DNA of 60,136 nucleotides, counting the filler, from Sphacelaria rigidula (Eukaryota), in the NCBI GenBank assembly GCA_964200075.2. It is 10 parts of 10 records of this genome, joined end to end, with 100 filler letters (N's around TTAATTAATTAA, not from the genome) between each part and the next. Parts side by side here need not be neighbours in the genome. Positions count along the whole stretch, not along the records: positions 54,214 to 60,136 come from CAXNAA020023457.1; 9 more parts are not named here. The stretch is one strand, 5' to 3'. Under the pieces are notes generated by a model. The model was not told the DNA's origin. It made no database searches and was given only the letters and a program-made list of their open reading frames with translations. How positions within the stretch are numbered: the first letter of the stretch is position 1; each line of letters opens with the position of its first letter. The translations under genes were made by a program, and so were the position numbers. Below, one piece after another: positions 1-60,136 of the stretch.

Positions 1-46
1 GCGGACCCCAAGGCGGGCTAGGCCGCGGGGGGGCGGGGGCGAGGAA

Positions 47-98
<52 letters not shown>

Positions 99-1309
99 AT
101 TGGGAGAAGGAAAACTGAGCCGCATGCAGCTAGTCTGGAGAAAGAATGTGTGTAGCAGTAGAAGCCTAAACGCAACCCATTCTATTTTTCGAAGTAGTTG
201 AGACAGTACGAGAGAGACAGGCCATGACTGGTCGAAGAATTCCACCTTGCTTAACGAAACATCTTCACGAAAGAAAAAATGAGTGATGCCACTTGAGCTT
301 TTTGTGCCTGGAATTGATCACGATGAGGAACAGATTATGAGCGCCTTCGTCATTCAAAATGTTGTTGTGTATCATGGCTGGAATTTCGGTCTTAAAGAGC
401 CCACAGAAGATGAAAATATGGTGGCGTGGAGGGGTGAAGACCATTTCGACTCGAGTTGGAATGATACACAGGAACACGTACTGTAGAGACGACAGTATAA
501 TCGCTTGTACCCAATGATGTTAAAACTACGCGCTTGAAGAAAGTGGAAATCATCGTGGCAAAAGACAACAAACGTACGTATTTAATCAGAGAGTGGCTCG
601 GTGACGGTGAAGTAGGGAATACGGCACTAACTCGAAACTTGCAAACATGGTGCAAAATTCATTATCTATTCTAACCTTAAATCGAGAAAACGAAGCAGAG
701 GCACACACGCGTCTTCTCTCGTTTCAGTTCGCCTGTGCTGTGCACCTTTCGGAGTGTGACAACAAAAGGGGCGCGGAGGTGATCGACTGGCTCGCACCAT
801 TCTACTCAGAACAAAGAAGGACGAATCCTGCCTTTTAAGTGCACATGGCAATTTTCTCAACCTCCCGCGCTTAAAGCGGACGCCACATGGCGCCCACGTC
901 GTGTCGGCACTATGGACTTTTCGTATTGAGATGGGAGCTCCGTTCCCCCCCCCCTCCCCCGACCCGATTTAACCAGCTCTTGTTTTAGGAACATAGATAG
1001 AGTGCAGAGCTGTCGTCAAAAATGTATTTGTTGTTGTTTGACTATTTTTTCCCACGGGAACCAATGTCCTCGAAACACCCACTCAGGGGTCACATGAGAG
1101 CCGGCGTACTGGAGTTAGATACGGACTCTCTCGTACTCGCACTAGTAGCGCAGTTAGGACGAAGTTGCGTCTGATGATGATAATGAGGCGATCCTCTCGC
1201 AGGTAAGCATCACAACATTGTGAGAATGCCCATCATTGTTTTGCTTCACAGTACAGTGTAGCAAAGATACCCAAGACAAGTTTTGGCCGAAAAGTGCACC
1301 CTTACCGTG

Positions 1310-1573
1310 TCAGGAAGCGAACAGTTTACCCATTGAACCAGTGAGCGCTCACTGGTTCAATGGGTAAACTGTTCGCTTCCTGAACAACAGATATGCTGCG
1401 TGGTCCATCCCGGCATGACACATCAGGGATCTCCGAGGCCTCTTGCCCCTCGCAAGCCTCATCGTCCACATGTCAAACTCATTCCTTCCACAATCGATCA
1501 TGCCGGGATTCGAACCGCATATCTTTTGTTCAGGAAGCGAACAGTTTACCCATTGAACCAGTGAGCGCTCACT
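1310..1573. repeat. Palindromic cluster of tRNA-like (SINE-head) units
   Basis: Perfect 74-bp spacerless palindrome at 1310-1383 centred on AGTGAGC|GCTCACT, with a second copy of the arm at 1530-1573. The minus-strand copy carries an A-box-like TGGTTCAATGG and a B-box GGTTCGAATCC. Confidence 0.75.
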
Positions 1574-1996
1574 AGTTGGCCTACACGTAAGCGGAATAGA
1601 GGCAGCACCAACCAGTATGGATGACATTGCAAAGTCAGAGTTTCGAGAGGCATAGTTAGGCGCGATGCAAGCCGAGCTAGGAGGTCACGAAAAGGCTGGA
1701 ACATTTTCGACTGACCCTGTACCGAAAGCAGCAAACGTGATTTCAGCAAAGCGGGTTTTTGGTTGGAAGACTGACGCAGATGGTACTGTAACTTCGCTTC
1801 CTGAACATACCGTAGCACGACTCATCAACGGTTAACGGGTATCGTGTGTTTGCCCCCAGAAAATCTCCGCATTTTTAGGGGGTAATACTTAACGGAAAGA
1901 TATGAGAGCAGGTTTCTTACCCAGGTCAGGCAATAGGTCAAATCAAGACTTAGACCGTATCTTACGGCTGTTTTTTTTCTGGGAGGGGGGGATTCC

Positions 1997-2300
1997 AGTT
2001 TGGGGACATTGGTCCAGTTTTTAGCCCCCAAAAGGGAATACCGCCATCACATGTCTTGGAACACTTCGCATCACCCCACCTAGAGGGGTCTAGCCCACTT
2101 TCCCGACTTGATTGGCTCCGAGATTTCCAGGATGGCCTCCGAACACAAATCCAGCTGGGCATGAAAAAGTACGATGCCTGCAGTGATCTCTAGAGGTTTC
2201 TCGATTTCGCCTCGGTGGGGTGATGTAAAGTGTCCACGACATATATCATGGCGATATTCCCTGTTTGGGTGCCGTAAACTGGGTCAATTGTCCCAAAACT
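1997..2300. mobile_element. Foldback/MITE-like element with ~85-bp imperfect inverted arms
   Basis: Arm ~1997-2080 (tttggggacattggtccagttt...catcaccccacc) is the imperfect reverse complement of ~2214-2300 (ggtggggtgatg...aaactgggtcaattgtcccaaaact). Confidence 0.55.
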
Positions 2301-5300
2301 GATGAATTCGCCCAAAAAGACAAAAGACAGCAAGTGTGGGAATCACCACATGGATGGGGAAATTCCCCAGGTGTCCGTCAAGAAATCACCTTATTATCAC
2401 ATTGGCTACACCAGTGAGATGGCTCATGCGCTTCATGAATAATAGGAGGTTCCGGGTTCGAATACCGGCTCCCACCAAAAAGCGACTAAAAGTTAAGTGG
2501 GGACAAGCGAGTCGTAAAAATGGTGTGGGACTACACAAATGGTGGATCCATTCGAAGCAGAGTCCAGATTCACGGGAAAATCTTTTGAGGAGACTATTGG
2601 CTTGGGGACCCAACACACATACAAGCTATGTCAAGAAAAGGGTACATCCTCCCCGCTAGCCGGCGAAAAATATCACCCCTTCAAGCCTCTTTCTTCTCGT
2701 TCAAAAAGAAATATCGTTCGAAGGGGATCAAAATGGGGGGGGGGGCATACTCATTTGTTGCTTGCCTTGGTCATTTGACCATTGACCACGCATCCCTTTC
2801 GAGACGGAGCACTAACTAGGGGATGTGGGAACCACGAGGTGGAAGGGAAAAATTCCTACATACAGTACAAGTGTCCGTCGAGGGATGACCTTGTTTCACA
2901 TGAGGAAGAGTCTGACTGACTACTGTATAGATTTCTCCGAAATTGTAGCGTCGGAAGTAGTTCTGCATTTGTTTTTCGGAGACGTCCGGACTTGTCACTT
3001 GTCATCTATTTTTGTGAAGCAGTAAGAAAAAAATAACAATAAAACGCCCTGTCGGCAAAATCCCTCAGTGAAACGCCTCGGTTCGAGTCCGAGCATGATC
3101 GACTGCTCGTGGAATTCGGATCTTGTGCGGATAGGCGTGGGAGGAGCTCGTTCCCGGACGTCTTTCGTATGATCATCGAGGGACTTGGCACACACCATGT
3201 GTTTTTTTTATGCCTTGGGCCTTCCGACGACATTTCAATACACACCCCGGAGCATTCCGCCAGCAGTTCATGCGCCCGATGCAGCGGAAAACACTCTAAT
3301 GAAGTTCAGAGAAGAGGCATGGCAATAATTAATTAACAAGCACTTGTGGGGGTGAACGACAGCATCACAAAAATCGTCAGAAACTCTGATACCCCAAGAT
3401 ACCGAGTCACAGTAGGAAATTGCTCGTTCATCACAGAGCCAGCGCCAAGCAACCGGGAAAGGTGACACACTTCGACAGAGTGGCGCCGCTCGTTGACATG
3501 GCATCACCACCACTGATTCACCACCGAAACGTAATACTTGCTAGTTTTTTCCAACTCCGATGAGCAACTTCCCCGAGTGTCCTTCACACCCCACACAGCA
3601 ACAAAGGGATGAATCAACACATCTGCGCGGGAGTGAGTTTTCCAAGGCCTGCCTCTTTGGCACACCTGTACGAGAAACCAGCAGTACAAGAAACCTCAGC
3701 ACCTGATCATGCAGCACGGTGCAGAATGTCCATCGATGTTTGGCCACTAACCAAGCGTTCTGGCTCGCCCAAACTTTCAAGCGTTCAAGCGTGCAGTAGA
3801 ACGTCGCTGCCAAGCTTGAGTATGTAACCCGTCACGTGACCGAATCCAAAGCACCTTATGACCCATTCCACGGCAACGAATACGGCCACCTCCTTCTTCG
3901 CCTTTGCACCAAAAACTGCACGCTGAAAATATACACTGTACACCAATACTGGACTCTCTTCCGCGAATTGATCGAGCGGAATCTGATGGTACATTTTCTT
4001 CTGTCGTACTTTCCAAGCCTTCAACCGCTATGGTGGGCAATTTAGGTTTCCAGTAACTTTTTTCAAGTACTACCCATGGCAACTCAACAGATGACCCGGT
4101 CATCCCGGTGGTCAAAGGATTCATCTGTGTCCCCCTCAGGGCGAGTTCATAGCCTTAGGACTCCTTTCTCTGTACCCCGGTACTTGCCTTCCATTCTATA
4201 GTTGGTCATTAGATCATAACATTCATCAATCCCGCATACCATCAATTTCCATTGAATTTCACTACTCATGCTCGAGTACTGTTACCATGAACTGGTGTTC
4301 TGGGTAAAGGAACGTCTCGTGGATGCCGATCAGTTAGTTCCCTGCTGTGTCCTCCTTGCGCATAATTTTTTTGGAAAAAGGTATCGAAAAATGTTCCGAA
4401 ATGATTACCATCACCCATCACCATAGCAGCATCACTGATCATATGTTTTTTCTCCAGCTTCGGAAACAAGAAGAGGTTAGAGTACTTTCCAGACTCGAAC
4501 CCAATAATTCAACTCAAACTTCACTTCATGTCCTCTTCATGGCATTGCTTTCATCCGTAAAATGTGGCGGCAATATCTCTTCTCATGAAAAATGCGGTAC
4601 ACATCCGCAAGACATGTCCGAACACAGCGGGCGGCGAGGCAATTTCGGGACCAGATATGCAAGACGACATGCCGGGCACTCGCCATGAAATATCTGCCTA
4701 TCCTTTCTCGTGCTCCGGTCAAGTGTCTAGCCCATCTAGCCTGAGCCTGTCTACATCTAGCCCGGGCCTATCATCTTTGTTAGAGCGCTAGGTAGCCGAT
4801 TTTTCTTCGCCTGGTGCGGAGCGTTCCCCAACATACTCCCCGCAGGAGGCGCAATCAAAATGTCGATAGTTTCTTCCCCAGCATCTCCACCAGCGGCTGA
4901 GGTAGGCGCACTGATCGTATCGCTAATATCCGCATCAGCCGTTTCATTACCACTATCACTATCACTACCACTAGCAAAGTAGGCTTCGCCGCGGTTTCCA
5001 CCCCCGGATTGAGCAGTCTTTCGAGGTGATGGGGACAAGAAGAAGTTGCGCGCGCCGGTCGCCGTGGATGTTAGGGGCAAGAAAAATTTCCCCACGCCAG
5101 TGGACGATGATACAGGCGTCGTGCCGGCGGACAGTCTGCCCGTCGTGTCCCTTGACTTGGCTTGTAAGACGCGGTTCACCGTTTTCTTAAGCGAACGCCG
5201 GGCCCTGCAATATTTTTGTTTAAACATAGGCAACACAACATCAAATGGTCGCGTAGCGTGAGGAGGAGGGGGGAAAGCTGCGTCGAGGTACTCTGTGCCT

Positions 5301-5544
5301 GTTCTTGCCTGGTTGAGTCAATCACGCTCAGTTATCATCATCACTGCCGTGCACCCACGTCAATGCTGCACACCGTGGACGATAGATCACACTATCAAAA
5401 AGTGTATTTCGTAGAGTATCGACTATTGCGTCTATTGCAATAGATGATAGAGTCCACACTGTACTTAGTACACTTTTTGACAATGTAATATATTGCCATT
5501 ATCCAAGGTGTACACGGCTAGAATCATTATCTACTTTGATTGCT

Positions 5545-5640
5545 TTGATTGATTGTCGCACTTCAACTGATCCCCCAGGGGTCCAGCCGTGGTCTCACGA
5601 TAGACGTGCCCAACAAAAACGAAATTCGAGCACGCTCTAG
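5545..5640 (-). mobile_element. 3' end of a retroposon family with an (AATC)n tail (other copies ~26310-26440, ~34095-34245, ~34790-34921, ~45940-46075; related ~33355-33470, ~46745-46870; (CAA)n-tailed relative ~27915-28068)
   Basis: Recurrent core gaccacggctgga..cctgggggatcagttgaagtgcga followed by aatcaatcaatc, found in several independent contigs. Confidence 0.65.
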
Positions 5641-5924
5641 GGACTTTGTTTTGGACAATGACTAGTCGACCTACACTTCAGCCAACCAGGGTATCTCTAA
5701 CGCGCAAAGGACATTACAATCGTGGAAGGTGCTGAATCACGAATAACTACGCCATCAAACAGATACACAAAACCTTGACGTGACGCCGATTCTGCATAGG
5801 CCCTAGAAATGACCTTCAGTACAGGGAGTAATCTCTTGACATGCTTAGTAAGGTCCAAGGGTCGGACAAATAATGATTCGTCTGAAAATTACTTGGTTTT
5901 AGTATGGTGAGTCGATTCGTGACG

Positions 5925-6024
5925 NNNNNNNNNNNNNNNNNNNNNNNNNNNNNNNNNNNNNNNNNNNNTTAATTAATTAANNNNNNNNNNNNNNNNNNNN
6001 NNNNNNNNNNNNNNNNNNNNNNNN
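5925..6024. other. Artificial contig spacer (first of nine; others at 11949-12048, 17973-18072, 23997-24096, 30021-30120, 36045-36144, 42068-42167, 48091-48190, 54114-54213)
   Basis: Identical N44-TTAATTAATTAA-N44 (stops in all six frames). The intervening pieces are 5924 bp (six) then 5923 bp (four), i.e. length-sorted concatenation. Confidence 0.98.
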
Positions 6025-6096
6025 TGTAGGGATGCGAGGTCAATGGTCTGATGACTATGGCATGCATGATCATGAGTACACCCCCACCCCCTCACC

Positions 6097-6492
6097 CCGG
6101 AGGGCATTTTTGCGGAAATTGTCATGATGTTTTTTTTTGTCAACTTTCTTGCAAGGAATTGATCAATCAAGACTGTTCTGATTTTTTCTGTCAATTGTCT
6201 TGCAAGATTTTGATCAATGAACACTGGCAAAAAACGGAAACTCTGGTGGGATTCGCGGGGTTTATATATCTGCTTTTGCTCCTTGCCCGCTCTGTCCCAA
6301 AAACCTCAGATGCCGGAGGGCATTTTTTCAAAAATTCTCATGATTGCTTCTTTGTTAATTTTGTTGCAATAAGTTGATTGATGAACACTGACGAAAACTG
6401 AAACGTCTGGTGGCCTTTGCTGGGGGTATATATATATATATATATTATATGCTTCTGCTCCTTGCCCGTTCTGTCCCGACGATCTCAGGTCT
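6097..6492 (+). repeat. Two ~215-bp degenerate direct repeats
   Basis: ccggagggcatttt...ctggtgg...gctccttgcccg(c/t)tctgtccc occurs twice, starting at ~6097 and ~6313. Confidence 0.7.
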
Positions 6493-8669
6493 CCATGCCG
6501 AGGATCTCTTTCCACGGCAGCTGACCGCATCCACCAACTCTTCGGCAATAAACCAGGGGACGGGCGGCGGGGTGCCCCCCTCCCCCTCCTCAAATACTAA
6601 AATTTTCGAACTTGGGGCCCACGTGTCCAGATTTATTTTGACGCTGCCCCCTGGTCCAGCACAACAAGCTGAACGTGCACGGCAGAGGTCGGAGGCTACA
6701 GGTACAACGAGGGAGGTCGGCAGGAAGCAGGGCGTCCCGTAGGGAGCAAGAAGAAACCGATGGGGATGAAGCCGGGTAGAAATGTAAGGATCGCATGGCC
6801 GAATCAAGGGTCAAAGATACCCGGAGAATTATCACCATGTTCAGGAGAGACGCCGAGTCTCGCGTCGACAGGCAGCGCACCATCGCCGAGTGCTGGGAGA
6901 TCATCCGCAGCTGCAAGCCTGCCACAGCCGAGTGCCCCAAACACCAGTAGTTCCGAAGATCGTGATGATGGGAGAGGTGATGATGGATCCGCGAGGGCTA
7001 ACAGCGCACGGCAACCAAGCATGACTTCGTCGGACACCACAACCAGCGGCGGCGGCGGCGGCGACGGCACCTCGAAGGTGTCACCTGAACGCCTATTCAT
7101 CGAGATGAAGATTAAGATCAAGATCGAGGCATCCGGGAAGCACGAGAACGGGGGAGTCACGCGAATTTTAGATTATCCCTATAGTGGGGGATGAGCGTAC
7201 CCTACTGTTCCCTCGCTACGGATAGGCGGAGGTGAGTGGCTCTGCCGCGCATTGGTAATAGCTGAATAGTCGTAGACTTCAAGGTGTGATACTGTGAGGG
7301 ATGCGAATCGGGGGGGGGGTGTTAGCCTCCGAATTTGTCAGGCTGCTCGACGAAATTTTATCGACCATTGATAACTCACCCTCGGTTCCTTTTTTCCATG
7401 TGGATACACTCGACTAAACACTACACACTACATCACTTGAATGAGCAAACCGTGCGTTCGAGCGACACCCTCCCAGTTCAGGCGCCACATACACGTCCAC
7501 ACCCCTGACACGCACTGCAAGACGAGCTCCTTTCTGCTCAAGTGTTCTAGCGTTCCCTCAAACTCTGCAATATATATATATATATATATATTTGTGCCGT
7601 CTGGTGTGCCGGGCGTGGGACGTTTGCGGAAAGTGAGGTCATCACAACATGCGTTGTGATTTGAAGCACACAACGCAAAAACAGCGCTCGAATTGCACTC
7701 GTGGTCAACGAGATAGTCTGAGTTAGCCGGCCTATCGATGGACTCTCCCCAACAAATCACCGTCCCCGACAAGCGCAAATGGAAAGAAAACACGCAGACG
7801 GGACGGTGGAGGCAAGAAGGGAGGAGAAGTCTGAGCCAGAGTAACTTTTTTCGGTGCGCAAAAGTATGTCCGTGTGTGATGCACCCCGACTAGTTAGTAA
7901 CAGAAGCATTGCTGCTTGTATACCCAGCCGCGTTGGGGACCCACGTAAGAGAGCGTGGTGTGTACTAGAACAGGCAACAGCATGGTGACGGTCTTGTGCT
8001 CTCCTCTTTCTTGGTCATGCAGAGTCCACCTTTACCGTCACGTGTGGCCTGCCGGCTGTACATCATCTCTGCGCTGCCATGAACCTTCAGTGCTGTGTTC
8101 ACATACTTTCTCTGTCCCATAAATAAAGTTCGTTATGATCACACGGACCCTTAACCGTATCCAATGCTGTAGGCGATATAATCTTTTAATTTCCAGGGTT
8201 TTTTTAGTTGAATCACATTTATTGTTTCCTGTTTGCGCAGCAGCAAGCGTGCGCACACGCCCGATAAACGGTTAGTCAGCCCATGAATGATCACATTTCG
8301 CCCCTTCTCCAGAACACAGGGAAGAACCCTAGAAACCCGGAAAACAGCAAGAATCGCCCCCCAAATAAAGCATAACAGGCTCTTTTTGTTGGACCCATTG
8401 CTGACATACGATAGCTACGCCTAGTCCGAAACCACTCGTTTGCATTGCAGCCTTCAATTACTTCAAAACAAGCCAAAATCGTCAAACATGGCCCCACGAT
8501 TCTATGGTTGTAGGTCGATTATTCTGTTTTTATTTTTTTTTGTGGCCATCTCCACAACTAGATATTTTCAACGAACCTAACCATACCAACGTGAGCACCT
8601 CCGTTGGCTAGTTATGGCTTATCCCCCATTACGGGCTTTACTTATGGGACAGAGGAAGTATACTGAACT

Positions 8670-9490
8670 GACATGACTTGACTCGGAATATGAATGGGAC
8701 CTAGATTACCCACCGTGAAGGCCCAAGGGTTCACGTGTATAGCTTGAGGCAGGACGAGTTCACACTCTCCAAAGCTTTCTTGCAATCTGGTCCACGGTGA
8801 TACCCACAGGTGATGGGAGCAGTGAGAAGGAGCGCATGGAGGGAGAGGGAGAAGAAAATACTCTGTTGAACTGGACTGCACTGCATCGCGCTGTGTTGTA
8901 CTGTTGTGCCTTATTGTTCAGATTTGCCCATCTATATACAAGCACATTCAGGGCGAGTCATCTGTTGTGCATTGACCTAATTTTGACTCGAAAAACGAGT
9001 GCAAGATCCAGATTACCCACGGTGGAGGTCCAAAGGTTCAATTCCAGAGCTGGGGGCAGGACGAGTTCACGCTCTCGAAAGTTTTTTGTAATCTGGTCCA
9101 TGGTGATGGCCATACATGATGGGAGCAATGGAAAGAAACGCAGGGAGGGGGGGGAGAGAAGACAACACTCTCCTGAACTGTACTTTTCCTAGATCGTGCT
9201 GCATTGTCCTGTGCTACAGTGAGCCTGGTTCGGCATTGTCCGTCTATATACAACCACCTTCAGGGACAATAATCCGTTGTGCGTTGACATAATTTTTACT
9301 TGAAAGATGAATGCAAGACCCAGGTGACCCACCGTAGAGGCTTACAGGTTCAACTGTTTTCAAATATTTCGTGTGATCTGATAATTTATGGTGCCCATCG
9401 AAGAAGGCAAGAAAAGCAGTGGGGGAGGAGATAAGACAACACTGCACTGTACGGTATCACAGCTTTTGTACTGCATTGTACCGCTGTTGT
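8670..9490. repeat. Degenerate tandem repeat, ~308-bp unit, about 2.6 copies
   Basis: agattacccac(c/g)gtg(a/g)agg(c/t)ccaa(g/a)ggttca recurs at ~8703 and ~9010, and more diverged at ~9322, with colinear downstream sequence. Confidence 0.75.
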
Positions 9491-9778
9491 TGTACTCTCT
9501 GTTTTAACCCTTTTGGAACCCTCCCCTCCCGTCCCCGGGCCAGACGCCTCATTATGAGAAGCCCTGATAAAGAAGAAAATATGGAAACAGAAAAGACCGA
9601 CGACAAAACCTTTCACTGTTGAAGACCAAAAAAGACTCCAGACGCACACGTCGTGGATGTACCGATTATGAAACTCCGGAGCGGTCGGGTTGGGTTTGTC
9701 CAATGATATCACGCGACGGGCGGAGTGTGTCCAATCGTGCGCATTGACAAAACTCTCGCAAAACAGAACAAATTCCTA

Positions 9779-10590
9779 CGAGCTGGGCCAGCCGAGAAGC
9801 GATTCTGCAGTTTGCAGGCCCATTATACGGCCACTACTTGGAGCTGGACCCTGAAATTTGGTATGGGCAATGAGTAGGGCATAATAAAAAAAATTACTGG
9901 CGTGCACAAGTTTTTGTTTTTCATGAGCTAGGGGCATTTTACCAATACCTGAAAACTGATTATTGCCCTTAACTAATGAAAAAAAAACTTGTGTACGTCA
10001 GTAATTTCTTTCATTATGCCCTACTCATTGTCCATACCAAATTTCAGGGTCCAACTCCAAGTATTGGCCGTATAATGGGCCGTTCAGTGACGATCAGAAG
10101 AAATTCGGAACAGCATTTTGCAGGCCATTTACTGGCCCACGTTTGGTGTTTGTGTGTTGAAACTTTGTGTGGGGCGTGGCTAGGGCATAATCATCAAAAG
10201 AAAGTGGGTCAGGTTGATTTTTTTCAATTTTTTTCACTGGTTTAGGGCGTTCTACTATAGTAAAGACCATATTTCACGAGAACGCCTTAACCTTTATGAA
10301 AAATAGAAAATGGAAGGCCCATTTTTTTTTATTCGGCACTCTTTTGTGGTTCTTCACAAAATTCGTCGTCGCNNNNNNNNNNTTAGTATTGGCGCTATCT
10401 CCCTTGGGTATAGGAATTACTAGACATGGGTTTTAATCAACGAGAAAATATGAGCCCCAACTTATGAGCAGATGGGCACCTTCCCCTTGATTAGACGATT
10501 AATACAAAATGCGGATCACGGCCCAACTCGTTTGTGTCGATGATATGTTGCTTTTAGAGCTTAAATCCGTTTTTTGGCTGGCGCAGCTCG
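9779..10590 (+). mobile_element. Non-autonomous TIR DNA transposon, TA-flanked (Tc1/mariner-type MITE)
   Basis: TA|cgagctgggccagcc ... ggctggcgcagctcg|TA termini and an internal ~100-bp inverted repeat (~9817-9915 / ~9985-10081). A homologous copy lies at ~51505-52640 (-), with TIR fragments at ~50493 and ~54253. Confidence 0.75.
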
Positions 10591-10851
10591 TATACATGTG
10601 ATTTTTGTCAGTAGAATCTGTGAAATACGTCAATTCGAGTTCGATGCACGAATCCGTCACATTAGTATACTTGAACTTGGAGTGGCGCCCTAGTATACTT
10701 CAAATTAGTATGGTGCTAGACTTTTACTTATTGTGCTAGCACGGTTTTACTTAATAGTGACCCCACATTATTTTCAAGGTAAACGAAGTCTTCAAAAACC
10801 GTGCTAGCATAATAAGTAAAAGCCTAGATGGTGCACCGTTTTGATGGGCTG

Positions 10852-10919
10852 CATCATCATCATCAACATCATCAACATCATCAACAACATCAACATCATC
10901 ATCAACAACATCATCAACA
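10852..10919. repeat. Mixed (CAT/CAA)n microsatellite
   Basis: Direct inspection. Confidence 0.9.
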
Positions 10920-11875
10920 CTTCGCGAGCGTAGGAAGCCACACTACACGGCCGGCGATAATGATATGGCGGAGCACGGAGAAATCCCGTCGCCACATGTG
11001 AAAGCGCTGAAGAACGATTCATATGCAATTCACGTTCAGCTGGAAGAGGTGGCTGAGAAGCACGGCCAGGACGCTGCCAGGTGTTTCGCTGAAAAAGCTG
11101 CAACAGCGGTTGGGGCAGCCCATTGCCCCCCGGCTCGCACCGCCCCCCCCCCCCGCTCGCTTACCGAGCGTTAGCACAGTAGCCGCGGCAAGTGAAAACG
11201 CTGCGAGGCACGCAGAATTATGTAGGAGACACCAGACGGGCGTGATTGCAAGCTTCCGGACAGGCGATATGCTAGCAAACGGTCGACAATTGACCGGGAC
11301 AGCCTTTCGCAACCAGCCTAACCCAACTACAACTACAGTCAGTAACTACACTCCACTACAGTCCAGTATGACTGAATAACGATGTAATGGTCTTCCATGC
11401 CAGAAGACAGAAGGTATGCAATATCATTGCATGAAACCCCAACGCCACCCACGAGGACAGACGGTCCAAACGCGATAGTGCCAGCCGGAGTAATACACCT
11501 CCCGCAGCACAAAGTACGGCTGTGCAATTTTCAGACATGACCAACCCCCAGTATAGAGGTGGTGTCGTGGTAACGTACAGCACAACGCGCAGGATGAGAT
11601 ATGCCGTAATATCGCAGCCTACAAAGTGACAGCCTGTATCGAATATGCCGAAGTAACGGCCCCCGCCTACGCTGCACCAGGAGTATGTGTAATGGCGGGG
11701 TACATGACATCCTCGTCGCCGTTATGGAATGATCAAACCGCAGTTTGGTGCCGTGTAAGACCCACTTTTATGGCAAGCACGAATCTTGATTTTTTCAAAA
11801 TCGGGGGGAAAAAAATCGGGGAACGCATTTTATGGACACCGATTTGGGCCAAATCGGGGCCGAAAAAATCGGGGG

Positions 11876-11945
11876 GTCACGATCTCGGAACGGTTTTCCC
11901 CGATTTTTCCCGAAAAATCGGGGAAAACCGTTCCGAGATCGTGAC
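11876..11945. repeat. Perfect hairpin with 34-bp arms and a 2-nt loop, in an aaatcgggg-rich segment
   Basis: gtcacgatctcggaacggttttccccgatttttc-cc-gaaaaatcggggaaaaccgttccgagatcgtgac. Confidence 0.9.
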
Positions 11946-12879
11946 TCCNNNNNNNNNNNNNNNNNNNNNNNNNNNNNNNNNNNNNNNNNNNNTTAATTAA
12001 TTAANNNNNNNNNNNNNNNNNNNNNNNNNNNNNNNNNNNNNNNNNNNNATGCTTGCCATAGTCATGAGTACACCCCCCCCCCCCCGGGGGGGGGCGGGGC
12101 GTACTCATTTATTGCTTGCCTTAGTCTTTTGACCATTGACGATGCGGGGGGTTATTCCGGGCCATTTCTTGCACGAAAGTCCAAGTCAAGTCGTCGATAA
12201 CGGCAGCAACGGTTGTTCGAACGAGCTTGTTATAGATATAAATATAACGGCCATTCATACTCCTTGACACCGTTTAAAACCCAATACAAGCGCACCGCGA
12301 GTATGACAGGTCGTTTGACACACCTATGAGCTTCTTTTTTCGTGCAATCAAATCCCCCCCCTCCCCCCTATCGCAGGATGAATCGTCAAGTGAGCAAGAG
12401 CTCTGAGTCATCAAGCCATCATCCATTCTCAAGTCACATTTGATCACATGTACTTTCAGTGGTACAAGAATACGCTCCGTCATGGACATGGAGATCGGAT
12501 GATGCTGTTTCTACTGCTTTTTGTTGTTGCGCATTGCGTTTTGCTGCTTAACGTCGACGCTGCAGAAACTCCACCACGACAATTACTTTGAAAGTCCACA
12601 GTTTCACCATCAGATTTTCGGGGAGGGGGGGTGCTATACAGATTTTCGAAAACTAACGTTTTACAACAACAACAAAAACAACAATGGATGTAAAAATGAT
12701 GAAAAAAATTATCGAAGTGGAGAGAAAAAAAATATGATTGCAAGGTGTCACGAAACATACGGCTGAAAAAAAAAAAAACGTTGAAAGTATATCGAGTGTT
12801 TTCCTGGGGTTAGCCAAAGGAGTAGTTGATAAGGCCATTGCATTTTATACGATGATGAACCCTTTCGCCTCAGGATCAC

Positions 12880-13078
12880 CTGTACACAACCCCAGCTCCA
12901 ACGGTACAGGGTTGAGTTCGTTATTTTCCACGTTTAGCCGGCGCAGCCACGTCATGGAGACGACATCCCCCAGGTCGCGAATGCGGTTGCTCGAAAGATC
13001 CAGCGTCTCGAGGGACGAGAGGCCAGTCCACGGCAGCCCGGACAGGTCCGACAACAAGTTGAAGCCTAGGATGAGCGT
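12880..13078 (-). CDS. Leucine-rich repeat protein, third visible exon
   Basis: Acceptor ttttgcttttgtacag, donor G|gtgatc. Encodes TLILGFNLLSDLSGLPWTGLSSLETLDLSSNRIRDLGDVVSMTWLRRLNVENNELNPVPLELGLCT (LxxLxLxxNxL repeats). Its phase-0 start matches the previous exon. Confidence 0.88.
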
Positions 13079-13414
13079 CTGTACAAAAGCAAAAAAAAAA
13101 ATGAAACAAATGAAAAATGAAAATAAAGAGAAAGAAAATCGCCTAGAGGCGTTACGATGATTGATGAATAGGCGTTTGTAAAACGTGAATAAAAGAATAT
13201 ACGAGTATATATACATATATATATATATATATTCGACGGAACGGTCGATGAACAAAGTTGCGGCGAAAACCATGGACGTGCGGAGATTGAGATTGGCGGC
13301 CGCTGCCAAGAAAAAGTGGGGATTGAAAAATCATAACCGCCGGTTGAAACGCCTGCACGAGAGCTACTGCAGCGAGTAGAATGGCGGTTCGTCCTTCTGT
13401 TCGGACCAGCTTAA

Positions 13415-13512
13415 CCCTTAGACCGCGAGATTAGTCTTTCTGGATCATGCATACTTTCTTTCACTTGAAATTGATGCCGATTCAACAGAAGACTAACCTC
13501 GCGGTCTAAGGG
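13415..13512. mobile_element. 98-bp TTAA-flanked MITE (piggyBac-type termini)
   Basis: TTAA|cccttagaccgcgagattagtctt ... aagactaacctcgcggtctaaggg|TTAA; a 98-bp second copy lies at 51537-51634. Confidence 0.85.
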
Positions 13513-13579
13513 TTAAACCACCCATAAAGCAGGCAAAGAGGCGGATGAGACGTGAAGAACAGAATAACAAACCAAAAAG

Positions 13580-13702
13580 TATGATACACTCACGCTGGAA
13601 TATGACACACGCACACTGGAATATGACACACGCACACTGGAATATGACACACGCACGCCGGAGTACACACGCAAACTGGATAATGACACGCACACTGGAG
13701 TA
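13580..13702. repeat. Intronic 21-bp minisatellite (ctggaatatgacacacgcaca); related units at ~15250-15400
   Basis: About five tandem degenerate copies. Confidence 0.85.
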
Positions 13703-13730
13703 CAGCACAAACCACACCATAGAAACTCAC

Positions 13731-13828
13731 CTGCAGTCCGCGACAGGCGAAGACAGACTCCGGCACGGCACCCAGCCCGTTGGAGGACAAATCCAGCTCT
13801 CGTATCGTCCTGGCAAGCAGCAAGCTTC
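13731..13828 (-). CDS. Leucine-rich repeat protein, second visible exon
   Basis: Acceptor cctccag, donor CAG|gtgagt, 98 nt, phase 1 to 0. Encodes (G)SLLLARTIRELDLSSNGLGAVPESVFACRGLQ. Confidence 0.85.
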
Positions 13829-14301
13829 CTGGAGGTGTCGCCGCTACAGAGAACGGCGCCAAGAACTTGTCGATTGTTCCTGGAACAATCGGGAACCCAT
13901 GTGATAACGATACGGCGTGCAAATCTTTCATTTTTCGATTTTTGGCGACATCCAAAATCAATGCGCAGTTAATTGTCAAGCTACTTTCTGGTCGCCTCGG
14001 TGTCTCATGTGGTAACTTCGAAACCTTGTAGGGATTGGGTCGTGGATTCGAATCTCGGCGAAGTCACACGACGTAGGATTTTCTCACATCACGCTCAACA
14101 GTGGAGAATGACTCTGTCGTGGGTACACAAAGTTCGTCCTCACGGTCGACAAGGAAAAGGGAATCGCCGAACCCTCCTCGCGATAAAAAAGAAGGGCAAG
14201 CGCCGCAACAAGAAAGGTGAGGTACCAAAAAAAAAAGGAAAAAAGATAAAAGGAAAGTCCTGTGCTGACCCTCCTTCTGTGTGACCCCGGCTGATGCACC
14301 C

Positions 14302-14346
<45 letters not shown>

Positions 14347-14349
14347 TAG

Positions 14350-14870
14350 ACACATCGGACAGGTCATGAGCCATCAAAAATAACTAATCCAAGAGGAATC
14401 TCAGATTCCTTCCTTGTCCAAAAACACAGAGTATGTGGGAGCAGGGTCCGAAAAGTCAGAGTGCTACCTTTCCGTTACTTCCACGGTTAGGACGAATCAT
14501 CACGACTACGAAACACCAAATCCACGATTTCTCAGACCTGATTGCCGGAAAGGGAGAAAAGAGTTATAGTAACCGCTGATCAAAGGGGTATCCACGCAAC
14601 TTTTGCGCCATTCCACGTGTCTGGGCTGCGTGTACCTGGGTTGCAACGCTGAAAACAAAGCCTAGGGATTGATTCGTACGATTCGAATCAAGTACACTAA
14701 AACCAAGTAATATCCAGACGAATCATTGATTCGTTCGACCCTTGGTTACTTCGCGTGCTCGGCTTCCAGTGCTGCAGGGAGCAAATATGGGAAAGAGCGG
14801 CCACATGAGCTCGATCGTGATCCGGATCGTTACACTTATAACAAGTAATATTAAGGTAGCTCGCGAGCTT
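14350..14870. mobile_element. MITE of the 30273-30546 family interrupted by a second dispersed repeat (~14466-14742)
   Basis: The outer parts match 30273-30546 and ~27000-27245. The inner part is the reverse complement of ~26685-26955 and of ~5858-5924 (gggtcggacaaataatgattcgtctg...). Confidence 0.65.
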
Positions 14871-15418
14871 ACTAAACTGGCGTCCAGAACAGATGGGACG
14901 ACAACACACACCACTCAAATATTCCAACCAAGTAGAGAAAATAGATAATGACCATCCTGAACCCAAGTAGATGTTGACGAAACTCAAATAGAAGCAGCAT
15001 TTGCTGAACAATCTTGAAACCCAAATTACTAGTTGTACCTTATCCTGAACACAGATACACAAATACGGCAAGATGTCGTCCCCACGCCTTTTCCCAGAAT
15101 GTCTTCGTGGAACGGACGTTCTGGGAACCTCGGGTAACCACTCATTCCCGTCCCCGTCACCGGAGTATCGTCATATTCCGAGGATGGTGTAGACCAGAGG
15201 TATACCCGTTCCCGTCACATTCTCCTGCATCCGAGCCCATGTCTACGCATTCACACTGAAGACACAGATACTGGAGTATGAACCACACTTGAATTTTTCA
15301 CAGACACTGGAATATAACCCACACTTGATTTTTCACATCGACACTGGAGTATGATATACAATGGAGCATGGCATACACTGGAGCATGACGCATACTGGAG
15401 TTTTCCACATACACTAGC

Positions 15419-15660
15419 CGCCGCGCCCCGGTGGTGTAATGGTTCGACTGTCGCCATCAGGGGGGAGATAACGAGGGTTCGATTCCCGATGCGTAGGGCC
15501 TTTTTCGTGATATATAATGTCCACCATTTGAAGCGTGAGAACGTGAGTGAAAAAAGTAGTCGACTGGGTTTGTTTGACGTGAGTTGACGCGGTGCGGGAG
15601 TGCTGATAGTCATGACCCAATCCTCGAGAACGAAATGCAAGGCGTGTGCCGGAGAGATGG
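15419..15660 (+). mobile_element. tRNA-derived SINE-like element (second copy ~32111-32395)
   Basis: gccgcgccccggtggtgtaatgg (A-box-like) ... gggttcgattccc (B-box), then a body (gaagcgtgag...gtttgtttgacg...gacgcggtgcgg...gtcatga) shared with the contig 6 copy. Confidence 0.65.
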
Positions 15661-16737
15661 GTTGATCTCTTGAGACCACGGACTCGTCCCGAGGAAGGGG
15701 AGGGGTTCAAAGTGCGACAAGAATGAAAAAACACTGAAGTATGACACAGTGGAGTATGACATATAAAACGTCGTCCAGTGGGTTATCCCCTGCAACCCAC
15801 GAATTTACGCCCCCCACGGCTCGGAGGTGGTAGCTTCAATTGGGCACACTGAAATAATTCAAAGGATCCAAGGACATCAAAGGGAACCCGAGTCATCGTT
15901 TCACACCCCGAATTTTCAAAAAAGAATAACTGACACCGCACTGAACACCATTAAACGTGCGGTGTTTACCACGCACTCTAAGAAGACGCAGCAAAACTAT
16001 GCGAACTACATGACCTACACTACAGTACGAGTACTCCTACGAGAATCCTGGAATAAGCGTGAAAGCGGTGGGATGTGGCAATATCAACAGGGTCTTGAAC
16101 TTCTCCCAAGTTCCCTCAACAAAATAAATGTTCATATATAAGTATATATATATATATATAAATCGATTTCTGTGTTCAACCCCTTCGGGCGTGTGTGTGC
16201 CCAAGCCGACACCCAAGTTCAACCAGTCATTTTTTCAATCAAGTAGAATGGATATAATTTTGTTTCCTTCGCATCAAACCCCGAATCCAACGGTGTTATT
16301 GACCAATCAACTGATTACTTGTCCCACACGAACTGATCCGCCTACAATTCAGCGGCTGTCACAAGATAGACGCATTCAAGACGCACATGTATATGCACCA
16401 CACCCTGAAGGATAGATTACATTGTCAAAACGTATACGGCGTACAGTATCGACTTTTGCGTCTGTTGCAATAGATAAAATTTTCACACTGTACGCAGTAT
16501 ACTTGTAACAGTGTAATCCATTGTCCACGGTGCAATATATATAAACATTCACAGACCCCCCCCCCCCCCCCCCCCCACCAACCCAATAAAAACACAGACA
16601 CGCCCACCCGGCACGCCCCNNNNNNNNNNCACCATTGGCTGTCTATATTATTATATAAAAATATTCCGTCAAAAGAGAAAAAAACACAAAAACCGCTATA
16701 ACCCCCCCCCCCCCCCCCCGAATATAGTTACCTATAC

Positions 16738-16882
16738 CTGGAACGGTTCCCAGAGCGTTCCTTCGTAAGGATAGGCGGTGTATCGCCATGTCGGCAAGGC
16801 TGGCGGGCAGAGAGCGCAGGTCGTTATTATCCGCCTCAAGGTTCTTCAGGTTCTCAAAGCGAGAGAACGCCTCCGGGAGTGT
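16738..16882 (-). CDS. Leucine-rich repeat protein, first visible exon
   Basis: Acceptor tctcttgttacaacag. Encodes TLPEAFSRFENLKNLEADNNDLRSLPASLADMAIHRLSLRRNALGTVP(G). The phase-1 donor (gtatag, or gtaact 6 nt further at 16732) is compatible with the next exon. Confidence 0.85.
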
Positions 16883-17615
16883 CTGTTGTAACAAGAGACA
16901 CAACAGGCAGAAACAGCAGGTTTTCAAGCCCTGATACGCCCAGGGAGTCAGTCCATCTGTTGAATCGGCACCATGCATACTATATACTTTGTGATTTGTT
17001 TTTGTAATATCTGTATCGCCCAACTGTTCAGACCCGTGATCAGCCTTTTGACCGCCAAAGTATGTCCATCTCTTGAACGAGGGTTTTTGTCACTTGGAAT
17101 ATAACTAAGACTCAGAGAAGCATCTGCGGGGGTTCATGAGGTTAAGGGCGGCGCGCGGGAGAGGAGTGAGGGGTTTGGGGGGGAGGGGGGGGAAGGGGGG
17201 CACAATGAATTGTGCGGTATGATTATGGAGGGGGGCAATACTCCTCGATTCCTGGAAAATGACTGAGCAAAATCAGCAAATCCACCTCTGGAGGAAGGAG
17301 GACGAGTACATTTAACGCATACCTCAAGTATTCATGTACAGTATGCACTTCACGGCCTCGTTGGGTATACACATATACCTATATATATATATATATATTG
17401 TAGAAGTGGGCCGAACTTTTTTTCCGCGTACCGTATACAAGCTGCAAAAGGCCACACATACACTATACACTTGAACTTACCGGGTAGAAAATAAAAAAAA
17501 GGATGTCATGTCTCGCCATACGCAGGTAGGTAGGTACTATTGTAGCTGCCGAAGGGATATATATATATATATATATATCTTCAGCAGAAGAGAGGAGGAA
17601 GAGATGGCTGGTTAA

Positions 17616-17733
17616 CCTTTGTGGAACCCATTAAAGGTTTTTGTTTTTTATGAACCGACATCATTTTCAGCCATTTTCAAGTCAAAATGATGCCGATTCA
17701 CAAAAACAAAATCGTCGATGGGTTTCCGAAGGG
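17616..17733. mobile_element. TTAA-flanked MITE, second family (related copy ~45530-45645)
   Basis: TTAA|cctttgtggaacccat ... atgggtttccgaaggg|TTAA, with internal inverted tttttgttttt/aaaaacaaaa arms. Confidence 0.7.
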
Positions 17734-18072
17734 TTAACATGTACACAGCATTCAACCAATAAACGTGCAGACAAACACACGGTACAAAATTCCGAAAGGC
17801 AATAAAAATACATACATAACATATGGAAGAAAATATATATATACATATATATATACATCGTGAGCAATGCTACGGTAGGGGTGCACTTTTTTTCGCGAAA
17901 TCTCGTCTAGTTCACGGGCTCCTAACGATTCTAGATGCACAAGATTTTGGGTCAGGGCATCCCCGTTTGCAANNNNNNNNNNNNNNNNNNNNNNNNNNNN
18001 NNNNNNNNNNNNNNNNTTAATTAATTAANNNNNNNNNNNNNNNNNNNNNNNNNNNNNNNNNNNNNNNNNNNN

Positions 18073-21000
18073 CACCTCTGGTCCGGCTGCTGTAGTGATC
18101 AGCTCCGTCATCTCGCACTTGTCCTCTGCCATTCCATACAGCACAGTCTCCGCTTGAGCTCTCGCCTGATCCCTCGCCAGCGCGCTGGGAAAAAAATCGT
18201 TTCTTTCCCGCGCCATCATTCTCTCCAGTTCGTCCTCTGCCGCCGATGCTAGCTCGTTTTGGTCGGCTGCCGCTCTCGTCGTACTGCGCGTGCGACCTGC
18301 CATTTGTGGAAGCAGAGACAATTCATCGTCGAGTGCAAGACGGCGTAGCTCCGTCCTTGGGATTTCGGGAGCACCGCCCCCCCCGTCGTTGCGCTCGGGG
18401 GTATCTACGGTTGTCGGCGTTGTTGCTATCGGCGTTGGCGGCGGCGATGTGGGGGGCGCTGATCCTCCGTCATCAATGAGATGTCGGACAGGGTTGCGTA
18501 AAATCCCGCGCCCCCCCCCGCTTCTGCAAGGAAGCGGCGAGGTCATCTCACCCCCCCTCCCAGTAGCGGGCGTCTGTTGTGCCGCTTCTGCGTCTATCTC
18601 TGGGTTGGGGAGCAAGAACGACACGTGCCGTGAACCGTGGGGTGAAGCACGCGTCGCCGGAGTTTGCCGTTCCGCGGACTCGCTGCCGGCCGTCCCTCCC
18701 TCGATCTTGTCATCCCTCACTCCGTCGGGCGTCGGGATCGCTTGCTGTGGGGCAGGGAGAGGAGTAGGGGGGGCATACGCCCATGTTACGTGCCTGGTCG
18801 TAAAAGTTTGCCCTGTTTCCGTCATCACTCTCATAGCATCGCGCGGGTATCCTGGGGCTGGGCTAAGGTACCAGCACCTCTGAGTTTTTCGTTTTAACTT
18901 GTCTATTCTCTGAACTCTATAAAATCCTGGCTTTAGAAAAGGAAGAAGGTTGTTTTCCGGTGGTACTCCGTGCCACATTTCGTGTCGCGCCTTGTTTCCC
19001 GGGTTAGCCGAGGTCGCAGTACAGTTCAAAGCATGGCATGCCCAGTTAGCCTTTTCCGCCCACAGATTCTTGCTAGTTGGGATGTTCTGGTTCGGGTACA
19101 TCTTCGATGCCTGAATTTTGGCTGCAAGGCCGGCCGCCTTTATGATGCCAATTGCACGCTTCGCTACGCCGTTGAACTGTGGGGAGTCAGCAGTTGTCTT
19201 CTCTTGTTTCATTTTCTCTCTATCAGATAGCTCCTCGAACGCCCCCTCCGAAAATTCGCCTCCACCATCACTGCGGACCTTCGCGATTTTCGCGGGTGAA
19301 TTTCTGCGACGTATTTACTAAAGTACTGTACAGACTCGTTCTTTGTGCGCAGAAAAAACAATCTAGTGTGCCGTGAGCAATCATCGCGTAATACCCTCAT
19401 GTACGACTTTCCTCCCCGAGATCTAACTGGTATTGGGACTGTGAGATCAACAAACACTCTGGAAGCTGGCGCAACTGCTCGTGTATGGGTCGATCTTGGG
19501 ATGAGCTGCCGAAGTCCCTTTCCTTCCGAGCATCCTCGGCATGATCTCAACTCGCCGCGCAGCTCCACCCCGAATTGCTTTGCAGTTCGCCGGAGCAGGT
19601 CCTCGTGAACATGCGCGTGTTTGCAATGGAAACCATTCATGTCTCCAACCTGGGGGTTGGGAAGTTTCCCCGGGGCAATCACAGCGCATGCTGACGCATG
19701 CTTGTCATGACCATTCGGAGAGATGCGGTGGGCGTACATTAATAGTTGTCTGTGTTGAGTGGGGATCTTCAGGGTATTGCCTGACTTCAACTCAACCCGG
19801 AAGCCATCACTAGACCCAATTTAGGTGTGACCCGCGTTGGACATCCTGGTTAGTGACAACAGATGGTGACGGACACAAGGTGCGTGGTCTACATTTTTCA
19901 AATGCGAGACTATATCGCGTCCGTCAGATCGTAAAGATAGAGCTAGGTTTCCTCTTCCTACGATCGGGTAGGTACCACCGCCCGCGCACCGTGGTACCCG
20001 TCCACTGCATTTTCTATAGTCCGTCATCATACTTGAATCCGGAGCAAAATGCGAAGTGCCCCCCGTGTCAAGTACGCACGGTTCGCCCCCATCTGACTGT
20101 TCTACATCCCCCATCCCAGTTGCAAACACATACTCGCCTGTGTTGACCTCGTCCACTGTCATGTCGAGGCTGGTGAACGCTTCTGCATCAGCATCCGAAC
20201 AGACGGAGTCGTCGTCCACCACGTCTTCCGCCACGCCCATCACAATCGCCGCGTCCTCCACAGTCGCCGCGTCCTCCACAGTGCTCTGACAGTCAATCAA
20301 ACTGTGTCCTCTCTTCCCGCACCAACCACAACGCCAGTCTGGAAAGTCTCTCGCCCGATGTGTGATCATCTTCTGACAAACGTGGCACCTCCACGGCGTC
20401 GCAGCCCCTGACTGGCTCGTTGACGATGAAGCCGGCGACTGGTTGTTCTTGCCCTTTCCCCCGTCACCTGCGCGACCTGGGTTCTGGGTCTTTCCCGGCT
20501 AACCTTTTCGGTGTGAACCATTAGGTTTGCCGGGATGACCCTTGACAGCAAGGGCCTGGTCACCCGGGGAAGCCTTCTTCCCCTTGGCGAGTTCCTGCTT
20601 GGAAAGTGCCGATTCGAAACGCTTTCGAACCGACGTCACTACGACTTCCCTCGTGAGTGGAACTTCGCGCTCCTCCAACGCCTGTTTTTGGTAGTTATAC
20701 TCGCAAGGAAGCGCATTGGCAAATTTGAGGAGGGTTTGCGCCTCCGTCAGGACGATGTTGCTGTCGTGTGATTGTAACTCTCTCGCCACTTCTTCCATCT
20801 CGATTAGTTTTTGAACAGGATCATCGCAAACTCCAATTTTCACGTGATCATACTTTTCTAGAAGAGCTAATCTAGCTCCGTTGGTCTTGGGGCTGTAGAA
20901 ACCATTTAACTCACGCCACACGGCTGCTGGAGACGGAATCCGGAACAAAACATCCCGGTCCCGCTTATGTTCGAGACTTGCCACCATCTTTTGCCTCGCT

Positions 21001-21494
21001 CTCACGTTTGCAGCTACGGTGCCCTTTCCGTGCCTCGCTTCAAGATAACTTGAGGATAACGCCTTGTTTCCCACCTCCACATCGTATGCCTTATTTTCTG
21101 ACATAGCGAACACCCAATCAACTGCTTCGCTCCTAGCAAACATGATTAGTTCGTGATTGTAGTGGGTAAACCGTGAACTCTTCCCAGAGAACTGAGGTAC
21201 AGCTGCTTTGGAAACCGGGACCCCGGAAATATTTTGGACACTTGGTCGACCGTGACCGAACACTGCGACGGACTCACTTGCGGGGTCTGCATCCCTTGCT
21301 CCGCCGCTTGCTGTCCTGTGGTCGCTCCCGCTCGGAGCTCCCCGCTCGCCCTCTCGGCTATGTCTTCGGCCTTGAGGTGAGCTTTGGATGGCTGCGCTGT
21401 CAGCCCGGTGTTGCTGTGTTGCTTGATCTTCCTCGCTTTCGACGACGCCACTCAACCTCGCGCCTCCGGATTCCCGACCTTCGATGCCATCCAC
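18073..21494 (-). mobile_element. Ty1/copia LTR retrotransposon gag-protease-integrase, frameshifted and truncated at the contig edge before RT
   Basis: Gag-like ORF 20499-21494; zinc knuckle CGWCGKRGHSLIDC; protease VLDTGGTSH; HHCC HCKHAH..CRGC; integrase RVFVDL..VLRDDCSR..DSPQFNGVAKR. The protease-then-integrase order is copia-type. Confidence 0.92.
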
Positions 21495-21965
21495 CCTACC
21501 CTGTATTACAGTCTATGTAGATTGTATATCTTTCACCATCTCGGTCAGTGTGTTAAACTGACCACTGAACAGACTCATCATACTTTCAATTTGACTCGTC
21601 AGCCCGTCTAATGTCTCTTCTGAAGACGGAGCGTTACCATCGTTCCTAGCCATAGTTGCCCAATCGATTGATCACTAGTGTATTCCTTGGCTTAGGCACA
21701 GGGTAATGGTCTCAGATCTTTTATTGAAGAGCACCGAAGTTCTACTATAACTTGGGAAAGTGCTGATGAGATGGAGGTAGATAAATGAGAATGATCAATG
21801 GTGTCGGGCTGCTCTACTGCTCTCAGCCGTACTGTACCGCATTTACACACACTTGACTGTCGGTACTCGTACGTCACCCCGACCCCCGGTTCTACGTAGA
21901 TCCAGCAATACTGGGTATCTGCATCACTCGAACAGGTGTCTATGTGTCGCAGGAATCCAATGCGT

Positions 21966-22030
21966 CACAGAAATCCAATGCCGAATCTGGAATAGCCTGA
22001 GACAACAGCCAATTTGAAAATTGGAATGAC
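21966..22030 (+). repeat. Dispersed repeat cacagaaatccaatgccgaatctggaatagcctgagacaac (also ~23252-23315, ~23842-23900, ~59706-59762)
   Basis: Near-identical ~60-bp core in four places across two contigs; three copies are preceded by gaaaagttctgcttgttt repeats. Confidence 0.8.
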
Positions 22031-22099
22031 CAATGCTGCGTCGTTTTTTGTAGATCTGGGACCCACGCAGCAGATTTGAACGACACGACAGTAACGAAA

Positions 22100-22560
22100 C
22101 AACTCACGCAGAAATGGGAGCAAGAACGATTACATGGGACATCAAGGCAGACAGCTCCTGTCATCAAACGCTTGGGATAGAGCAGCTCTGTCATGGATTT
22201 ATTGGTCATTTTCCGGTCGACTAGGCTCCATGTGTCAGATTCTCTACCCATCTTCCCACAGAGCTTTTAGGATTGATCCCAGCACGTACAGCAGCCTGTC
22301 GCCGATCATACAAGAAGAAATTACGCCATCCATGGACTGCGATATCAGAGGTGTCGCTGGTCTTCGTCTAAAGTAAGCCTGGCTTGTCTGCAGCTGGTGA
22401 TGCCTCGAGCATGCGCTGCAGGTGGAGAGTTACTTTGAACCATCTTGCATGCACGATCATCATTGAACTCGGTCGGATCCTGGTGCTTACATGTCTTTTG
22501 AGATGACTACTCGGGTGCCCACGAACTGGCACCCTCCACCTCTAGATATCCACCACGTGA
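22100..22560 (+). pseudogene. Possible decayed PIF/Harbinger-like transposase N-terminus
   Basis: Fragments AFRIDPSTYSSLSPIIQEEI and, after frameshifts, AGG/SYFE resemble the FRM..TF..L...I and LAGGSY motifs. Heavily interrupted. Confidence 0.25.
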
Positions 22561-22949
22561 TTCGTGACAGCTCCGTGCTGGCTCAGTTTGTTCGCCCCAA
22601 CGTGCATGCGTCCGCCTTGCGTGTCTTCTCCAATCTCAGCACCCGACTATAGCTGAAGTACAGTACGGACGGAGACGCAACGGACAGCTGCACAGTCGTC
22701 ACGTGGTTGTTTCATCGTTTCACCTTTGTGTATAGGCAGTAGCTGGTGTACAGCACTTTGATCTCACCCCACTCCTGTGCTTACCGGAACACCGCATGCA
22801 GCACTACCACTGTCCAGGCACTGTCCAGCGCACATCACACCATGTTCGTCGTAGAGTGTTCAAATGCACAACAGCACAGCGACAACTGCAGCATAGAAAT
22901 GATGGGTGTGGGGTGTGCCTTGTTTGTTTTGACAACATATTCTGAAAAA

Positions 22950-23740
22950 AATGTTGCTGTGTTGTCGTAGTAGTATAGCAGCAGCAGCTGAACACTATTA
23001 ACTTTGCAACAAGAGAAGCTGATGCATACTGTATACAGTCCGTCTTCAGGTTCTAAACCTAAAAATACTGCAGAACTGCTGTGTTGTCTTGTGTTCAGTG
23101 TGATACTCTGTACTCCATATACCACTGCAGAATTGTCTTGTGTTCAGTCTAGCACCCTGTACTCCAGATGATGGGGTAACGTTTTGAGCAGTTCTTGAAA
23201 AGCTCTGCTTGTTTTTTTAAAAGTTATCGAAAAGTTCTGCTTGTTTTTCTGTCACAGAAATCCAATGCCGAATCTGGAATAGCCTGAGACAACAACCAGT
23301 TTGAAAATTGGAATGTCCGCAATGACGGTAAACGTGGGGTGGCACCTCGAGGGCGTGTGCTTCCGTGGTGGTACAGCAACAGCAGCTGGACACTATGAAT
23401 TTTGCAACAAGAGAAGTGGCGGCCACGATTGCTGCAGTTCGTGTTCTTGTCTTGTTATGTTCACAATGACGGTAAACGCGGGGTGGCACCTCGAGGGCGT
23501 GTGCTTCCGTAGTAGTACAGCAGCAGCTGGAAACTTTCAATTTTGCGAGAGAACCTGATGCATACTGTATACAATCCGTCTTCAGGTTCCAAAGCTGATG
23601 CATACTAGCTAATGGATACTGTATACAGTCTAAAGCTGATGCATACTAGTTAACACATACTGTATACAGTCCGTGTTCAGGTCCCAAAAGACCATGTAGG
23701 ATTGTGTTCAGTTCAGTGTAGTATCTTGTACTGCATATAA
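22950..23740. repeat. Complex degenerate tandem repeats
   Basis: gctgatgcatactgtatacagtccgtcttcaggttc occurs several times; caatgacggtaaacg(t/c)ggggtggcacctcgagggcgtgtgcttccgt is duplicated at ~23320 and ~23463. Confidence 0.8.
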
Positions 23741-25407
23741 TGGGGTCACATTTTGGGCAGTTTTTCGAAAAACCCCTACTTGTTTTTTTAAGAGTTCTGC
23801 TTTTTTTCAAGTATTCTGAAAAAAACGAGACAGATTTCCGCCACAGAAATCCAATGCCGAATCTTGAATAGCCTGAGACAACAACCACTTTGGAAATTAG
23901 AATTTGTTTTTAGTTGTTCACCTTCCTTCTGCGGTGCTTGCCTTTATTTTTTATCGCGAGAGGGGGTCAGCAGTCTCTTTCCGTCGTCGGCCGTTTNNNN
24001 NNNNNNNNNNNNNNNNNNNNNNNNNNNNNNNNNNNNNNNNTTAATTAATTAANNNNNNNNNNNNNNNNNNNNNNNNNNNNNNNNNNNNNNNNNNNNAGTA
24101 TAATGAGTTGCTTTATTCTGTGGTATCGCCACTTCCAGAGACAGACATGGCTTTTACACTGCCTCATGGATGTCTAACCAACCCCGGGGGGGGGGGAGGG
24201 GGGCAGGGGGGGTTATGCGTCGCAAAGATCCGCTATAGAAATAGGCACCAGCTGCAGGCTACCTTCATCATAGTCTTGGCACACCATTCATCCGACGTAT
24301 GCTTAACGGCACTATCGCACTGCTGCATTGCATCGCTGTTTCGTTCCTACTCATTGAGCATCGAAACGGAATACGGGCTCAACGGAACAGGATAATACCA
24401 GATCGCTTCAGGCTTTACCGAATGTGACACGGTATACCATGGGTGATACGTATTGGGGAACCCGAAAACATTCATCATCCGGGTGATGTTTCGAGGGTGG
24501 TATACAACGTTCCCTGTTGCAGTGCTGTAGGTTAAGTGCGGGTTCCCGTATAGTGTGGTGGATCGCTAGTCCGGCAACGACCGCACCATACTGGAACCCC
24601 TCACGATACCCGTATAGTGCAATTACGTGACAATAATATAGCGAACCGGGGCTTGTAACAAGTGATTCTGACCGCACTGTGCTGTGTAGAGTTATGTCAT
24701 TCAAGATCAGTCAGCGCCGTGGAACTCCTCTCATCACGGGCACGTGGAATCGAGCACCTGTAGGTATTCATATCAACCCCAGCTGTTCATTATACCGGAC
24801 CACAGCATCCCACCTCCTTCTCCCATGGAGTGAGAACCAACCTCATATTTATAATACACACATACCGTCGAGATAAAAACACTCACGGAGTGCACCGATC
24901 AGACCCACAGACCCACGATCCATCAACCAACCGTAGACACGCCTGCTGCATATCATTTGTGTATCTAACGCAGGCAACACCGGTAGCCAGAGTCTACAGG
25001 CGGGACCCCCCGGTACCCGTATGGGGTCAAAAATAACCGAAGAATGTATCACCCGGCCGTGGCATTCACCCGAGGTGCTATTCAACGTATGTGGTTTACA
25101 CGGTATCACAGGCTGGTATTGTATTAGTATCGACATGATGATGCTGTTGTCGTTGTTATACACGGGTTCAATCTACCAAGAACGATCCTACATATACATA
25201 CACGCGGCAGGTGCATCCTCAGGTTGCACAAAAAAGCGATGTAGGGAAACGGATCGCACGGAAAAAAACAAAGAAAAACAGTCCAGGCACTGCAAGAATA
25301 GATACGGTGCGACGGAGGGTGCTTTATCGCCGTGCTCGTAGTGATTAACCACACGCATGGTAGCAAAAGCAGGGCGCACGTACAGTACAGCATGGTGTGC
25401 TACATAC

Positions 25408-25482
25408 CTCTCTCATGCGCTCCAGCGCAGCTGCTGTTACCGGATCCTTGGTCTGGCTAGATAGCATCGCCGACATGAGCAC
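25408..25482 (-). CDS. NTH1: Endonuclease III-like DNA glycosylase/AP lyase, second visible exon
   Basis: Acceptor gtgtgcag after a pyrimidine tract, donor GAG|gtatgt, 75 nt. VLMSAMLSSQTKDPVTAAALERMRE contains the LSSQTKD signature of NTH1/NTHL1. Confidence 0.9.
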
Positions 25483-28005
25483 CTGCACACGCAGCGGAGT
25501 GAGAGAGAAAACATAAAAATGAAAAGCAAAAACATGGAAGTGATGTTTGGTAGTAGAGAAAGACAATGAGCATGTGGAGGCGTGCAGGGGCACATAGATC
25601 ACAGCCCGGTCGGTGCAACTGACTCCCACTTCCAGCGAGTTCGGGCAACAAAACCGATGAGGTCGAGTGCGTCCACGGATGCTTGCAGAGCTCTTCTCGA
25701 CAGTTTTACCGTGGTAAGTATGCTCACCTATTTCCGCTCTCTTTCTCATTCTTTATTTTGTTTTTCTTCTCTTTATGTATACAAGGCATGTTCTTTCCTC
25801 CTTTCAGATTTTTTTTTCTCTCCCTTGAATCTTCTTATTCGAAGAAAGGACGTTGATGGGTGTTCACACCCGCCAACGAAGCACACCCGCACACACCACG
25901 AGCGAGGGTAGGCATGACCATGGCCATATCCATACTCGCACTCATACTCATACTCAAACTTATACTCATACTCTTGGAAGGTGCGGCGACACTACTGTCG
26001 GTGGCGTCAACGATCGCTCATGACGTGTGACGTGGGTGATGTACTACACCATCATCGGCTGGTTGCCACGGGTCCTTCGGCGACAAGTGGTGGTGCTGTA
26101 GCCGTGGCCGGTGGAGGTGGTGGTCTACTTTGGATTACCCTTGTAAGGTTTCCGATGTTCGTGTTGCGCGAACGTACTGACGTCGCCGCACCACACGCTG
26201 CAGCCTGAAAAACAAGAAAAAAGTCCGATATATATATATATATATATATCAGTATATAGTACGTTGCCGTGCCGCCAACGTCGTGGCTGATTACCATGGT
26301 GGCTGAGTGAGTGATTGATTAACTAACTAATTGATCGACTATCGCACTTCAACTGACCCCCCAGGGGTCATGATCCAGCCCGTGGTCACATGATAGACCT
26401 ACCCGGGACAAAACAACACTGAAGCACTCGCCAGAGAAATGAGAACAAGACAATGGAAAAAGAGGTCGTGAAACACAACAACAGAGTAGACTAAGAAAAG
26501 AAAAAAAAGACAACAGAAGAAATTACCGCGGTAATATTACCGTGGCGACCGGATACCGTCCAAAATACGGTGCATTACCGTGATGGCTGATTACCGCGGC
26601 AAATGAACCGTGGAGGCCGATTACCGTCCCGAAAATATGGTGCATTATGATGTGGTGGCCGAATAGCGCGGTAAAAGTTACTACGGGTCGGACAAATAAT
26701 GATTCGTCTGGAAATTACTTGGTTTTAGTATGATGAGTCAACTCGTGACGAACCAATCCCTAGGCTTTGTTTCAGCGTTGCAGCCCAGGTACACGCAGCC
26801 CAGACACGTGGAATGGCGCAAACGTTGCATGGATACATACCCCTTGGACCGGCGATCAACTTTTTTCTCCCTTTCGGGCAATCAGGCCGAAGAAATCGTG
26901 AATTTGGTGATTATGAGTCGTGGTGATTTGTCCTAACCGTGAAAGTAACCAAGGTAAAAAATCGCTCACGAGAAGAGCCCTGAAAAATTGTACACGTTGA
27001 ACAGCTCATGAGCTACCTAAGATAACCAATCAAAGAGGAATCTCAGACCCGTCGGTCCAAATACACAAAGTACGTGACGGCGGGGTCAGAGAATCCAAAA
27101 GCGCAGCCCTTGTGATATTCCGCATGCTCGGCGTCCAGCGCTGAAGGGAGAAGATATGAGAACAGGGGCCAAGTGAGCTATAGCTCATGATCCGGACCAG
27201 TTCACTATAAGGAAGTCATATTTAGGTAGCTCAGGTGAGGTGCCTCACAAGTGCAATTTTTTAGAGCGAAAAAGATGCTCCTTCCGTTGCGGGTATGAGA
27301 TTTAAGGCCGCAGAGGACAAAATCATCACGGGTGTGCGTGGCGAGCTAACAATAAGATCTGTCTCAAAAGTTCCTCCATATCCCTGATTGTCGGTCAACT
27401 CGTCCAAAGAAGCAGGAAACTGAGTGACCGTTATCTACCTACCTCATGGTCAATGTTAGACATCCGATGACGAAACGAAGCGATCAGAGCACATGTGCGG
27501 TGTAAACACACGTACTGTGCAGGGCCAACTGTTGTTTGTATCAGACAATTTTTCATCCCGTGTGCTCTTGCAGCAACAGAGTTGACACAGTCGAGAGTAC
27601 GGCGGTGTCCCTCCGCCATACTCTTACAATCTTACCATCACTCCCTTCCTCGGAACGGATCCACAGCCTCAAGATATCCATCACCCTGTCTCTCCATTGG
27701 TCCGTGCCTGACATTTCGTCAGCGCTGATTGGCTCAGCAATTCCACACTGCGTCGACTCTCCCCCGGTCTTCTCGCTACTTCCGCCCCCAAGTTTCCAAC
27801 AACCCAAATTAGACGAATAATCCTTGGGAGAGAGAGGAAGATCTCTTGTATCGCGTCGGTGTGAATTTTTTTCTGAGTCCGATTATATTTGTCCTTCACC
27901 CTATTTTGGGGATCCTCGTACTTAGCCTGTGACCACGGAAGGCGTCCGCATCAGATGCCCAGTGCAGACTACTGAGCAAATATCGGAACGGTTTTTAATG
28001 TGAAG

Positions 28006-28014
28006 ACAACAACG

Positions 28015-28068
<54 letters not shown>
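28006..28068. repeat. (CAA)n microsatellite, probably a retroposon tail; a (CAGA)n tract lies at ~28447-28507
   Basis: Direct inspection. Confidence 0.9.
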
Positions 28069-28069
<1 letters not shown>

Positions 28070-28732
28070 GAGAAAAATCAATAAGGTAACATAGCTGCAG
28101 GGATTTGAAGCCCATCCTAACCACTTTTACAACTTTTCTTTTTTCCCCCTCGAATAAAGGAGGAAACCTCCCTCAACACTTACCCAGCCAACGGGTTCGT
28201 GTGCCGATTACCCAGAGGCTCGGCTAGACCACCTCGCGGCAGTCACGTGGGGTAAGCGCCCCAAGCGTTCGAAAGGCTTTGCTCAAGCCACTGTGGGAGT
28301 TGAACCCACTTAGATCCCCCGTCAACTTGGCGCAGTGCACACGCCGACCAACTGTTATGAACTTCGACGAACATGTGCTGTGTGCGCACCAGTTACATAT
28401 ACATTGAAGGAAGGAACTACACGCAAAATACGCTCGAGCTAGGAGAGACAGACAGACCAACAGACAGACAGACAGACCAACAGACAGACAGATAGACAGA
28501 CAGACAGTCAAAGAGAGAGACCGATAGACATGCAGATGAAGACAGAGACGGAAACGGAGGAACAGAGACACCGAGAGGGACAGAGAAACCATTAAAATTC
28601 TGGTTCTTTAAGTTTCGTCACACCCCATACATGGGCTATTTTTGCGAGCTCTCGGTTGATGTCCCACCTCCCATTTTCAGCCCGCTTTTCCCATCGTTAT
28701 TGTTTTTCGTCATCTTCCAGACCTCCCCTTAC

Positions 28733-28859
28733 CTGAAACCGAACCTCGCTCGGCGTGCCCGCGCTCGATTTCTTCAGGGCTCCCGCTCCAGCAGTGTCGA
28801 CAGCAGCGTCACCCGACCGCCTCATCTCTCTCACCCCTTCCAACTGTTCTCTCCATTTG
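28733..28859 (-). CDS. NTH1: Endonuclease III-like DNA glycosylase/AP lyase, first visible exon
   Basis: Acceptor cccctcccag, donor CAG|gtaagg. KWREQLEGVREMRRSGDAAVDTAG...EVRFQ resembles NTH1 W..Q...IR.MR...APVD..G and joins in frame as RFQ|VLMSAMLSSQTKD. Confidence 0.88.
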
Positions 28860-29033
28860 CTGGGAGGGGCGAGGGAAGACAGCACGGTAAGCGATGACCC
28901 GCTTCTCCTGCGATTGGGGGGTTTAACATGGACACATGTGGGGACTAATGCGTGCATGAACAGATTGGTGCAGGAAAAATTCCAGGGCGCTTACCTCGCT
29001 GTGTTCTCTACAAGGGGTGCGCGCGCGGGGGGG

Positions 29034-29545
29034 GTGTACCCATGATCTTGCATGCCGTAGTTGTAAGACCATTGACCTCGCATCCCTACAAAGCTAGGAC
29101 GAAGCACGCGGGGTTTTCCCCGGGCCAGGCTCGCAATCAACCACCAAGCGCAAAGCGCGGTGATGTGTCCGGCGAGTCGCATGAAGGGTGAGCTGCATCC
29201 TGCTAAGATTGTTCGGCCCGAAGCGTACTGATTATCCTGCATATGGATGACAGCCTCCAATGTGTTGCTTCAATTTCTGGTATCGCCACTTCCAGAGGCA
29301 GCCACGGGTTCCATACTGCCTCATGCGTATCTCACCATTTAAATACAACGTAGTACAATAACCCCCCTTTGTGTGCAATTGAGATTCTCCACCCCCGCAC
29401 GATATGATTTCGCTCGACCACCATCATGGTTACCGCGAAAAAAACGCAAGCGAAGAAGAAATCGGTGACCCGGTCCCTTGACTTAAGCAGATGTTCGGCG
29501 TGTTTTCCAGGGTCCTTGCCAACCGACACCAACCCTCAAAAAGCA
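29034..29545 (-). mobile_element. Retroposon family B, longest copy (others 6025-6080 +, 12049-12071 +, 24097-24180 -, ~32690-32950 + pieces, ~35880-35975 -, ~55881-55930 -, 56396-56766 +)
   Basis: Colinear homology among copies, with a common 3' end gggatgcgaggtcaatggtc..actatggcatgcatgatcatgagtacac followed by a C-run and variable 5' truncation. Confidence 0.75.
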
Positions 29546-30272
29546 GGGGAAGAGGTTGTGTGTGGGGGGGGGCGGGGGGGGCACAGTTCGATCGATGAAG
29601 GAGGACACCTACGGGTCACGCTCGTAGGTGAATGGGCTGGCAAGCAAGGGAGCGCACGGTGGAGATATCATCCGAAACAGCCCCTCCCGGTAGTGGATCT
29701 CTATATCTTCGACGCAAACTGTTTTTGCGTGAACGTCTGCGGCGTTTTTTTATTCGCAAAGAACGTTCATCATGTGAAGTGATGCACTTCGTCCAAGAAC
29801 AGACAACGCTGCCTCAGCTCGTGACCGATTGACACATGAACAAGCACACAGCCAACAAGCTGGGTGAGAACGACGCTACAGACTGAGCTATCGGCCGCTG
29901 TGTCGGGCATAGTATATCTCGTGATCACCGTGCGAACAGGTTTGAGGCAGGGGGGGGGGGGGGGGGGGTCACTATTTTTTTTTCCCCTTTGTTTTTTTGT
30001 TTTTGCCCCCCCCCCTCTTTNNNNNNNNNNNNNNNNNNNNNNNNNNNNNNNNNNNNNNNNNNNNTTAATTAATTAANNNNNNNNNNNNNNNNNNNNNNNN
30101 NNNNNNNNNNNNNNNNNNNNAAAGTGTTTGGGGGGCCAAATGCCCACCAAAAAAGGCAAAAAAAAAAAAAAAACCCCCCCCCCCCCCCCCCCCCCGCCCC
30201 CTCGTTACACTTCCAACTCCTTCCCTTCCTTGAGACGAGCCCGCCATGGAAAGTGAATCAATCAATCTCTTA

Positions 30273-30546
30273 CACATGTCGGACAGCTCATGAGCTAGCT
30301 ACCTCAAATACATAGCTAATCCAAGAGAAGCTCTCAGATCCATTGCACAAAACCACAAAACCACGGAAGACGTGACAACAGTATCCGAGAAGCAAACGCG
30401 TTACTCTCCCGGTGCACCGCGTGCTCGGCGTCCATCGCTATCAGGAGCTGATACGGAAATAGGGGCCACATCAGCTAACTGATGATCCGGATCAATAGTT
30501 TCATAAGTAACAATATCCAGGTAGCTCATGAGATGTCCGACGTGTG
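30273..30546. mobile_element. ~275-bp MITE (related copies ~27000-27245 and ~14350-14870)
   Basis: TIRs cacatgtcggacagctcatgagcta ... tagctcatgagatgtccgacgtgtg. Confidence 0.75.
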
Positions 30547-30869
30547 ATCTCTTGTATACTGGTATCGCGTATTGGACCATGACCAAAAAATCCGCACCAT
30601 GTCGATTCTCGCCGAAAAAACATTTTTTGTCACTCAAATCAGACGCCTTCTCAAAAGAAGAAAATGAGTGCGGCATTTGCCAGGATTAACTGTTGTTCCT
30701 GCGCTGAAACAGCACCCAGTCGTATCATTTTAATTCAGACCACCTGTCCGCGGTACCCCATAACCAGGATATTTTTATCGGACGACGCATTGCACTCATG
30801 GATGAACATTAACAACGAACACTTTTGTCACACTTGTCAACACCTTCCCTTGAAAAAAACGGAGATAAG

Positions 30870-31672
30870 AGGAAATTGAGGTGAGAATATAGCGTAACGA
30901 ACATGCAGAGGAAGAGATTGCCAGCCATAGTTGATAGGACTGTATGAAAGAAAATTACGTAAGGGCATGCTGGAATAAGGTGGGATAAAAAAGTTGAGAT
31001 ACTATGGAAGGAGTTAGGAGGAAATAAAGACGGGATACTGTCCATAGGTGAAGGCGCGGGGTGCAAGACAAAAATAAGGGACATTATACAAATAAGGGTG
31101 AAAGGAGCGCTCACACACGAGGTAGACGAGGAAGAATGCCTGGAGATATACGGGGGGTTGAGAGAGGGGATAGGGGTGGGAAAATATCTGCATGGCCCCA
31201 TGGACGCGGCGAAACATCTAAACTACGATTTCGGGTGGGGGACCTGGACCTGCCAGAAGGAAGAAAGAGATTTACCAGTCGTCGAGAGCAGGAAGTAGAT
31301 CGACAGAACTGCTCTTGTGGCAAAGGAATAGAGAGCAGAAGTCATATAGTGGCAGAATGTGAACTATATGAGGAGGAACGGGACGTGCTAGAGGGAGAAA
31401 TGCGGAACGTGAATGGAGGTGGCATGAAATCGTTTGATGCATCGGACAGTAGGAAGAAAACGATGGTTATACCAGGAGATAGATGGTGGCCGCAGACGGC
31501 GAAACAGGACGGGGATAAGATGTGTGAAAGGTTCTTTGTGTAGTGTGTGAAAGAAACGTAATGAGCACCTGAATGTTGGAGGTGTCTCTATTTGCAGCAG
31601 GGACGGTGCTCCGTTTCGAAAGGGATGCGTTGTCAACGGTCGAACGACTAAGGCAGGCAACAAATGAGTACG
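30870..31672 (+). mobile_element. Non-LTR retrotransposon (LINE) ORF2 C-terminus and 3' end, family A, degenerate
   Basis: YGGLREGIG..YLHGPMDAA..LRFRVGDLDLPEGRKRFTS..CSCGKGIESRSHIVAEC (CxCx8Hx4C knuckle typical of LINE ORF2 C-termini)..GDRWWPQTAKQ; ends caaatgagtacg plus a C-run. Confidence 0.75.
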
Positions 31673-31870
31673 CCTTCCCCCCCCACCCTTCCCCCCACCC
31701 CCCCACCCCCCGCCGCCTCGGGAGCAGTCCGTACAGTAGCCTGCAAAATATCAATCTATCTACATCATCTCCCCCAGTCAGTCCCCACGCCTGCACCTTT
31801 ATCCACGGAAAAAAACATTGAATCAGCGCCACCTGTGAACGTTCTTGGACTTGACTCTAGTCATTCTCAC

Positions 31871-31946
31871 CTGCTCTCGATCTCCAAGTGTTTGGATAAC
31901 AGAAGCCAGAAAAGGGGTATCATTTTCGACATCCTCAATCAGTGAC
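31871..31946 (-). CDS. Probable exon of an unidentified gene
   Basis: tatgtag acceptor and CAG|gtgaga donor; the only open frame is SLIEDVENDTPFLASVIQTLGDREQ. Confidence 0.5.
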
Positions 31947-33207
31947 CTACATAATCCACCCGAAACCAAGCAGTATCGACGTGCTCGTTTGTCCGCAGGG
32001 ATGCGGCGACACACCGTAATAGAATCCAAGCAAGTCGACTACATTTCGTCGACGGGATGTGGGCCAAAACGTTTCCAAACTTACACCCCCGAGTTTCGAA
32101 CATCGCTTCTGCCGCGACCCGGTGGTGTACATTGAAACGGTAAAACTGATACCAGTGGGGTGGAAATAACACGGGTCCGATTCCTGCCAGATAGATGCGT
32201 TTTTTTTCTCTTTTTTTCTTTTTCCTCACGAAAAAATATCTGATTTCCGTCCTTGGAAAGCGTGAGGACTTTGAGTAGGAAAACAAAAAAACGTTTGTTC
32301 AACGGAGTTTGTCTGACGAGAGTCGACGCGGTGCGGAAATAATGGTCATGATTCAATCCGCGATAGACACCAAAATGCGACTCGTGTAGAGTCATGAGTC
32401 ATCCTACGATACGGCAGGTGGGGGGGAAGGGCGTACTCATTTGTTGATTGCCTTAGTCATTTGACCATTTACCAACCATGACCAGGAGGGGGAAGGGGTT
32501 GATTCCACGAAGAAGAGCTCATGGGTGTGTCAGACGTCTTACCACACTCGTGGTGCGCTTGTATTTGGGGAGAAGCGGTGTTAAGCATTAATAGTATGAA
32601 TGAGTGTTACTGTTATTCATCGGTAACAACCGTGTCCGAGAAACTTTTGCTACTTCCGTCGAAGAAATGGCCCCAGATACCCCCCCCATGGTCCGGCGAG
32701 AACCCGGCGTGCTCCGTCCTGGCTTTGTAGGGGGCGGACCCTCGATCGGGTTGGCGTCGGTTGGCCATGACGCTATAAAACACGCCACTCACTGCGTAAG
32801 TTAGGCTACCAGTCTATCGATTTTTTTTTAACGCACTTGCGGGATTTTTTCCGGTAACCATGATGGCAGTCGAGCTAGATCATATTATGCCGTGTGGGGA
32901 AACCTCAACTCCGCAAAATGGGGATGATCGTACTACGTAGTGTTTAAATGGAGGGCGCGCGGGGAGGGGGGGGTATGGATATGTACGCGACATACCGTTT
33001 TAGTGGACGTGTCTATTATCTTATAAACTGTTTTTGGATAGGCCAAGAGGTGATCATCGCCAAGAGCTGCATCATTTTCTGCTATCGCCACCGCCACCTC
33101 CACAGAAGGTCAAGAGTTACACACTGCTCCATGGCTGTCTCGCACCATAGACGCACCACGGAGGGCGCGGGGGGGGGGGGCATGGATACGTACAGCACAT
33201 GACTCAC

Positions 33208-33322
33208 GTGTTTCGTGCCATTGGCATTCGCGAATATTTTTTCGGGAATAATGCCCTCCTCGTCGAGCTTGGTCAGGATCACGTCCGTCCGCCGATTGGT
33301 TACTCGAACAGAGTCCCAGTAC
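33208..33322 (-). CDS. Probable exon of an unidentified gene
   Basis: gtccaccag acceptor and strong gtgagt donor; preferred frame YWDSVRVTNRRTDVILTKLDEEGIIPEKIFANANGTKH (a second frame is also open). Confidence 0.55.
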
Positions 33323-36300
33323 CTGGTGGACAGCATAACGACGACAGTAACCGATTGATTCGATTTGATTGATTGATTGATTGATTGATTGGATGATTCC
33401 TGAATTCATCACCAATCGTCCAACGCCGGCTGATGAGCTGCCGCGGACTCTCCAACCGTGGTCGTAACGTGGGCGCAACTAAATGTGAGAGCGAAGCGGG
33501 AAATACTCGCAAATGAAGGAAGGTCGAAGAGAATGAAGCCAAGAGCGATAAAAGAGGTACAAACGATGTCAAAAATACGAAACAGAATGATTGCGCGAAG
33601 GTATATGGATTGACCACTTTCTCGCTACTCGCGTACAGCCGATAGTGAACCCATCGTCCTAACTGACACCTCGATGAGTGAGCCCATCCATCGCTGAGGA
33701 TCCCAGCAAACCAAATTTTACCGACACTTTGATTTTTTGCAGTGCCAGTTGGTACCGGTCCATTGGGGTTCGGAACCAAGACCTCACGCATGGGTGCATA
33801 CGAGGAACAGAAAAAAACGACAGAATCGCTACACATTCCCGCAAACACGAAAGTAACGGCAGTCTGATCATTTGTTTTCCAGTCTAAACTTCGGTCATCG
33901 CAATGCTGTCAGCCACAGTAATCGGGCCTGTACTCTCATTAGCTGCGGTCCAGGCTGTAGAATAGGGTACAGTAGTGCGCACGGATCACACAATGTTGTA
34001 GGTATTTTCTTATAGCGGCGGTACAGTAGTGTTGGTGAGCTGAGGGCAAACCAGGAATTTATAGGAGGCTTCTGCCTGAGTAAACTATTGATCGATTCAG
34101 TGATTCATTGATTGATTAATTAGTTGACTAGTTGATGAATTCAATGAGTGTCGCACTACGTTAACTATTCCTCGAGGGATCCAGCCATGGACATTATCCA
34201 CAAGATATAAGAATCTGAGGTAAACAAAACGGACACGCTCGCCAGAGAAAAAAAAAAGGGAAAAGCAAGAGGGTAGAAGAACAAGAAGAGAAAAAAAAAG
34301 ACGGAGTGAACTGAGAAACAACAAATGAAGACACATCAAGAGAGGTGTCCGTATTATAGGCTAAATTCCGATCAGCATCGCTCACGACACCTCTTATTTA
34401 CGTCTGGATTCAAGTCTGGAGCATTCGATGCTGAATAACGAAGGGCTGAATCTTACTGATAGTAACAAAACACAAGACAGGTTTCTCCTAAATGCTCAAA
34501 GTTCCGCGGACTTGAGTACAGGTGCCCTTGTGTGCTCGTTCACCGAACCCTAATTAACCCTCTCAGCGCGGCGCCTTGATTCGGTACGATGTTTTTCGGC
34601 TGACAGTCCCGCTGTCGTGACTTATCGCTCGGAATGGCGTGCAGTTTTCTCTACAGGATAAATATAGATGTTTGCGTGAAAGTACAGTCTGTGGTTGTTT
34701 TGCCTGTCTGTCTATCTGTTTGCTTTTGTTTCCGTCTACTCCTTGGTGTCTGTTCTACTCCACCTTTTCTGTTTTTATTATTTCTTCAGCGAGTGCTTCA
34801 ATCTTGTTTTCGTCTTTGGTACGTACGTCCAATCATGTGGATAATGACCACGACTGGATCATGACTACCTGGGGGATCAGTCACAAGTTCGATAAACAAT
34901 CAATCAATCAATCAATCAATCGATCACAGTACGGTGGTCCGCCAGTACTCTCCCGACGCCGAACGTACACAGCGCTTGCCATCAACCACTCGCAAGCAAG
35001 CTCGCTCTGGGAAAATGTGATGCTGGACAAACCTTTGCTTGATCTTATATTTGCCGCCGTGCGTCCATCTTTGGCCTTTTCAGATACTGTAACAAGTGAA
35101 CTGTTCGTATCTGCTTATCCCAATTCGGGTGTACTTCCGTATCACCCGCTTGCGCTCGATGATGACACCCTCTCAACTCGCGTATCCATCTGTTCGTATC
35201 AAGGCGTTTTCATTGTGACCAAAGCCGCCGTTTTTCACGTGTCCATCTGTGTCCCGTCTGAGGGGTCCCGTGACAAAGGAGTTCAAGTGTCAGAATATCA
35301 AGCATTTCCCAAGAGGAATTCAAAAGCCCACCAGCAGTTACGACTGAGCAAGCAACGGTTGCCCGGGAGAGTGTCAACTGAGCGTGCGTTTCCCCAACAC
35401 AAGTCAAGTTTTGAGGGGATGGCAAAGCGCACCACACTACACTTCCCTCGAGCACAACACAAGTAGGGGCTTTCTTCCCGGGCAAAGGTGAGCGAAATAG
35501 AGACGTTATTTCCGACACGATTTACATTGAATGACAATGTAAAGTCATCATACATAGCAAACAGGTAAAAAGCACACCTCACGAAATATCTACCGACATA
35601 CATGCGGCTGTGGAAGCAATGTGTCACAGCTACATGTACTAATTAACCGGATGACAGTCGCCGGGCCAGGCACGGGGGTATAGATACCCATCATCCTACG
35701 CTCGACAAAGTAAGTGCACGTCAACCACTCGAGTACAGTGCTGGGGTAGGTGGAAATAAATGGGTTAATCTCTCGGAAATATCGATTCGTCCCGAGCAGG
35801 GACAGAGCTGGTGTACTTATTTGTTGCTTGCCTTAGAGTTTTGACCCTTTAGACCCGAGGAGAGGGACGGGGGGGGGGGTGCCCATGATCTTGCATGCCA
35901 CATCATATGACCATTGACCTCGCAACCTTACAAAGCCGGCACGGATCACGCTTGGTTTCCGCCGGACCAGGCTAGGAGGAGGGGGGGGGGGGGGGCGTGC
36001 TCATTTGTTGGTTGCCTTAGTCGTTTGATCATTGACCACGCATCNNNNNNNNNNNNNNNNNNNNNNNNNNNNNNNNNNNNNNNNNNNNTTAATTAATTAA
36101 NNNNNNNNNNNNNNNNNNNNNNNNNNNNNNNNNNNNNNNNNNNNCCCAAGCGTGGGAATTCCCAGCTTCTCGTTGTGCTCGGCTTTTCTCATTTCGATTT
36201 ACGTCAAAATTTTGCCTCCCAAAACCATGCGCTGATTTGGAGGGGGCTATCGCAGAAAGTGTCCTAAGCTCACATCAACAACTCCCATCACACAAAACAC

Positions 36301-36399
36301 TCCCATCACACCAACGAGCCTCACCACTTCAACGACTCCCGCCATTCGAGGGACTCGCACCCGCGTGCAAACCTTGTACAATGGAGTCAGCCCCCGACT

Positions 36400-39300
36400 A
36401 CAGACGAAGCCTTCACCCCCCGGGCAGGGACGGTTTCGACGGTGCTGGATATCCATTATGTGCAGAGTCATGAGCTATCGTCACACCAAACACTGCCCCA
36501 ATATCAGCAGCACCACCACCCTACTGCATACCACGCACCACCATATCCCCACCATCCCCCACAAAACGCCTATCAACCTTCCCCACCAACAGACAACTAC
36601 CCACAGCAACCTAACTAACAATATCACCATCCCGCACCAACAGACCACTACCCACAGCAACATTCCCAACAGTAATAACCACCGGGCCGGCAGCACCACT
36701 CTTACTACTATCCTAACCCGGAAAACAGCCTTCATCACCAACAATACCAAACCGCAGCCCCACCCCACGACCAACAGTAGCAGCATCAGCAGCCGAGCCC
36801 CCCCCAGCTACATCTGCTCCGTCTCCCGATACGTACACCTCGGAGCATCCACGCCGATATATGACAGTTTCCATGCCAAAAGGCGAGTCTCGGTTTCGGC
36901 TTGGTAATGTTGATTTGCAGGGATATGCTATGATGCATCGTGAGGAGGTGTCAGAGAGGTGATGATTTGGAAGAGTGGATATCTGACACCGGGGCCTCGC
37001 ACCATTCTACTGGAAGCATGGAGGGGTTGTTTGATGTGCGAGTTCCCCCTCATGGTAACGAGAATGTGGTTTTAGGATATGGTACTGTGCTTCCAGTAAG
37101 AACCGTCGGTAGCCTTGACCTCAGATTTTACATGGGACTCACTGACGGGGCTGAGCGCACTTGTTTTTGTGTGAAGCTCACTGACGTGTATGCGCTTGAT
37201 GGTATGAAGTCCAACCTCTTCTCTTGACATCAGGCACAGTACAAACAGGGCATTACTTTGACTAGAGCAAGCATATCGTTGTTGAACGGGCAACTACGAT
37301 TCGACCGTAATTCGCGTTCATCTCCTCAATTCGCGAAACGTTTGCCGCCCACATCGGATAATGCTTCGATTGCAGTCCCGGCCATGGGGGAACATTCTAC
37401 ATATACTGTGTCCGCGCGTGTTACTGTCAGTGCCCCCCCGACTGCTTCATCTTCGCGTGCTACTATCAGAAACCCTTCGACTACTGTGCCTTCGTGTGCT
37501 TCCGTCGGTGGAACCCCGGCTACTGTAGCGCAATCTACTGCGACGGTGGCTTCGCGTGCTACTGTCAGAAGCCCCCCGATTACTGTGTCTTCGCGTGATA
37601 CTGTCAGTAACGCCCCGAGTACTGTGTCTCCGCACGATGCTGTCAGAACCCCCCCGGATGCTGTGTCTTCGTGTGCTTCTGTCGGTGCAACCCCGACTAC
37701 TGTAGCGCAATCTACTGCGACGGTGTCTTCGCGTGCTACTGCCGACTCATCCAATAGGTTTCCCACAGGATTGACTCCTGTTCCAGGTTTGCACTTACCG
37801 GACCTACTTTTGTCCGAGGAGGATGAGATTGCTACATGTAGTCCCTCAGAATTTCCCCTCGAGTTCTAGGCCTTTAGGAATTGAGTGAGGAGGAGGTTTT
37901 GGATTTGGTGCTTGCAGTTATAGCCCCCGGCCGTCGACCATCCACTGTCGGCAAGCCCCAATAAACGTTGGACATCAACTACCATCACGTTTCCCTCTAT
38001 CATGCTCACGAGATCATTCTCCGAGCAACTGCCGCCCAATGGGGCATTACTCTCACAGGGCAGCTGACACAATGCACAGGATGTGTGGAGTCAAAAGGGC
38101 GACGCGCCGCGATCCCACATTGAAGTGCTCTGTCACCCACGGTCCTCGGCATCGTGCACCTCGATCTCACGGGCCCGCATGTGCGGACACTAGGCGGTTC
38201 ACTATACATGCTCCCCTGTGTGGATAGTAAGTCTCGTTCCATCGTGCTTTGCGGCTTGGCGAGGAAGGCACACGCTTTGGCATAGGTGAAGGGATACGCG
38301 GCCGTCGCCATATCAGTTCGGTGTTCCTCCGTGCTTCCGATAGAAAACGGGGGTGGATTTCGTTCGCAACACTTCATCGATTTCGGTGACGAGGTACGGA
38401 TTCGCCGCGAGTACACAGCGCCCGACACCCCGAAGCACAACACTGTGGCCGAGAACGCAATCCGGCGCACGATGAAGGTTGGCCACGCTGCGCGATGTGA
38501 CGCTTTGCGCCTTTTCCCGTTGGGGCCTTCACGGACATCCCCGGACTCGGTGCCACCTCGCATGGACTCTGGTTGGAGTCTGCGGTGTGGGCTGCGGATG
38601 GCTTCAACCGCTCTGCCGCGATGGCCAACCCTGGGAAGGTCCCGCCGTACCAGTTTTTCACCGGCCGTGCCCCTCCTCTCCAGATCGTTGCCTTCCTTCA
38701 CCCTGGAATGATGAGGGTCACATGACGCTCCAAGATGGGCCCGCAAGCTGTCAAGTGCTACTATCTCAACAACGACTGCAGAGTGATGCTACGGTGGGGT
38801 TGCACTTTTTGAGCGAAAATGTTTCTCGGGGTGTTGGGCGGATCATTTTGAGAATCGACATCATTTTCACTTGAAAAAGACTGAAAATGATGCAGAAATA
38901 CGAAAAGGCTCCTGTGTGCATCTCCATGTCTTGTCCCCGGAGATTTGGTTTATACAGTGAGCCCCATATATTTGGGCTCCTACAAAAACGAGGCCCAGAA
39001 ACAAAAAGGGCAACCCCTATCGTAGCATCGCTCTGCAACTATTCATCGTCAACCGTGAAGGTCATCAAAGCCTCAACCGGCTCCGTCTATTATACCAATA
39101 ACATGGTCCGGACAGTGCCTCGTCTACCACTCCAACCATCAGCGCCGCTCGACGGCAGGAGGGGGGAACACGGCAACACCGAGACTTTAGCTTCCGCCGC
39201 CGCCGCCAACAACCCGCCGCCGCTGCGAAACCATACTACCCCACAACCGCAACCATATGCCGCCGCCGCTGCCAACTTGCCGCCGCCGCACCGTGTTGCT

Positions 39301-41670
39301 CCACGATCACATCATCCCGCACCCGGCGCCGCCGTCTACAACTCGCCGCCGCCGCGAAACCATTCTCCCTCACAACCGCAACCACATGCCGCCGCCGCCG
39401 CCAACTTGCCGTCGCGCCGCCATGCTGCCCCATGATCACATCATCCCGCACCTAGCGCCGCCGTCTACAACCCGCCGCCGCCGCCGCAAAACCATGCTAC
39501 CTCACAGCTGCAACCACATGCCGCCGCCACCACCAACTTGCCGCCGCGCCGCCATGCTGCTCCACGATCACATCATCCAGCACCCGGCGCCGCCGTCTAC
39601 ATTCCGCCGCCGCCGCCGCCGCGAAACCACACTATATCACTACCGCAATCATATGCCGCCGCCAACTTGCCGTCGCCGCCACACCGTACTGGTCCGCGTC
39701 CTTATCATCCCATCTCACCACGACCATATTATACTGCTCCGCCAGGACGACAGCACAAACCTTCCAATCCCGTCCCGCCGCGACCTTTCAATTCCCTCCC
39801 GCCGCGACAATGACTTATTATCCCATTTCCCCGCAACCGCAACATACTTGCTACCGCCACTACATCGCACGACCGTGCCACCACCGACATTTACACCGAC
39901 TCGTGCGGCACATCATCCACCTCTACCTTCCGCCACATCGTCGGCACCACCACCATCCGTCGCCACGCAACACGAACAAAAGCAGCGCGACACACTGCCG
40001 ACTTCACCACTCCAGCAACCGCATTCGCTGCACCGTCAACCAACTTCACCCCCGATTTTCAATGGTTCTTCGGCACCATCATCCATTTCAGAGGCTTCAT
40101 TATCAGCAACTCACCATCTACAAGACCACTCTCCATCACCTTTGCCGTTGCCCGACAAGGTGGTTAAGGAACTGGACCTGAGTAGTGACCCTCCGCAACC
40201 GGGAAGGACCCGATCGGAGACGGCCCAGCATACAGCCGAGAGGGAGAAGGGCGACAGCATCGCGCTTTTTCATCGTGAGAGGGATCTTTTTGCGCAGCTC
40301 GACAAACCATCCCTTTTATCCGCCCACCTCACGCGCTCCGCAACAGAGGCCGGAAGGAAGCGGCAGGGCGATGGGGCAGGGGGGCGCAAGGGTTTGCAAT
40401 ATCGGACTGCCATTACGATGGCAACGCGCGAGGACATCAACATAGCGATGGAGGAGGAGCGTCCCCCGCGTGAACAACCTGAAGTTCCACATCGCCCAGT
40501 GAAAGAGTTGAAGACACCAAAGACATATGCTGAAGCAACACATCCGGAACACGAAGGGGTATGGGAGGACTCCATGGCGCGAGCGTTTCAAGGCATGAAG
40601 AAAGCGGGAACCATGGATGCGGTAATATAGCAATCAGTAGATAATATTATTCCCGCGAAGTGGGTTACAACTGGAAGGCTGATGAATTTAGCTGGCCAAC
40701 AAAAGCGAAATCAAGCCTGGTCGCAAGGGGAGATCGACAACGGGCAGACATCGACTTTAGTGAATTATATGCACCCACAGTGGCGGTTTCGAGTGTACGA
40801 TTGCTGACAACACTTACTTGCTTGTGAGCAAAATCTTTGCTTGCGCCATTTTGATATCGAGCAAGCTTTTGTGCAGTCCGTACTGGACGAAGATATTTTT
40901 ATGCGTTTGCCTCATGGCTGTTGTAATTTATCTGGTAAGGTAGTGAGACTCAATGAATCGCTCTATGGAGTCAGACAGGCTTCGAGACAGTGGCACCTTC
41001 ATTTAGCAGGAGGCCTTACGAACCTAGGTTATGATCAGTGTTTGGCAGATTCGTGTGTGTTCTGACTGATGGAGGACAACCAGGTAGTGATCACCTTGGT
41101 CGTACATGTAAATGATATCTTTGTCGTAGGGGATGAGGAAAGCTGTGATGAATTTGGTAAGCAGCTGAACACGATGGTTCCAGTCAAGAATCTAGGAGAA
41201 CTGCGATGGTATTCGGGACTGTAACACGAGAGATACTTGGAAAGGGGGACCCGTACTGTATCGTAACATAAGTTTGCAGAGGAATCGGAGGAGGAGTACA
41301 ATATATCATGGGAGAATAAGACGCCTATGAGTGCAGATGTAAAACTCTAGGATTTCAATGAGGATGCACAGGTCATGGCGTTCCCATTCAGAGCATTGGT
41401 AGGATCACTCATGTGGCTAGCAAACTAGACTAGACCGGATATTTGTGACGCAGTGAGAGCGGTAGCGAGGAATTGCGCATCCCCAAGGTAAATTCATTCG
41501 CGTACTGCTCTTGGTATACTTGGGTATGTTAGGCGAACGAGTACATTGGGTATCACTTTTCGGAGAGGCAGTCTGCAAGGTCTCAGCTTCCAAGCATATA
41601 TATGCTGATGCAGACTACGCGAGTAAGGCTGCCGATAGTCGATCAGTGTCGGGTGGACAAGTCATGTACG
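36400..41670 (+). mobile_element. Decayed Ty1/copia retrotransposon pol (protease-integrase-RT-RNase H start)
   Basis: WISDTGASHH protease; HHVSLYHAHE..CTGC; VHLDLTGP and EYTAPDTPKHNTVAE integrase; PKTYAEA, LVARG, HFDIEQAF, SLYGVRQASRQW and VHVNDI RT motifs; TRPDI; YADADYA RNase H. Multiple stops and frameshifts. Confidence 0.93.
38779..39035. mobile_element. MITE inserted in the copia integrase C-terminal region
   Basis: ~32-bp TIRs cagagtgatgctacggtggggttgcactttt / aaaagggcaacccctatcgtagcatcgctctg split the reading KCYYLNN...YSSSTVKVIKASTG. A related terminus lies at ~17862. Confidence 0.8.
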
Positions 41671-41835
41671 GGGGGGGGGGGGGGTTCTCATTTTTTGCTT
41701 GCCTTAGTGGGGGGGTGCTGGCCCGGGCACCCCCTTTGGGAGGGACCACCGTTCNNNNNNNNNNGAGCGCCATGGTCCGGCTCACGTCCCGGGGGGTGCT
41801 GCTCGGCGGTTGTTGGGGGGATGGTGGTTGCGGTG

Positions 41836-42067
41836 TTCGTACTCATTTGTTGCTTGCCTTAGTCGTGTGATCATTGACCGCGCATCCCTTTCGAGACGGA
41901 GCACCGTTCCTACGCCTAATGGAGGCACCTCCAACATTCTGGCACTCGCTACGTTTCTTCAAAAGCTCATTACGTTTCTTCCGTACATTACACAAGAACC
42001 TTTTACATATCTTTTCCCTGTCCTGTTTCGCCGTCTATGGCCACCATCTATTTCCTGGTATAGCCAT
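41836..42067 (-). mobile_element. LINE family A 3' end fragment
   Basis: Reverse complement homologous to ~31465-31672. Confidence 0.8.
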
Positions 42068-42167
42068 NNNNNNNNNNNNNNNNNNNNNNNNNNNNNNNNN
42101 NNNNNNNNNNNTTAATTAATTAANNNNNNNNNNNNNNNNNNNNNNNNNNNNNNNNNNNNNNNNNNNN

Positions 42168-42815
42168 CGTCCCGTTCCTCCTTGTATAGTTCATATTCTG
42201 CAACTATATGACTTCTGCTCTCTCTTGCTTTGCCACAGAGGCAGTTCTGTCCATCTACTTCCTCCTCCTTTCGACTACTGGTACATCTCTTTCTTCCTGG
42301 CAGGTCCAGGTCCCCCACCCGAAATCGCAGTTTCAATTTTTTCGCCGCGTCCATGGGGCCATGCAGATATGTTTTCATTCTGATCCCCTCTCTCAACCCC
42401 CCGTATATCTCTCCAGGTGTTCTTCCTCGTCTACAGTACCTTGCGTCGGAACGCTCCCTCTTCCCTTATTTTCATCATTTCTCTTACTTTCATCTTCTAC
42501 CCCGCGCCTCCACCTATGAACAGTATTTCGTCTTGGTTTCCTCCCATATCCTTCCATACTTTCTCGACTTGTCTATCCCACCTTATAGCATGCCCTTTCG
42601 TACGTTTCTTCCATACAGCCTTCGTCGAGGGGGTGGGGGGGGTGGGAGGCGTACTCATTCGTTGCTTGCCTTAAAATAGTCGTTTGACCGTTGACCACAC
42701 GTCAATTTCGAGACGGAGCACCGTTCCCACTCCTCATAGAGATACCTCCAACATTTCGGCGCTCAGTACGTTTCTTTCATACATTACACAAAAACCTTCG
42801 CATGTCTTATCCCCG
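42168..42815 (-). mobile_element. Two tandem LINE family A fragments (42168-~42625 and ~42649-42815) separated by a G-run
   Basis: REGIRMKTYLHGPMDAAKKLKLRFRVGDLDLP..CLCGKARESRSHIVAEY; the second piece is the 3' tail. Confidence 0.8.
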
Positions 42816-44182
42816 AGGGGAGGGGGGGGATGATAAATATTTTGAAGGAGTTGCGGTATGACCTTCTCGCGACCTATTTGCATCGATGACAGCGCAGCGC
42901 TGGCGCTCTTGAAAAGTCGGTCTATTTGGCATTGAGTGGAGACATTTTGTGCCCATCCAACATGTCAGTTGTACATGTCCAAGAACCCCTCGGTCGTTTT
43001 TCATCACCATACATGAGTGTTGATATGATTGCCTCATACCCAGTGTGAGCGTACAGACTCACCCAGGAGTAGCAGTGCATTTTTTTAGCGAGAATCTCCC
43101 GTGATGTTGTTTGTCGGATGACGAATTTCTAGTCTCGAACACTGTATGAGTCCCTTCACTTCACGACCACGGGTCCTTTCTGCCGTGCTGCTCCCCCAAC
43201 AGTACGATTTCTCCTTCCCTTTCTAAATCGCTTGTCGTATGTATCACTTTCGTCAGGCGCGGGCACTGCCCTCTTCCGTTCCTCCGGTCACTCTTGTTGA
43301 ACAGCTGCTTGACGCTGCAAATTTGTGTGGATGATACGTCGTTATTCAAAAATGACAAGCGCGTAGTTTGTCTTTGCTCTTTCGTATTGGGAAAGATGTG
43401 AAAATATGGAATCTGCACATCTGCGCGGACATGCGTGTGCCCGCTGCTTCAACCTCGACAAAAAAAGCGCTTGTGCTGGTGCGTGTGTTCTTGTCTTGTT
43501 ATCCCATTTATTCTGGACGCCAACCGACACACACCTTTCGGTATGAGTGGGCGCATCAGCTGGGGTCACACAGAAAGGGCAACAGAGGATGTTTTACTTG
43601 GCTCATTTATTTTACAAGCGGCATTTGTCTCAGGTACAGTACTTGCGAGACGGGACACACGTCGAGGCAACCTCACCGACAGCATGAAGCGGTACTCAGT
43701 AGCAGCACCGCGCTCGATTCTTACAACTCACTATACAAAGCCACACCCAAAACACATCGTATCTCGCACCAGCTACTCTTGAACTTCCAGAAAATCTCAT
43801 TGTATGAATAGAAAAGCGTACCCAGCATACCCGGCACGGCCAAGGCCTGCGCTTCTACTTCACTTCTCACATTGCGATGCACTACGCCCCTTGGACACCA
43901 CACACACACGCACACACATGACCCTCCTTCAACGCTTCATCACTATGAAATGACAACGCAACGTACCACACACACACAGTGTGGCGATCGAGAACATCAC
44001 CAGCATACCCTCACCCCCACCTCCCAGTCTGGAAGGTGGCGGCGGGCGCGGCTAAAAAACGCGGCAGACATTCAATTATGACGATATACGAAAACGTACG
44101 CACCAAAACACTACTTGAAATAACACACTGCTCATCTTGGCAGGCTGCTTATGCCTCCCAAGGCTCGCTGTGTACACGACCG

Positions 44183-44312
44183 TCATGGACCAGAAGACAT
44201 TTTTTTTGCGTCACCCTTGTCCACGCTAGGGTCGCCACCCCACCAAACGGCTAGGCCGAATCTCCGGCCGAACGTCATGAAATTTTTCTTGCTGATGTAA
44301 CCGTTGTTCTCC
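44183..44312 (-). CDS. AFG1/ZapE-like ATPase with EF-hands, terminal exon
   Basis: Acceptor cttgtcttttcag, phase 2. (R)ENNGYISKKNFMTFGRRFGLAVWWGGDPSVDKGDAKKMSSGP* completes the degenerate EF loop DRENNGYISKKN. Confidence 0.8.
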
Positions 44313-44830
44313 CTGAAAAGACAAGCGCGCCAGTGCGAGATAGTTAAAAAATGAGTACGCCGATAGCAGACAAAAGGCAAGTGGCGAAACGGCACGCCTG
44401 AATAAAAGACGGCCGTGTTCAGTCTGGCCGGCCAGGCATGTGGCTAACCCGGCGTGTTTGTGTTTGCCGGTAAACCGTCCAGAGTGATCATGGGTGGCTT
44501 GTTCCACGTGACGCGGTACTGCAAGCAAAAAGCACAGTCAAAAAGATCGCGCTCAATGCCGTGACTATGTGTGGCCAATATCGTGATGCGGTATACCGTG
44601 ACGAAAGTGGCACTACTATACCGCGTGAAGCATGCGCCGTTCAACAGTTGGAAGGGCACAACGCATGAGGCTGGGGTGAACCACCCTAGTCATGAAGGAA
44701 AGCGCACGAGCACATAATTACACTATGCCGAACAGAGGATCTCTGATATGCAATGTGCTAGTGCACCGACATCGACCGGCGTGGTACGTACAGCATGCAC
44801 GCGCGGTGAAAGATTCTAATTCGTCCTCAC

Positions 44831-44895
44831 CTGTCCATGGCTTTGAAAGACGAATCCAAGGCGGCTTGAGGGACGTTCCGGTGCCCGTTCTTCGC
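44831..44895 (-). CDS. AFG1/ZapE-like ATPase with EF-hands, penultimate exon
   Basis: Acceptor tgtcccgtgacag, donor AG|gtgagg, 65 nt, phase 0 to 2; encodes AKNGHRNVPQAALDSSFKAMD(R). Confidence 0.8.
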
Positions 44896-45658
44896 CTGTC
44901 ACGGGACAACAAACAGAGAAGGGGTAACTCGTAACTCGTAGCATATTCTCCATTGCTGGCATGGATGGATATAAAATCACAACGCGGGATCTACTCGCAT
45001 ACCCTATACCCTGGAAGAGCATATCTCGGCATTCAACAATCCCATAGACATGAGTCTGATTGCTCAGACCCTAAACCACAAGACACAATAGAGTCGACCT
45101 CACGACTGAACACAGAGCAACGCGGGCCGGAGAAGACACGGGCATATTCCTCCCGCTTGAGCCATCAGGCACACCTCCATGAACTTGCCCTGGAGTCGGG
45201 TCAGAGACAAGGCCTCGCATATGACCTATTTCGTACGACTTGAAACGCTCCCACTTGGAGTCGGTGCTGGAAAAACAGAGCAAAAACAATTTACTGTTTT
45301 CTGGTTGAAATTACGATACACTTCACAAGGAAACCCGCTGTTTGCTGCTGCCATTTTTCATCGGTACAAACCCCATACTGGTCTTTATTGTGCGCAATAA
45401 CCTTGTCGAAGCAGGGCTTGTCTTGCTTTGACGAAACCGCACTGGAGTGTTTTTTTTTTCAAAGTCACGCATGCAATTGCGGTTGCATCCAAAAACATGA
45501 GAAGCGATAACCTCTTGCTCTACAATGTTGACCCTTTGGGAACCCATTGACGATTTTTGTTTTTGTAAATCGGCATCATTTCGACTTGAATGACTCAAAA
45601 TGACGCCGATTGACAAAAACAAAAATCGTGCATGGGTTCCAAAAATGTCGGATCATAC

Positions 45659-45812
45659 CTCGCAGAGATCTTCCATGAGAAAAAAGAGCTCGTCGCGGTC
45701 CATTGTTCCGTTCCCGTCGACATCATAAGCATCCCAAATTTTATACAAGTCAGGATCGCTCAGTTGCTCCCCGCTAAACTCCAGCAAATAGTTCTCCGTT
45801 GGCCGCCATTTT
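45659..45812 (-). CDS. AFG1/ZapE-like ATPase with EF-hands, canonical EF-hand exon
   Basis: Branch-like ctgac then ctcag acceptor, donor GAG|gtatga, phase 2 to 0; encodes KWRPTENYLLEFSGEQLSDPDLYKIWDAYDVDGNGTMDRDELFFLMEDLCE. Confidence 0.8.
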
Positions 45813-47177
45813 CTGAGTATTTCATAGCAAGGTGCGTCAGAGGATCGTCATAGTCCAGCACGTATGGCACGCTCGAGCGTATTTCGTCGCCTCGTCCAAC
45901 AGACCATCTGTTGTCGAAACAATGAAAAATGATTAGTTAATTGACTGATTGATCAATTATTGCACTTTAATTGACCCCCCAGGGATCCAGCCGTTGCCAT
46001 TATCCACATGATAGTGACATGATAGTGACATAAAAGACGTGCCCCAGACAACAACCAGTGAAACACTCGCTCGAGAAAAATGAACACAAAAAAGGCACAA
46101 CAGACAAAGAGAGTCGGAATATAACATTATATGTGCGATAAGGCGTTCGGTAGAGATTCGAAGAAGGTCAATATTTCCGGGACGTACGAAAATGCGTTCC
46201 AAGAAATGTGTATGATACTTCAAACCCTTTCGCGCCATGATCGCTGGTTGGATGTTACTGACGTTGCTGACTTTCGGCGGGACACGGCATAGTCGCTGGT
46301 CTTCCAAACTAATGTGGGATATTCTTCGTGGAATGCTGGAAGCCCCTACGTATAACCTAAGCCCGTTTACCCCTACGCAACCGACCATCACAGCCAGTAT
46401 CCATGATTCTGCAGGCGAGACTGTCAGCACCCACACAATCGGAACGATTGCCGTTTCTGTTTTGTTTTGTATGAGTAAATATGTTTTTTGCGCACGGCCT
46501 TTTCCCTCTGTAGTCATGCTGCAGGAGCCGTCCAATTCTAGGTTTATTTTCTTCCCTTGTTCATTTTATATAATAATAATTATTGTAATTATTATTGTAA
46601 TTATGATTATGATTACTGCTATTTAGTTTTCTCCGTTCCTTTCCTTCCTCTTCCTGCTTGGTTTATTTATGGTTTCTGTTTCTCAGTGTAATATTTTTGT
46701 TAGTTCTATATATATTCTTCTCCTCCACGCTGTTTCCCCCTCCAGCGAGCGTTCGCGTTTTGTTTTATCTTGGATACATGTATCTATATTATGGATAATG
46801 ACATGAATACATCAGTAGCTCCCATCACATTTCTCAACATCAGTTAATCTGCGACAATCTACCAATCAATAAATAAATCAAATAATCAAGCTATCAACTT
46901 GCATGGGTCCCTATGAATAGCGGGTTTAATTGAAGCTATTCATATCCTCCACGCTAAACAATGAAACGCAGGATAATACATTTTCCTGCACTCATGTCGA
47001 TACCTATTTCGACTACGTTTTCAGTTTGCCATATCACCGCCCCGCTGGATGGTGCACATGATCCTCGGGGTGCTTGTATCTCTGAGCCACCAATATGTTT
47101 TTATGTTACGTGTGTCGCTCTAATCGCACGATTTCCCACTCAGAAATTTCCCAGTTTTTTGCACAGCTACTATCGAC

Positions 47178-47226
<49 letters not shown>
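47178..47226. repeat. (CA)n microsatellite just inside the intron after the AFG1 exon
   Basis: Direct inspection. Confidence 0.95.
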
Positions 47227-47227
<1 letters not shown>

Positions 47228-47245
47228 GCTTCTTCCTTGAGTCAC

Positions 47246-47439
47246 CTCTTGAGGTAATCCTTGCCCTGCATCTCGATGAGCCTGGAGACAGTCCTATGAA
47301 AGGCGAAGACCTCATCGGGCATGTCTTCGCGCCTCCCCGGCCCAGGATCGAAGATCTCAGTCGGCAACGCCTCCGCCAGGCACACCATTTTCACGCCGCG
47401 TTCGTATAACACGTCGACAAGAGTGATCAACCTTCGAAC
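47246..47439 (-). CDS. AFG1: AFG1/ZapE (LACE1)-family AAA+ ATPase C-terminal exon
   Basis: Acceptor ctcccacgcag. VRRLITLVDVLYERGVKMVCLAE...DEVFAFHRTVSRLIEMQGKDY matches the family motifs RRFITLID.LY and FAF.RT.SRL.EMQ. Confidence 0.9.
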
Positions 47440-47932
47440 CTGCGTGGGAGACACAAAGTTTTGAAATTGAAAAAAAGTGTGAGGTGCGGTGCGGCACACA
47501 CGGTGTGGAGTGCTCTGGATGATGGCGCATGTGTAATCGGTCACGGGTATGATACAATTGGAGAGCCACCTACCGTCCCTGCTACAATAAACGCAAGCAT
47601 ATGCAACCGGTGAACGTGGGATTCTTTGTAGCAGCCAAAACAGGCAAGACAGGAAAGATAGAGTTGGGTATCAATTAGATATTTTCACGGCCACCTTGTT
47701 ACGTCATGGGTAACAGTGACAGATACTCTTCCCGTCCCTGCTACATATATATATATATATATATAGCATGACACTGAATTTTGATATAGTAGTCGTCCAG
47801 CTTAAGGTGCTACTGCAGCAGGCGCATTGCTGTTCCACTCCGTAATGTGAGTAACCCCCCACGACCCAATTCTTGCCTCCGAAACAAGTTTCTGAGGGAA
47901 ATATCACTAATCCCCCCCCCGCCCTCCCCCTC

Positions 47933-48090
47933 AATGTGCTCGGTCTCGAAGTGGATGCGTGGCCAATGATTGAACGGCTAAGGAAAGCAACAAATGAGTA
48001 CGCCCCCCTCCCCCCCCTCCCGCGGGAAGTGGACGAAGGTGGCATGCAATCGTTTGATGCATTAGACAGTAGGGAGAAAACGATGGCTAT
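47933..48090 (+). mobile_element. Two head-to-tail LINE family A fragments bounded by C-runs
   Basis: C-run, 3' tail ending caaatgagtacg, C-run, then REVDEGGMQSFDALDSREKTMA. Further short A pieces at ~2745-2812, ~12100-12145, ~32432-32475, ~35995-36044, ~54027-54113 and ~55810-55880. Confidence 0.78.
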
Positions 48091-48190
48091 NNNNNNNNNN
48101 NNNNNNNNNNNNNNNNNNNNNNNNNNNNNNNNNNTTAATTAATTAANNNNNNNNNNNNNNNNNNNNNNNNNNNNNNNNNNNNNNNNNNNN

Positions 48191-48415
48191 GATAGCCCCC
48201 CCCCGAACCGGCCAAAAACGTGCACGGAGGCGATGATTATAAATGCCGTGAAAGCTGGTTTCGTGCTGCACGACGCGACTGATTTGGGCGTAATAGCTAA
48301 TTTCGAACTGCTCCACGCCTCTCATGTGGGCGACATTGCTGGAAACGAGCCAAATAGTGGAATCGCAGCCGTTTTGTCGCACCGTCTCACGTGCACTTTT
48401 TGTGGGGGGGCTATC
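48191..48415. mobile_element. Possible short MITE
   Basis: Inverted termini gatagccccccc ... gggggggctatc; a similar terminus lies at ~36242-36251. Confidence 0.45.
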
Positions 48416-51400
48416 TCGGCATGAGTCTTCGCCTGTATGTAGCGATAGTATCTTCATACCCTACACGTCAAAAAACCCTATATACAACACATTGAAAGTG
48501 TCATATGAGAAACACCTTGTAGAACGTAAAAGGTAACGTGGCTTGTAGCAGTACTGTACATCAAGTTTACATTCGATCGCGTGACCGAGTTCATTCAAGT
48601 TGAAGAATTTGTATTTTTCAGTGTAGAGTACATAAAATACTGTTCCGAAACGGTCATCTTCCTGCTTTCCCCGTGCCCTTGTATACGCGTTGTGCCTCTG
48701 TTGTGGACAGGTTTTGGCAAAATCTCAGCTTTTAACCGCTCTCTTTTTCCGCCCTGGGCTGAGACTACAGCCCGAAAATACTGTTCGACTGCCGCCCCGG
48801 TCTCTCCACGTGCCGTGTCGAGGTCACGTGGGAAGAGAGCCTGACGGCAGCACAGCGCCAAATTTCGCACACTAGTGAACTGCGGCGCCTGAATAGACGT
48901 TACATTACACTAGTGGCTTTGCCATTTGCTATTATCAGAAGTGCAAGGAACTGGATTGTGTTTCGCGAGTTACTTCGGCGACGTCGTCAACAAGCAAATA
49001 TTTCCCGTGCCGGGCCAGTCAGCCGAGCGTGGGATCGGGGAAAAATAGCGGTAGTGGTGGTGGGGGGGGGGGAGGCGTGTGGAGCGTGTCGAATCGCGTG
49101 AAGGATAACGCTAGCACGGCTTATAGCAAGCCATGGCACATGGCGAATCCGCGTATATCAAGCTGGGAGGCGCGAGCGGTGAATGGGAGGTGAGATGAGA
49201 TTTCGCTACGAGTCGGCGTGTCTGGTGAAATACGAAAAGTCGCTGTAGGGTGGTTCACAAAGTTGATGTCCCAAAATTCCTAACTCCCTAATGCTCACGC
49301 CGATCCTTAGCGTCAAACTTTCGAAAAACGTTTGTTTTTTTAGTTTTTAGATCACCGGTTATCGGGGGTCACAACGTCCCGGAGAATCTTATGGTCTCCT
49401 GGGACCCCTGATAACCGGTAAAATGAGAAATGAGATCACATCGTCCGTCAAAAGTTTCGTAATGCCCCGTGGTATATATACATGTGTAATTTTTCTGTCT
49501 CACTGTGAGAATCGGCGTAAACATTTGCGCCTTTATGCGATAAAAGGGAGCTCAAAAAGTAAAAACTCCTCACTTTTTTTGTTAGTATCGAAACCACTTT
49601 TCATATATTTTTCACGTTGAAATGACCTCATTGACTCGTTTTTTCGAGTCGTGCATGCAGACTCTTGTGCTGTCATGTATGGGTGAGGAACGAGCTGGAG
49701 GTTGCCCGCGACACGTCGGTGATCGCTCGCATCTGTGTCACACGTTATACAGATTGTGATACAGATTGTACAAACAGTAGAGCTCGGAAATGGTACCAGT
49801 TATAACTGGCCATTATCATTATAATGGTAATAATAGTGATGATTATATGAACATTTTGGATAATGGTTTCCAACCATTATTTACCATCATTACCTGCTAC
49901 TTATGCTTCATACAGCCCTTGAAAATTGGCACAAATCTCGCGTATTTTTTAGCTCTCGTGAAGCCAAATCGTGTAAAAACGTGCCTCCCACACGGCGGGG
50001 TCCTCCGGGAGGCTTTTTGGCTGGCGGCTGGGCCGCTCGATGACGAAGCCATTATGTACCATTTAACTTGTTAATGAGTGCGCTACGCGTTACCATTCAA
50101 CTGGTCAATGGTCAGACAAACCAAGTCCGAGCTTTAACAGACAGTGTTTTTTACTGACTGTGTGTACAGACGGTGCAGGGTGATGCAAGGAGGGGGGGAA
50201 AAGTGTTCGCTTCCACAAAAAACAGGGGTTGACGGGTGTGTCAGACGACCTAACTATTCGCGGTGCTCGTTATCGGGGGTGAAAACGATGTCAAGTGGTA
50301 TGAATGAGCGTACCTTGTTGGTAACACAGGCGCGTTCGAACATTATGATGCCACTTTCAACGATGATTTTGCGGTGGAATTTCGTGGAATAAACCGCCCA
50401 AAATACCTCCACCCCCAATCGTAACATTACTCTGCAGTGAGCAGTGTTTTACTAACTGAGTGTGCAGGCAGTCCAGTTACTATTATTATGATTACGAGCT
50501 GGGCCAGCAGTAAATCCCACATTTTCTCTTCACACAACTTCTCAAGTTTCCCAAATCAGCGCGACTTGAGCATATCGCTGTGAATTGCAGACTAACCTGG
50601 TGACTACGGTTGGGTTGGTGTGATGACCAACAGTGGCATAAGCCACCACTTTGTCGACAACTATTTACAGTAGTAACACTGCGGGTCCACCAAAATCATT
50701 GTAGACCCGTACTCGTATACCGATGGAATCAGTGATTATGGTTCAAAGGGTCGAATGTAGGAGTACTCCCCCTTTTCATATTTTCACATTGTGCCTTCTT
50801 TTTTTTTTGCAGTTGTTTTACGCTTTCATTGTGGGCGATGACTGCTTGTATTGTGGCGTGAACATGGTGCGGGTGTGCATATTCCCGTGAGCACTGATGT
50901 AGCCACGTTCTAGGTAGTAGCTGTGGCTTTATCAGTGTGGTGCTGCCAAGCCTCAGGTAGTTGGCTTGCTCTTTTTCATACCGTGGGCAAAACTATGTAG
51001 TAAATAGTTGCGTAATAACAAATGTCTTGCGTGAAGTGTAGCCTATTGTTGGTGTACTGAATTAGGCGCAATATATAGCTATACTTTTTTTTATACTGCA
51101 ACTATTGACCTGGTATTGTCCAGGGTGTTTTTTTTCTTTTACTACTTACAGCGCCCGAGAATTTCTGTTCCGATAACATGCCCAGGCAGCCCAGACATTT
51201 GGAGTATGACGATTGTATACGTGAATGGCCCTTTGTTATTCCCACCACCCCGGGGGGGCGAATGAAGACAAAAGTACATTTTTTTTTCCCTAGTATGACG
51301 AGTGTAGCAGTGCATCTCTATGATTAAGCACGCAGATTTGGGGCTTGAGGGTTTCGTCTGCTTTTGTTGCGAAAGCTCCCACAGTGACGCGCGCGTGGGG

Positions 51401-51504
51401 TCCGACCTGCGAACTTTTCGTATATATGTCATACTACATTACACGCGGCTACTCGTACACTTCTCACTCATTTCTCATGATGGTCTCCATACACCCGATA
51501 TAGA

Positions 51505-52640
51505 TGCGAGGTGGGCCAGCCAAGAAACGGATTTAACCCTCAGACCGCGAGATTAATCTTCTGGATCGCGCATATTTTTTTTTCACTTGAAATTGATGCC
51601 GATTCAACAGAAGACTAACCTCGCGGTCTAGGGGTTAAGCTCTCAAAGCAATATCTCATCGACACAAATGAGTTGGGCCATGATCCGCATGTCGTATAAA
51701 TCGTCTGATGAAGGGAAAGGTGCCCATCTGCTCAAAAGTCTGGGCCAATATTTTTTCGTTGATTAAATCCCATGTCTAATAATTCCTACGAGTATACCTA
51801 ACGGAGATAGCGTCCACACTAAAATATGTATGAAACCCCCGATCGATGCATTCCGCCGATGACGACGATTTTTGGTGTGGACATCCCCTAGAGCACGGGG
51901 AGACGATAGATACCCTCACCTTCACCTAATCCGTTATTTCTCTCCAGGTATAGCGCACATAACTTCTTACTAAAATCAATATATTACGACCAAAGGCACA
52001 AGATGAACTAAATCTGGATATCGCGTCTCCGTTTTTGAGAGCTATGGTATGAAATTTCGTGTGGAGAACCGCTAGTGAATAATAAAGCTAGAAGAAACAG
52101 CTTTTTGATTTTTTTCCGCTGTTGGAGCAGTTTAGAGGAGAAATGTACACTGGTCTTGGGCCTTATCTCATTTTTTAGCTCATTTATTAGAAATGTGATT
52201 TGAAACTCAGCGTAGAGAAGGACAGAGGTGTGCTAAATAATTGAAAAAAATGGGCCTTCATTTTGGGGGGGGGAGATGTTCGGGTGTTCTCGTAAAAAAA
52301 TGGTGGTTTCCATTCTAAAACGCCCTAAACCAGTAAAAGAAAAAATCAACGTGACCCGCTTTGTTTCGTTAATTATGCCCTAGGGAGGGCCCACACAAAG
52401 TTTCAATACACGAAAATCGAACGTGGCCGGTGAGTGACCTGCGAAATACTGTTCCGAATTTCTTCTGACCATGTCACTAAACGGTCCATTAACCGTTTGA
52501 TATATAGAAATGGACCCTGAAATTTGGTATGCACAATAAACAGGGCATGGTAAAACAAATACCAGTGCACACATTTCCACCCCCCCCCATTCATTAAGGG
52601 CAATAATCAGTGTATCAGTACAATGCCCTTAACTCACGAA
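51505..52640 (-). mobile_element. Second copy of the 9779-10590 non-autonomous DNA transposon
   Basis: Colinear reverse-complement homology (e.g. ggaccctgaaatttggtatg, gagcagatgggcacctt, ggcccaactc); carries a nested TTAA MITE. Confidence 0.75.
51537..51634. mobile_element. 98-bp TTAA MITE nested in a larger element
   Basis: TTAA duplication; the homologous empty site gagc-TTAA-atccg is at ~10557-10569. Confidence 0.9.
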
Positions 52641-55600
52641 AAACAAAACCTCGTGTGCATCACGTCGAATATAAGCCGGGATAAGGGTGTACATGGGCGC
52701 TCGTACCAAGCTGTATATCTCGCGTGTCGGGATATGGCCGCGGGAACGTGTCTAGAATCGGCAGAACATCTAATGCCCATTAATTAAGGGCAGCGTATTC
52801 ATTCGCCACGTGCTGTAGATGTGGCTTGTGTGGATGTGGTTGGGTGAGAAGTGGTTCGCTTTTTGTTGTTGTGCTGAGGTGTGCGGCGCAATTCCTCTCA
52901 TTCTCGATCAGGCGGGCTTACCACGGTTCGTATAATAGCCCAAATTCGTACAGGGTAGTTGACACATTTTGGGAATAGCCCTAACCCTAACCATAACGTA
53001 TCCGAAGCATACCGAGAACCCTCGGGCAAGGGGGGGCTCAACGGGTGCCGTAGGCGAAGTGTGCGTTGGTAGACCTCAGATCATTGTCGCCCCCCCTAGA
53101 AGATCCGAATATCGGGTAAAGTCTGCCGTCCCCGACAGCCATCTGTATCGAACACAAGGTCAAACACACACGAGCAGCGGGCATTAAACGGCAGCGATGA
53201 GCTTGTCGTCCTTATCAACCCCTGTGTCAGGTGGTACAGATGTAGCGGGGGGTATCTATCTATCACCCCAACTTTACTGATCCCTCCAGTAGTTTCTCAC
53301 AACTTAATAGTGAGTGGACAATGACAAGTAAGCTGCACCAGCCTCACTCAATGATGACAAAATGTTGCTGCACGCCAGTTGGCCAATATATTCCCTATAT
53401 GCGTGATTTCTGTTATACGCCCCACGTCCTTCCTCCTTGTGTCGATGTAACGCCTACAAAATCGTACTCCGAAAACTTGCGGGACTGTCAGGGGACAAGA
53501 AAAAATCGGAACATATAACAAACCAGGGCGTTGACTAACCCCTCGACCGGCCTGGTGTATCCATCTGTTGGGTCGTTATCATTTTCACTTGAAAATGATG
53601 AAAATGATTTCTACACTCAGAGGGTCGACCTGCAGGCGCTCAAGGGGTTGGGACTTCGAACACCCAATACTTTCTGTTCTAAGAACCCGGCCTGACAGTC
53701 TCGTGAACATTTGGAGTATGGTAATTGTACGCGATAGAGGCTCTTTTTGTGACATCTGGGCACTGGTTCATGAACAAAGGAATTTTTTTCTCATCTTGAA
53801 GTATTGGCAGGTGTAGCAGATCTTGTTCATCGTTGAGCGCGCGGGTTGAAGACTGGTGTTTTTATCACACTTTGTTTCGTGCGTGCCCATAGCATATGTG
53901 GTGGTGACATGATCGCTGCTCATGGTCTCCCCCTACGCAGCATTACGAATGCGATTTGTACTGTACTGTACCCGACTACAACACGGATAAATACGTGCGT
54001 TTGGCAACGACCTGCCCCCCCCCCCCTGGAGAGGGGATAGGGAGTAAAGCATATTCGCATGGCCCAACGGACGCTGCGAAAATTCTGAAATTGCGATTTC
54101 GGGTGGGGGACCTNNNNNNNNNNNNNNNNNNNNNNNNNNNNNNNNNNNNNNNNNNNNTTAATTAATTAANNNNNNNNNNNNNNNNNNNNNNNNNNNNNNN
54201 NNNNNNNNNNNNNTATAAGAGCATGGGCCTGCAAACTTCAAATCCGCCTCTAGGCTGGCCCAGCTCGTATAAGCAATGATACGTTCCAGTTGTAAAATGA
54301 CGCGCACGCGGCTGCCGTTACTCCAATGCTGAGCAGATTCCGTCAAACGAACACCGCGTGAGCTAGGAAGGACTAGCGCTTGAGCTCATGCGCGTCCACG
54401 GTTGATGCTTGTCCGTGTTTTTTCGGAGTTCGATGTGTAGGTGAAGGACCACCGAGATGTTGAGTCAACGACCAACGAACGCCGTGTATTGAATCTCATC
54501 TACAGATTTAGACGAATGCAATCAAAGGGTAGGATTCGACAGCACCCTTTCTCCCCTCCCCGATGATGTCATGAGCATATCTCCCCCAAAACCCTCACCT
54601 GGGGTGTGTGTGTGTGTTATTTGATCCTGTGACCGATTGCGAGCGGACTACGTGATCCTTGTGAATGCATGAGAGGTATCGTGAAAACATCGGAACCTTC
54701 ACTATGTACCCCTAGAATAGTCAGGAGCACCACCGTTTTTTTCAACAGGACCCAGCGTTGGATTCCACTCCCGGGTGTGGTTACCTCCCTCTCCCTGGAC
54801 AGATGGCTCAACCTCCACATGAGATATCAGCAAAAAAATCAAGGTGTTTTCAGTGTAGTCGTACGTGCCACGCAGTACATTTTTTACTCTTGATGAGGTG
54901 TCGAATGTACTGAAACAGCCGAAACAGAAGCGGGGCAACACTAGCCGGCAAGTTCTTCTAAAAATGAAGTGGGTTGTTCAGGACCCGTCCGTCCAAGTGC
55001 TGACACTTCAATTCGCGTTTGCGAAGCCTGACTTTACCCAACTTGGACAAAAGTTATGTCTAAAATACCCCACTCATCCGACAGCGTAGATGCGATTTTC
55101 CCAGTTGCCTTTTGTGACAACGGGTCTATATTACCTGTACTAGCGATGTCGGGTGTTTTTGGTCATTTTTCAGCGGACGAAGGGCTAGTATCGCAATGGA
55201 CACCTCGAAGTCGGCGTCTCCACCAAATTCCAGCCGAACACATATTTTTCCTCGAGTTGGGTCGGAATTGGGCCCGCGAGACTTTGACCCGGATTACCGC
55301 GGAATTGCCCTGTGGCTCCCTCAGTATGGTGGCGCCACGCCTTGTGTAGTCGGGTGCTGGGTGACTGCCCTTGACGGGGTCTGGCGCTGTGAAAGCAGCA
55401 TTTGTTGGTCACCAGCAGTCACTGGTACGCTTCTCCTCTCCTGTCCTGCACAAGCTGGGCAAGAAATCGGGGGTCGCCAATATCAACACGCGCCAGGTCA
55501 ATATTCCGCGTGGGCACCTGATATTTTGATGTGTGACTTGCACGTGACGCGTCCTCACATTCGAAGCTGGTCCGTGTGTTTTTTTCGCCGACTTGATCCG

Positions 55601-56395
55601 ATTTTCCGCCCAGCTTGCTCCACTAACCATCAACTCTCTGTCGCTTGGCAGCGCCTCTCTATTGTCGGTGCACGAGGCGATACTCGTGTACAGAAACCCG
55701 CGACCTCACTGGCATACGGCACCACATGTGGACAAATGTGGATGTGAACCCTTCAGCACCTACCCGTCAGTTCACCAACAGTTGGCCGGGTTTTTTTGGA
55801 GGGAGGGGGCGTACTCATTTGTTGCTTGCCTTCGTCGTTTGACCATTGACCACGCATCTCTTTCGAGACGAAGCACCGTTGTGTACCCCTGAGCATGCAT
55901 GCCATAGTCATAGGACCGTTGACCTCGCATTTTTTTTTGGGGGGGGGATGCTTGTTTTTGGTGGAACGATAAGGCCTGCACACATGGTCACATGTGCATG
56001 AACCACGATCAGCAGCACGCTGCCATCTCGGGACAGTAAACATTCCAACAGTACATTAGCGGTGATGATGCCAAGAGTAGTACATGTGTGAGGACATGCG
56101 TGTACTTTCTGTGTTCTGTAAGCTAGGGTCTACAGGTTTACAACTAACGTTCACCCCAAAGGCGTGTGTGTAAAACAGCAAAGTTCGTATCTTGCAAATA
56201 ATGAAATGCATGGGAAGTCGATGAAACACAGGAACACCTTGAATTCTTCCCCAAATTCGACCGTCTTCTGACATGCTCCTTGTGGACATGAGTGGAACGC
56301 TAGAGGTGGTTACGGACGAGCTGTACCTGCCGTCTGCAGGAGAATTAAGCTAAGACGAAAAGTTTTAGCATTTTCATCCCCCCCCTCCCATGAAA

Positions 56396-56766
56396 TACGT
56401 CATGTTGTGCGGCGTGGGAGAACCTCAACTCCGAACAATGCGGATGTACCACGGAGTGTTTAAATGGTGAGGCACCCATGAGGCAGTGTAAAAGCCGTGA
56501 CTGTCTCAGGAAGTGGCGTACCAGAAAATAAAGAAACTCATTGTAGGCTGTCATCCACATGCAAGATACTCAGTAGGCTTCGGGCGGAACCATCTTAGCA
56601 GGATGCAGCTCACTCGTCATGCGACTCGCCGAACGCACCACGGCGCTTCGCGCTTGGTGATCGAGTGCAAGCCTGGCCCCGCGAAAACCCGGCGTGCTCC
56701 GTCCCGACTTTGTAGGGATATGAGGCCAATAGCCTTATGACTATGGCATGCATGATCATGAGTACA
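56396..56766 (+). mobile_element. Retroposon family B copy with a C-rich target-site duplication
   Basis: 5' flank cccccccctcccatgaaa, 3' flank ccccccccctccatgcaa. Confidence 0.75.
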
Positions 56767-56846
56767 CCCCCCCCCTCCATGCAACAGGGGCGAAGTATAG
56801 CAGTTTTCTGGACAAATGATTTCTTCGGCCATTCGGTCACGTGGAA

Positions 56847-57280
56847 CAGGGGATTTTACAAATTGGGGATGGATTTTTTATTGGGAATGAAAACCCGGAT
56901 AATGAAAATCTTCGTATTCACACCAAATATTCGAAACATGGTTCCATTTCTTCACTTGCTGGTGGCTATTGACAACTACCACACGCCATACAAATTTGGA
57001 TTTCGATAACCGAAATGTCGGGGTGCTAGGTGAAAAACCAATGTTGGCGTCCGATCGGATCTAAATCTATCTAAATCCCTCAAAATTGGTTTCGCACCCA
57101 GGACCCCGACATTTTGATTGTCGAAATCCAAATTTGTATGGCGGGTGGTAGTTGTCAATAGCTACCAGCAAGTGAAGAAATGGAACCATGTTTCGAAGAT
57201 TTGGTGTGGATACGAAGATTTCAATTCTCCGGGTTCTAATCCCCAATAAATAACCCATCTCCAATTTGTAAAATCCCGTG
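56847..57280. mobile_element. Foldback MITE with ~195-bp inverted arms
   Basis: ~56847-57040 is the near-exact reverse complement of ~57087-57280 (e.g. ttcgaaacatggttccatttcttcacttgctgg). Confidence 0.85.
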
Positions 57281-58001
57281 TAAGCAACAGCTGTTGAAAA
57301 ATAAATGATTTCAACTTGAAAAGTAAAGGAATGCATCAAAACGAAGAAGGGTCGGACACGGTCAAGGGTTCATACAAGCTCAACTACCCTGACTTACGGG
57401 ACGGAGGAAAGATGAAGGTTCCAACACAGCTAGTGTTGCTCTGCAGCAGAATGGCGTGGCGTGGCGTACTTGATCGGAGGTGAACTTGCCGAACGCGGCG
57501 CGTACGGGTTCTTAAAGCGTTTCACATTTTCTCCACGCCAATTAAAGAGCTGGACGAGCGCAAGCTGATACAAACACAAGAAACGCGCATAGCGCCGCAG
57601 CGGTGAGCTAGTCCTTCTCACGAATCTCTGTTGCCCAGGAGGGCGCTCTTGGTGTTGGAAGTCAGGAAAGGCGATGGACGGCCTCGGTCGCCTCTTTGCG
57701 CTTTAAACGTCTATGCATGAACACGAGAGAACCCCAGCCTGCCCGCTGAACCATGATGAACCTAGACTGCCGTAATCATCGTGGTAAAACTCGTGAGAAA
57801 CGTGCCTACCCGGCCAACTGGCGGCGAAACACATCTATTGCACACTACACCTTCAATATCCAAAACCAAGAAACGTCGTGACTATTCAAGAGCAGATTTT
57901 CTCAACAGGAGTAGTTTTTCTTCATAGATTGCTCTGCTTTGCATCGCGCTTCCAATTTCCTCTTTTTCTTTTCCTTTGTCATGCTGTAAAAGGAGCATAA
58001 T

Positions 58002-58531
58002 GAGAAACGCGCCTGCCACACACAGGGCGAATAATATATATATCTATCCGCACCGGACTGGATTTGGACATAGCTTTTGTCAAAAACGCGACTTACGCAA
58101 GTTGGACATAAGCTGTGTTGTCTGGAGGCATGGGAGCACGTAATCATGTGCTGCTGCACAGTACCAAAAAATACCGCTTACCGACTTGAGGTGGACATGA
58201 ACTTTGTCCAAGTCGCAAGTTGGACATAGCCAATGTCCACCTCCAAGGATTGGAATACCTCTCCGCGCTCGTACCATGTGCCTTGCATCGACACCACAGG
58301 AGCTGCAATACACTCACACATCCCGTAGCCACCGTTCAAGCCATCGTGGGGTGCAAACGGCCTGGTAGCGCAGGAGAAACGCGCCTGCCACACATAGAGC
58401 CATATATATATATATATATATATATATCTGCACCGGACTGGACTTGGACATAGCTTTTGTCAAGAACGCGACTTAGGCAAGTTGCACATAAGCTATGTTG
58501 GCTGGAGGCATGGGAGCACGTAATCATGTGC
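58002..58531. repeat. Direct duplication of ~150 bp spaced ~375 bp apart
   Basis: gagaaacgcgcctgccacaca...gcaccggactgga..tggacatagcttttgtcaa...ggaggcatgggagcacgtaatcatgtgc occurs twice. Confidence 0.85.
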
Positions 58532-58769
58532 TTGCGATTGATAGCGGTCGCGCTGCAGACAAGAATGCCAACAGGTGATTGCCGCTAGTACGTTTTACCC
58601 GCATTGTTCCGCGATGCACTGAGGGTTTAGACAGCTTGATTAGCATGTATCCATTGTACAGACAGTGTTCAATAAACTAGAAATGTGCTGCGATTAGCAC
58701 GTCTCATGTGCCTTGCATCGACACCCAACAAGAAGAAGCAATAGCGGCAGTATCAGCAGCATCGTTCCT

Positions 58770-59302
58770 GCCAGTAGATGTACGCGGCTGGGGGTGGGTC
58801 TGAATCAGCCGGTGCCGATACTGCTGCTGTTGCTGCCGTTTTCCTTATGGGAGAGACGGTCCGCGTTTCGATCGTGCTACAACGCCCCCGCACCTTGCGC
58901 GTGATAGCCACCGTGCTGGAAGGCGCTAGTCCGTACTACCCGCTGATGAGTCTATGCTTCCCCACTAGGCTAAGTGCTGGGAGATATAGCTGTGGGCATC
59001 TCTGTGTGCGAGCTGTGCACGTCGGGTGTGTCTCGCACGCGTGGCTACTGCTGGTGATGGGAATAAAGTCAGCGTCCAGTACAGGGGAAAACAGGTGATA
59101 TGTACTCGTACTGAAAATGCTATGGGGGTAACAACACGGAAACAGATCAGTCAATTTCAAATAGGGGGAGGCAATAACGCGACAGGTGCATGGGTATTGT
59201 CGTGCGTCCAAACGCGCACCGCCTCCCGCACGAGAAGCAGCACATTTATTGCCAGTAAATGTACGCGGCTGGGGGTGGGTCTAAATCAACTGGTGGTGGT
59301 GG

Positions 59303-59333
<31 letters not shown>

Positions 59334-59525
59334 CATCGTAGACGGTCCACCGGGCGTGGCGCTTAACCTGCAACAGGTCCGCGTTTCGACCGTGCGACAA
59401 CACCCACGCGCCTTGCGAGTGATGGCCACCGTGCTGGACAGCGCTGGTACGTACTACCCGCCGATGGGTCCATGCTCGCTTACTCGGCGAAGTTCTAAAA
59501 GATATAGCTGTGCGCATCTACTCTG
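58770..59525. repeat. Direct duplication of ~240 bp spaced ~480 bp apart, with a (CTG)n expansion in the second copy
   Basis: gccagta(g/a)atgtacgcggctgggggtgggtct...ggtccgcgtttcga...gccaccgtgctgga...gtactacccgc occurs twice. Confidence 0.8.
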
Positions 59526-60136
59526 TACTGCTATGTATACTGTAGAATTCCTGTTTTTCAAAGGTAGGGATTAAAGTATGTGGGAGGGGACACGTTTCGG
59601 ACAGTTGTTCGAAAAGTTCTGCTTGTTATTTGAAAAGTTCTAATTTTTTTCAAGTTCTGATTGGTTCTAAAAATATATCTTGAAAAAAACGAGCCAGTTT
59701 TCTCTCACAGAAATCCAATGCCGAATCTGAAATAGCCTGAGACAACTACCAATTTGAAAATTGCAACATATTTTGAATCGTCCATTCGGAGTTGGTGTTT
59801 GGCTAAACACACGGCTACTGCGCAATGAATTTGACGTCAAGGCAAGAAAAACTGTACGAGGCTTTCGAGTTTATCCACCAAACTTTGTAAATGTCTTCCT
59901 TGGACTCTCCCGGGACGCATCATTTAATTATTTTTCTTTTAGGGCATTCTGTACCGCCTTCCAGGGGTCTTCATGCTGGGACCCCCGGAAGCCGACAGAA
60001 AAACGGAGAAACCATGATATATTGTCAAGATTTTTTTTTTTCCATTTTGAGCATCAATACCTACGGAACTGCCGGGTTTGAGGGCGATCTGAGCTTTTCT
60101 ACAACAGATATAGGGGACACCGTCACGAGGCTCCCT

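What the first reader, a model, noticed from the sequence alone, without database searches (positions are those of the whole stretch)
44183..47439. AFG1/ZapE-family ATPase fused to a C-terminal EF-hand pair
Seen: four exons with compatible phases give ...SRLIEMQGKDYLKR|KWRPTENY...WDAYDVDGNGTMDRDELFFLMEDLCE|AKNG...FKAMDR|ENNGYISKKNF...*. Loop 1 is canonical (D1,D3,N5,G6,E12); loop 2 is degenerate (N at position 12). Known: yeast Afg1, human AFG1L/LACE1 and bacterial ZapE end shortly after the SRL.EM motif without EF-hands. Inference: a Ca2+-responsive organellar AAA+ ATPase.
Basis: partly seen in the sequence, partly recalled or inferred. Interest (0 to 1): 0.7.

Follow-up and report, generated by a model that had tools for sequence, protein, structure and literature searches.

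The report
Brown-alga AFG1 ATPase with EF-hand tail
The window holds the last four exons of a brown-alga gene for an AFG1-type ATPase (mitochondrial in yeast and animals) that is spliced to a calcium-binding-type tail; the fusion is real and expressed, but it already sits in the databases for many algae and protists.

Summary
In three cDNA-like public runs, one contig per run joins 47246|45812, 45659|44895 and 44831|44312 across GT-AG introns. A DNA run shows only the unspliced locus. The exons encode the C-terminal end of an AFG1_ATPase domain (Pfam 3e-13) followed by an EF-hand pair. Loop 1 is canonical; loop 2 lacks the position-12 acid.

The same architecture is predicted in Ectocarpus, Undaria, Laminaria, Scytosiphon, Nemacystus, Choristocarpus and Discosporangium. 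It also occurs in Tribonema, a pelagophyte, a haptophyte, dinoflagellates, Perkinsus, Amoebophrya, green algae and Selaginella. 78 of the 120 best database clusters carry both domains. The tails share a conserved GHRNV linker, which suggests one ancient origin.

None of my four literature searches turned up a paper discussing this tail. The nearest published precedent is calmodulin binding by Arabidopsis AFG1L1.

Calcium regulation and mitochondrial location are inferred, not shown. The upstream AFG1 exons lie outside the window.

The parts
47246..47439 (-). Fourth-from-last coding exon: C-terminal end of the AFG1_ATPase domain, including the SRLIEM motif. It ends with 2 bases of a split R codon.
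   Evidence: Pfam PF03969 at 3e-13, 49.9 bits (cut-off 27), profile positions 305-360 of 361. The RNA-type contigs of X1-X3 cover 47246-47442. The acceptor is ...cccacgcag|. The upstream loose end of the contig reads on in frame as AFG1 sequence matching Ectocarpus ...PMMNLVHINQ.
45813..47245 (-). Intron of 1433 nt (GT..AG) containing a (GT)n microsatellite at about 47172-47234.
   Evidence: Joint 45812/47246 in one contig each of X1, X2 and X3, and in none of X5. Depth in X1-X3 is 0 across most of the intron.
45659..45812 (-). Exon encoding the linker (KWRPTENY...) and EF-hand 1. The loop DVDGNGTMDRDE is canonical.
   Evidence: Pfam EF-hand_1 at 6.7e-6, 25.7 bits (cut-off 25.4). tblastn shows 74% identity to the Nemacystus and Ectocarpus tails. 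Covered by the spliced contigs.
44896..45658 (-). Intron of 763 nt (GT..AG) holding a 55-nt-arm inverted repeat (45530-45584 / 45595-45649), probably a MITE-type repeat.
   Evidence: Joint 44894/45658 (cut +1) in X1-X3 only. Inverted repeat 85% complementary. DNA-run depth is 4460-10052 there against about 29 nearby.
44831..44895 (-). Exon encoding the conserved AKNGHRNVP linker and the entering helix of EF-hand 2.
   Evidence: tblastn shows 77% identity to orthologues. Covered by the spliced contigs.
44313..44830 (-). Intron of 518 nt (GT..AG).
   Evidence: Joint 44311/44830 (cut +1) in X1-X3 only. Low-depth (2-4) unspliced contigs are also present.
44183..44312 (-). Last coding exon: EF-hand 2 loop DRENNGYISKKN (position 12 = N), exiting helix ...FGRRFGLAVWW, an 18-residue extension, and the stop TGA at 44185-44183.
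   Evidence: Orthologues end at or just after VWW.
43600..44182 (-). 3' untranslated region. The contigs run a further 23-159 nt below 43600.
   Evidence: Contig pieces 43600-44311 run on beyond the laid stretch in X1-X3 (table 8).

Best explanation
This is the 3' part of a nuclear brown-alga (Phaeophyceae) gene. It is the orthologue of Ectocarpus siliculosus CBN80128.1.

Shown:
- The last exon of the AFG1/ZapE-type AAA+ ATPase domain is spliced to three exons that add about 115 residues.
- These residues form one EF-hand pair.
- The fused protein is the main transcript form.
- It is conserved across brown algae.
- It belongs to a much wider AFG1 subfamily whose tails share a GHRNV linker between the two EF-hands.

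Inferred:
- The protein is imported into mitochondria. The N-termini of orthologues are basic, nearly acid-free and disordered.
- Like yeast Afg1, human LACE1 and trypanosome ZapE, it sits on the matrix side of the inner membrane and supports assembly or turnover of respiratory-chain subunits.
- Ca2+ binds the canonical first loop. The second loop, which has no acidic residue at position 12 in any brown alga or in Tribonema, serves only as the structural partner.
- The resulting opening of the EF pair changes ATPase activity, oligomer state or partner binding.
- This would be a built-in (cis) version of the Ca2+/calmodulin binding reported for Arabidopsis AFG1L1.
For: Splicing: in each of X1, X2 and X3, one contig has all three GT-AG joints. 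The DNA-type run X5 has none.

Domains: AFG1_ATPase at 3e-13 and EF-hand_1 at 6.7e-6 on single exons. In the Ectocarpus orthologues, AFG1_ATPase reaches 1.6e-86 and EF-hand_7 1.4e-7 to 1.2e-8, above the cut-off.

Conservation:
- 5 of the 13 hits to the AFG1 exon carry both domains.
- 6 of 6 hits to the tail are brown-alga AFG1+EF proteins, including the early-branching Choristocarpus and Discosporangium.
- The window's 162 alignable residues are 79% identical to Ectocarpus.

Wider family:
- 35 of the 150 best cluster representatives have the tail.
- 29 of 34 tested reach a Pfam EF-hand family at E<=0.001.
- 78 of the 120 best 90%-identity clusters carry both domains.
- All 37 tail-bearing rows fall in one 111-row clade of the ATPase-core tree, with SH-like support 99.

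Fold: AlphaFold2 of the Ectocarpus protein gives helix, beta, helix, helix, beta, helix at residues 477-549 with pLDDT 76-89.

Walker A (GGVGTGKT) and Walker B (LLCFDE) are intact in the orthologue.

Presequence-like N-termini: 6-10 R+K against 0-2 D+E in the first 45 residues in 4 brown-alga proteins, with pLDDT below 50 for residues 1-46.

Precedent: AFG1L1 is cited as a calmodulin-binding AAA+ ATPase of chloroplasts and mitochondria (passages in PMC6471148 and PMC4844381).
Against: No Ca2+ binding, ATPase or localisation data exist for any member of this subfamily that I could find.

EF-hand 2 is degenerate in brown algae, scoring 3-4 of 6 loop criteria with position 12 T, I or N. The pair therefore has at most one ordinary site.

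Oomycete relatives keep a tail with no recognisable EF-hand. The tail may therefore have a Ca2+-independent role.

pTM of the model is only 0.49, so nothing can be said about how the tail contacts the ATPase.

The ATPase exons of this particular gene are not in the window. The full protein of this species was therefore not seen; only 30 nt of the upstream exon were.

Runs X1-X3 are labelled RNA only as the tool's guess, and they come from a single study.

Arabidopsis AFG1L1 is reported as dually located, so a plastid share cannot be excluded.
Confidence: 0.6

Rival explanations
1. The fusion is real, but the tail is a Ca2+-independent structural or docking module. It would be a pseudo-EF-hand pair that mediates oligomerisation or partner binding, for example through the invariant GHRNV linker and the FGRRFG..VWW end, with no sensing role.
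For: Loop 2 lacks the position-12 acid in all 7 brown-alga rows and in Tribonema. 5 of 34 tail-positive representatives, including the oomycete Achlya, have no Pfam EF-hand hit at E<=0.001 yet keep the tail and, in 3 of these 5 (Achlya included), the GHR motif. The most conserved element of the tail is the GHRNV linker, not a loop.
Against: Loop 1 meets 6 of 6 criteria in 6 of 7 brown-alga rows and 5 of 6 in the seventh; the window's own loop also meets all six by eye. 13 of 42 non-brown rows have both loops at 6 of 6. Such conservation of liganding residues over this evolutionary distance is hard to explain without metal binding.
Confidence: 0.25
2. The protein works in the plastid, or in both plastid and mitochondrion, rather than in mitochondria only. 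It would link stromal Ca2+ to protein quality control, as proposed for Arabidopsis AFG1L1.
For: AFG1L1 is cited as dually located in chloroplasts and mitochondria (reference title and citing sentences in PMC6471148 and PMC4844381). Most named carriers of the tail are photosynthetic lineages or their relatives.
Against: The brown-alga N-termini look like mitochondrial presequences. They show no long hydrophobic signal-peptide core, which a four-membrane stramenopile plastid would require (by eye; no predictor was run). Non-photosynthetic Perkinsus and Amoebophrya carry the tail. A published phylogeny places eukaryotic ZapE with alpha-proteobacteria and reports none in plastids or cyanobacteria (PMC7314023, passages).
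Confidence: 0.12
3. These are two separate genes: an AFG1 gene ending at the TGA after ...DYLKR and a small EF-hand gene downstream. The joined contigs would then be read-through or assembly chimeras.
For: A stop codon follows the AFG1 exon immediately if the intron is retained. Three short database ORFs from other brown-alga contigs read into that intron (P0001, P0004, P0008).
Against: There are exact GT-AG joints in three runs. Depth is even along the joined contig at 36-52, against 0-4 in the introns. The EF-hand exon has no start codon upstream of loop 1 in its open frame. The same fusion is predicted or transcribed in dozens of lineages, including MMETSP transcripts.
Confidence: 0.02

Closest known systems
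Ectocarpus siliculosus CBN80128.1 / UniRef100_D8LKZ5 (P0017; 'conserved unknown protein', 'EF-hand domain-containing protein'), and the Phaeophyceae 'unnamed protein products' of Ectocarpus spp., Scytosiphon, Laminaria, Undaria, Nemacystus, Choristocarpus and Discosporangium
   Same: Same architecture, and 79% identity over the 162 alignable C-terminal residues. Same canonical loop 1, same degenerate loop 2, same GHRNVP linker and same ...FGRRFGL.VWW end.
   Different: The window's protein carries an 18-residue extension after VWW; similar extensions occur in Undaria, Laminaria and Discosporangium. None of these proteins has been studied experimentally, as far as my searches show.
Yeast Afg1, human AFG1L/LACE1, Trypanosoma brucei ZapE1/ZapE2 (mitochondrial AFG1/ZapE ATPases)
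   Same: Same Pfam family PF03969 with the SRLxEM end motif. Their reported role is on the matrix side of the inner membrane: turnover of complex IV subunits and interaction with Oxa1 (passages in PMC7050145, PMC12699882 and PMC7314023). This is the basis of my functional inference.
   Different: In the ATPase-core tree, 45 of 156 rows lie outside the tail-bearing clade and none of them has the tail. The taxa of those rows are unknown.
Arabidopsis AFG1L1 (Bussemer, Chigri and Vothknecht, FEBS J 276:3870)
   Same: An AFG1-family ATPase tied to Ca2+ signalling. It is cited as calmodulin-binding and located in chloroplasts and mitochondria.
   Different: There the Ca2+ sensor is a separate protein (calmodulin, in trans). 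Here an EF-hand pair is part of the chain. The paper itself is not held, so I saw only its title and citing sentences. I could not compare the calmodulin-binding site with the tail. The 3 named angiosperm AFG1 hits (of 3) carry no EF-hand Pfam domain.
Bacterial ZapE (cell-division protein ZapE)
   Same: Same ATPase family. P0010-P0012 match the window's AFG1 exon at 44-55% identity.
   Different: They end 19-26 residues after SRLxEM, with no EF-hand.
Calbindin D28k-type EF-hands (PDB 2f33, 6fie)
   Same: Best solved-structure match of the tail: E 5.6e-15, residues 461-512 of the Ectocarpus protein.
   Different: These are free-standing six-EF-hand proteins. No solved structure matched the AFG1 part by sequence. 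By fold, only generic AAA+ proteins such as TnsC, ORC/Cdc6, DnaI and DnaA matched.

Membership tests
AFG1/ZapE ATPase (Pfam PF03969) | Match to the AFG1_ATPase profile above the curated cut-off | tested here: met
   The window exon 47245-47439(-) scores 49.9 bits against a cut-off of 27, on profile positions 305-360 of 361. Orthologues score 274-293 bits.
AFG1/ZapE ATPase (Pfam PF03969) | Walker A (GxxxxGKT) and Walker B (hhhhDE) of the AAA+ core | not testable with these tools
   The exons that would hold them are not in the window. Both are intact in the Ectocarpus orthologue: GGVGTGKT at 149 and LLCFDE at 214.
AFG1/ZapE ATPase (Pfam PF03969) | Conserved C-terminal FAF.RT.SRL.EM motif | tested here: met
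   The window reads ...EVFAFHRTVSRLIEMQ.
AFG1/ZapE ATPase (Pfam PF03969) | Mitochondrial location (eukaryotic members) | not testable with these tools
   Only indirect evidence: basic, acid-poor, low-pLDDT N-termini in brown-alga orthologues. No targeting predictor was available.
EF-hand pair (Pfam PF13499 / PF00036) | 12-residue loop with D1, D/N/S3, D/N/S5, G6, hydrophobic 8 and E/D12, flanked by helices | tested here: met
   Loop 1 is DVDGNGTMDRDE and meets all six. EF-hand_1 scores 25.7 bits against a cut-off of 25.4 on the single exon.
EF-hand pair (Pfam PF13499 / PF00036) | Second loop also competent for Ca2+ | tested here: not met
   Loop 2 is DRENNGYISKKN, with E at position 3 and N at position 12. 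All 7 brown-alga rows score 3-4 of 6.
EF-hand pair (Pfam PF13499 / PF00036) | Two helix-loop-helix units paired through a short beta bridge | tested here: met
   AlphaFold2 model of the orthologue: H477-487, E494-496, H497-512, H519-529, E536-538, H539-549, with pLDDT 76-89. EF-hand_7 scores 32.2-35.6 bits against a cut-off of 30 in Ectocarpus.
EF-hand pair (Pfam PF13499 / PF00036) | Measured Ca2+ binding | not testable with these tools
   Needs a bench assay.
AFG1-EF subfamily (my working name; tail with GHRNV linker) | AFG1 core, then about 25 residues, then EF1, then a GH[RK]xV linker, then EF2 at the C-terminus | tested here: met
   The window matches the tail HMM at 7.5e-59 and contains NGHRNVP. 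123 of 164 tail-positive sequences held carry GH[RK]. Among tail-negative proteins with at least 60 residues after the motif, 1 of 27 does, and that one is a misplaced motif match. The set contains near-identical cluster members.

The most novel reading that the evidence does not exclude
The EF-hand/GHRNV tail marks an ancient AFG1 subfamily that I found described in no paper. It would have been present before the split of stramenopiles, alveolates, haptophytes, rhizarians and green plants. It would wire matrix (or stromal) Ca2+ directly into the AFG1 step of respiratory-chain assembly and turnover.

Lineages that lost or degraded the tail, namely the oomycetes and the three angiosperm hits seen here, would then either have given up this control or, as in Arabidopsis AFG1L1, replaced it by calmodulin in trans.

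The Perkinsus gene model that joins AFG1-EF to a mitochondrial calcium uniporter domain would fit such a link.
Probability: 0.3. Interest if true: 0.55.

Novelty: new member of a known kind. Interest (0 to 1): 0.35.

Why it matters
For this window the result is an annotation. It is the brown-alga orthologue of a protein already deposited, under automatic names, for Ectocarpus and many other organisms.

The wider point is modest but real. How AFG1/LACE1/ZapE acts is still unclear. A large share of non-opisthokont eukaryotes carry a version with a built-in Ca2+-sensor-type module and an invariant linker. The ZapE/Afg1 phylogeny paper I checked mentions neither 'EF-hand' nor 'calcium' (PMC7314023).

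That gives a testable handle: does organellar Ca2+ control AFG1 activity? It also offers a possible evolutionary rationale for the calmodulin binding of plant AFG1L1.

Tried and rejected
- Whole genome: none is held for this window, so paralogues in the same species could not be sought.
- Upstream AFG1 exons: tblastn with the full-length Nemacystus and Ectocarpus proteins found only the four C-terminal exons; all other hits had E>=3 (the Undaria and Choristocarpus queries were run but their hits not printed). The 30-nt upstream loose end of the RNA contig has 0 matches in the window at up to 3 mismatches. The preceding intron is therefore longer than 12.7 kb, or the exon lies under a mask or across an assembly break.
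Only 43600-48090 was laid.
- No listed holder is on record as RNA. X1-X3 are 'RNA?' by the tool's guess. I treat them as cDNA because they cover exons only and carry the intron-less joints.
- The ESM Atlas search with the tail gave only generic EF-hand clusters at 0.86-0.87, below the level the tool calls more than a lead.
- The PDB sequence search gave no AFG1/ZapE structure. Foldseek gave only generic AAA+ folds at TM 0.2-0.67.
- Pfam was run on 51 of the 108 open frames of at least 75 aa in 36000-60136. One hit resulted, a retrotransposon Pol_BBD fragment at 36934-37224(+). There was nothing in the 12.7 kb upstream of the exon.
- The search of earlier findings returned nothing on this genome and nothing on AFG1.
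- The original AFG1L1 paper is not held.
- My first in-script splice used 47245 instead of 47246 and gave a broken frame. It was corrected. The window row is therefore void.
- I considered complex prediction and a careful IQ-TREE run and did not run them.
Full report
**1. What is in the sequence**

On the minus strand of 44183-47439 there are four coding segments:
- 47439..47246
- 45812..45659
- 44895..44831
- 44312..44186, followed by TGA at 44185-44183

Each internal boundary has GT at the intron start and AG at its end. The introns are 1433, 763 and 518 nt. The junction phases are 2, 0 and 2, and they fit. The joined frame is 543 nt and open to the terminal stop.

My first in-script join used 47245 and broke the frame.

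Taken alone, the first exon matches Pfam AFG1_ATPase at 3e-13. That is 49.9 bits against a cut-off of 27, on profile positions 305-360 of 361, the very end of the domain. The second exon matches EF-hand_1 at 6.7e-6, 25.7 bits against a cut-off of 25.4. The two small last exons alone match nothing.

If the first intron were not removed, a TGA would follow ...DYLKR at once. Whether the EF-hand exons belong to this gene was therefore a real question.

**2. Transcript evidence**

No public run holding this stretch is on record as RNA. Four runs of one study, flagged 'RNA?' by the tool, hold only 19-24% of its words. Four runs of a second study hold 61-99%.

I laid three of the first kind (X1-X3) and one of the second (X5) on 43600-48090.

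In each of X1, X2 and X3, a single contig covers these pieces in order:
- 47442-47246
- 45812-45658
- 44894-44830
- 44311-43600

The contigs are 2306, 2501 and 2373 nt long, with depth 52, 47 and 36. The skipped pieces have CT..AC ends on the plus strand, that is GT..AG on the gene's strand. Introns have depth 0-4 in these runs.

X5 shows none of these joints. It covers the introns with colinear genomic contigs at depth about 29.

The three runs therefore behave as cDNA, and the spliced form is the dominant one. They come from one study, so this counts as one independent source.

About 1130-1210 nt of each contig lie upstream of 47442. The 30 nt shown read, in frame with the exon, as AFG1 sequence that matches the Ectocarpus protein just before ...VRRLITL. 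That length is about what 393 upstream residues plus a short leader would need, judged from the Ectocarpus protein.

The 3' UTR runs from 44182 to somewhat below 43600.

**3. The rest of the gene is not in the window**

tblastn with the full-length Nemacystus and Ectocarpus orthologues finds only the four C-terminal exons. The 30-nt upstream piece has no match in the window.

They include a very high-copy element at about 47950-48090.

The preceding intron is therefore very long, or the assembly is broken there.

The window's N runs (pairs of 44 N about every 6,024 bases, with a few runs of 10 N) look like masks. One could hide a small exon.

**4. Whose gene it is**

The AFG1 exon finds 13 proteins at E<=0.001 among 187 candidates:
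- Five are full or near-full proteins with both AFG1_ATPase and EF-hand Pfam domains. By name they come from the brown algae Nemacystus decipiens (86% identity), Undaria pinnatifida, Ectocarpus fasciculatus, Scytosiphon promiscuus and Choristocarpus tenellus.
- Three are short ORFs from genomic contigs that read into the intron.
- One is a partial Phaeothamnion protein cut at SRLIEV.
- Three are bacterial ZapE or ZapE-like proteins (two named so).
- One is a 710-residue protein of unknown source without a tail.

The tail of the Ectocarpus protein finds 6 proteins among 64 candidates. All are brown-alga AFG1+EF proteins, now including Discosporangium.

The Ectocarpus cluster includes E. siliculosus CBN80128.1 / UniRef D8LKZ5. 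It is named 'conserved unknown protein' and 'EF-hand domain-containing protein'. A Laminaria digitata member sits in the Undaria cluster.

The window's C-terminal residues are 79% identical to Ectocarpus and Nemacystus over the 162 alignable positions. They are 62-65% identical to the two early-branching genera. The window is thus from a brown alga, and the gene is the orthologue of these.

**5. The architecture is widespread**

A profile of five brown-alga proteins, run against 1.84 billion cluster representatives, gave 10,783 hits at E<=0.001.

Among the best 150, 35 match an HMM built from the brown-alga tail alone at E<1e-5. That is 34 new representatives plus Choristocarpus. Of those 34, 29 also reach a Pfam EF-hand family at E<=0.001, and 5 do not.

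Names recovered for some of them:
- Selaginella moellendorffii 'AFG1-like ATPase'
- Chloropicon roscoffensis
- Ostreococcus mediterraneus
- Polarella glacialis
- Perkinsus chesapeaki
- Amoebophrya
- Chrysoparadoxa australica (partial)
- Achlya hypogyna (tail present, EF-hands unrecognisable)
- MMETSP transcripts

A second search used a profile of 40 tail-bearing proteins. It scored 7,999 candidates, of which 6,278 had E<=1e-60, and listed the best 120. Of these, 78 carry AFG1_ATPase plus an EF-hand Pfam domain and 42 do not (my count of the table).

New names among the 78 are Tribonema minus, Pelagophyceae sp. CCMP2097, Haptolina ericina, Symbiodinium sp. CCMP2456 and Amoebophrya sp. A25. A Lotharella protein is named 'EF-hand domain-containing' by UniRef but lacks a Pfam EF entry.

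The three named angiosperm hits (Tanacetum, Thalictrum, Artemisia) and the five named oomycete hits in that table have no EF-hand Pfam domain.

Both rankings favour tail-bearing proteins, because the query profiles include the tail. The fractions are therefore not frequencies in the family.

**6. One origin or several?**

The tails share more than generic EF-hand likeness. An L-W-x-x-Y-D lead-in precedes loop 1, and a G-H-R-N-V stretch follows the first EF-hand.

Among tail-negative proteins with at least 60 residues after an SRLxEM-like match, it occurs in 1 of 27, and that one is a misplaced match inside the ATPase core. The set contains near-identical cluster members.

I built a FastTree tree from the ATPase core only. 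It has 156 rows. I left out 11 rows with under 75% core coverage and 12 near-identical cluster members.

In that tree, all 37 tail-bearing rows lie in one clade of 111 rows (SH-like support 99), and none of the 45 rows outside has the tail. Inside the clade, the trait needs at least 17 changes, 9 of them forced by starred branches.

Some 'tail-less' rows are truncated models. One example is a partial Selaginella entry whose core is identical to the tail-bearing one.

The simplest reading is one early gain followed by many losses, decay and truncated models. A quick tree without taxon labels does not prove that.

Brown algae, Chrysoparadoxa and one unnamed relative form an all-tail clade with support 97.

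**7. State of the two loops**

The window's loop 1 is DVDGNGTMDRDE and meets all six criteria I scored: D1, D/N/S at 3, D/N/S/G at 5, G6, hydrophobic 8, and E/D12. Loop 2 is DRENNGYISKKN and fails at positions 3 and 12.

The same pattern holds in all 7 brown-alga rows. Loop 1 scores 5-6 of 6. Loop 2 scores 3-4 of 6, with T or I at position 12. Tribonema is similar.

Thirteen of the 42 other rows have both loops at 6 of 6, among them Polarella, Perkinsus, Symbiodinium, Haptolina and the pelagophyte. In Selaginella the roles are reversed: loop 1 is degenerate and loop 2 canonical.

The brown-alga protein therefore most likely binds one Ca2+ per tail.

**8. Fold**

I ran AlphaFold2 on the Ectocarpus siliculosus protein with the 40-row alignment. 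Mean pLDDT is 81.4 and pTM 0.49. The tail forms two helix-loop-helix units joined by a short beta bridge:
- H477-487, E494-496, H497-512
- H519-529, E536-538, H539-549

pLDDT is 76-89 over that stretch. Residues 1-46 are below 50. The low pTM means the position of the tail relative to the ATPase is not predicted.

By sequence, the only solved structures matched are EF-hand proteins. Calbindin D28k is best at 5.6e-15. There is none for the AFG1 part. By fold, the model matches only generic AAA+ proteins.

**9. Likely function**

Shown:
- a spliced, conserved AFG1-EF protein
- an intact Walker A and Walker B in the orthologue
- one canonical Ca2+ loop

From the literature (passages only): AFG1/LACE1/ZapE sits on the matrix side of the inner mitochondrial membrane. 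It affects turnover or assembly of respiratory-complex subunits and interacts with Oxa1 in trypanosomes (PMC7050145, PMC12699882, PMC7314023).

Inferred:
- The brown-alga protein is mitochondrial. Its N-termini have 6-10 R+K against 0-2 D+E in the first 45 residues in four species.
- Ca2+ binding at loop 1 modulates its ATPase cycle, assembly or partner binding.

A precedent for Ca2+ input into this family is Arabidopsis AFG1L1. It is cited as a calmodulin-binding AAA+ ATPase of chloroplasts and mitochondria (PMC6471148 and PMC4844381, passages and reference list). The original paper is not held, so I saw nothing of it beyond its title.

**10. Is it in print?**

My full-text searches were:

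| Terms | Papers | What I read |
|---|---|---|
| 'afg1' + 'ef-hand' | 7 | Passages of 4; the rest as listing only |
| 'afg1l1' | 5 | Listing only |
| 'zape' + 'ef-hand' | 5 | Listing only |
| 'afg1-like' + 'calmodulin' | 8 | Listing only |

None of the listed titles or the passages I read points to an AFG1 protein with its own EF-hands. The ZapE/Afg1 phylogeny paper PMC7314023 has 0 occurrences of 'EF-hand' and of 'calcium'. Subscription journals are mostly outside the library, and supplements were not read.

**11. Verdict**

- The gene model is right.
- The calcium-sensing interpretation is reasonable but untested.
- The architecture is not new. It is deposited under automatic names for Ectocarpus (the CBN80128.1 record) and for many other eukaryotes.

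I file the window's gene as a new member of a known kind. I note that the kind itself, AFG1 with the GHRNV EF-hand tail, appears to be uncharacterised.

Noticed in passing
P0115 (Perkinsus chesapeaki KAF4668311.1), not in the window: One predicted protein of 644 aa carries AFG1_ATPase, the EF-hand tail and a mitochondrial calcium uniporter (MCU) domain (5.2e-21). It may be two neighbouring genes merged by the gene caller, but either way it places AFG1-EF next to the mitochondrial Ca2+ channel.
   Followed up: no
P0230 (Symbiodinium sp. CCMP2456 'Afg1l', 1059 aa), not in the window: AFG1+EF-hand protein model that also lists a HORMA domain (PF02301). It is probably a merged gene model.
   Followed up: no
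P0056, not in the window: An AFG1 representative in the otherwise tail-less 25-row clade has a C-terminal EF-hand-like pair without the GHRNV linker. It did not pass my tail-HMM threshold. It may be a second, independent EF-hand fusion.
   Followed up: no
window 45530-45649 (intron 2 of the gene): Inverted repeat with 55-nt arms, 85% complementary, 10 nt apart. DNA-run depth there is 4,460-10,052 against about 29 beside it, and it is also raised in the RNA-type runs. It is a MITE-like high-copy element.
   Followed up: partly
window about 47950-48090: Extremely high-copy sequence, with summed contig depth about 921,000 in the DNA-type run and 52,000-57,000 in the RNA-type runs. A similar peptide-level repeat (…ATNEYAP…) recurs near 55800 on the minus strand. 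Its nature is unknown.
   Followed up: no
window 47172-47234 and 47735-47772: (GT)n and (AT)n microsatellites, in and just upstream of the 1433-nt intron. Read laying skipped them as repeats.
   Followed up: no
window 36934-37224 (+) and 39191-40627 (+): A retrotransposon Pol beta-barrel domain fragment (Pol_BBD, 5.9e-7), and a 479-aa open frame with no Pfam match, lie downstream of the gene.
   Followed up: no
window, whole: Pairs of 44-N runs recur about every 6,024 bases, with a few 10-N runs. They look like imposed masks rather than assembly gaps. One pair (48091-48190) lies 650 nt upstream of the AFG1 exon.
   Followed up: no

Follow-up and report, generated by a model that had tools for sequence, protein, structure and literature searches.

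The window, a 60,136-nt stretch of DNA from Sphacelaria rigidula, consists of ten pieces of ~5.92 kb joined by spacers (N44-TTAATTAATTAA-N44), and several of the repeat copies that it holds are cut by piece ends. These copies fall into two families, A and B, with a common 3′ end. Within the window, 17 such ends could be defined (11 of family A and six of family B), ending ...ATGAGTACR. The motif GAGTACRCCC, allowing at most one mismatch, occurs 17 times against 4.98 expected, with a maximum of 11 in 100 shuffles, and C7 words number 248 against 7.7 expected. Family A copies start at Aref 1, 223, 463, 524, 571, 664–667 and 693–696 and run to the same 3′ end. Target duplications of 13–24 nt flank B1, A4, A5, A8, B3 and the two-element insert B4+A12, so that variable 5′ truncation, a common 3′ end and flanking target-site duplications, the hallmarks of a LINE, are found together. 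The copies and the runs beside them are as follows; those whose target sites are compared in detail are given further below.

2735–2812, minus strand: A1, a 67-nt family A 3′ fragment with C11 on its 3′ side and, exceptionally, only CCCC on its 5′ side
6025–6099, plus strand: B8, the 3′ end of a family B copy, which lies at a piece start and has CCCCCACCCCCTCACCCC after it
12049–12145, both strands: tail-to-tail pair of B9 (plus, ending at 12072) and A2 (minus, 12145 to 12100), with C13 G9 C G4 C between them and a C6 run 5′ of A2
24102–24212, minus strand: B6, a truncated family B copy cut by a piece end, with C7-TG-C6-T-C11 directly 5′
29027–29581, minus strand: B2, the longest family B copy (29545 to 29035), with C8 at its 3′ end (29027–29034) and C8-G-C9 upstream (29564–29581, 19–36 nt from the 5′ end)
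30822–31672, plus strand: A3, the longest family A copy in the window, a degenerate stretch of ORF2 (residues ~1079–1360 of the related protein P0155), with a 40-nt C-rich run on its 3′ side (31673–31712) and none on its 5′ side
32680–32951, plus strand: a C8 run, B7 (Bref 419–462), 15 nt and B5 (Bref 11–211)
35812–36044, minus strand: a nest of three copies in the order A6 (36044 to 35996, cut by a piece end), C15-TCCTCCT, B3 (35973 to 35878), C10-GTCCCTCTCCTC and A5 (35853 to 35812)
41670–41749, minus strand: A13, the degenerate 3′ end of a family A copy, with a run of 14–15 C after it and its 5′ side lost to an N10 gap
41838–42629, minus strand: A7, family A, running across the spacer at 42068–42167, its 5′ end adjoining the C-rich run after A8
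42650–42815, minus strand: A8, family A, inserted in the run 5′ of A7
47936–48002, plus strand: A9, a family A 3′ fragment between C-rich runs at 47912–47932 and 48003–48021, the latter adjoining the 5′ end of A10 (48022–48090)
54015–54113, plus strand: a C12 run (54015–54026) directly 5′ of A11, which is truncated and cut by a piece end

Twin priming was considered for the pair at 12049–12145 and rejected, as it places the tails outward.

Coding capacity of family A

Judged from its sequence, family A corresponds to the 3′ part of a non-LTR retrotransposon (LINE) whose single ORF encodes an APE-type endonuclease and a reverse transcriptase. The window itself carries the C-terminal part of the ORF, on which tblastn places residues 1079–1360 of P0155 (30822–31664). 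This relative of 1360 aa is 74% identical over 94% of the fragment P0003, which in turn is 73% identical to the ORF of the window. In P0155 an endonuclease domain (Exo_endo_phos, PF03372, residues 170–392, E 3.4e-12; also PF14529, E 3.3e-07) lies N-terminal to a reverse transcriptase domain (RVT_1, PF00078, residues 740–989, E 9.8e-31), the arrangement of APE-type LINEs, and a C-x-C-x8-H-x4-C motif is present at the C-terminus; Pfam found no RNase H in this protein. These last two features do not in themselves place the LINE in a clade. Among solved structures, L1 ORF2p is the closest match to the reverse transcriptase region (E 6.6e-21), followed by R2 (E 8.8e-20), whereas no solved structure was matched significantly by the endonuclease domain when taken by itself. 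These results agree with the preliminary description, which had taken family A for the C-terminus of a LINE ORF2.

A second relative, L006, has an open frame of 1382 codons, 88% identical to P0155, which ends AAC AAA TGA GTACG C13. The LINE stop codon lies 5–6 nt ahead of the C-run, leaving almost no 3′ UTR. The 1067 nt that precede the open frame in L006 match neither the window nor the other loci, and no C-run is found in the 1 kb upstream of the frame.

The C-run on the 3′ side

Defining a 3′ run as at least eight C within the 12 nt after ...GTACR, we find one at 14 of the 17 ends, compared with 1342 of 118142 background positions (1.1%). The three ends without a run are those of A5 (35812), A7 (41838), whose 3′ flank is degenerate and C/A-rich, and B4 (55882), which is the internal joint of a two-element chimera. 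Poly(A) follows ...GAGTACR at none of the 17 window ends and at none of five external ends, and the poly(A) or A-rich tail of an L1-like, poly(A)-dependent LINE is thus not seen. One stretch of seven A, after the run of copy A12, is target sequence, since it is matched by eight A in the 5′ flank. The preliminary description had reported GAGTACRC followed by a C-run, with no poly(A), at nearly every copy of both families, and the counts bear this out.

Could the runs be produced by sequencing or assembly, through poly-G calls or joins at homopolymers? Homopolymers are error-prone, the window has N gaps, and the tail-to-tail C13/G14 joint at 12073–12099 is odd. Against this, a search of unrelated public contigs with a pattern that held no C-run returned five external copies, all five with a 3′ C-run; they come from other assemblies (three marine-metagenome contigs and two MAG contigs). 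The same end with its C-run is also found in Logan contigs from four runs belonging to two studies, and the unique flanks of the runs match across the insert. We therefore give an artefact hardly any credence. Viral sequences yielded no further copies.

The Logan contigs also bear on the length of the run. Those that diverge from the window after the run of B1 number 441 (X1), 526 (X2) and 95 (X5), and their consensus continues for 15–20 C before agreement is lost, compared with the 9 C of B1 itself. This suggests that, genome-wide, many 3′ runs exceed 20 C, which is longer than most duplications seen here, and tail growth by read-through or slippage possibly contributes somewhat to them.

The C-run on the 5′ side and target duplications

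A C-rich run on the sense strand lies within 30 nt of the 5′ junction in 14 of 16 junctions, against a background of 2.56%, and G-runs occupy none of the 16. The 5′ flanks are thus far from background, as the preliminary description had anticipated from C-rich sequence at several truncation points, and each of the examples it gave is confirmed (56378–56784, 32415–32498, 42649–42815, 12086–12151, 29027–29581 and 47912–48021). Ten of the 14 runs are free-standing, with no copy ending in ...GAGTACR ahead of them, and eight of these ten are immediately preceded by A or T; each of the remaining four (at A5, A7, A10 and B3) is at the same time the 3′ run of a copy that lies upstream. A 3′ run with no 5′ counterpart is seen in two window copies, A1 and A3, and in the external copy L004. 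What is found is one type of repeat, in one orientation, on both sides of the element, as in LINEs that target simple repeats.

In several cases the repeated sequence extends beyond the homopolymer. In B1, A4, A8, B3 and B4+A12, the run together with 3–9 unique bases is present on both sides, at similar run lengths:

56396–56766, plus strand: B1, a 5′-truncated family B copy (Bref ~139 to end) ending ...CATGAGTACA, also given as ...ATGAGTACA
56378–56395, plus strand: B1 5′ target duplication, C8-T-CCC-ATGAAA
56767–56784, plus strand: B1 3′ target duplication, C9-T-CC-ATGCAA (compared as ...TCCCATGAAA versus ...TCCATGCAA)
55811–55930, minus strand: chimeric insert B4+A12, with B4 (55930 to 55883) joined directly to A12 (55879 to 55811)
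55931–55947, minus strand: 5′ duplication of the chimera, C9 A8 (eight A)
55791–55810, minus strand: 3′ duplication of the chimera, G-CCCCCTCCCTCC-A7 (seven A); C9A8 thus faces CCCCCTCCCTCCA7
32432–32482, minus strand: A4, a 51-nt family A 3′ fragment in the C-run of a repeat, D
32483–32498, minus strand: A4 5′ duplication, CCCCTTCCCCCTCCTG
32415–32431, minus strand: A4 3′ duplication, CCCTTCCCCCCCACCTG (...CTCCTG versus ...CACCTG, with an internal TT in both)
12205–12385, plus strand: paralogue of repeat D without an insert, with C8-T-C6 at 12354–12368, then TATCGCAGGATGAATC

For A8, C8-T-C4-TCG (42814–42829) faces C8-A-C5-TCG, with seven extra C-rich bases next to the element on the 3′ side (42626–42649); for B3, C15TCCTCCT faces C10GTCCCTCTCCTC. 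A5 has a duplication without a C-run (GTCCCT..CTCGGG) and no 3′ C-run. In B1 (12 and 12), A4 (16 and 17), A9 (21 and 19) and B3 (15 and 10), the length of the 5′ run equals or exceeds that of the 3′ run, or nearly so.

A permutation test in which C:C matches were down-weighted was not significant, 2695 of 20000 permutations reaching the observed sum, in a test that is underpowered and crudely scored; the score of 12 for the 5′ flank of A5 paired with the 3′ flank of B3 arose only through overlap. The unique part of the duplications accordingly rests on a few individual cases.

An empty site and nested copies

When A4 and one copy of its duplication are removed, the filled repeat D becomes colinear with the copy at 12205–12385 through a single run: the uninserted copy has one C8-T-C6 run at the very point where, in the filled copy, A4 is enclosed by two. 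A C-run that pre-exists the insertion, the state predicted for empty sites in the preliminary description, is thus present here in a paralogue rather than an orthologue. For the other sites, none of the Logan contigs among the matches listed for piece 10 joins 56377 to 56785, the contigs ending ~30 nt inside the repeats, and the B1 5′ junction is present in X1 in its filled state. In unique DNA, the strains from which X1 and X4 derive are ~0.3% different from the window. Likewise, no Logan contig among the matches listed bridges the B4+A12 site, where the contigs break at the repeats. Non-templated addition by the reverse transcriptase was rejected as a source of the 5′ C-run, which lies distal to the unique duplicated bases and is present at the paralogous empty site.

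Copies are found in the runs of other copies: the run that precedes A7 contains A8, the one that precedes A10 contains A9, and the one that follows A6 contains B3. The same arrangement, a family B 3′ end with its run, 5–20 letters, and then a 5′-truncated B or A copy, occurs in the Logan contigs in at least 12 of the matches listed. An alternative is that the C-run is entirely encoded by the element or added enzymatically and that C-runs play no part in the choice of insertion site, the 5′ runs being the tails of neighbours in tandem arrays or the products of template switching. Four of the 14 5′ runs do belong to an upstream copy, and B4+A12 is one clear template-switch chimera. However, ten runs stand free of any preceding copy end, unique bases after the run are repeated on both sides, the run is present at the paralogous empty site, where there is no element, and the joint of the sole chimera (...GGGGTACAC/AACGGTGC) has no C-run. 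An origin of all runs as tails is therefore very improbable, and we consider it close to refuted.

Family B as a short partner

Family B is non-coding and ~510 nt long, and has only its last 55–75 nt in common with family A; the blocks common to both in one alignment (alignment A2) are GGGATGCG.GGTCAATGGTC and ACTA.GGCA.GCA...ATGAGTAC. It has the C-run on the 3′ side, the 5′ truncation and the duplications of family A. With its longest copy at ~510 nt, family B is too short to encode a reverse transcriptase, and in sharing its 3′ end with a LINE it resembles a SINE. The likely route of its mobilisation is copying in trans by the protein of the LINE.

LINE/SINE pairs with a common 3′ end, such as UnaL2/UnaSINE1 of the eel, are examples of “stringent” recognition. 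Family B and its LINE are like these in having the same 3′ end, but differ in that the shared part is, on the LINE side, coding sequence (the last ~20 codons), and in that no conserved stem-loop was found at the 3′ end (RNAalifold on 15 ends: -2.11 kcal/mol, six pairs, none covarying). Nor was a head derived from tRNA, 5S or 7SL RNA, with a Pol III promoter, found in family B. Across the whole window no Rfam model reached its gathering score, 28980–29640 gave no Rfam match even with E allowed up to 1, and ARAGORN found no tRNAs. Since the head lacks such a match and contains a T7 run, the status of a classical Pol III SINE is not supported.

Proposed integration into C tracts

On the basis of the 5′ runs, the duplications and the paralogous empty site, we propose that families A and B probably use target-primed reverse transcription to insert, always in the same orientation, at (C)n·(G)n tracts, and that the 3′ run is mainly duplicated target. 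This is in line with the original suggestion of a sequence-specific LINE that inserts into C homopolymers, with the C-run as target duplication. In the proposed sequence of events, a nick would be made in the G-strand, at the 5′ edge of the C-run or close to it, and the 3′ end of the exposed G-run would prime cDNA synthesis on the RNA end ...AUGAGUACRC, aided by pairing with the terminal C or Cs. The second strand would then be cut 13–24 nt downstream, just past the run, and the outcome would be a run and a few unique bases on both sides of a copy that is usually 5′-truncated. Under these steps the 3′ C-run would be mainly duplicated target, with 0–7 Cs derived from the RNA. As each insertion would double its own target, copies would come to nest in each other's runs, and C/G runs would multiply.

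How much of the run comes from the RNA is a question on which the copies differ. The seven and ~3 extra C-rich bases ahead of the duplicated part in A8 and A12, respectively, may represent a short RNA-derived C tail. The direct joint of B4 and A12, a single case, is a hint of an RNA end with no more than one C. It could be that the RNA has a substantial C tail, from read-through into the run downstream of the source copy or from slippage of the reverse transcriptase, and that an endonuclease of little specificity leaves nicked G-ends that pair with it, much as the poly(A) of L1 pairs with T-rich nicks; the 3′ run would then be mostly tail, and the 5′ run the short paired part of the target. 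Besides the extra bases of A8 and A12, this reading would account for 3′ runs that exceed their 5′ counterparts (C11 versus CCCC in A1, 14 versus 6 in A2), for the long 3′ runs of A3 and L004 where no 5′ run exists, and for the Logan consensus that extends beyond the run of B1. It is at odds with 5′ runs that equal or surpass the 3′ run (B1, A4, A9 and B3), with the full length of the single run at the paralogous empty site, and with the chimera, where the acceptor template, B, ends ...GTACAC and the joint has no C-run. Taking these points together, we regard a tail combined with microhomology as unlikely, and duplication of a C tract as the better account of most of the run.

A fuller version of target duplication can be offered tentatively, with less confidence than the proposal above. 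The RNA may end ...GUACRC with no tail of its own and the endonuclease may read the edge of (C)n·(G)n, in which case the family would make its own targets autocatalytically, and much of the C/G homopolymer content and head-to-tail nesting of the genome would stem from this process. It would then be the first C-tract-specific LINE/SINE pair, and would not belong to any clade in which target specificity is known.

Relation to known elements

The APE-type LINEs known to be target-specific insert into multicopy genes, telomeric repeats or di- to tetranucleotide microsatellites, and are mostly low-copy elements of animals. In the accessible portions of two surveys, microsatellite-specific APE-type LINEs include Kibi at (TC)n and Koshi at (TTC)n in the Tx1 clade, Mino at (AC)n and Waldo at (ACAY)n in the R1 clade, and, further, Dong at (TAA)n and Togen at (TG)n (PMC3812793, PMC4640811). 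The present family is like these in that an element with endonuclease and reverse transcriptase sits in one simple repeat in one orientation, and, as far as those portions describe it, in that the repeat is found on both sides and at the 3′ end and copies nest. It differs in its target, a mononucleotide C tract, which is absent from the lists in the same portions of PMC3812793 and PMC4640811, and in its host, a brown-alga-like stramenopile rather than an animal. Its apparent copy number is very high, not low, and the duplication includes the run and a few unique bases, so that the second nick falls outside the repeat.

Mammalian L1 is described, in the part of PMC3812793 available to us, as using T-rich/A sites with the consensus 5′-TTAAAA-3′ and as having a poly(A) tail. 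As in L1, pairing is possible between the RNA 3′ end and a homopolymer at the nick, the duplication starts with that homopolymer, and copies are 5′-truncated with target-site duplications of variable length. In contrast to L1, the homopolymer is C, without poly(A); it appears to be mostly a pre-existing target at full length rather than a tail added after transcription; and the ORF stops 5–6 nt before the run, with almost no 3′ UTR. Zorro3 of Candida is another element that inserts at homopolymers, in its case poly(A) tracts. Neither a poly(C) tail nor a preference for C tracts is described for any LINE in the literature that we searched, in which subscription journals, Repbase Reports and supplements are thinly covered.

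If the proposal is true, a high-copy LINE of C homopolymers, together with its partner, in a brown-alga-like genome widens both the target range and the host range of such elements. It would also provide a simple system in which to ask whether recognition of the G·C helix by the endonuclease or primer–template pairing sets the specificity of a LINE. Finally, it would explain the excess of C/G runs, seen here as C7 words, and the shattering of short-read assemblies of such genomes at these sites, as seen here where Logan contigs stop ~30 nt into each copy.

The 3′ ends of both families

The sequence at 56378–56784, around the family B copy B1 (56396–56766, +), agrees with its preliminary description, according to which nearly all copies of families A and B end in GAGTACRC plus a C-run, without poly(A). 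This was borne out across the window, where we found 17 3′ ends (11 of A, 6 of B), all reading ...ATGAGTACR or near variants. At least eight Cs stand in the next 12 nt at 14 of them, as against 1342 of 118142 window positions (1.1%), and poly(A) follows none of the 17. The three misses are:

A5, 35812: no C-run after the 3′ end
A7, 41838: flank C/A-rich but degenerate
B4, 55882: internal joint of a two-element chimera, not a genomic junction

The C-run after the element end is not peculiar to the window's assembly. An external search pattern of 20–22 nt, which stops at ...GAGTAC and therefore does not select for Cs, retrieved copies in three contigs of marine metagenomes and in two that are filed in bacterial MAGs, and a run follows the element end in all five (C8, C10, CCTCCCCCCCTCCTCCC, C9TC9 and C13). 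Logan contigs of four runs (two studies) were also compared with piece 10 of the window. Contigs that match the B 3′ end and then depart from the window after 56775 number 441 in set X1, 526 in X2 and 95 in X5, with no entry for this site from X4 among the matches listed; past 56775 their consensus has 15–20 further Cs, after which agreement is lost. At the minus-strand A end (55801), the consensus of 41 X5 contigs is G16. Depth sums, which are not copy numbers, are 10^4–10^5 times higher in the A and B bins than in flanking unique bins.

On the minus strand at 32952–33195, GTACRTATCCATR followed by C8–C12 and GCGC(GC)CCTCC occurs twice, 200 nt apart, the lower copy adjoining the point where B5 breaks off. 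It is possible that this unit represents a third family with the same habit.

Identity of the elements

The open frame at 31052–31543 encodes ...LDLPE.RKR...C.CG....ESR.H.V.EC.LY.. and has relatives numbering 663 (E ≤ 0.001); of the best 150, nearly all are fragments, with only three longer than 200 aa. Through a longer relative, P0003, we reached the 1360-aa protein P0155, which contains Exo_endo_phos, Exo_endo_phos_2 and RVT_1 and whose RT matches the solved structures of L1 ORF2p (E 6.6e-21) and R2 (E 8.8e-20). By tblastn, P0155 residues 1079–1360 map to 30822–31664 and shorter parts to other A copies, confirming the initial assignment of family A to the C-terminus of a LINE ORF2. L006, a contig in a MAG, carries a stop-free frame of 1382 codons with 88% identity to P0155; its first ATG is codon 49, and a GTG occupies the codon matching P0155's Met. 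The frames of L006, P0155 and two further relatives, P0157 and P0004, end ...TKASNK (AAC AAA TGA). Only GTACG lies between this TGA and the run, so that the LINE has almost no 3′ UTR and its conserved 3′ terminus consists of coding sequence.

In L006, the 1 kb preceding the frame contains no C-run and matches neither the window nor the other collected loci. Within L006, 4730–4800 (−), ~540–600 nt upstream of the frame, looks like the 3′ end of the LINE itself, reverse-complemented; no C-run lies alongside, and the likeness is unconfirmed by BLAST at E 1e-3.

The longest copy of family B is ~510 nt (29545>29035), other copies being 5′-truncated, and in alignment the two families have only their last 55–75 nt in common. 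No Rfam family or tRNA matches the head of B, and no conserved stem-loop was found in the common end (no covariation at the 6 predicted pairs).

Two genomes filed as bacterial MAGs contain eukaryotic retroelement contigs, which are probably algal DNA binned with bacteria. One (G001) holds the full-length LINE on L006 (G001:C43), and the other (G002) holds 10 LINE-protein matches and 13 family B-like copies at 67–82% identity, several of which end in GAGTACAC plus a short C-rich run. Among the short A copies of the window, 5′ starts cluster at reference 693–696 (n = 3: 35849, 32472, 12140) and at 664–667 (n = 3: 2812, 47936, 55879), which suggests that 5′ joining favours certain points or that a short sub-family exists.

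5′ junctions and target duplications

Sixteen 5′ junctions were placed by comparison with the longest copies (BLAST or tblastn) and refined by eye, excluding A6, A13, B8 and B9, which are cut by a piece end or N gap, and B5, which lies behind another B fragment. A C-rich run (C6 or more, or at least eight Cs in 10 nt, within 30 nt upstream on the sense strand) precedes 14 of the 16 vs 3014 of 117656 window positions (2.56%), and a G-rich run precedes none, so the C-rich sequence originally reported at 5′ truncation points is real. Four of the 14 runs are another copy's 3′ run (A5, A7, A10, B3); the remaining ten stand behind unrelated sequence ending AA, AA, AT, AT, TG, AT, AT, TG, AA and TA. 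The two misses, A1 (CCCC only) and A3 (no 5′ run), are exceptions together with the external locus L004: all three have long 3′ runs without a 5′ run.

In several events the order of parts is flank, run, unique bases, element, run, the same unique bases, flank.

Duplications flanking the insertions (5′ copy; 3′ copy)
B1: C8-T-CCC-ATGAAA; C9-T-CC-ATGCAA
A4: CCCCTTCCCCCTCCTG; CCCTTCCCCCCCACCTG
B4+A12 chimera: C9A8; CCCCCTCCCTCC-A7
A8: C8-T-C4-TCG; C8-A-C5-TCG
B3: C15-TCCTCCT; C10-G-TCCCTCTCCTC

The older copy A7 begins with the three bases TCG of the A8 duplication, and seven additional C-rich bases lie between A8 and its 3′ duplication copy. The 5′ and 3′ runs are of similar length (12/12 for B1, 16/17 for A4, 9/12 for the chimera, 14/15 plus 7 for A8, 15/10 for B3, 21/19 for A9). 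Given the order of the parts, the RT cannot have added the 5′ Cs as it finished cDNA synthesis. The unique bases alone cannot carry the argument, as they are only 3–9 nt long; a formal permutation test with C:C down-weighted was weak, true 5′/3′ pairs matching no better than mismatched ones (the observed sum was attained in 2695 of 20000 permutations). A5 departs from the pattern: its duplication, GTCCCT..CTCGGG, lacks a run, and its 3′ joint holds nine other bases.

A paralogous site without the insertion

An empty site lacking a C-run had been named as the observation to look for against target duplication; the one available, in a paralogue rather than an orthologue, carries a single run. 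A4 is flanked by repeat D (12205–12364 vs 32651>32485, 71% identity). The copy at 12205–12385 reads ...AATCAAAT, C8-T-C6, TATCGCAGGATGAATC, and the filled copy (32370–32660) reads ...AATCAA, run, A4, run, CCG-TATCGTAGGATGACTC. Once A4 (51 nt) and one copy of the 17-nt duplication are taken out, the two are colinear through a single run, which therefore predated the insertion of A4 and was duplicated by it. In the metagenome contig L002 (1–105), the LINE end and C10 are followed by TTATCATCGTAGGATGG, the sequence right of the run in repeat D; TATCG(Y)AGGATG stands to the right of repeat D's internal C-run and likewise after an independent LINE copy. By this match, two insertions seem to have used the same kind of site. 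No orthologous empty site appeared among the Logan contigs, which break off ~30 nt inside each repeat; the B1 junction is filled in X1, a set that departs from the window at a few unique positions.

Proposed mechanism, nesting and possible run growth

Insertion into C-runs with duplication of the run is supported, and is best explained by target-primed reverse transcription directed to (C)n·(G)n tracts. The G strand would be nicked at or close to the 5′ edge of the C-run, the G-run would then prime on ...GUACRC, and a second nick would fall past the run, 13–24 nt downstream, so that each insertion would double the target. Such doubling would account for the nests and, in part, for the surplus of C/G runs: 58 of 7 or more occur in 60 kb, ~24 of which touch an A or B end by our reading, and C7 words number 248 vs 7.7 expected. 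The proposal that the C-run is duplicated target, not tail, is supported by the run and unique bases on both sides and by the single-run paralogue, with the qualification that a few Cs from the RNA may lengthen the duplicated run.

A8 lies within the run before A7, A9 within the run before A10 and B3 within the run after A6, while A5 lies just past the run that follows B3. In Logan contigs, a B end and its run are followed by 5–20 other letters and then by the start of a B copy (56466, 56473, 56475, 56519, 56529, 56670, 56671, 56681, 56734) or an A copy (55800) among the matches listed, which comprise at least 12 entries, with 667 beyond those 12. By itself this pattern fits insertion into older runs or template switching.

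In the B4+A12 chimera, B ends ...GGGGTACAC and is joined directly, without a run, to AACGGTGC... of A. A jump of the RT onto the 3′ terminus of a B RNA would mean that this RNA bore at most one C; as a single case, the chimera is only a hint. Many genomic 3′ runs seem to exceed 20 C, which suggests that runs grow to some extent by read-through or slippage.

The tail-to-tail pair at 12049–12145 reads B9 (+) ...GAGTACA, C13 G9 C G4 C, GTACTC... A2 (−); neither simple insertion into one tract nor twin priming accounts for its C-run abutting a G-run. No recognizable A or B end adjoins the following long homopolymers:

47–97: G51
16556–16576: C21
16702–16719: C18
29950–29968: G19
30159–30195: A16 joined directly to C22

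Make-up of the window

The ten pieces measure 5923–5924 nt each and are separated by N44-TTAATTAATTAA-N44 at nine sites (5925–6024, 11949–12048 etc.); three N10 gaps are also present. Pieces 7 and 8 probably adjoin each other in the source, because a single minus-strand family A copy spans their 100-nt spacer (reference 1–446 at 42618>42168 and 524–733 at 42067>41838, 77 nt missing); the other joins have no such continuity. The DNA is eukaryotic and brown-alga-like, the nearest named relatives of its retroelement proteins being from brown algae (a Sphacelaria rigidula protein at 64% identity, several from Ectocarpus sp.). Other features are:

18073–21512 (−): Ty1/copia-like LTR retrotransposon fragment (Retrotran_gag_2 E 3.9e-10, Pol_BBD E 1.7e-10, weak rve match), several frames interrupted by stops
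39191–40630 (+): 479-codon open frame with GCC-rich tandem repeats, period ~63–135 nt (families D4, D8), without a Pfam match
56846–57281: MITE-like inverted repeat just 3′ of B1 (arms 201 nt, 89% complementary, 34 nt apart), highly repeated in Logan contigs

Relation to known target-specific LINEs

Excerpts of a 2013 review (PMC3812793) describe APE-type LINEs that target microsatellites, namely Waldo (ACAY), Mino (AC), Kibi (TC) and Koshi (TTC), listed with Dong (TAA), and a weak TTAAAA preference of L1. Excerpts of a 2015 paper (PMC4640811) assign most target-specific families either to the early-branching group with a restriction-like endonuclease or to clades Tx1 and R1, with Togen (TG) as a further example. 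A mononucleotide C target is named in neither set of excerpts. The full-text literature, a scope outside which lie most subscription journals, Repbase Reports and supplements, yielded no LINE that ends in poly(C) or targets C-tracts, although an earlier description may exist elsewhere; neither 'non-LTR' nor 'homopolymer' occurs in the main text of a brown-alga genome preprint (10.1101/2024.02.19.579948), and PMC12592211 holds nothing relevant. Families A and B resemble the simple-repeat-specific LINEs, with a partner that has a common 3′ end; what sets the pair apart from them, and makes it notable, is its homopolymer target, its host and its abundance.
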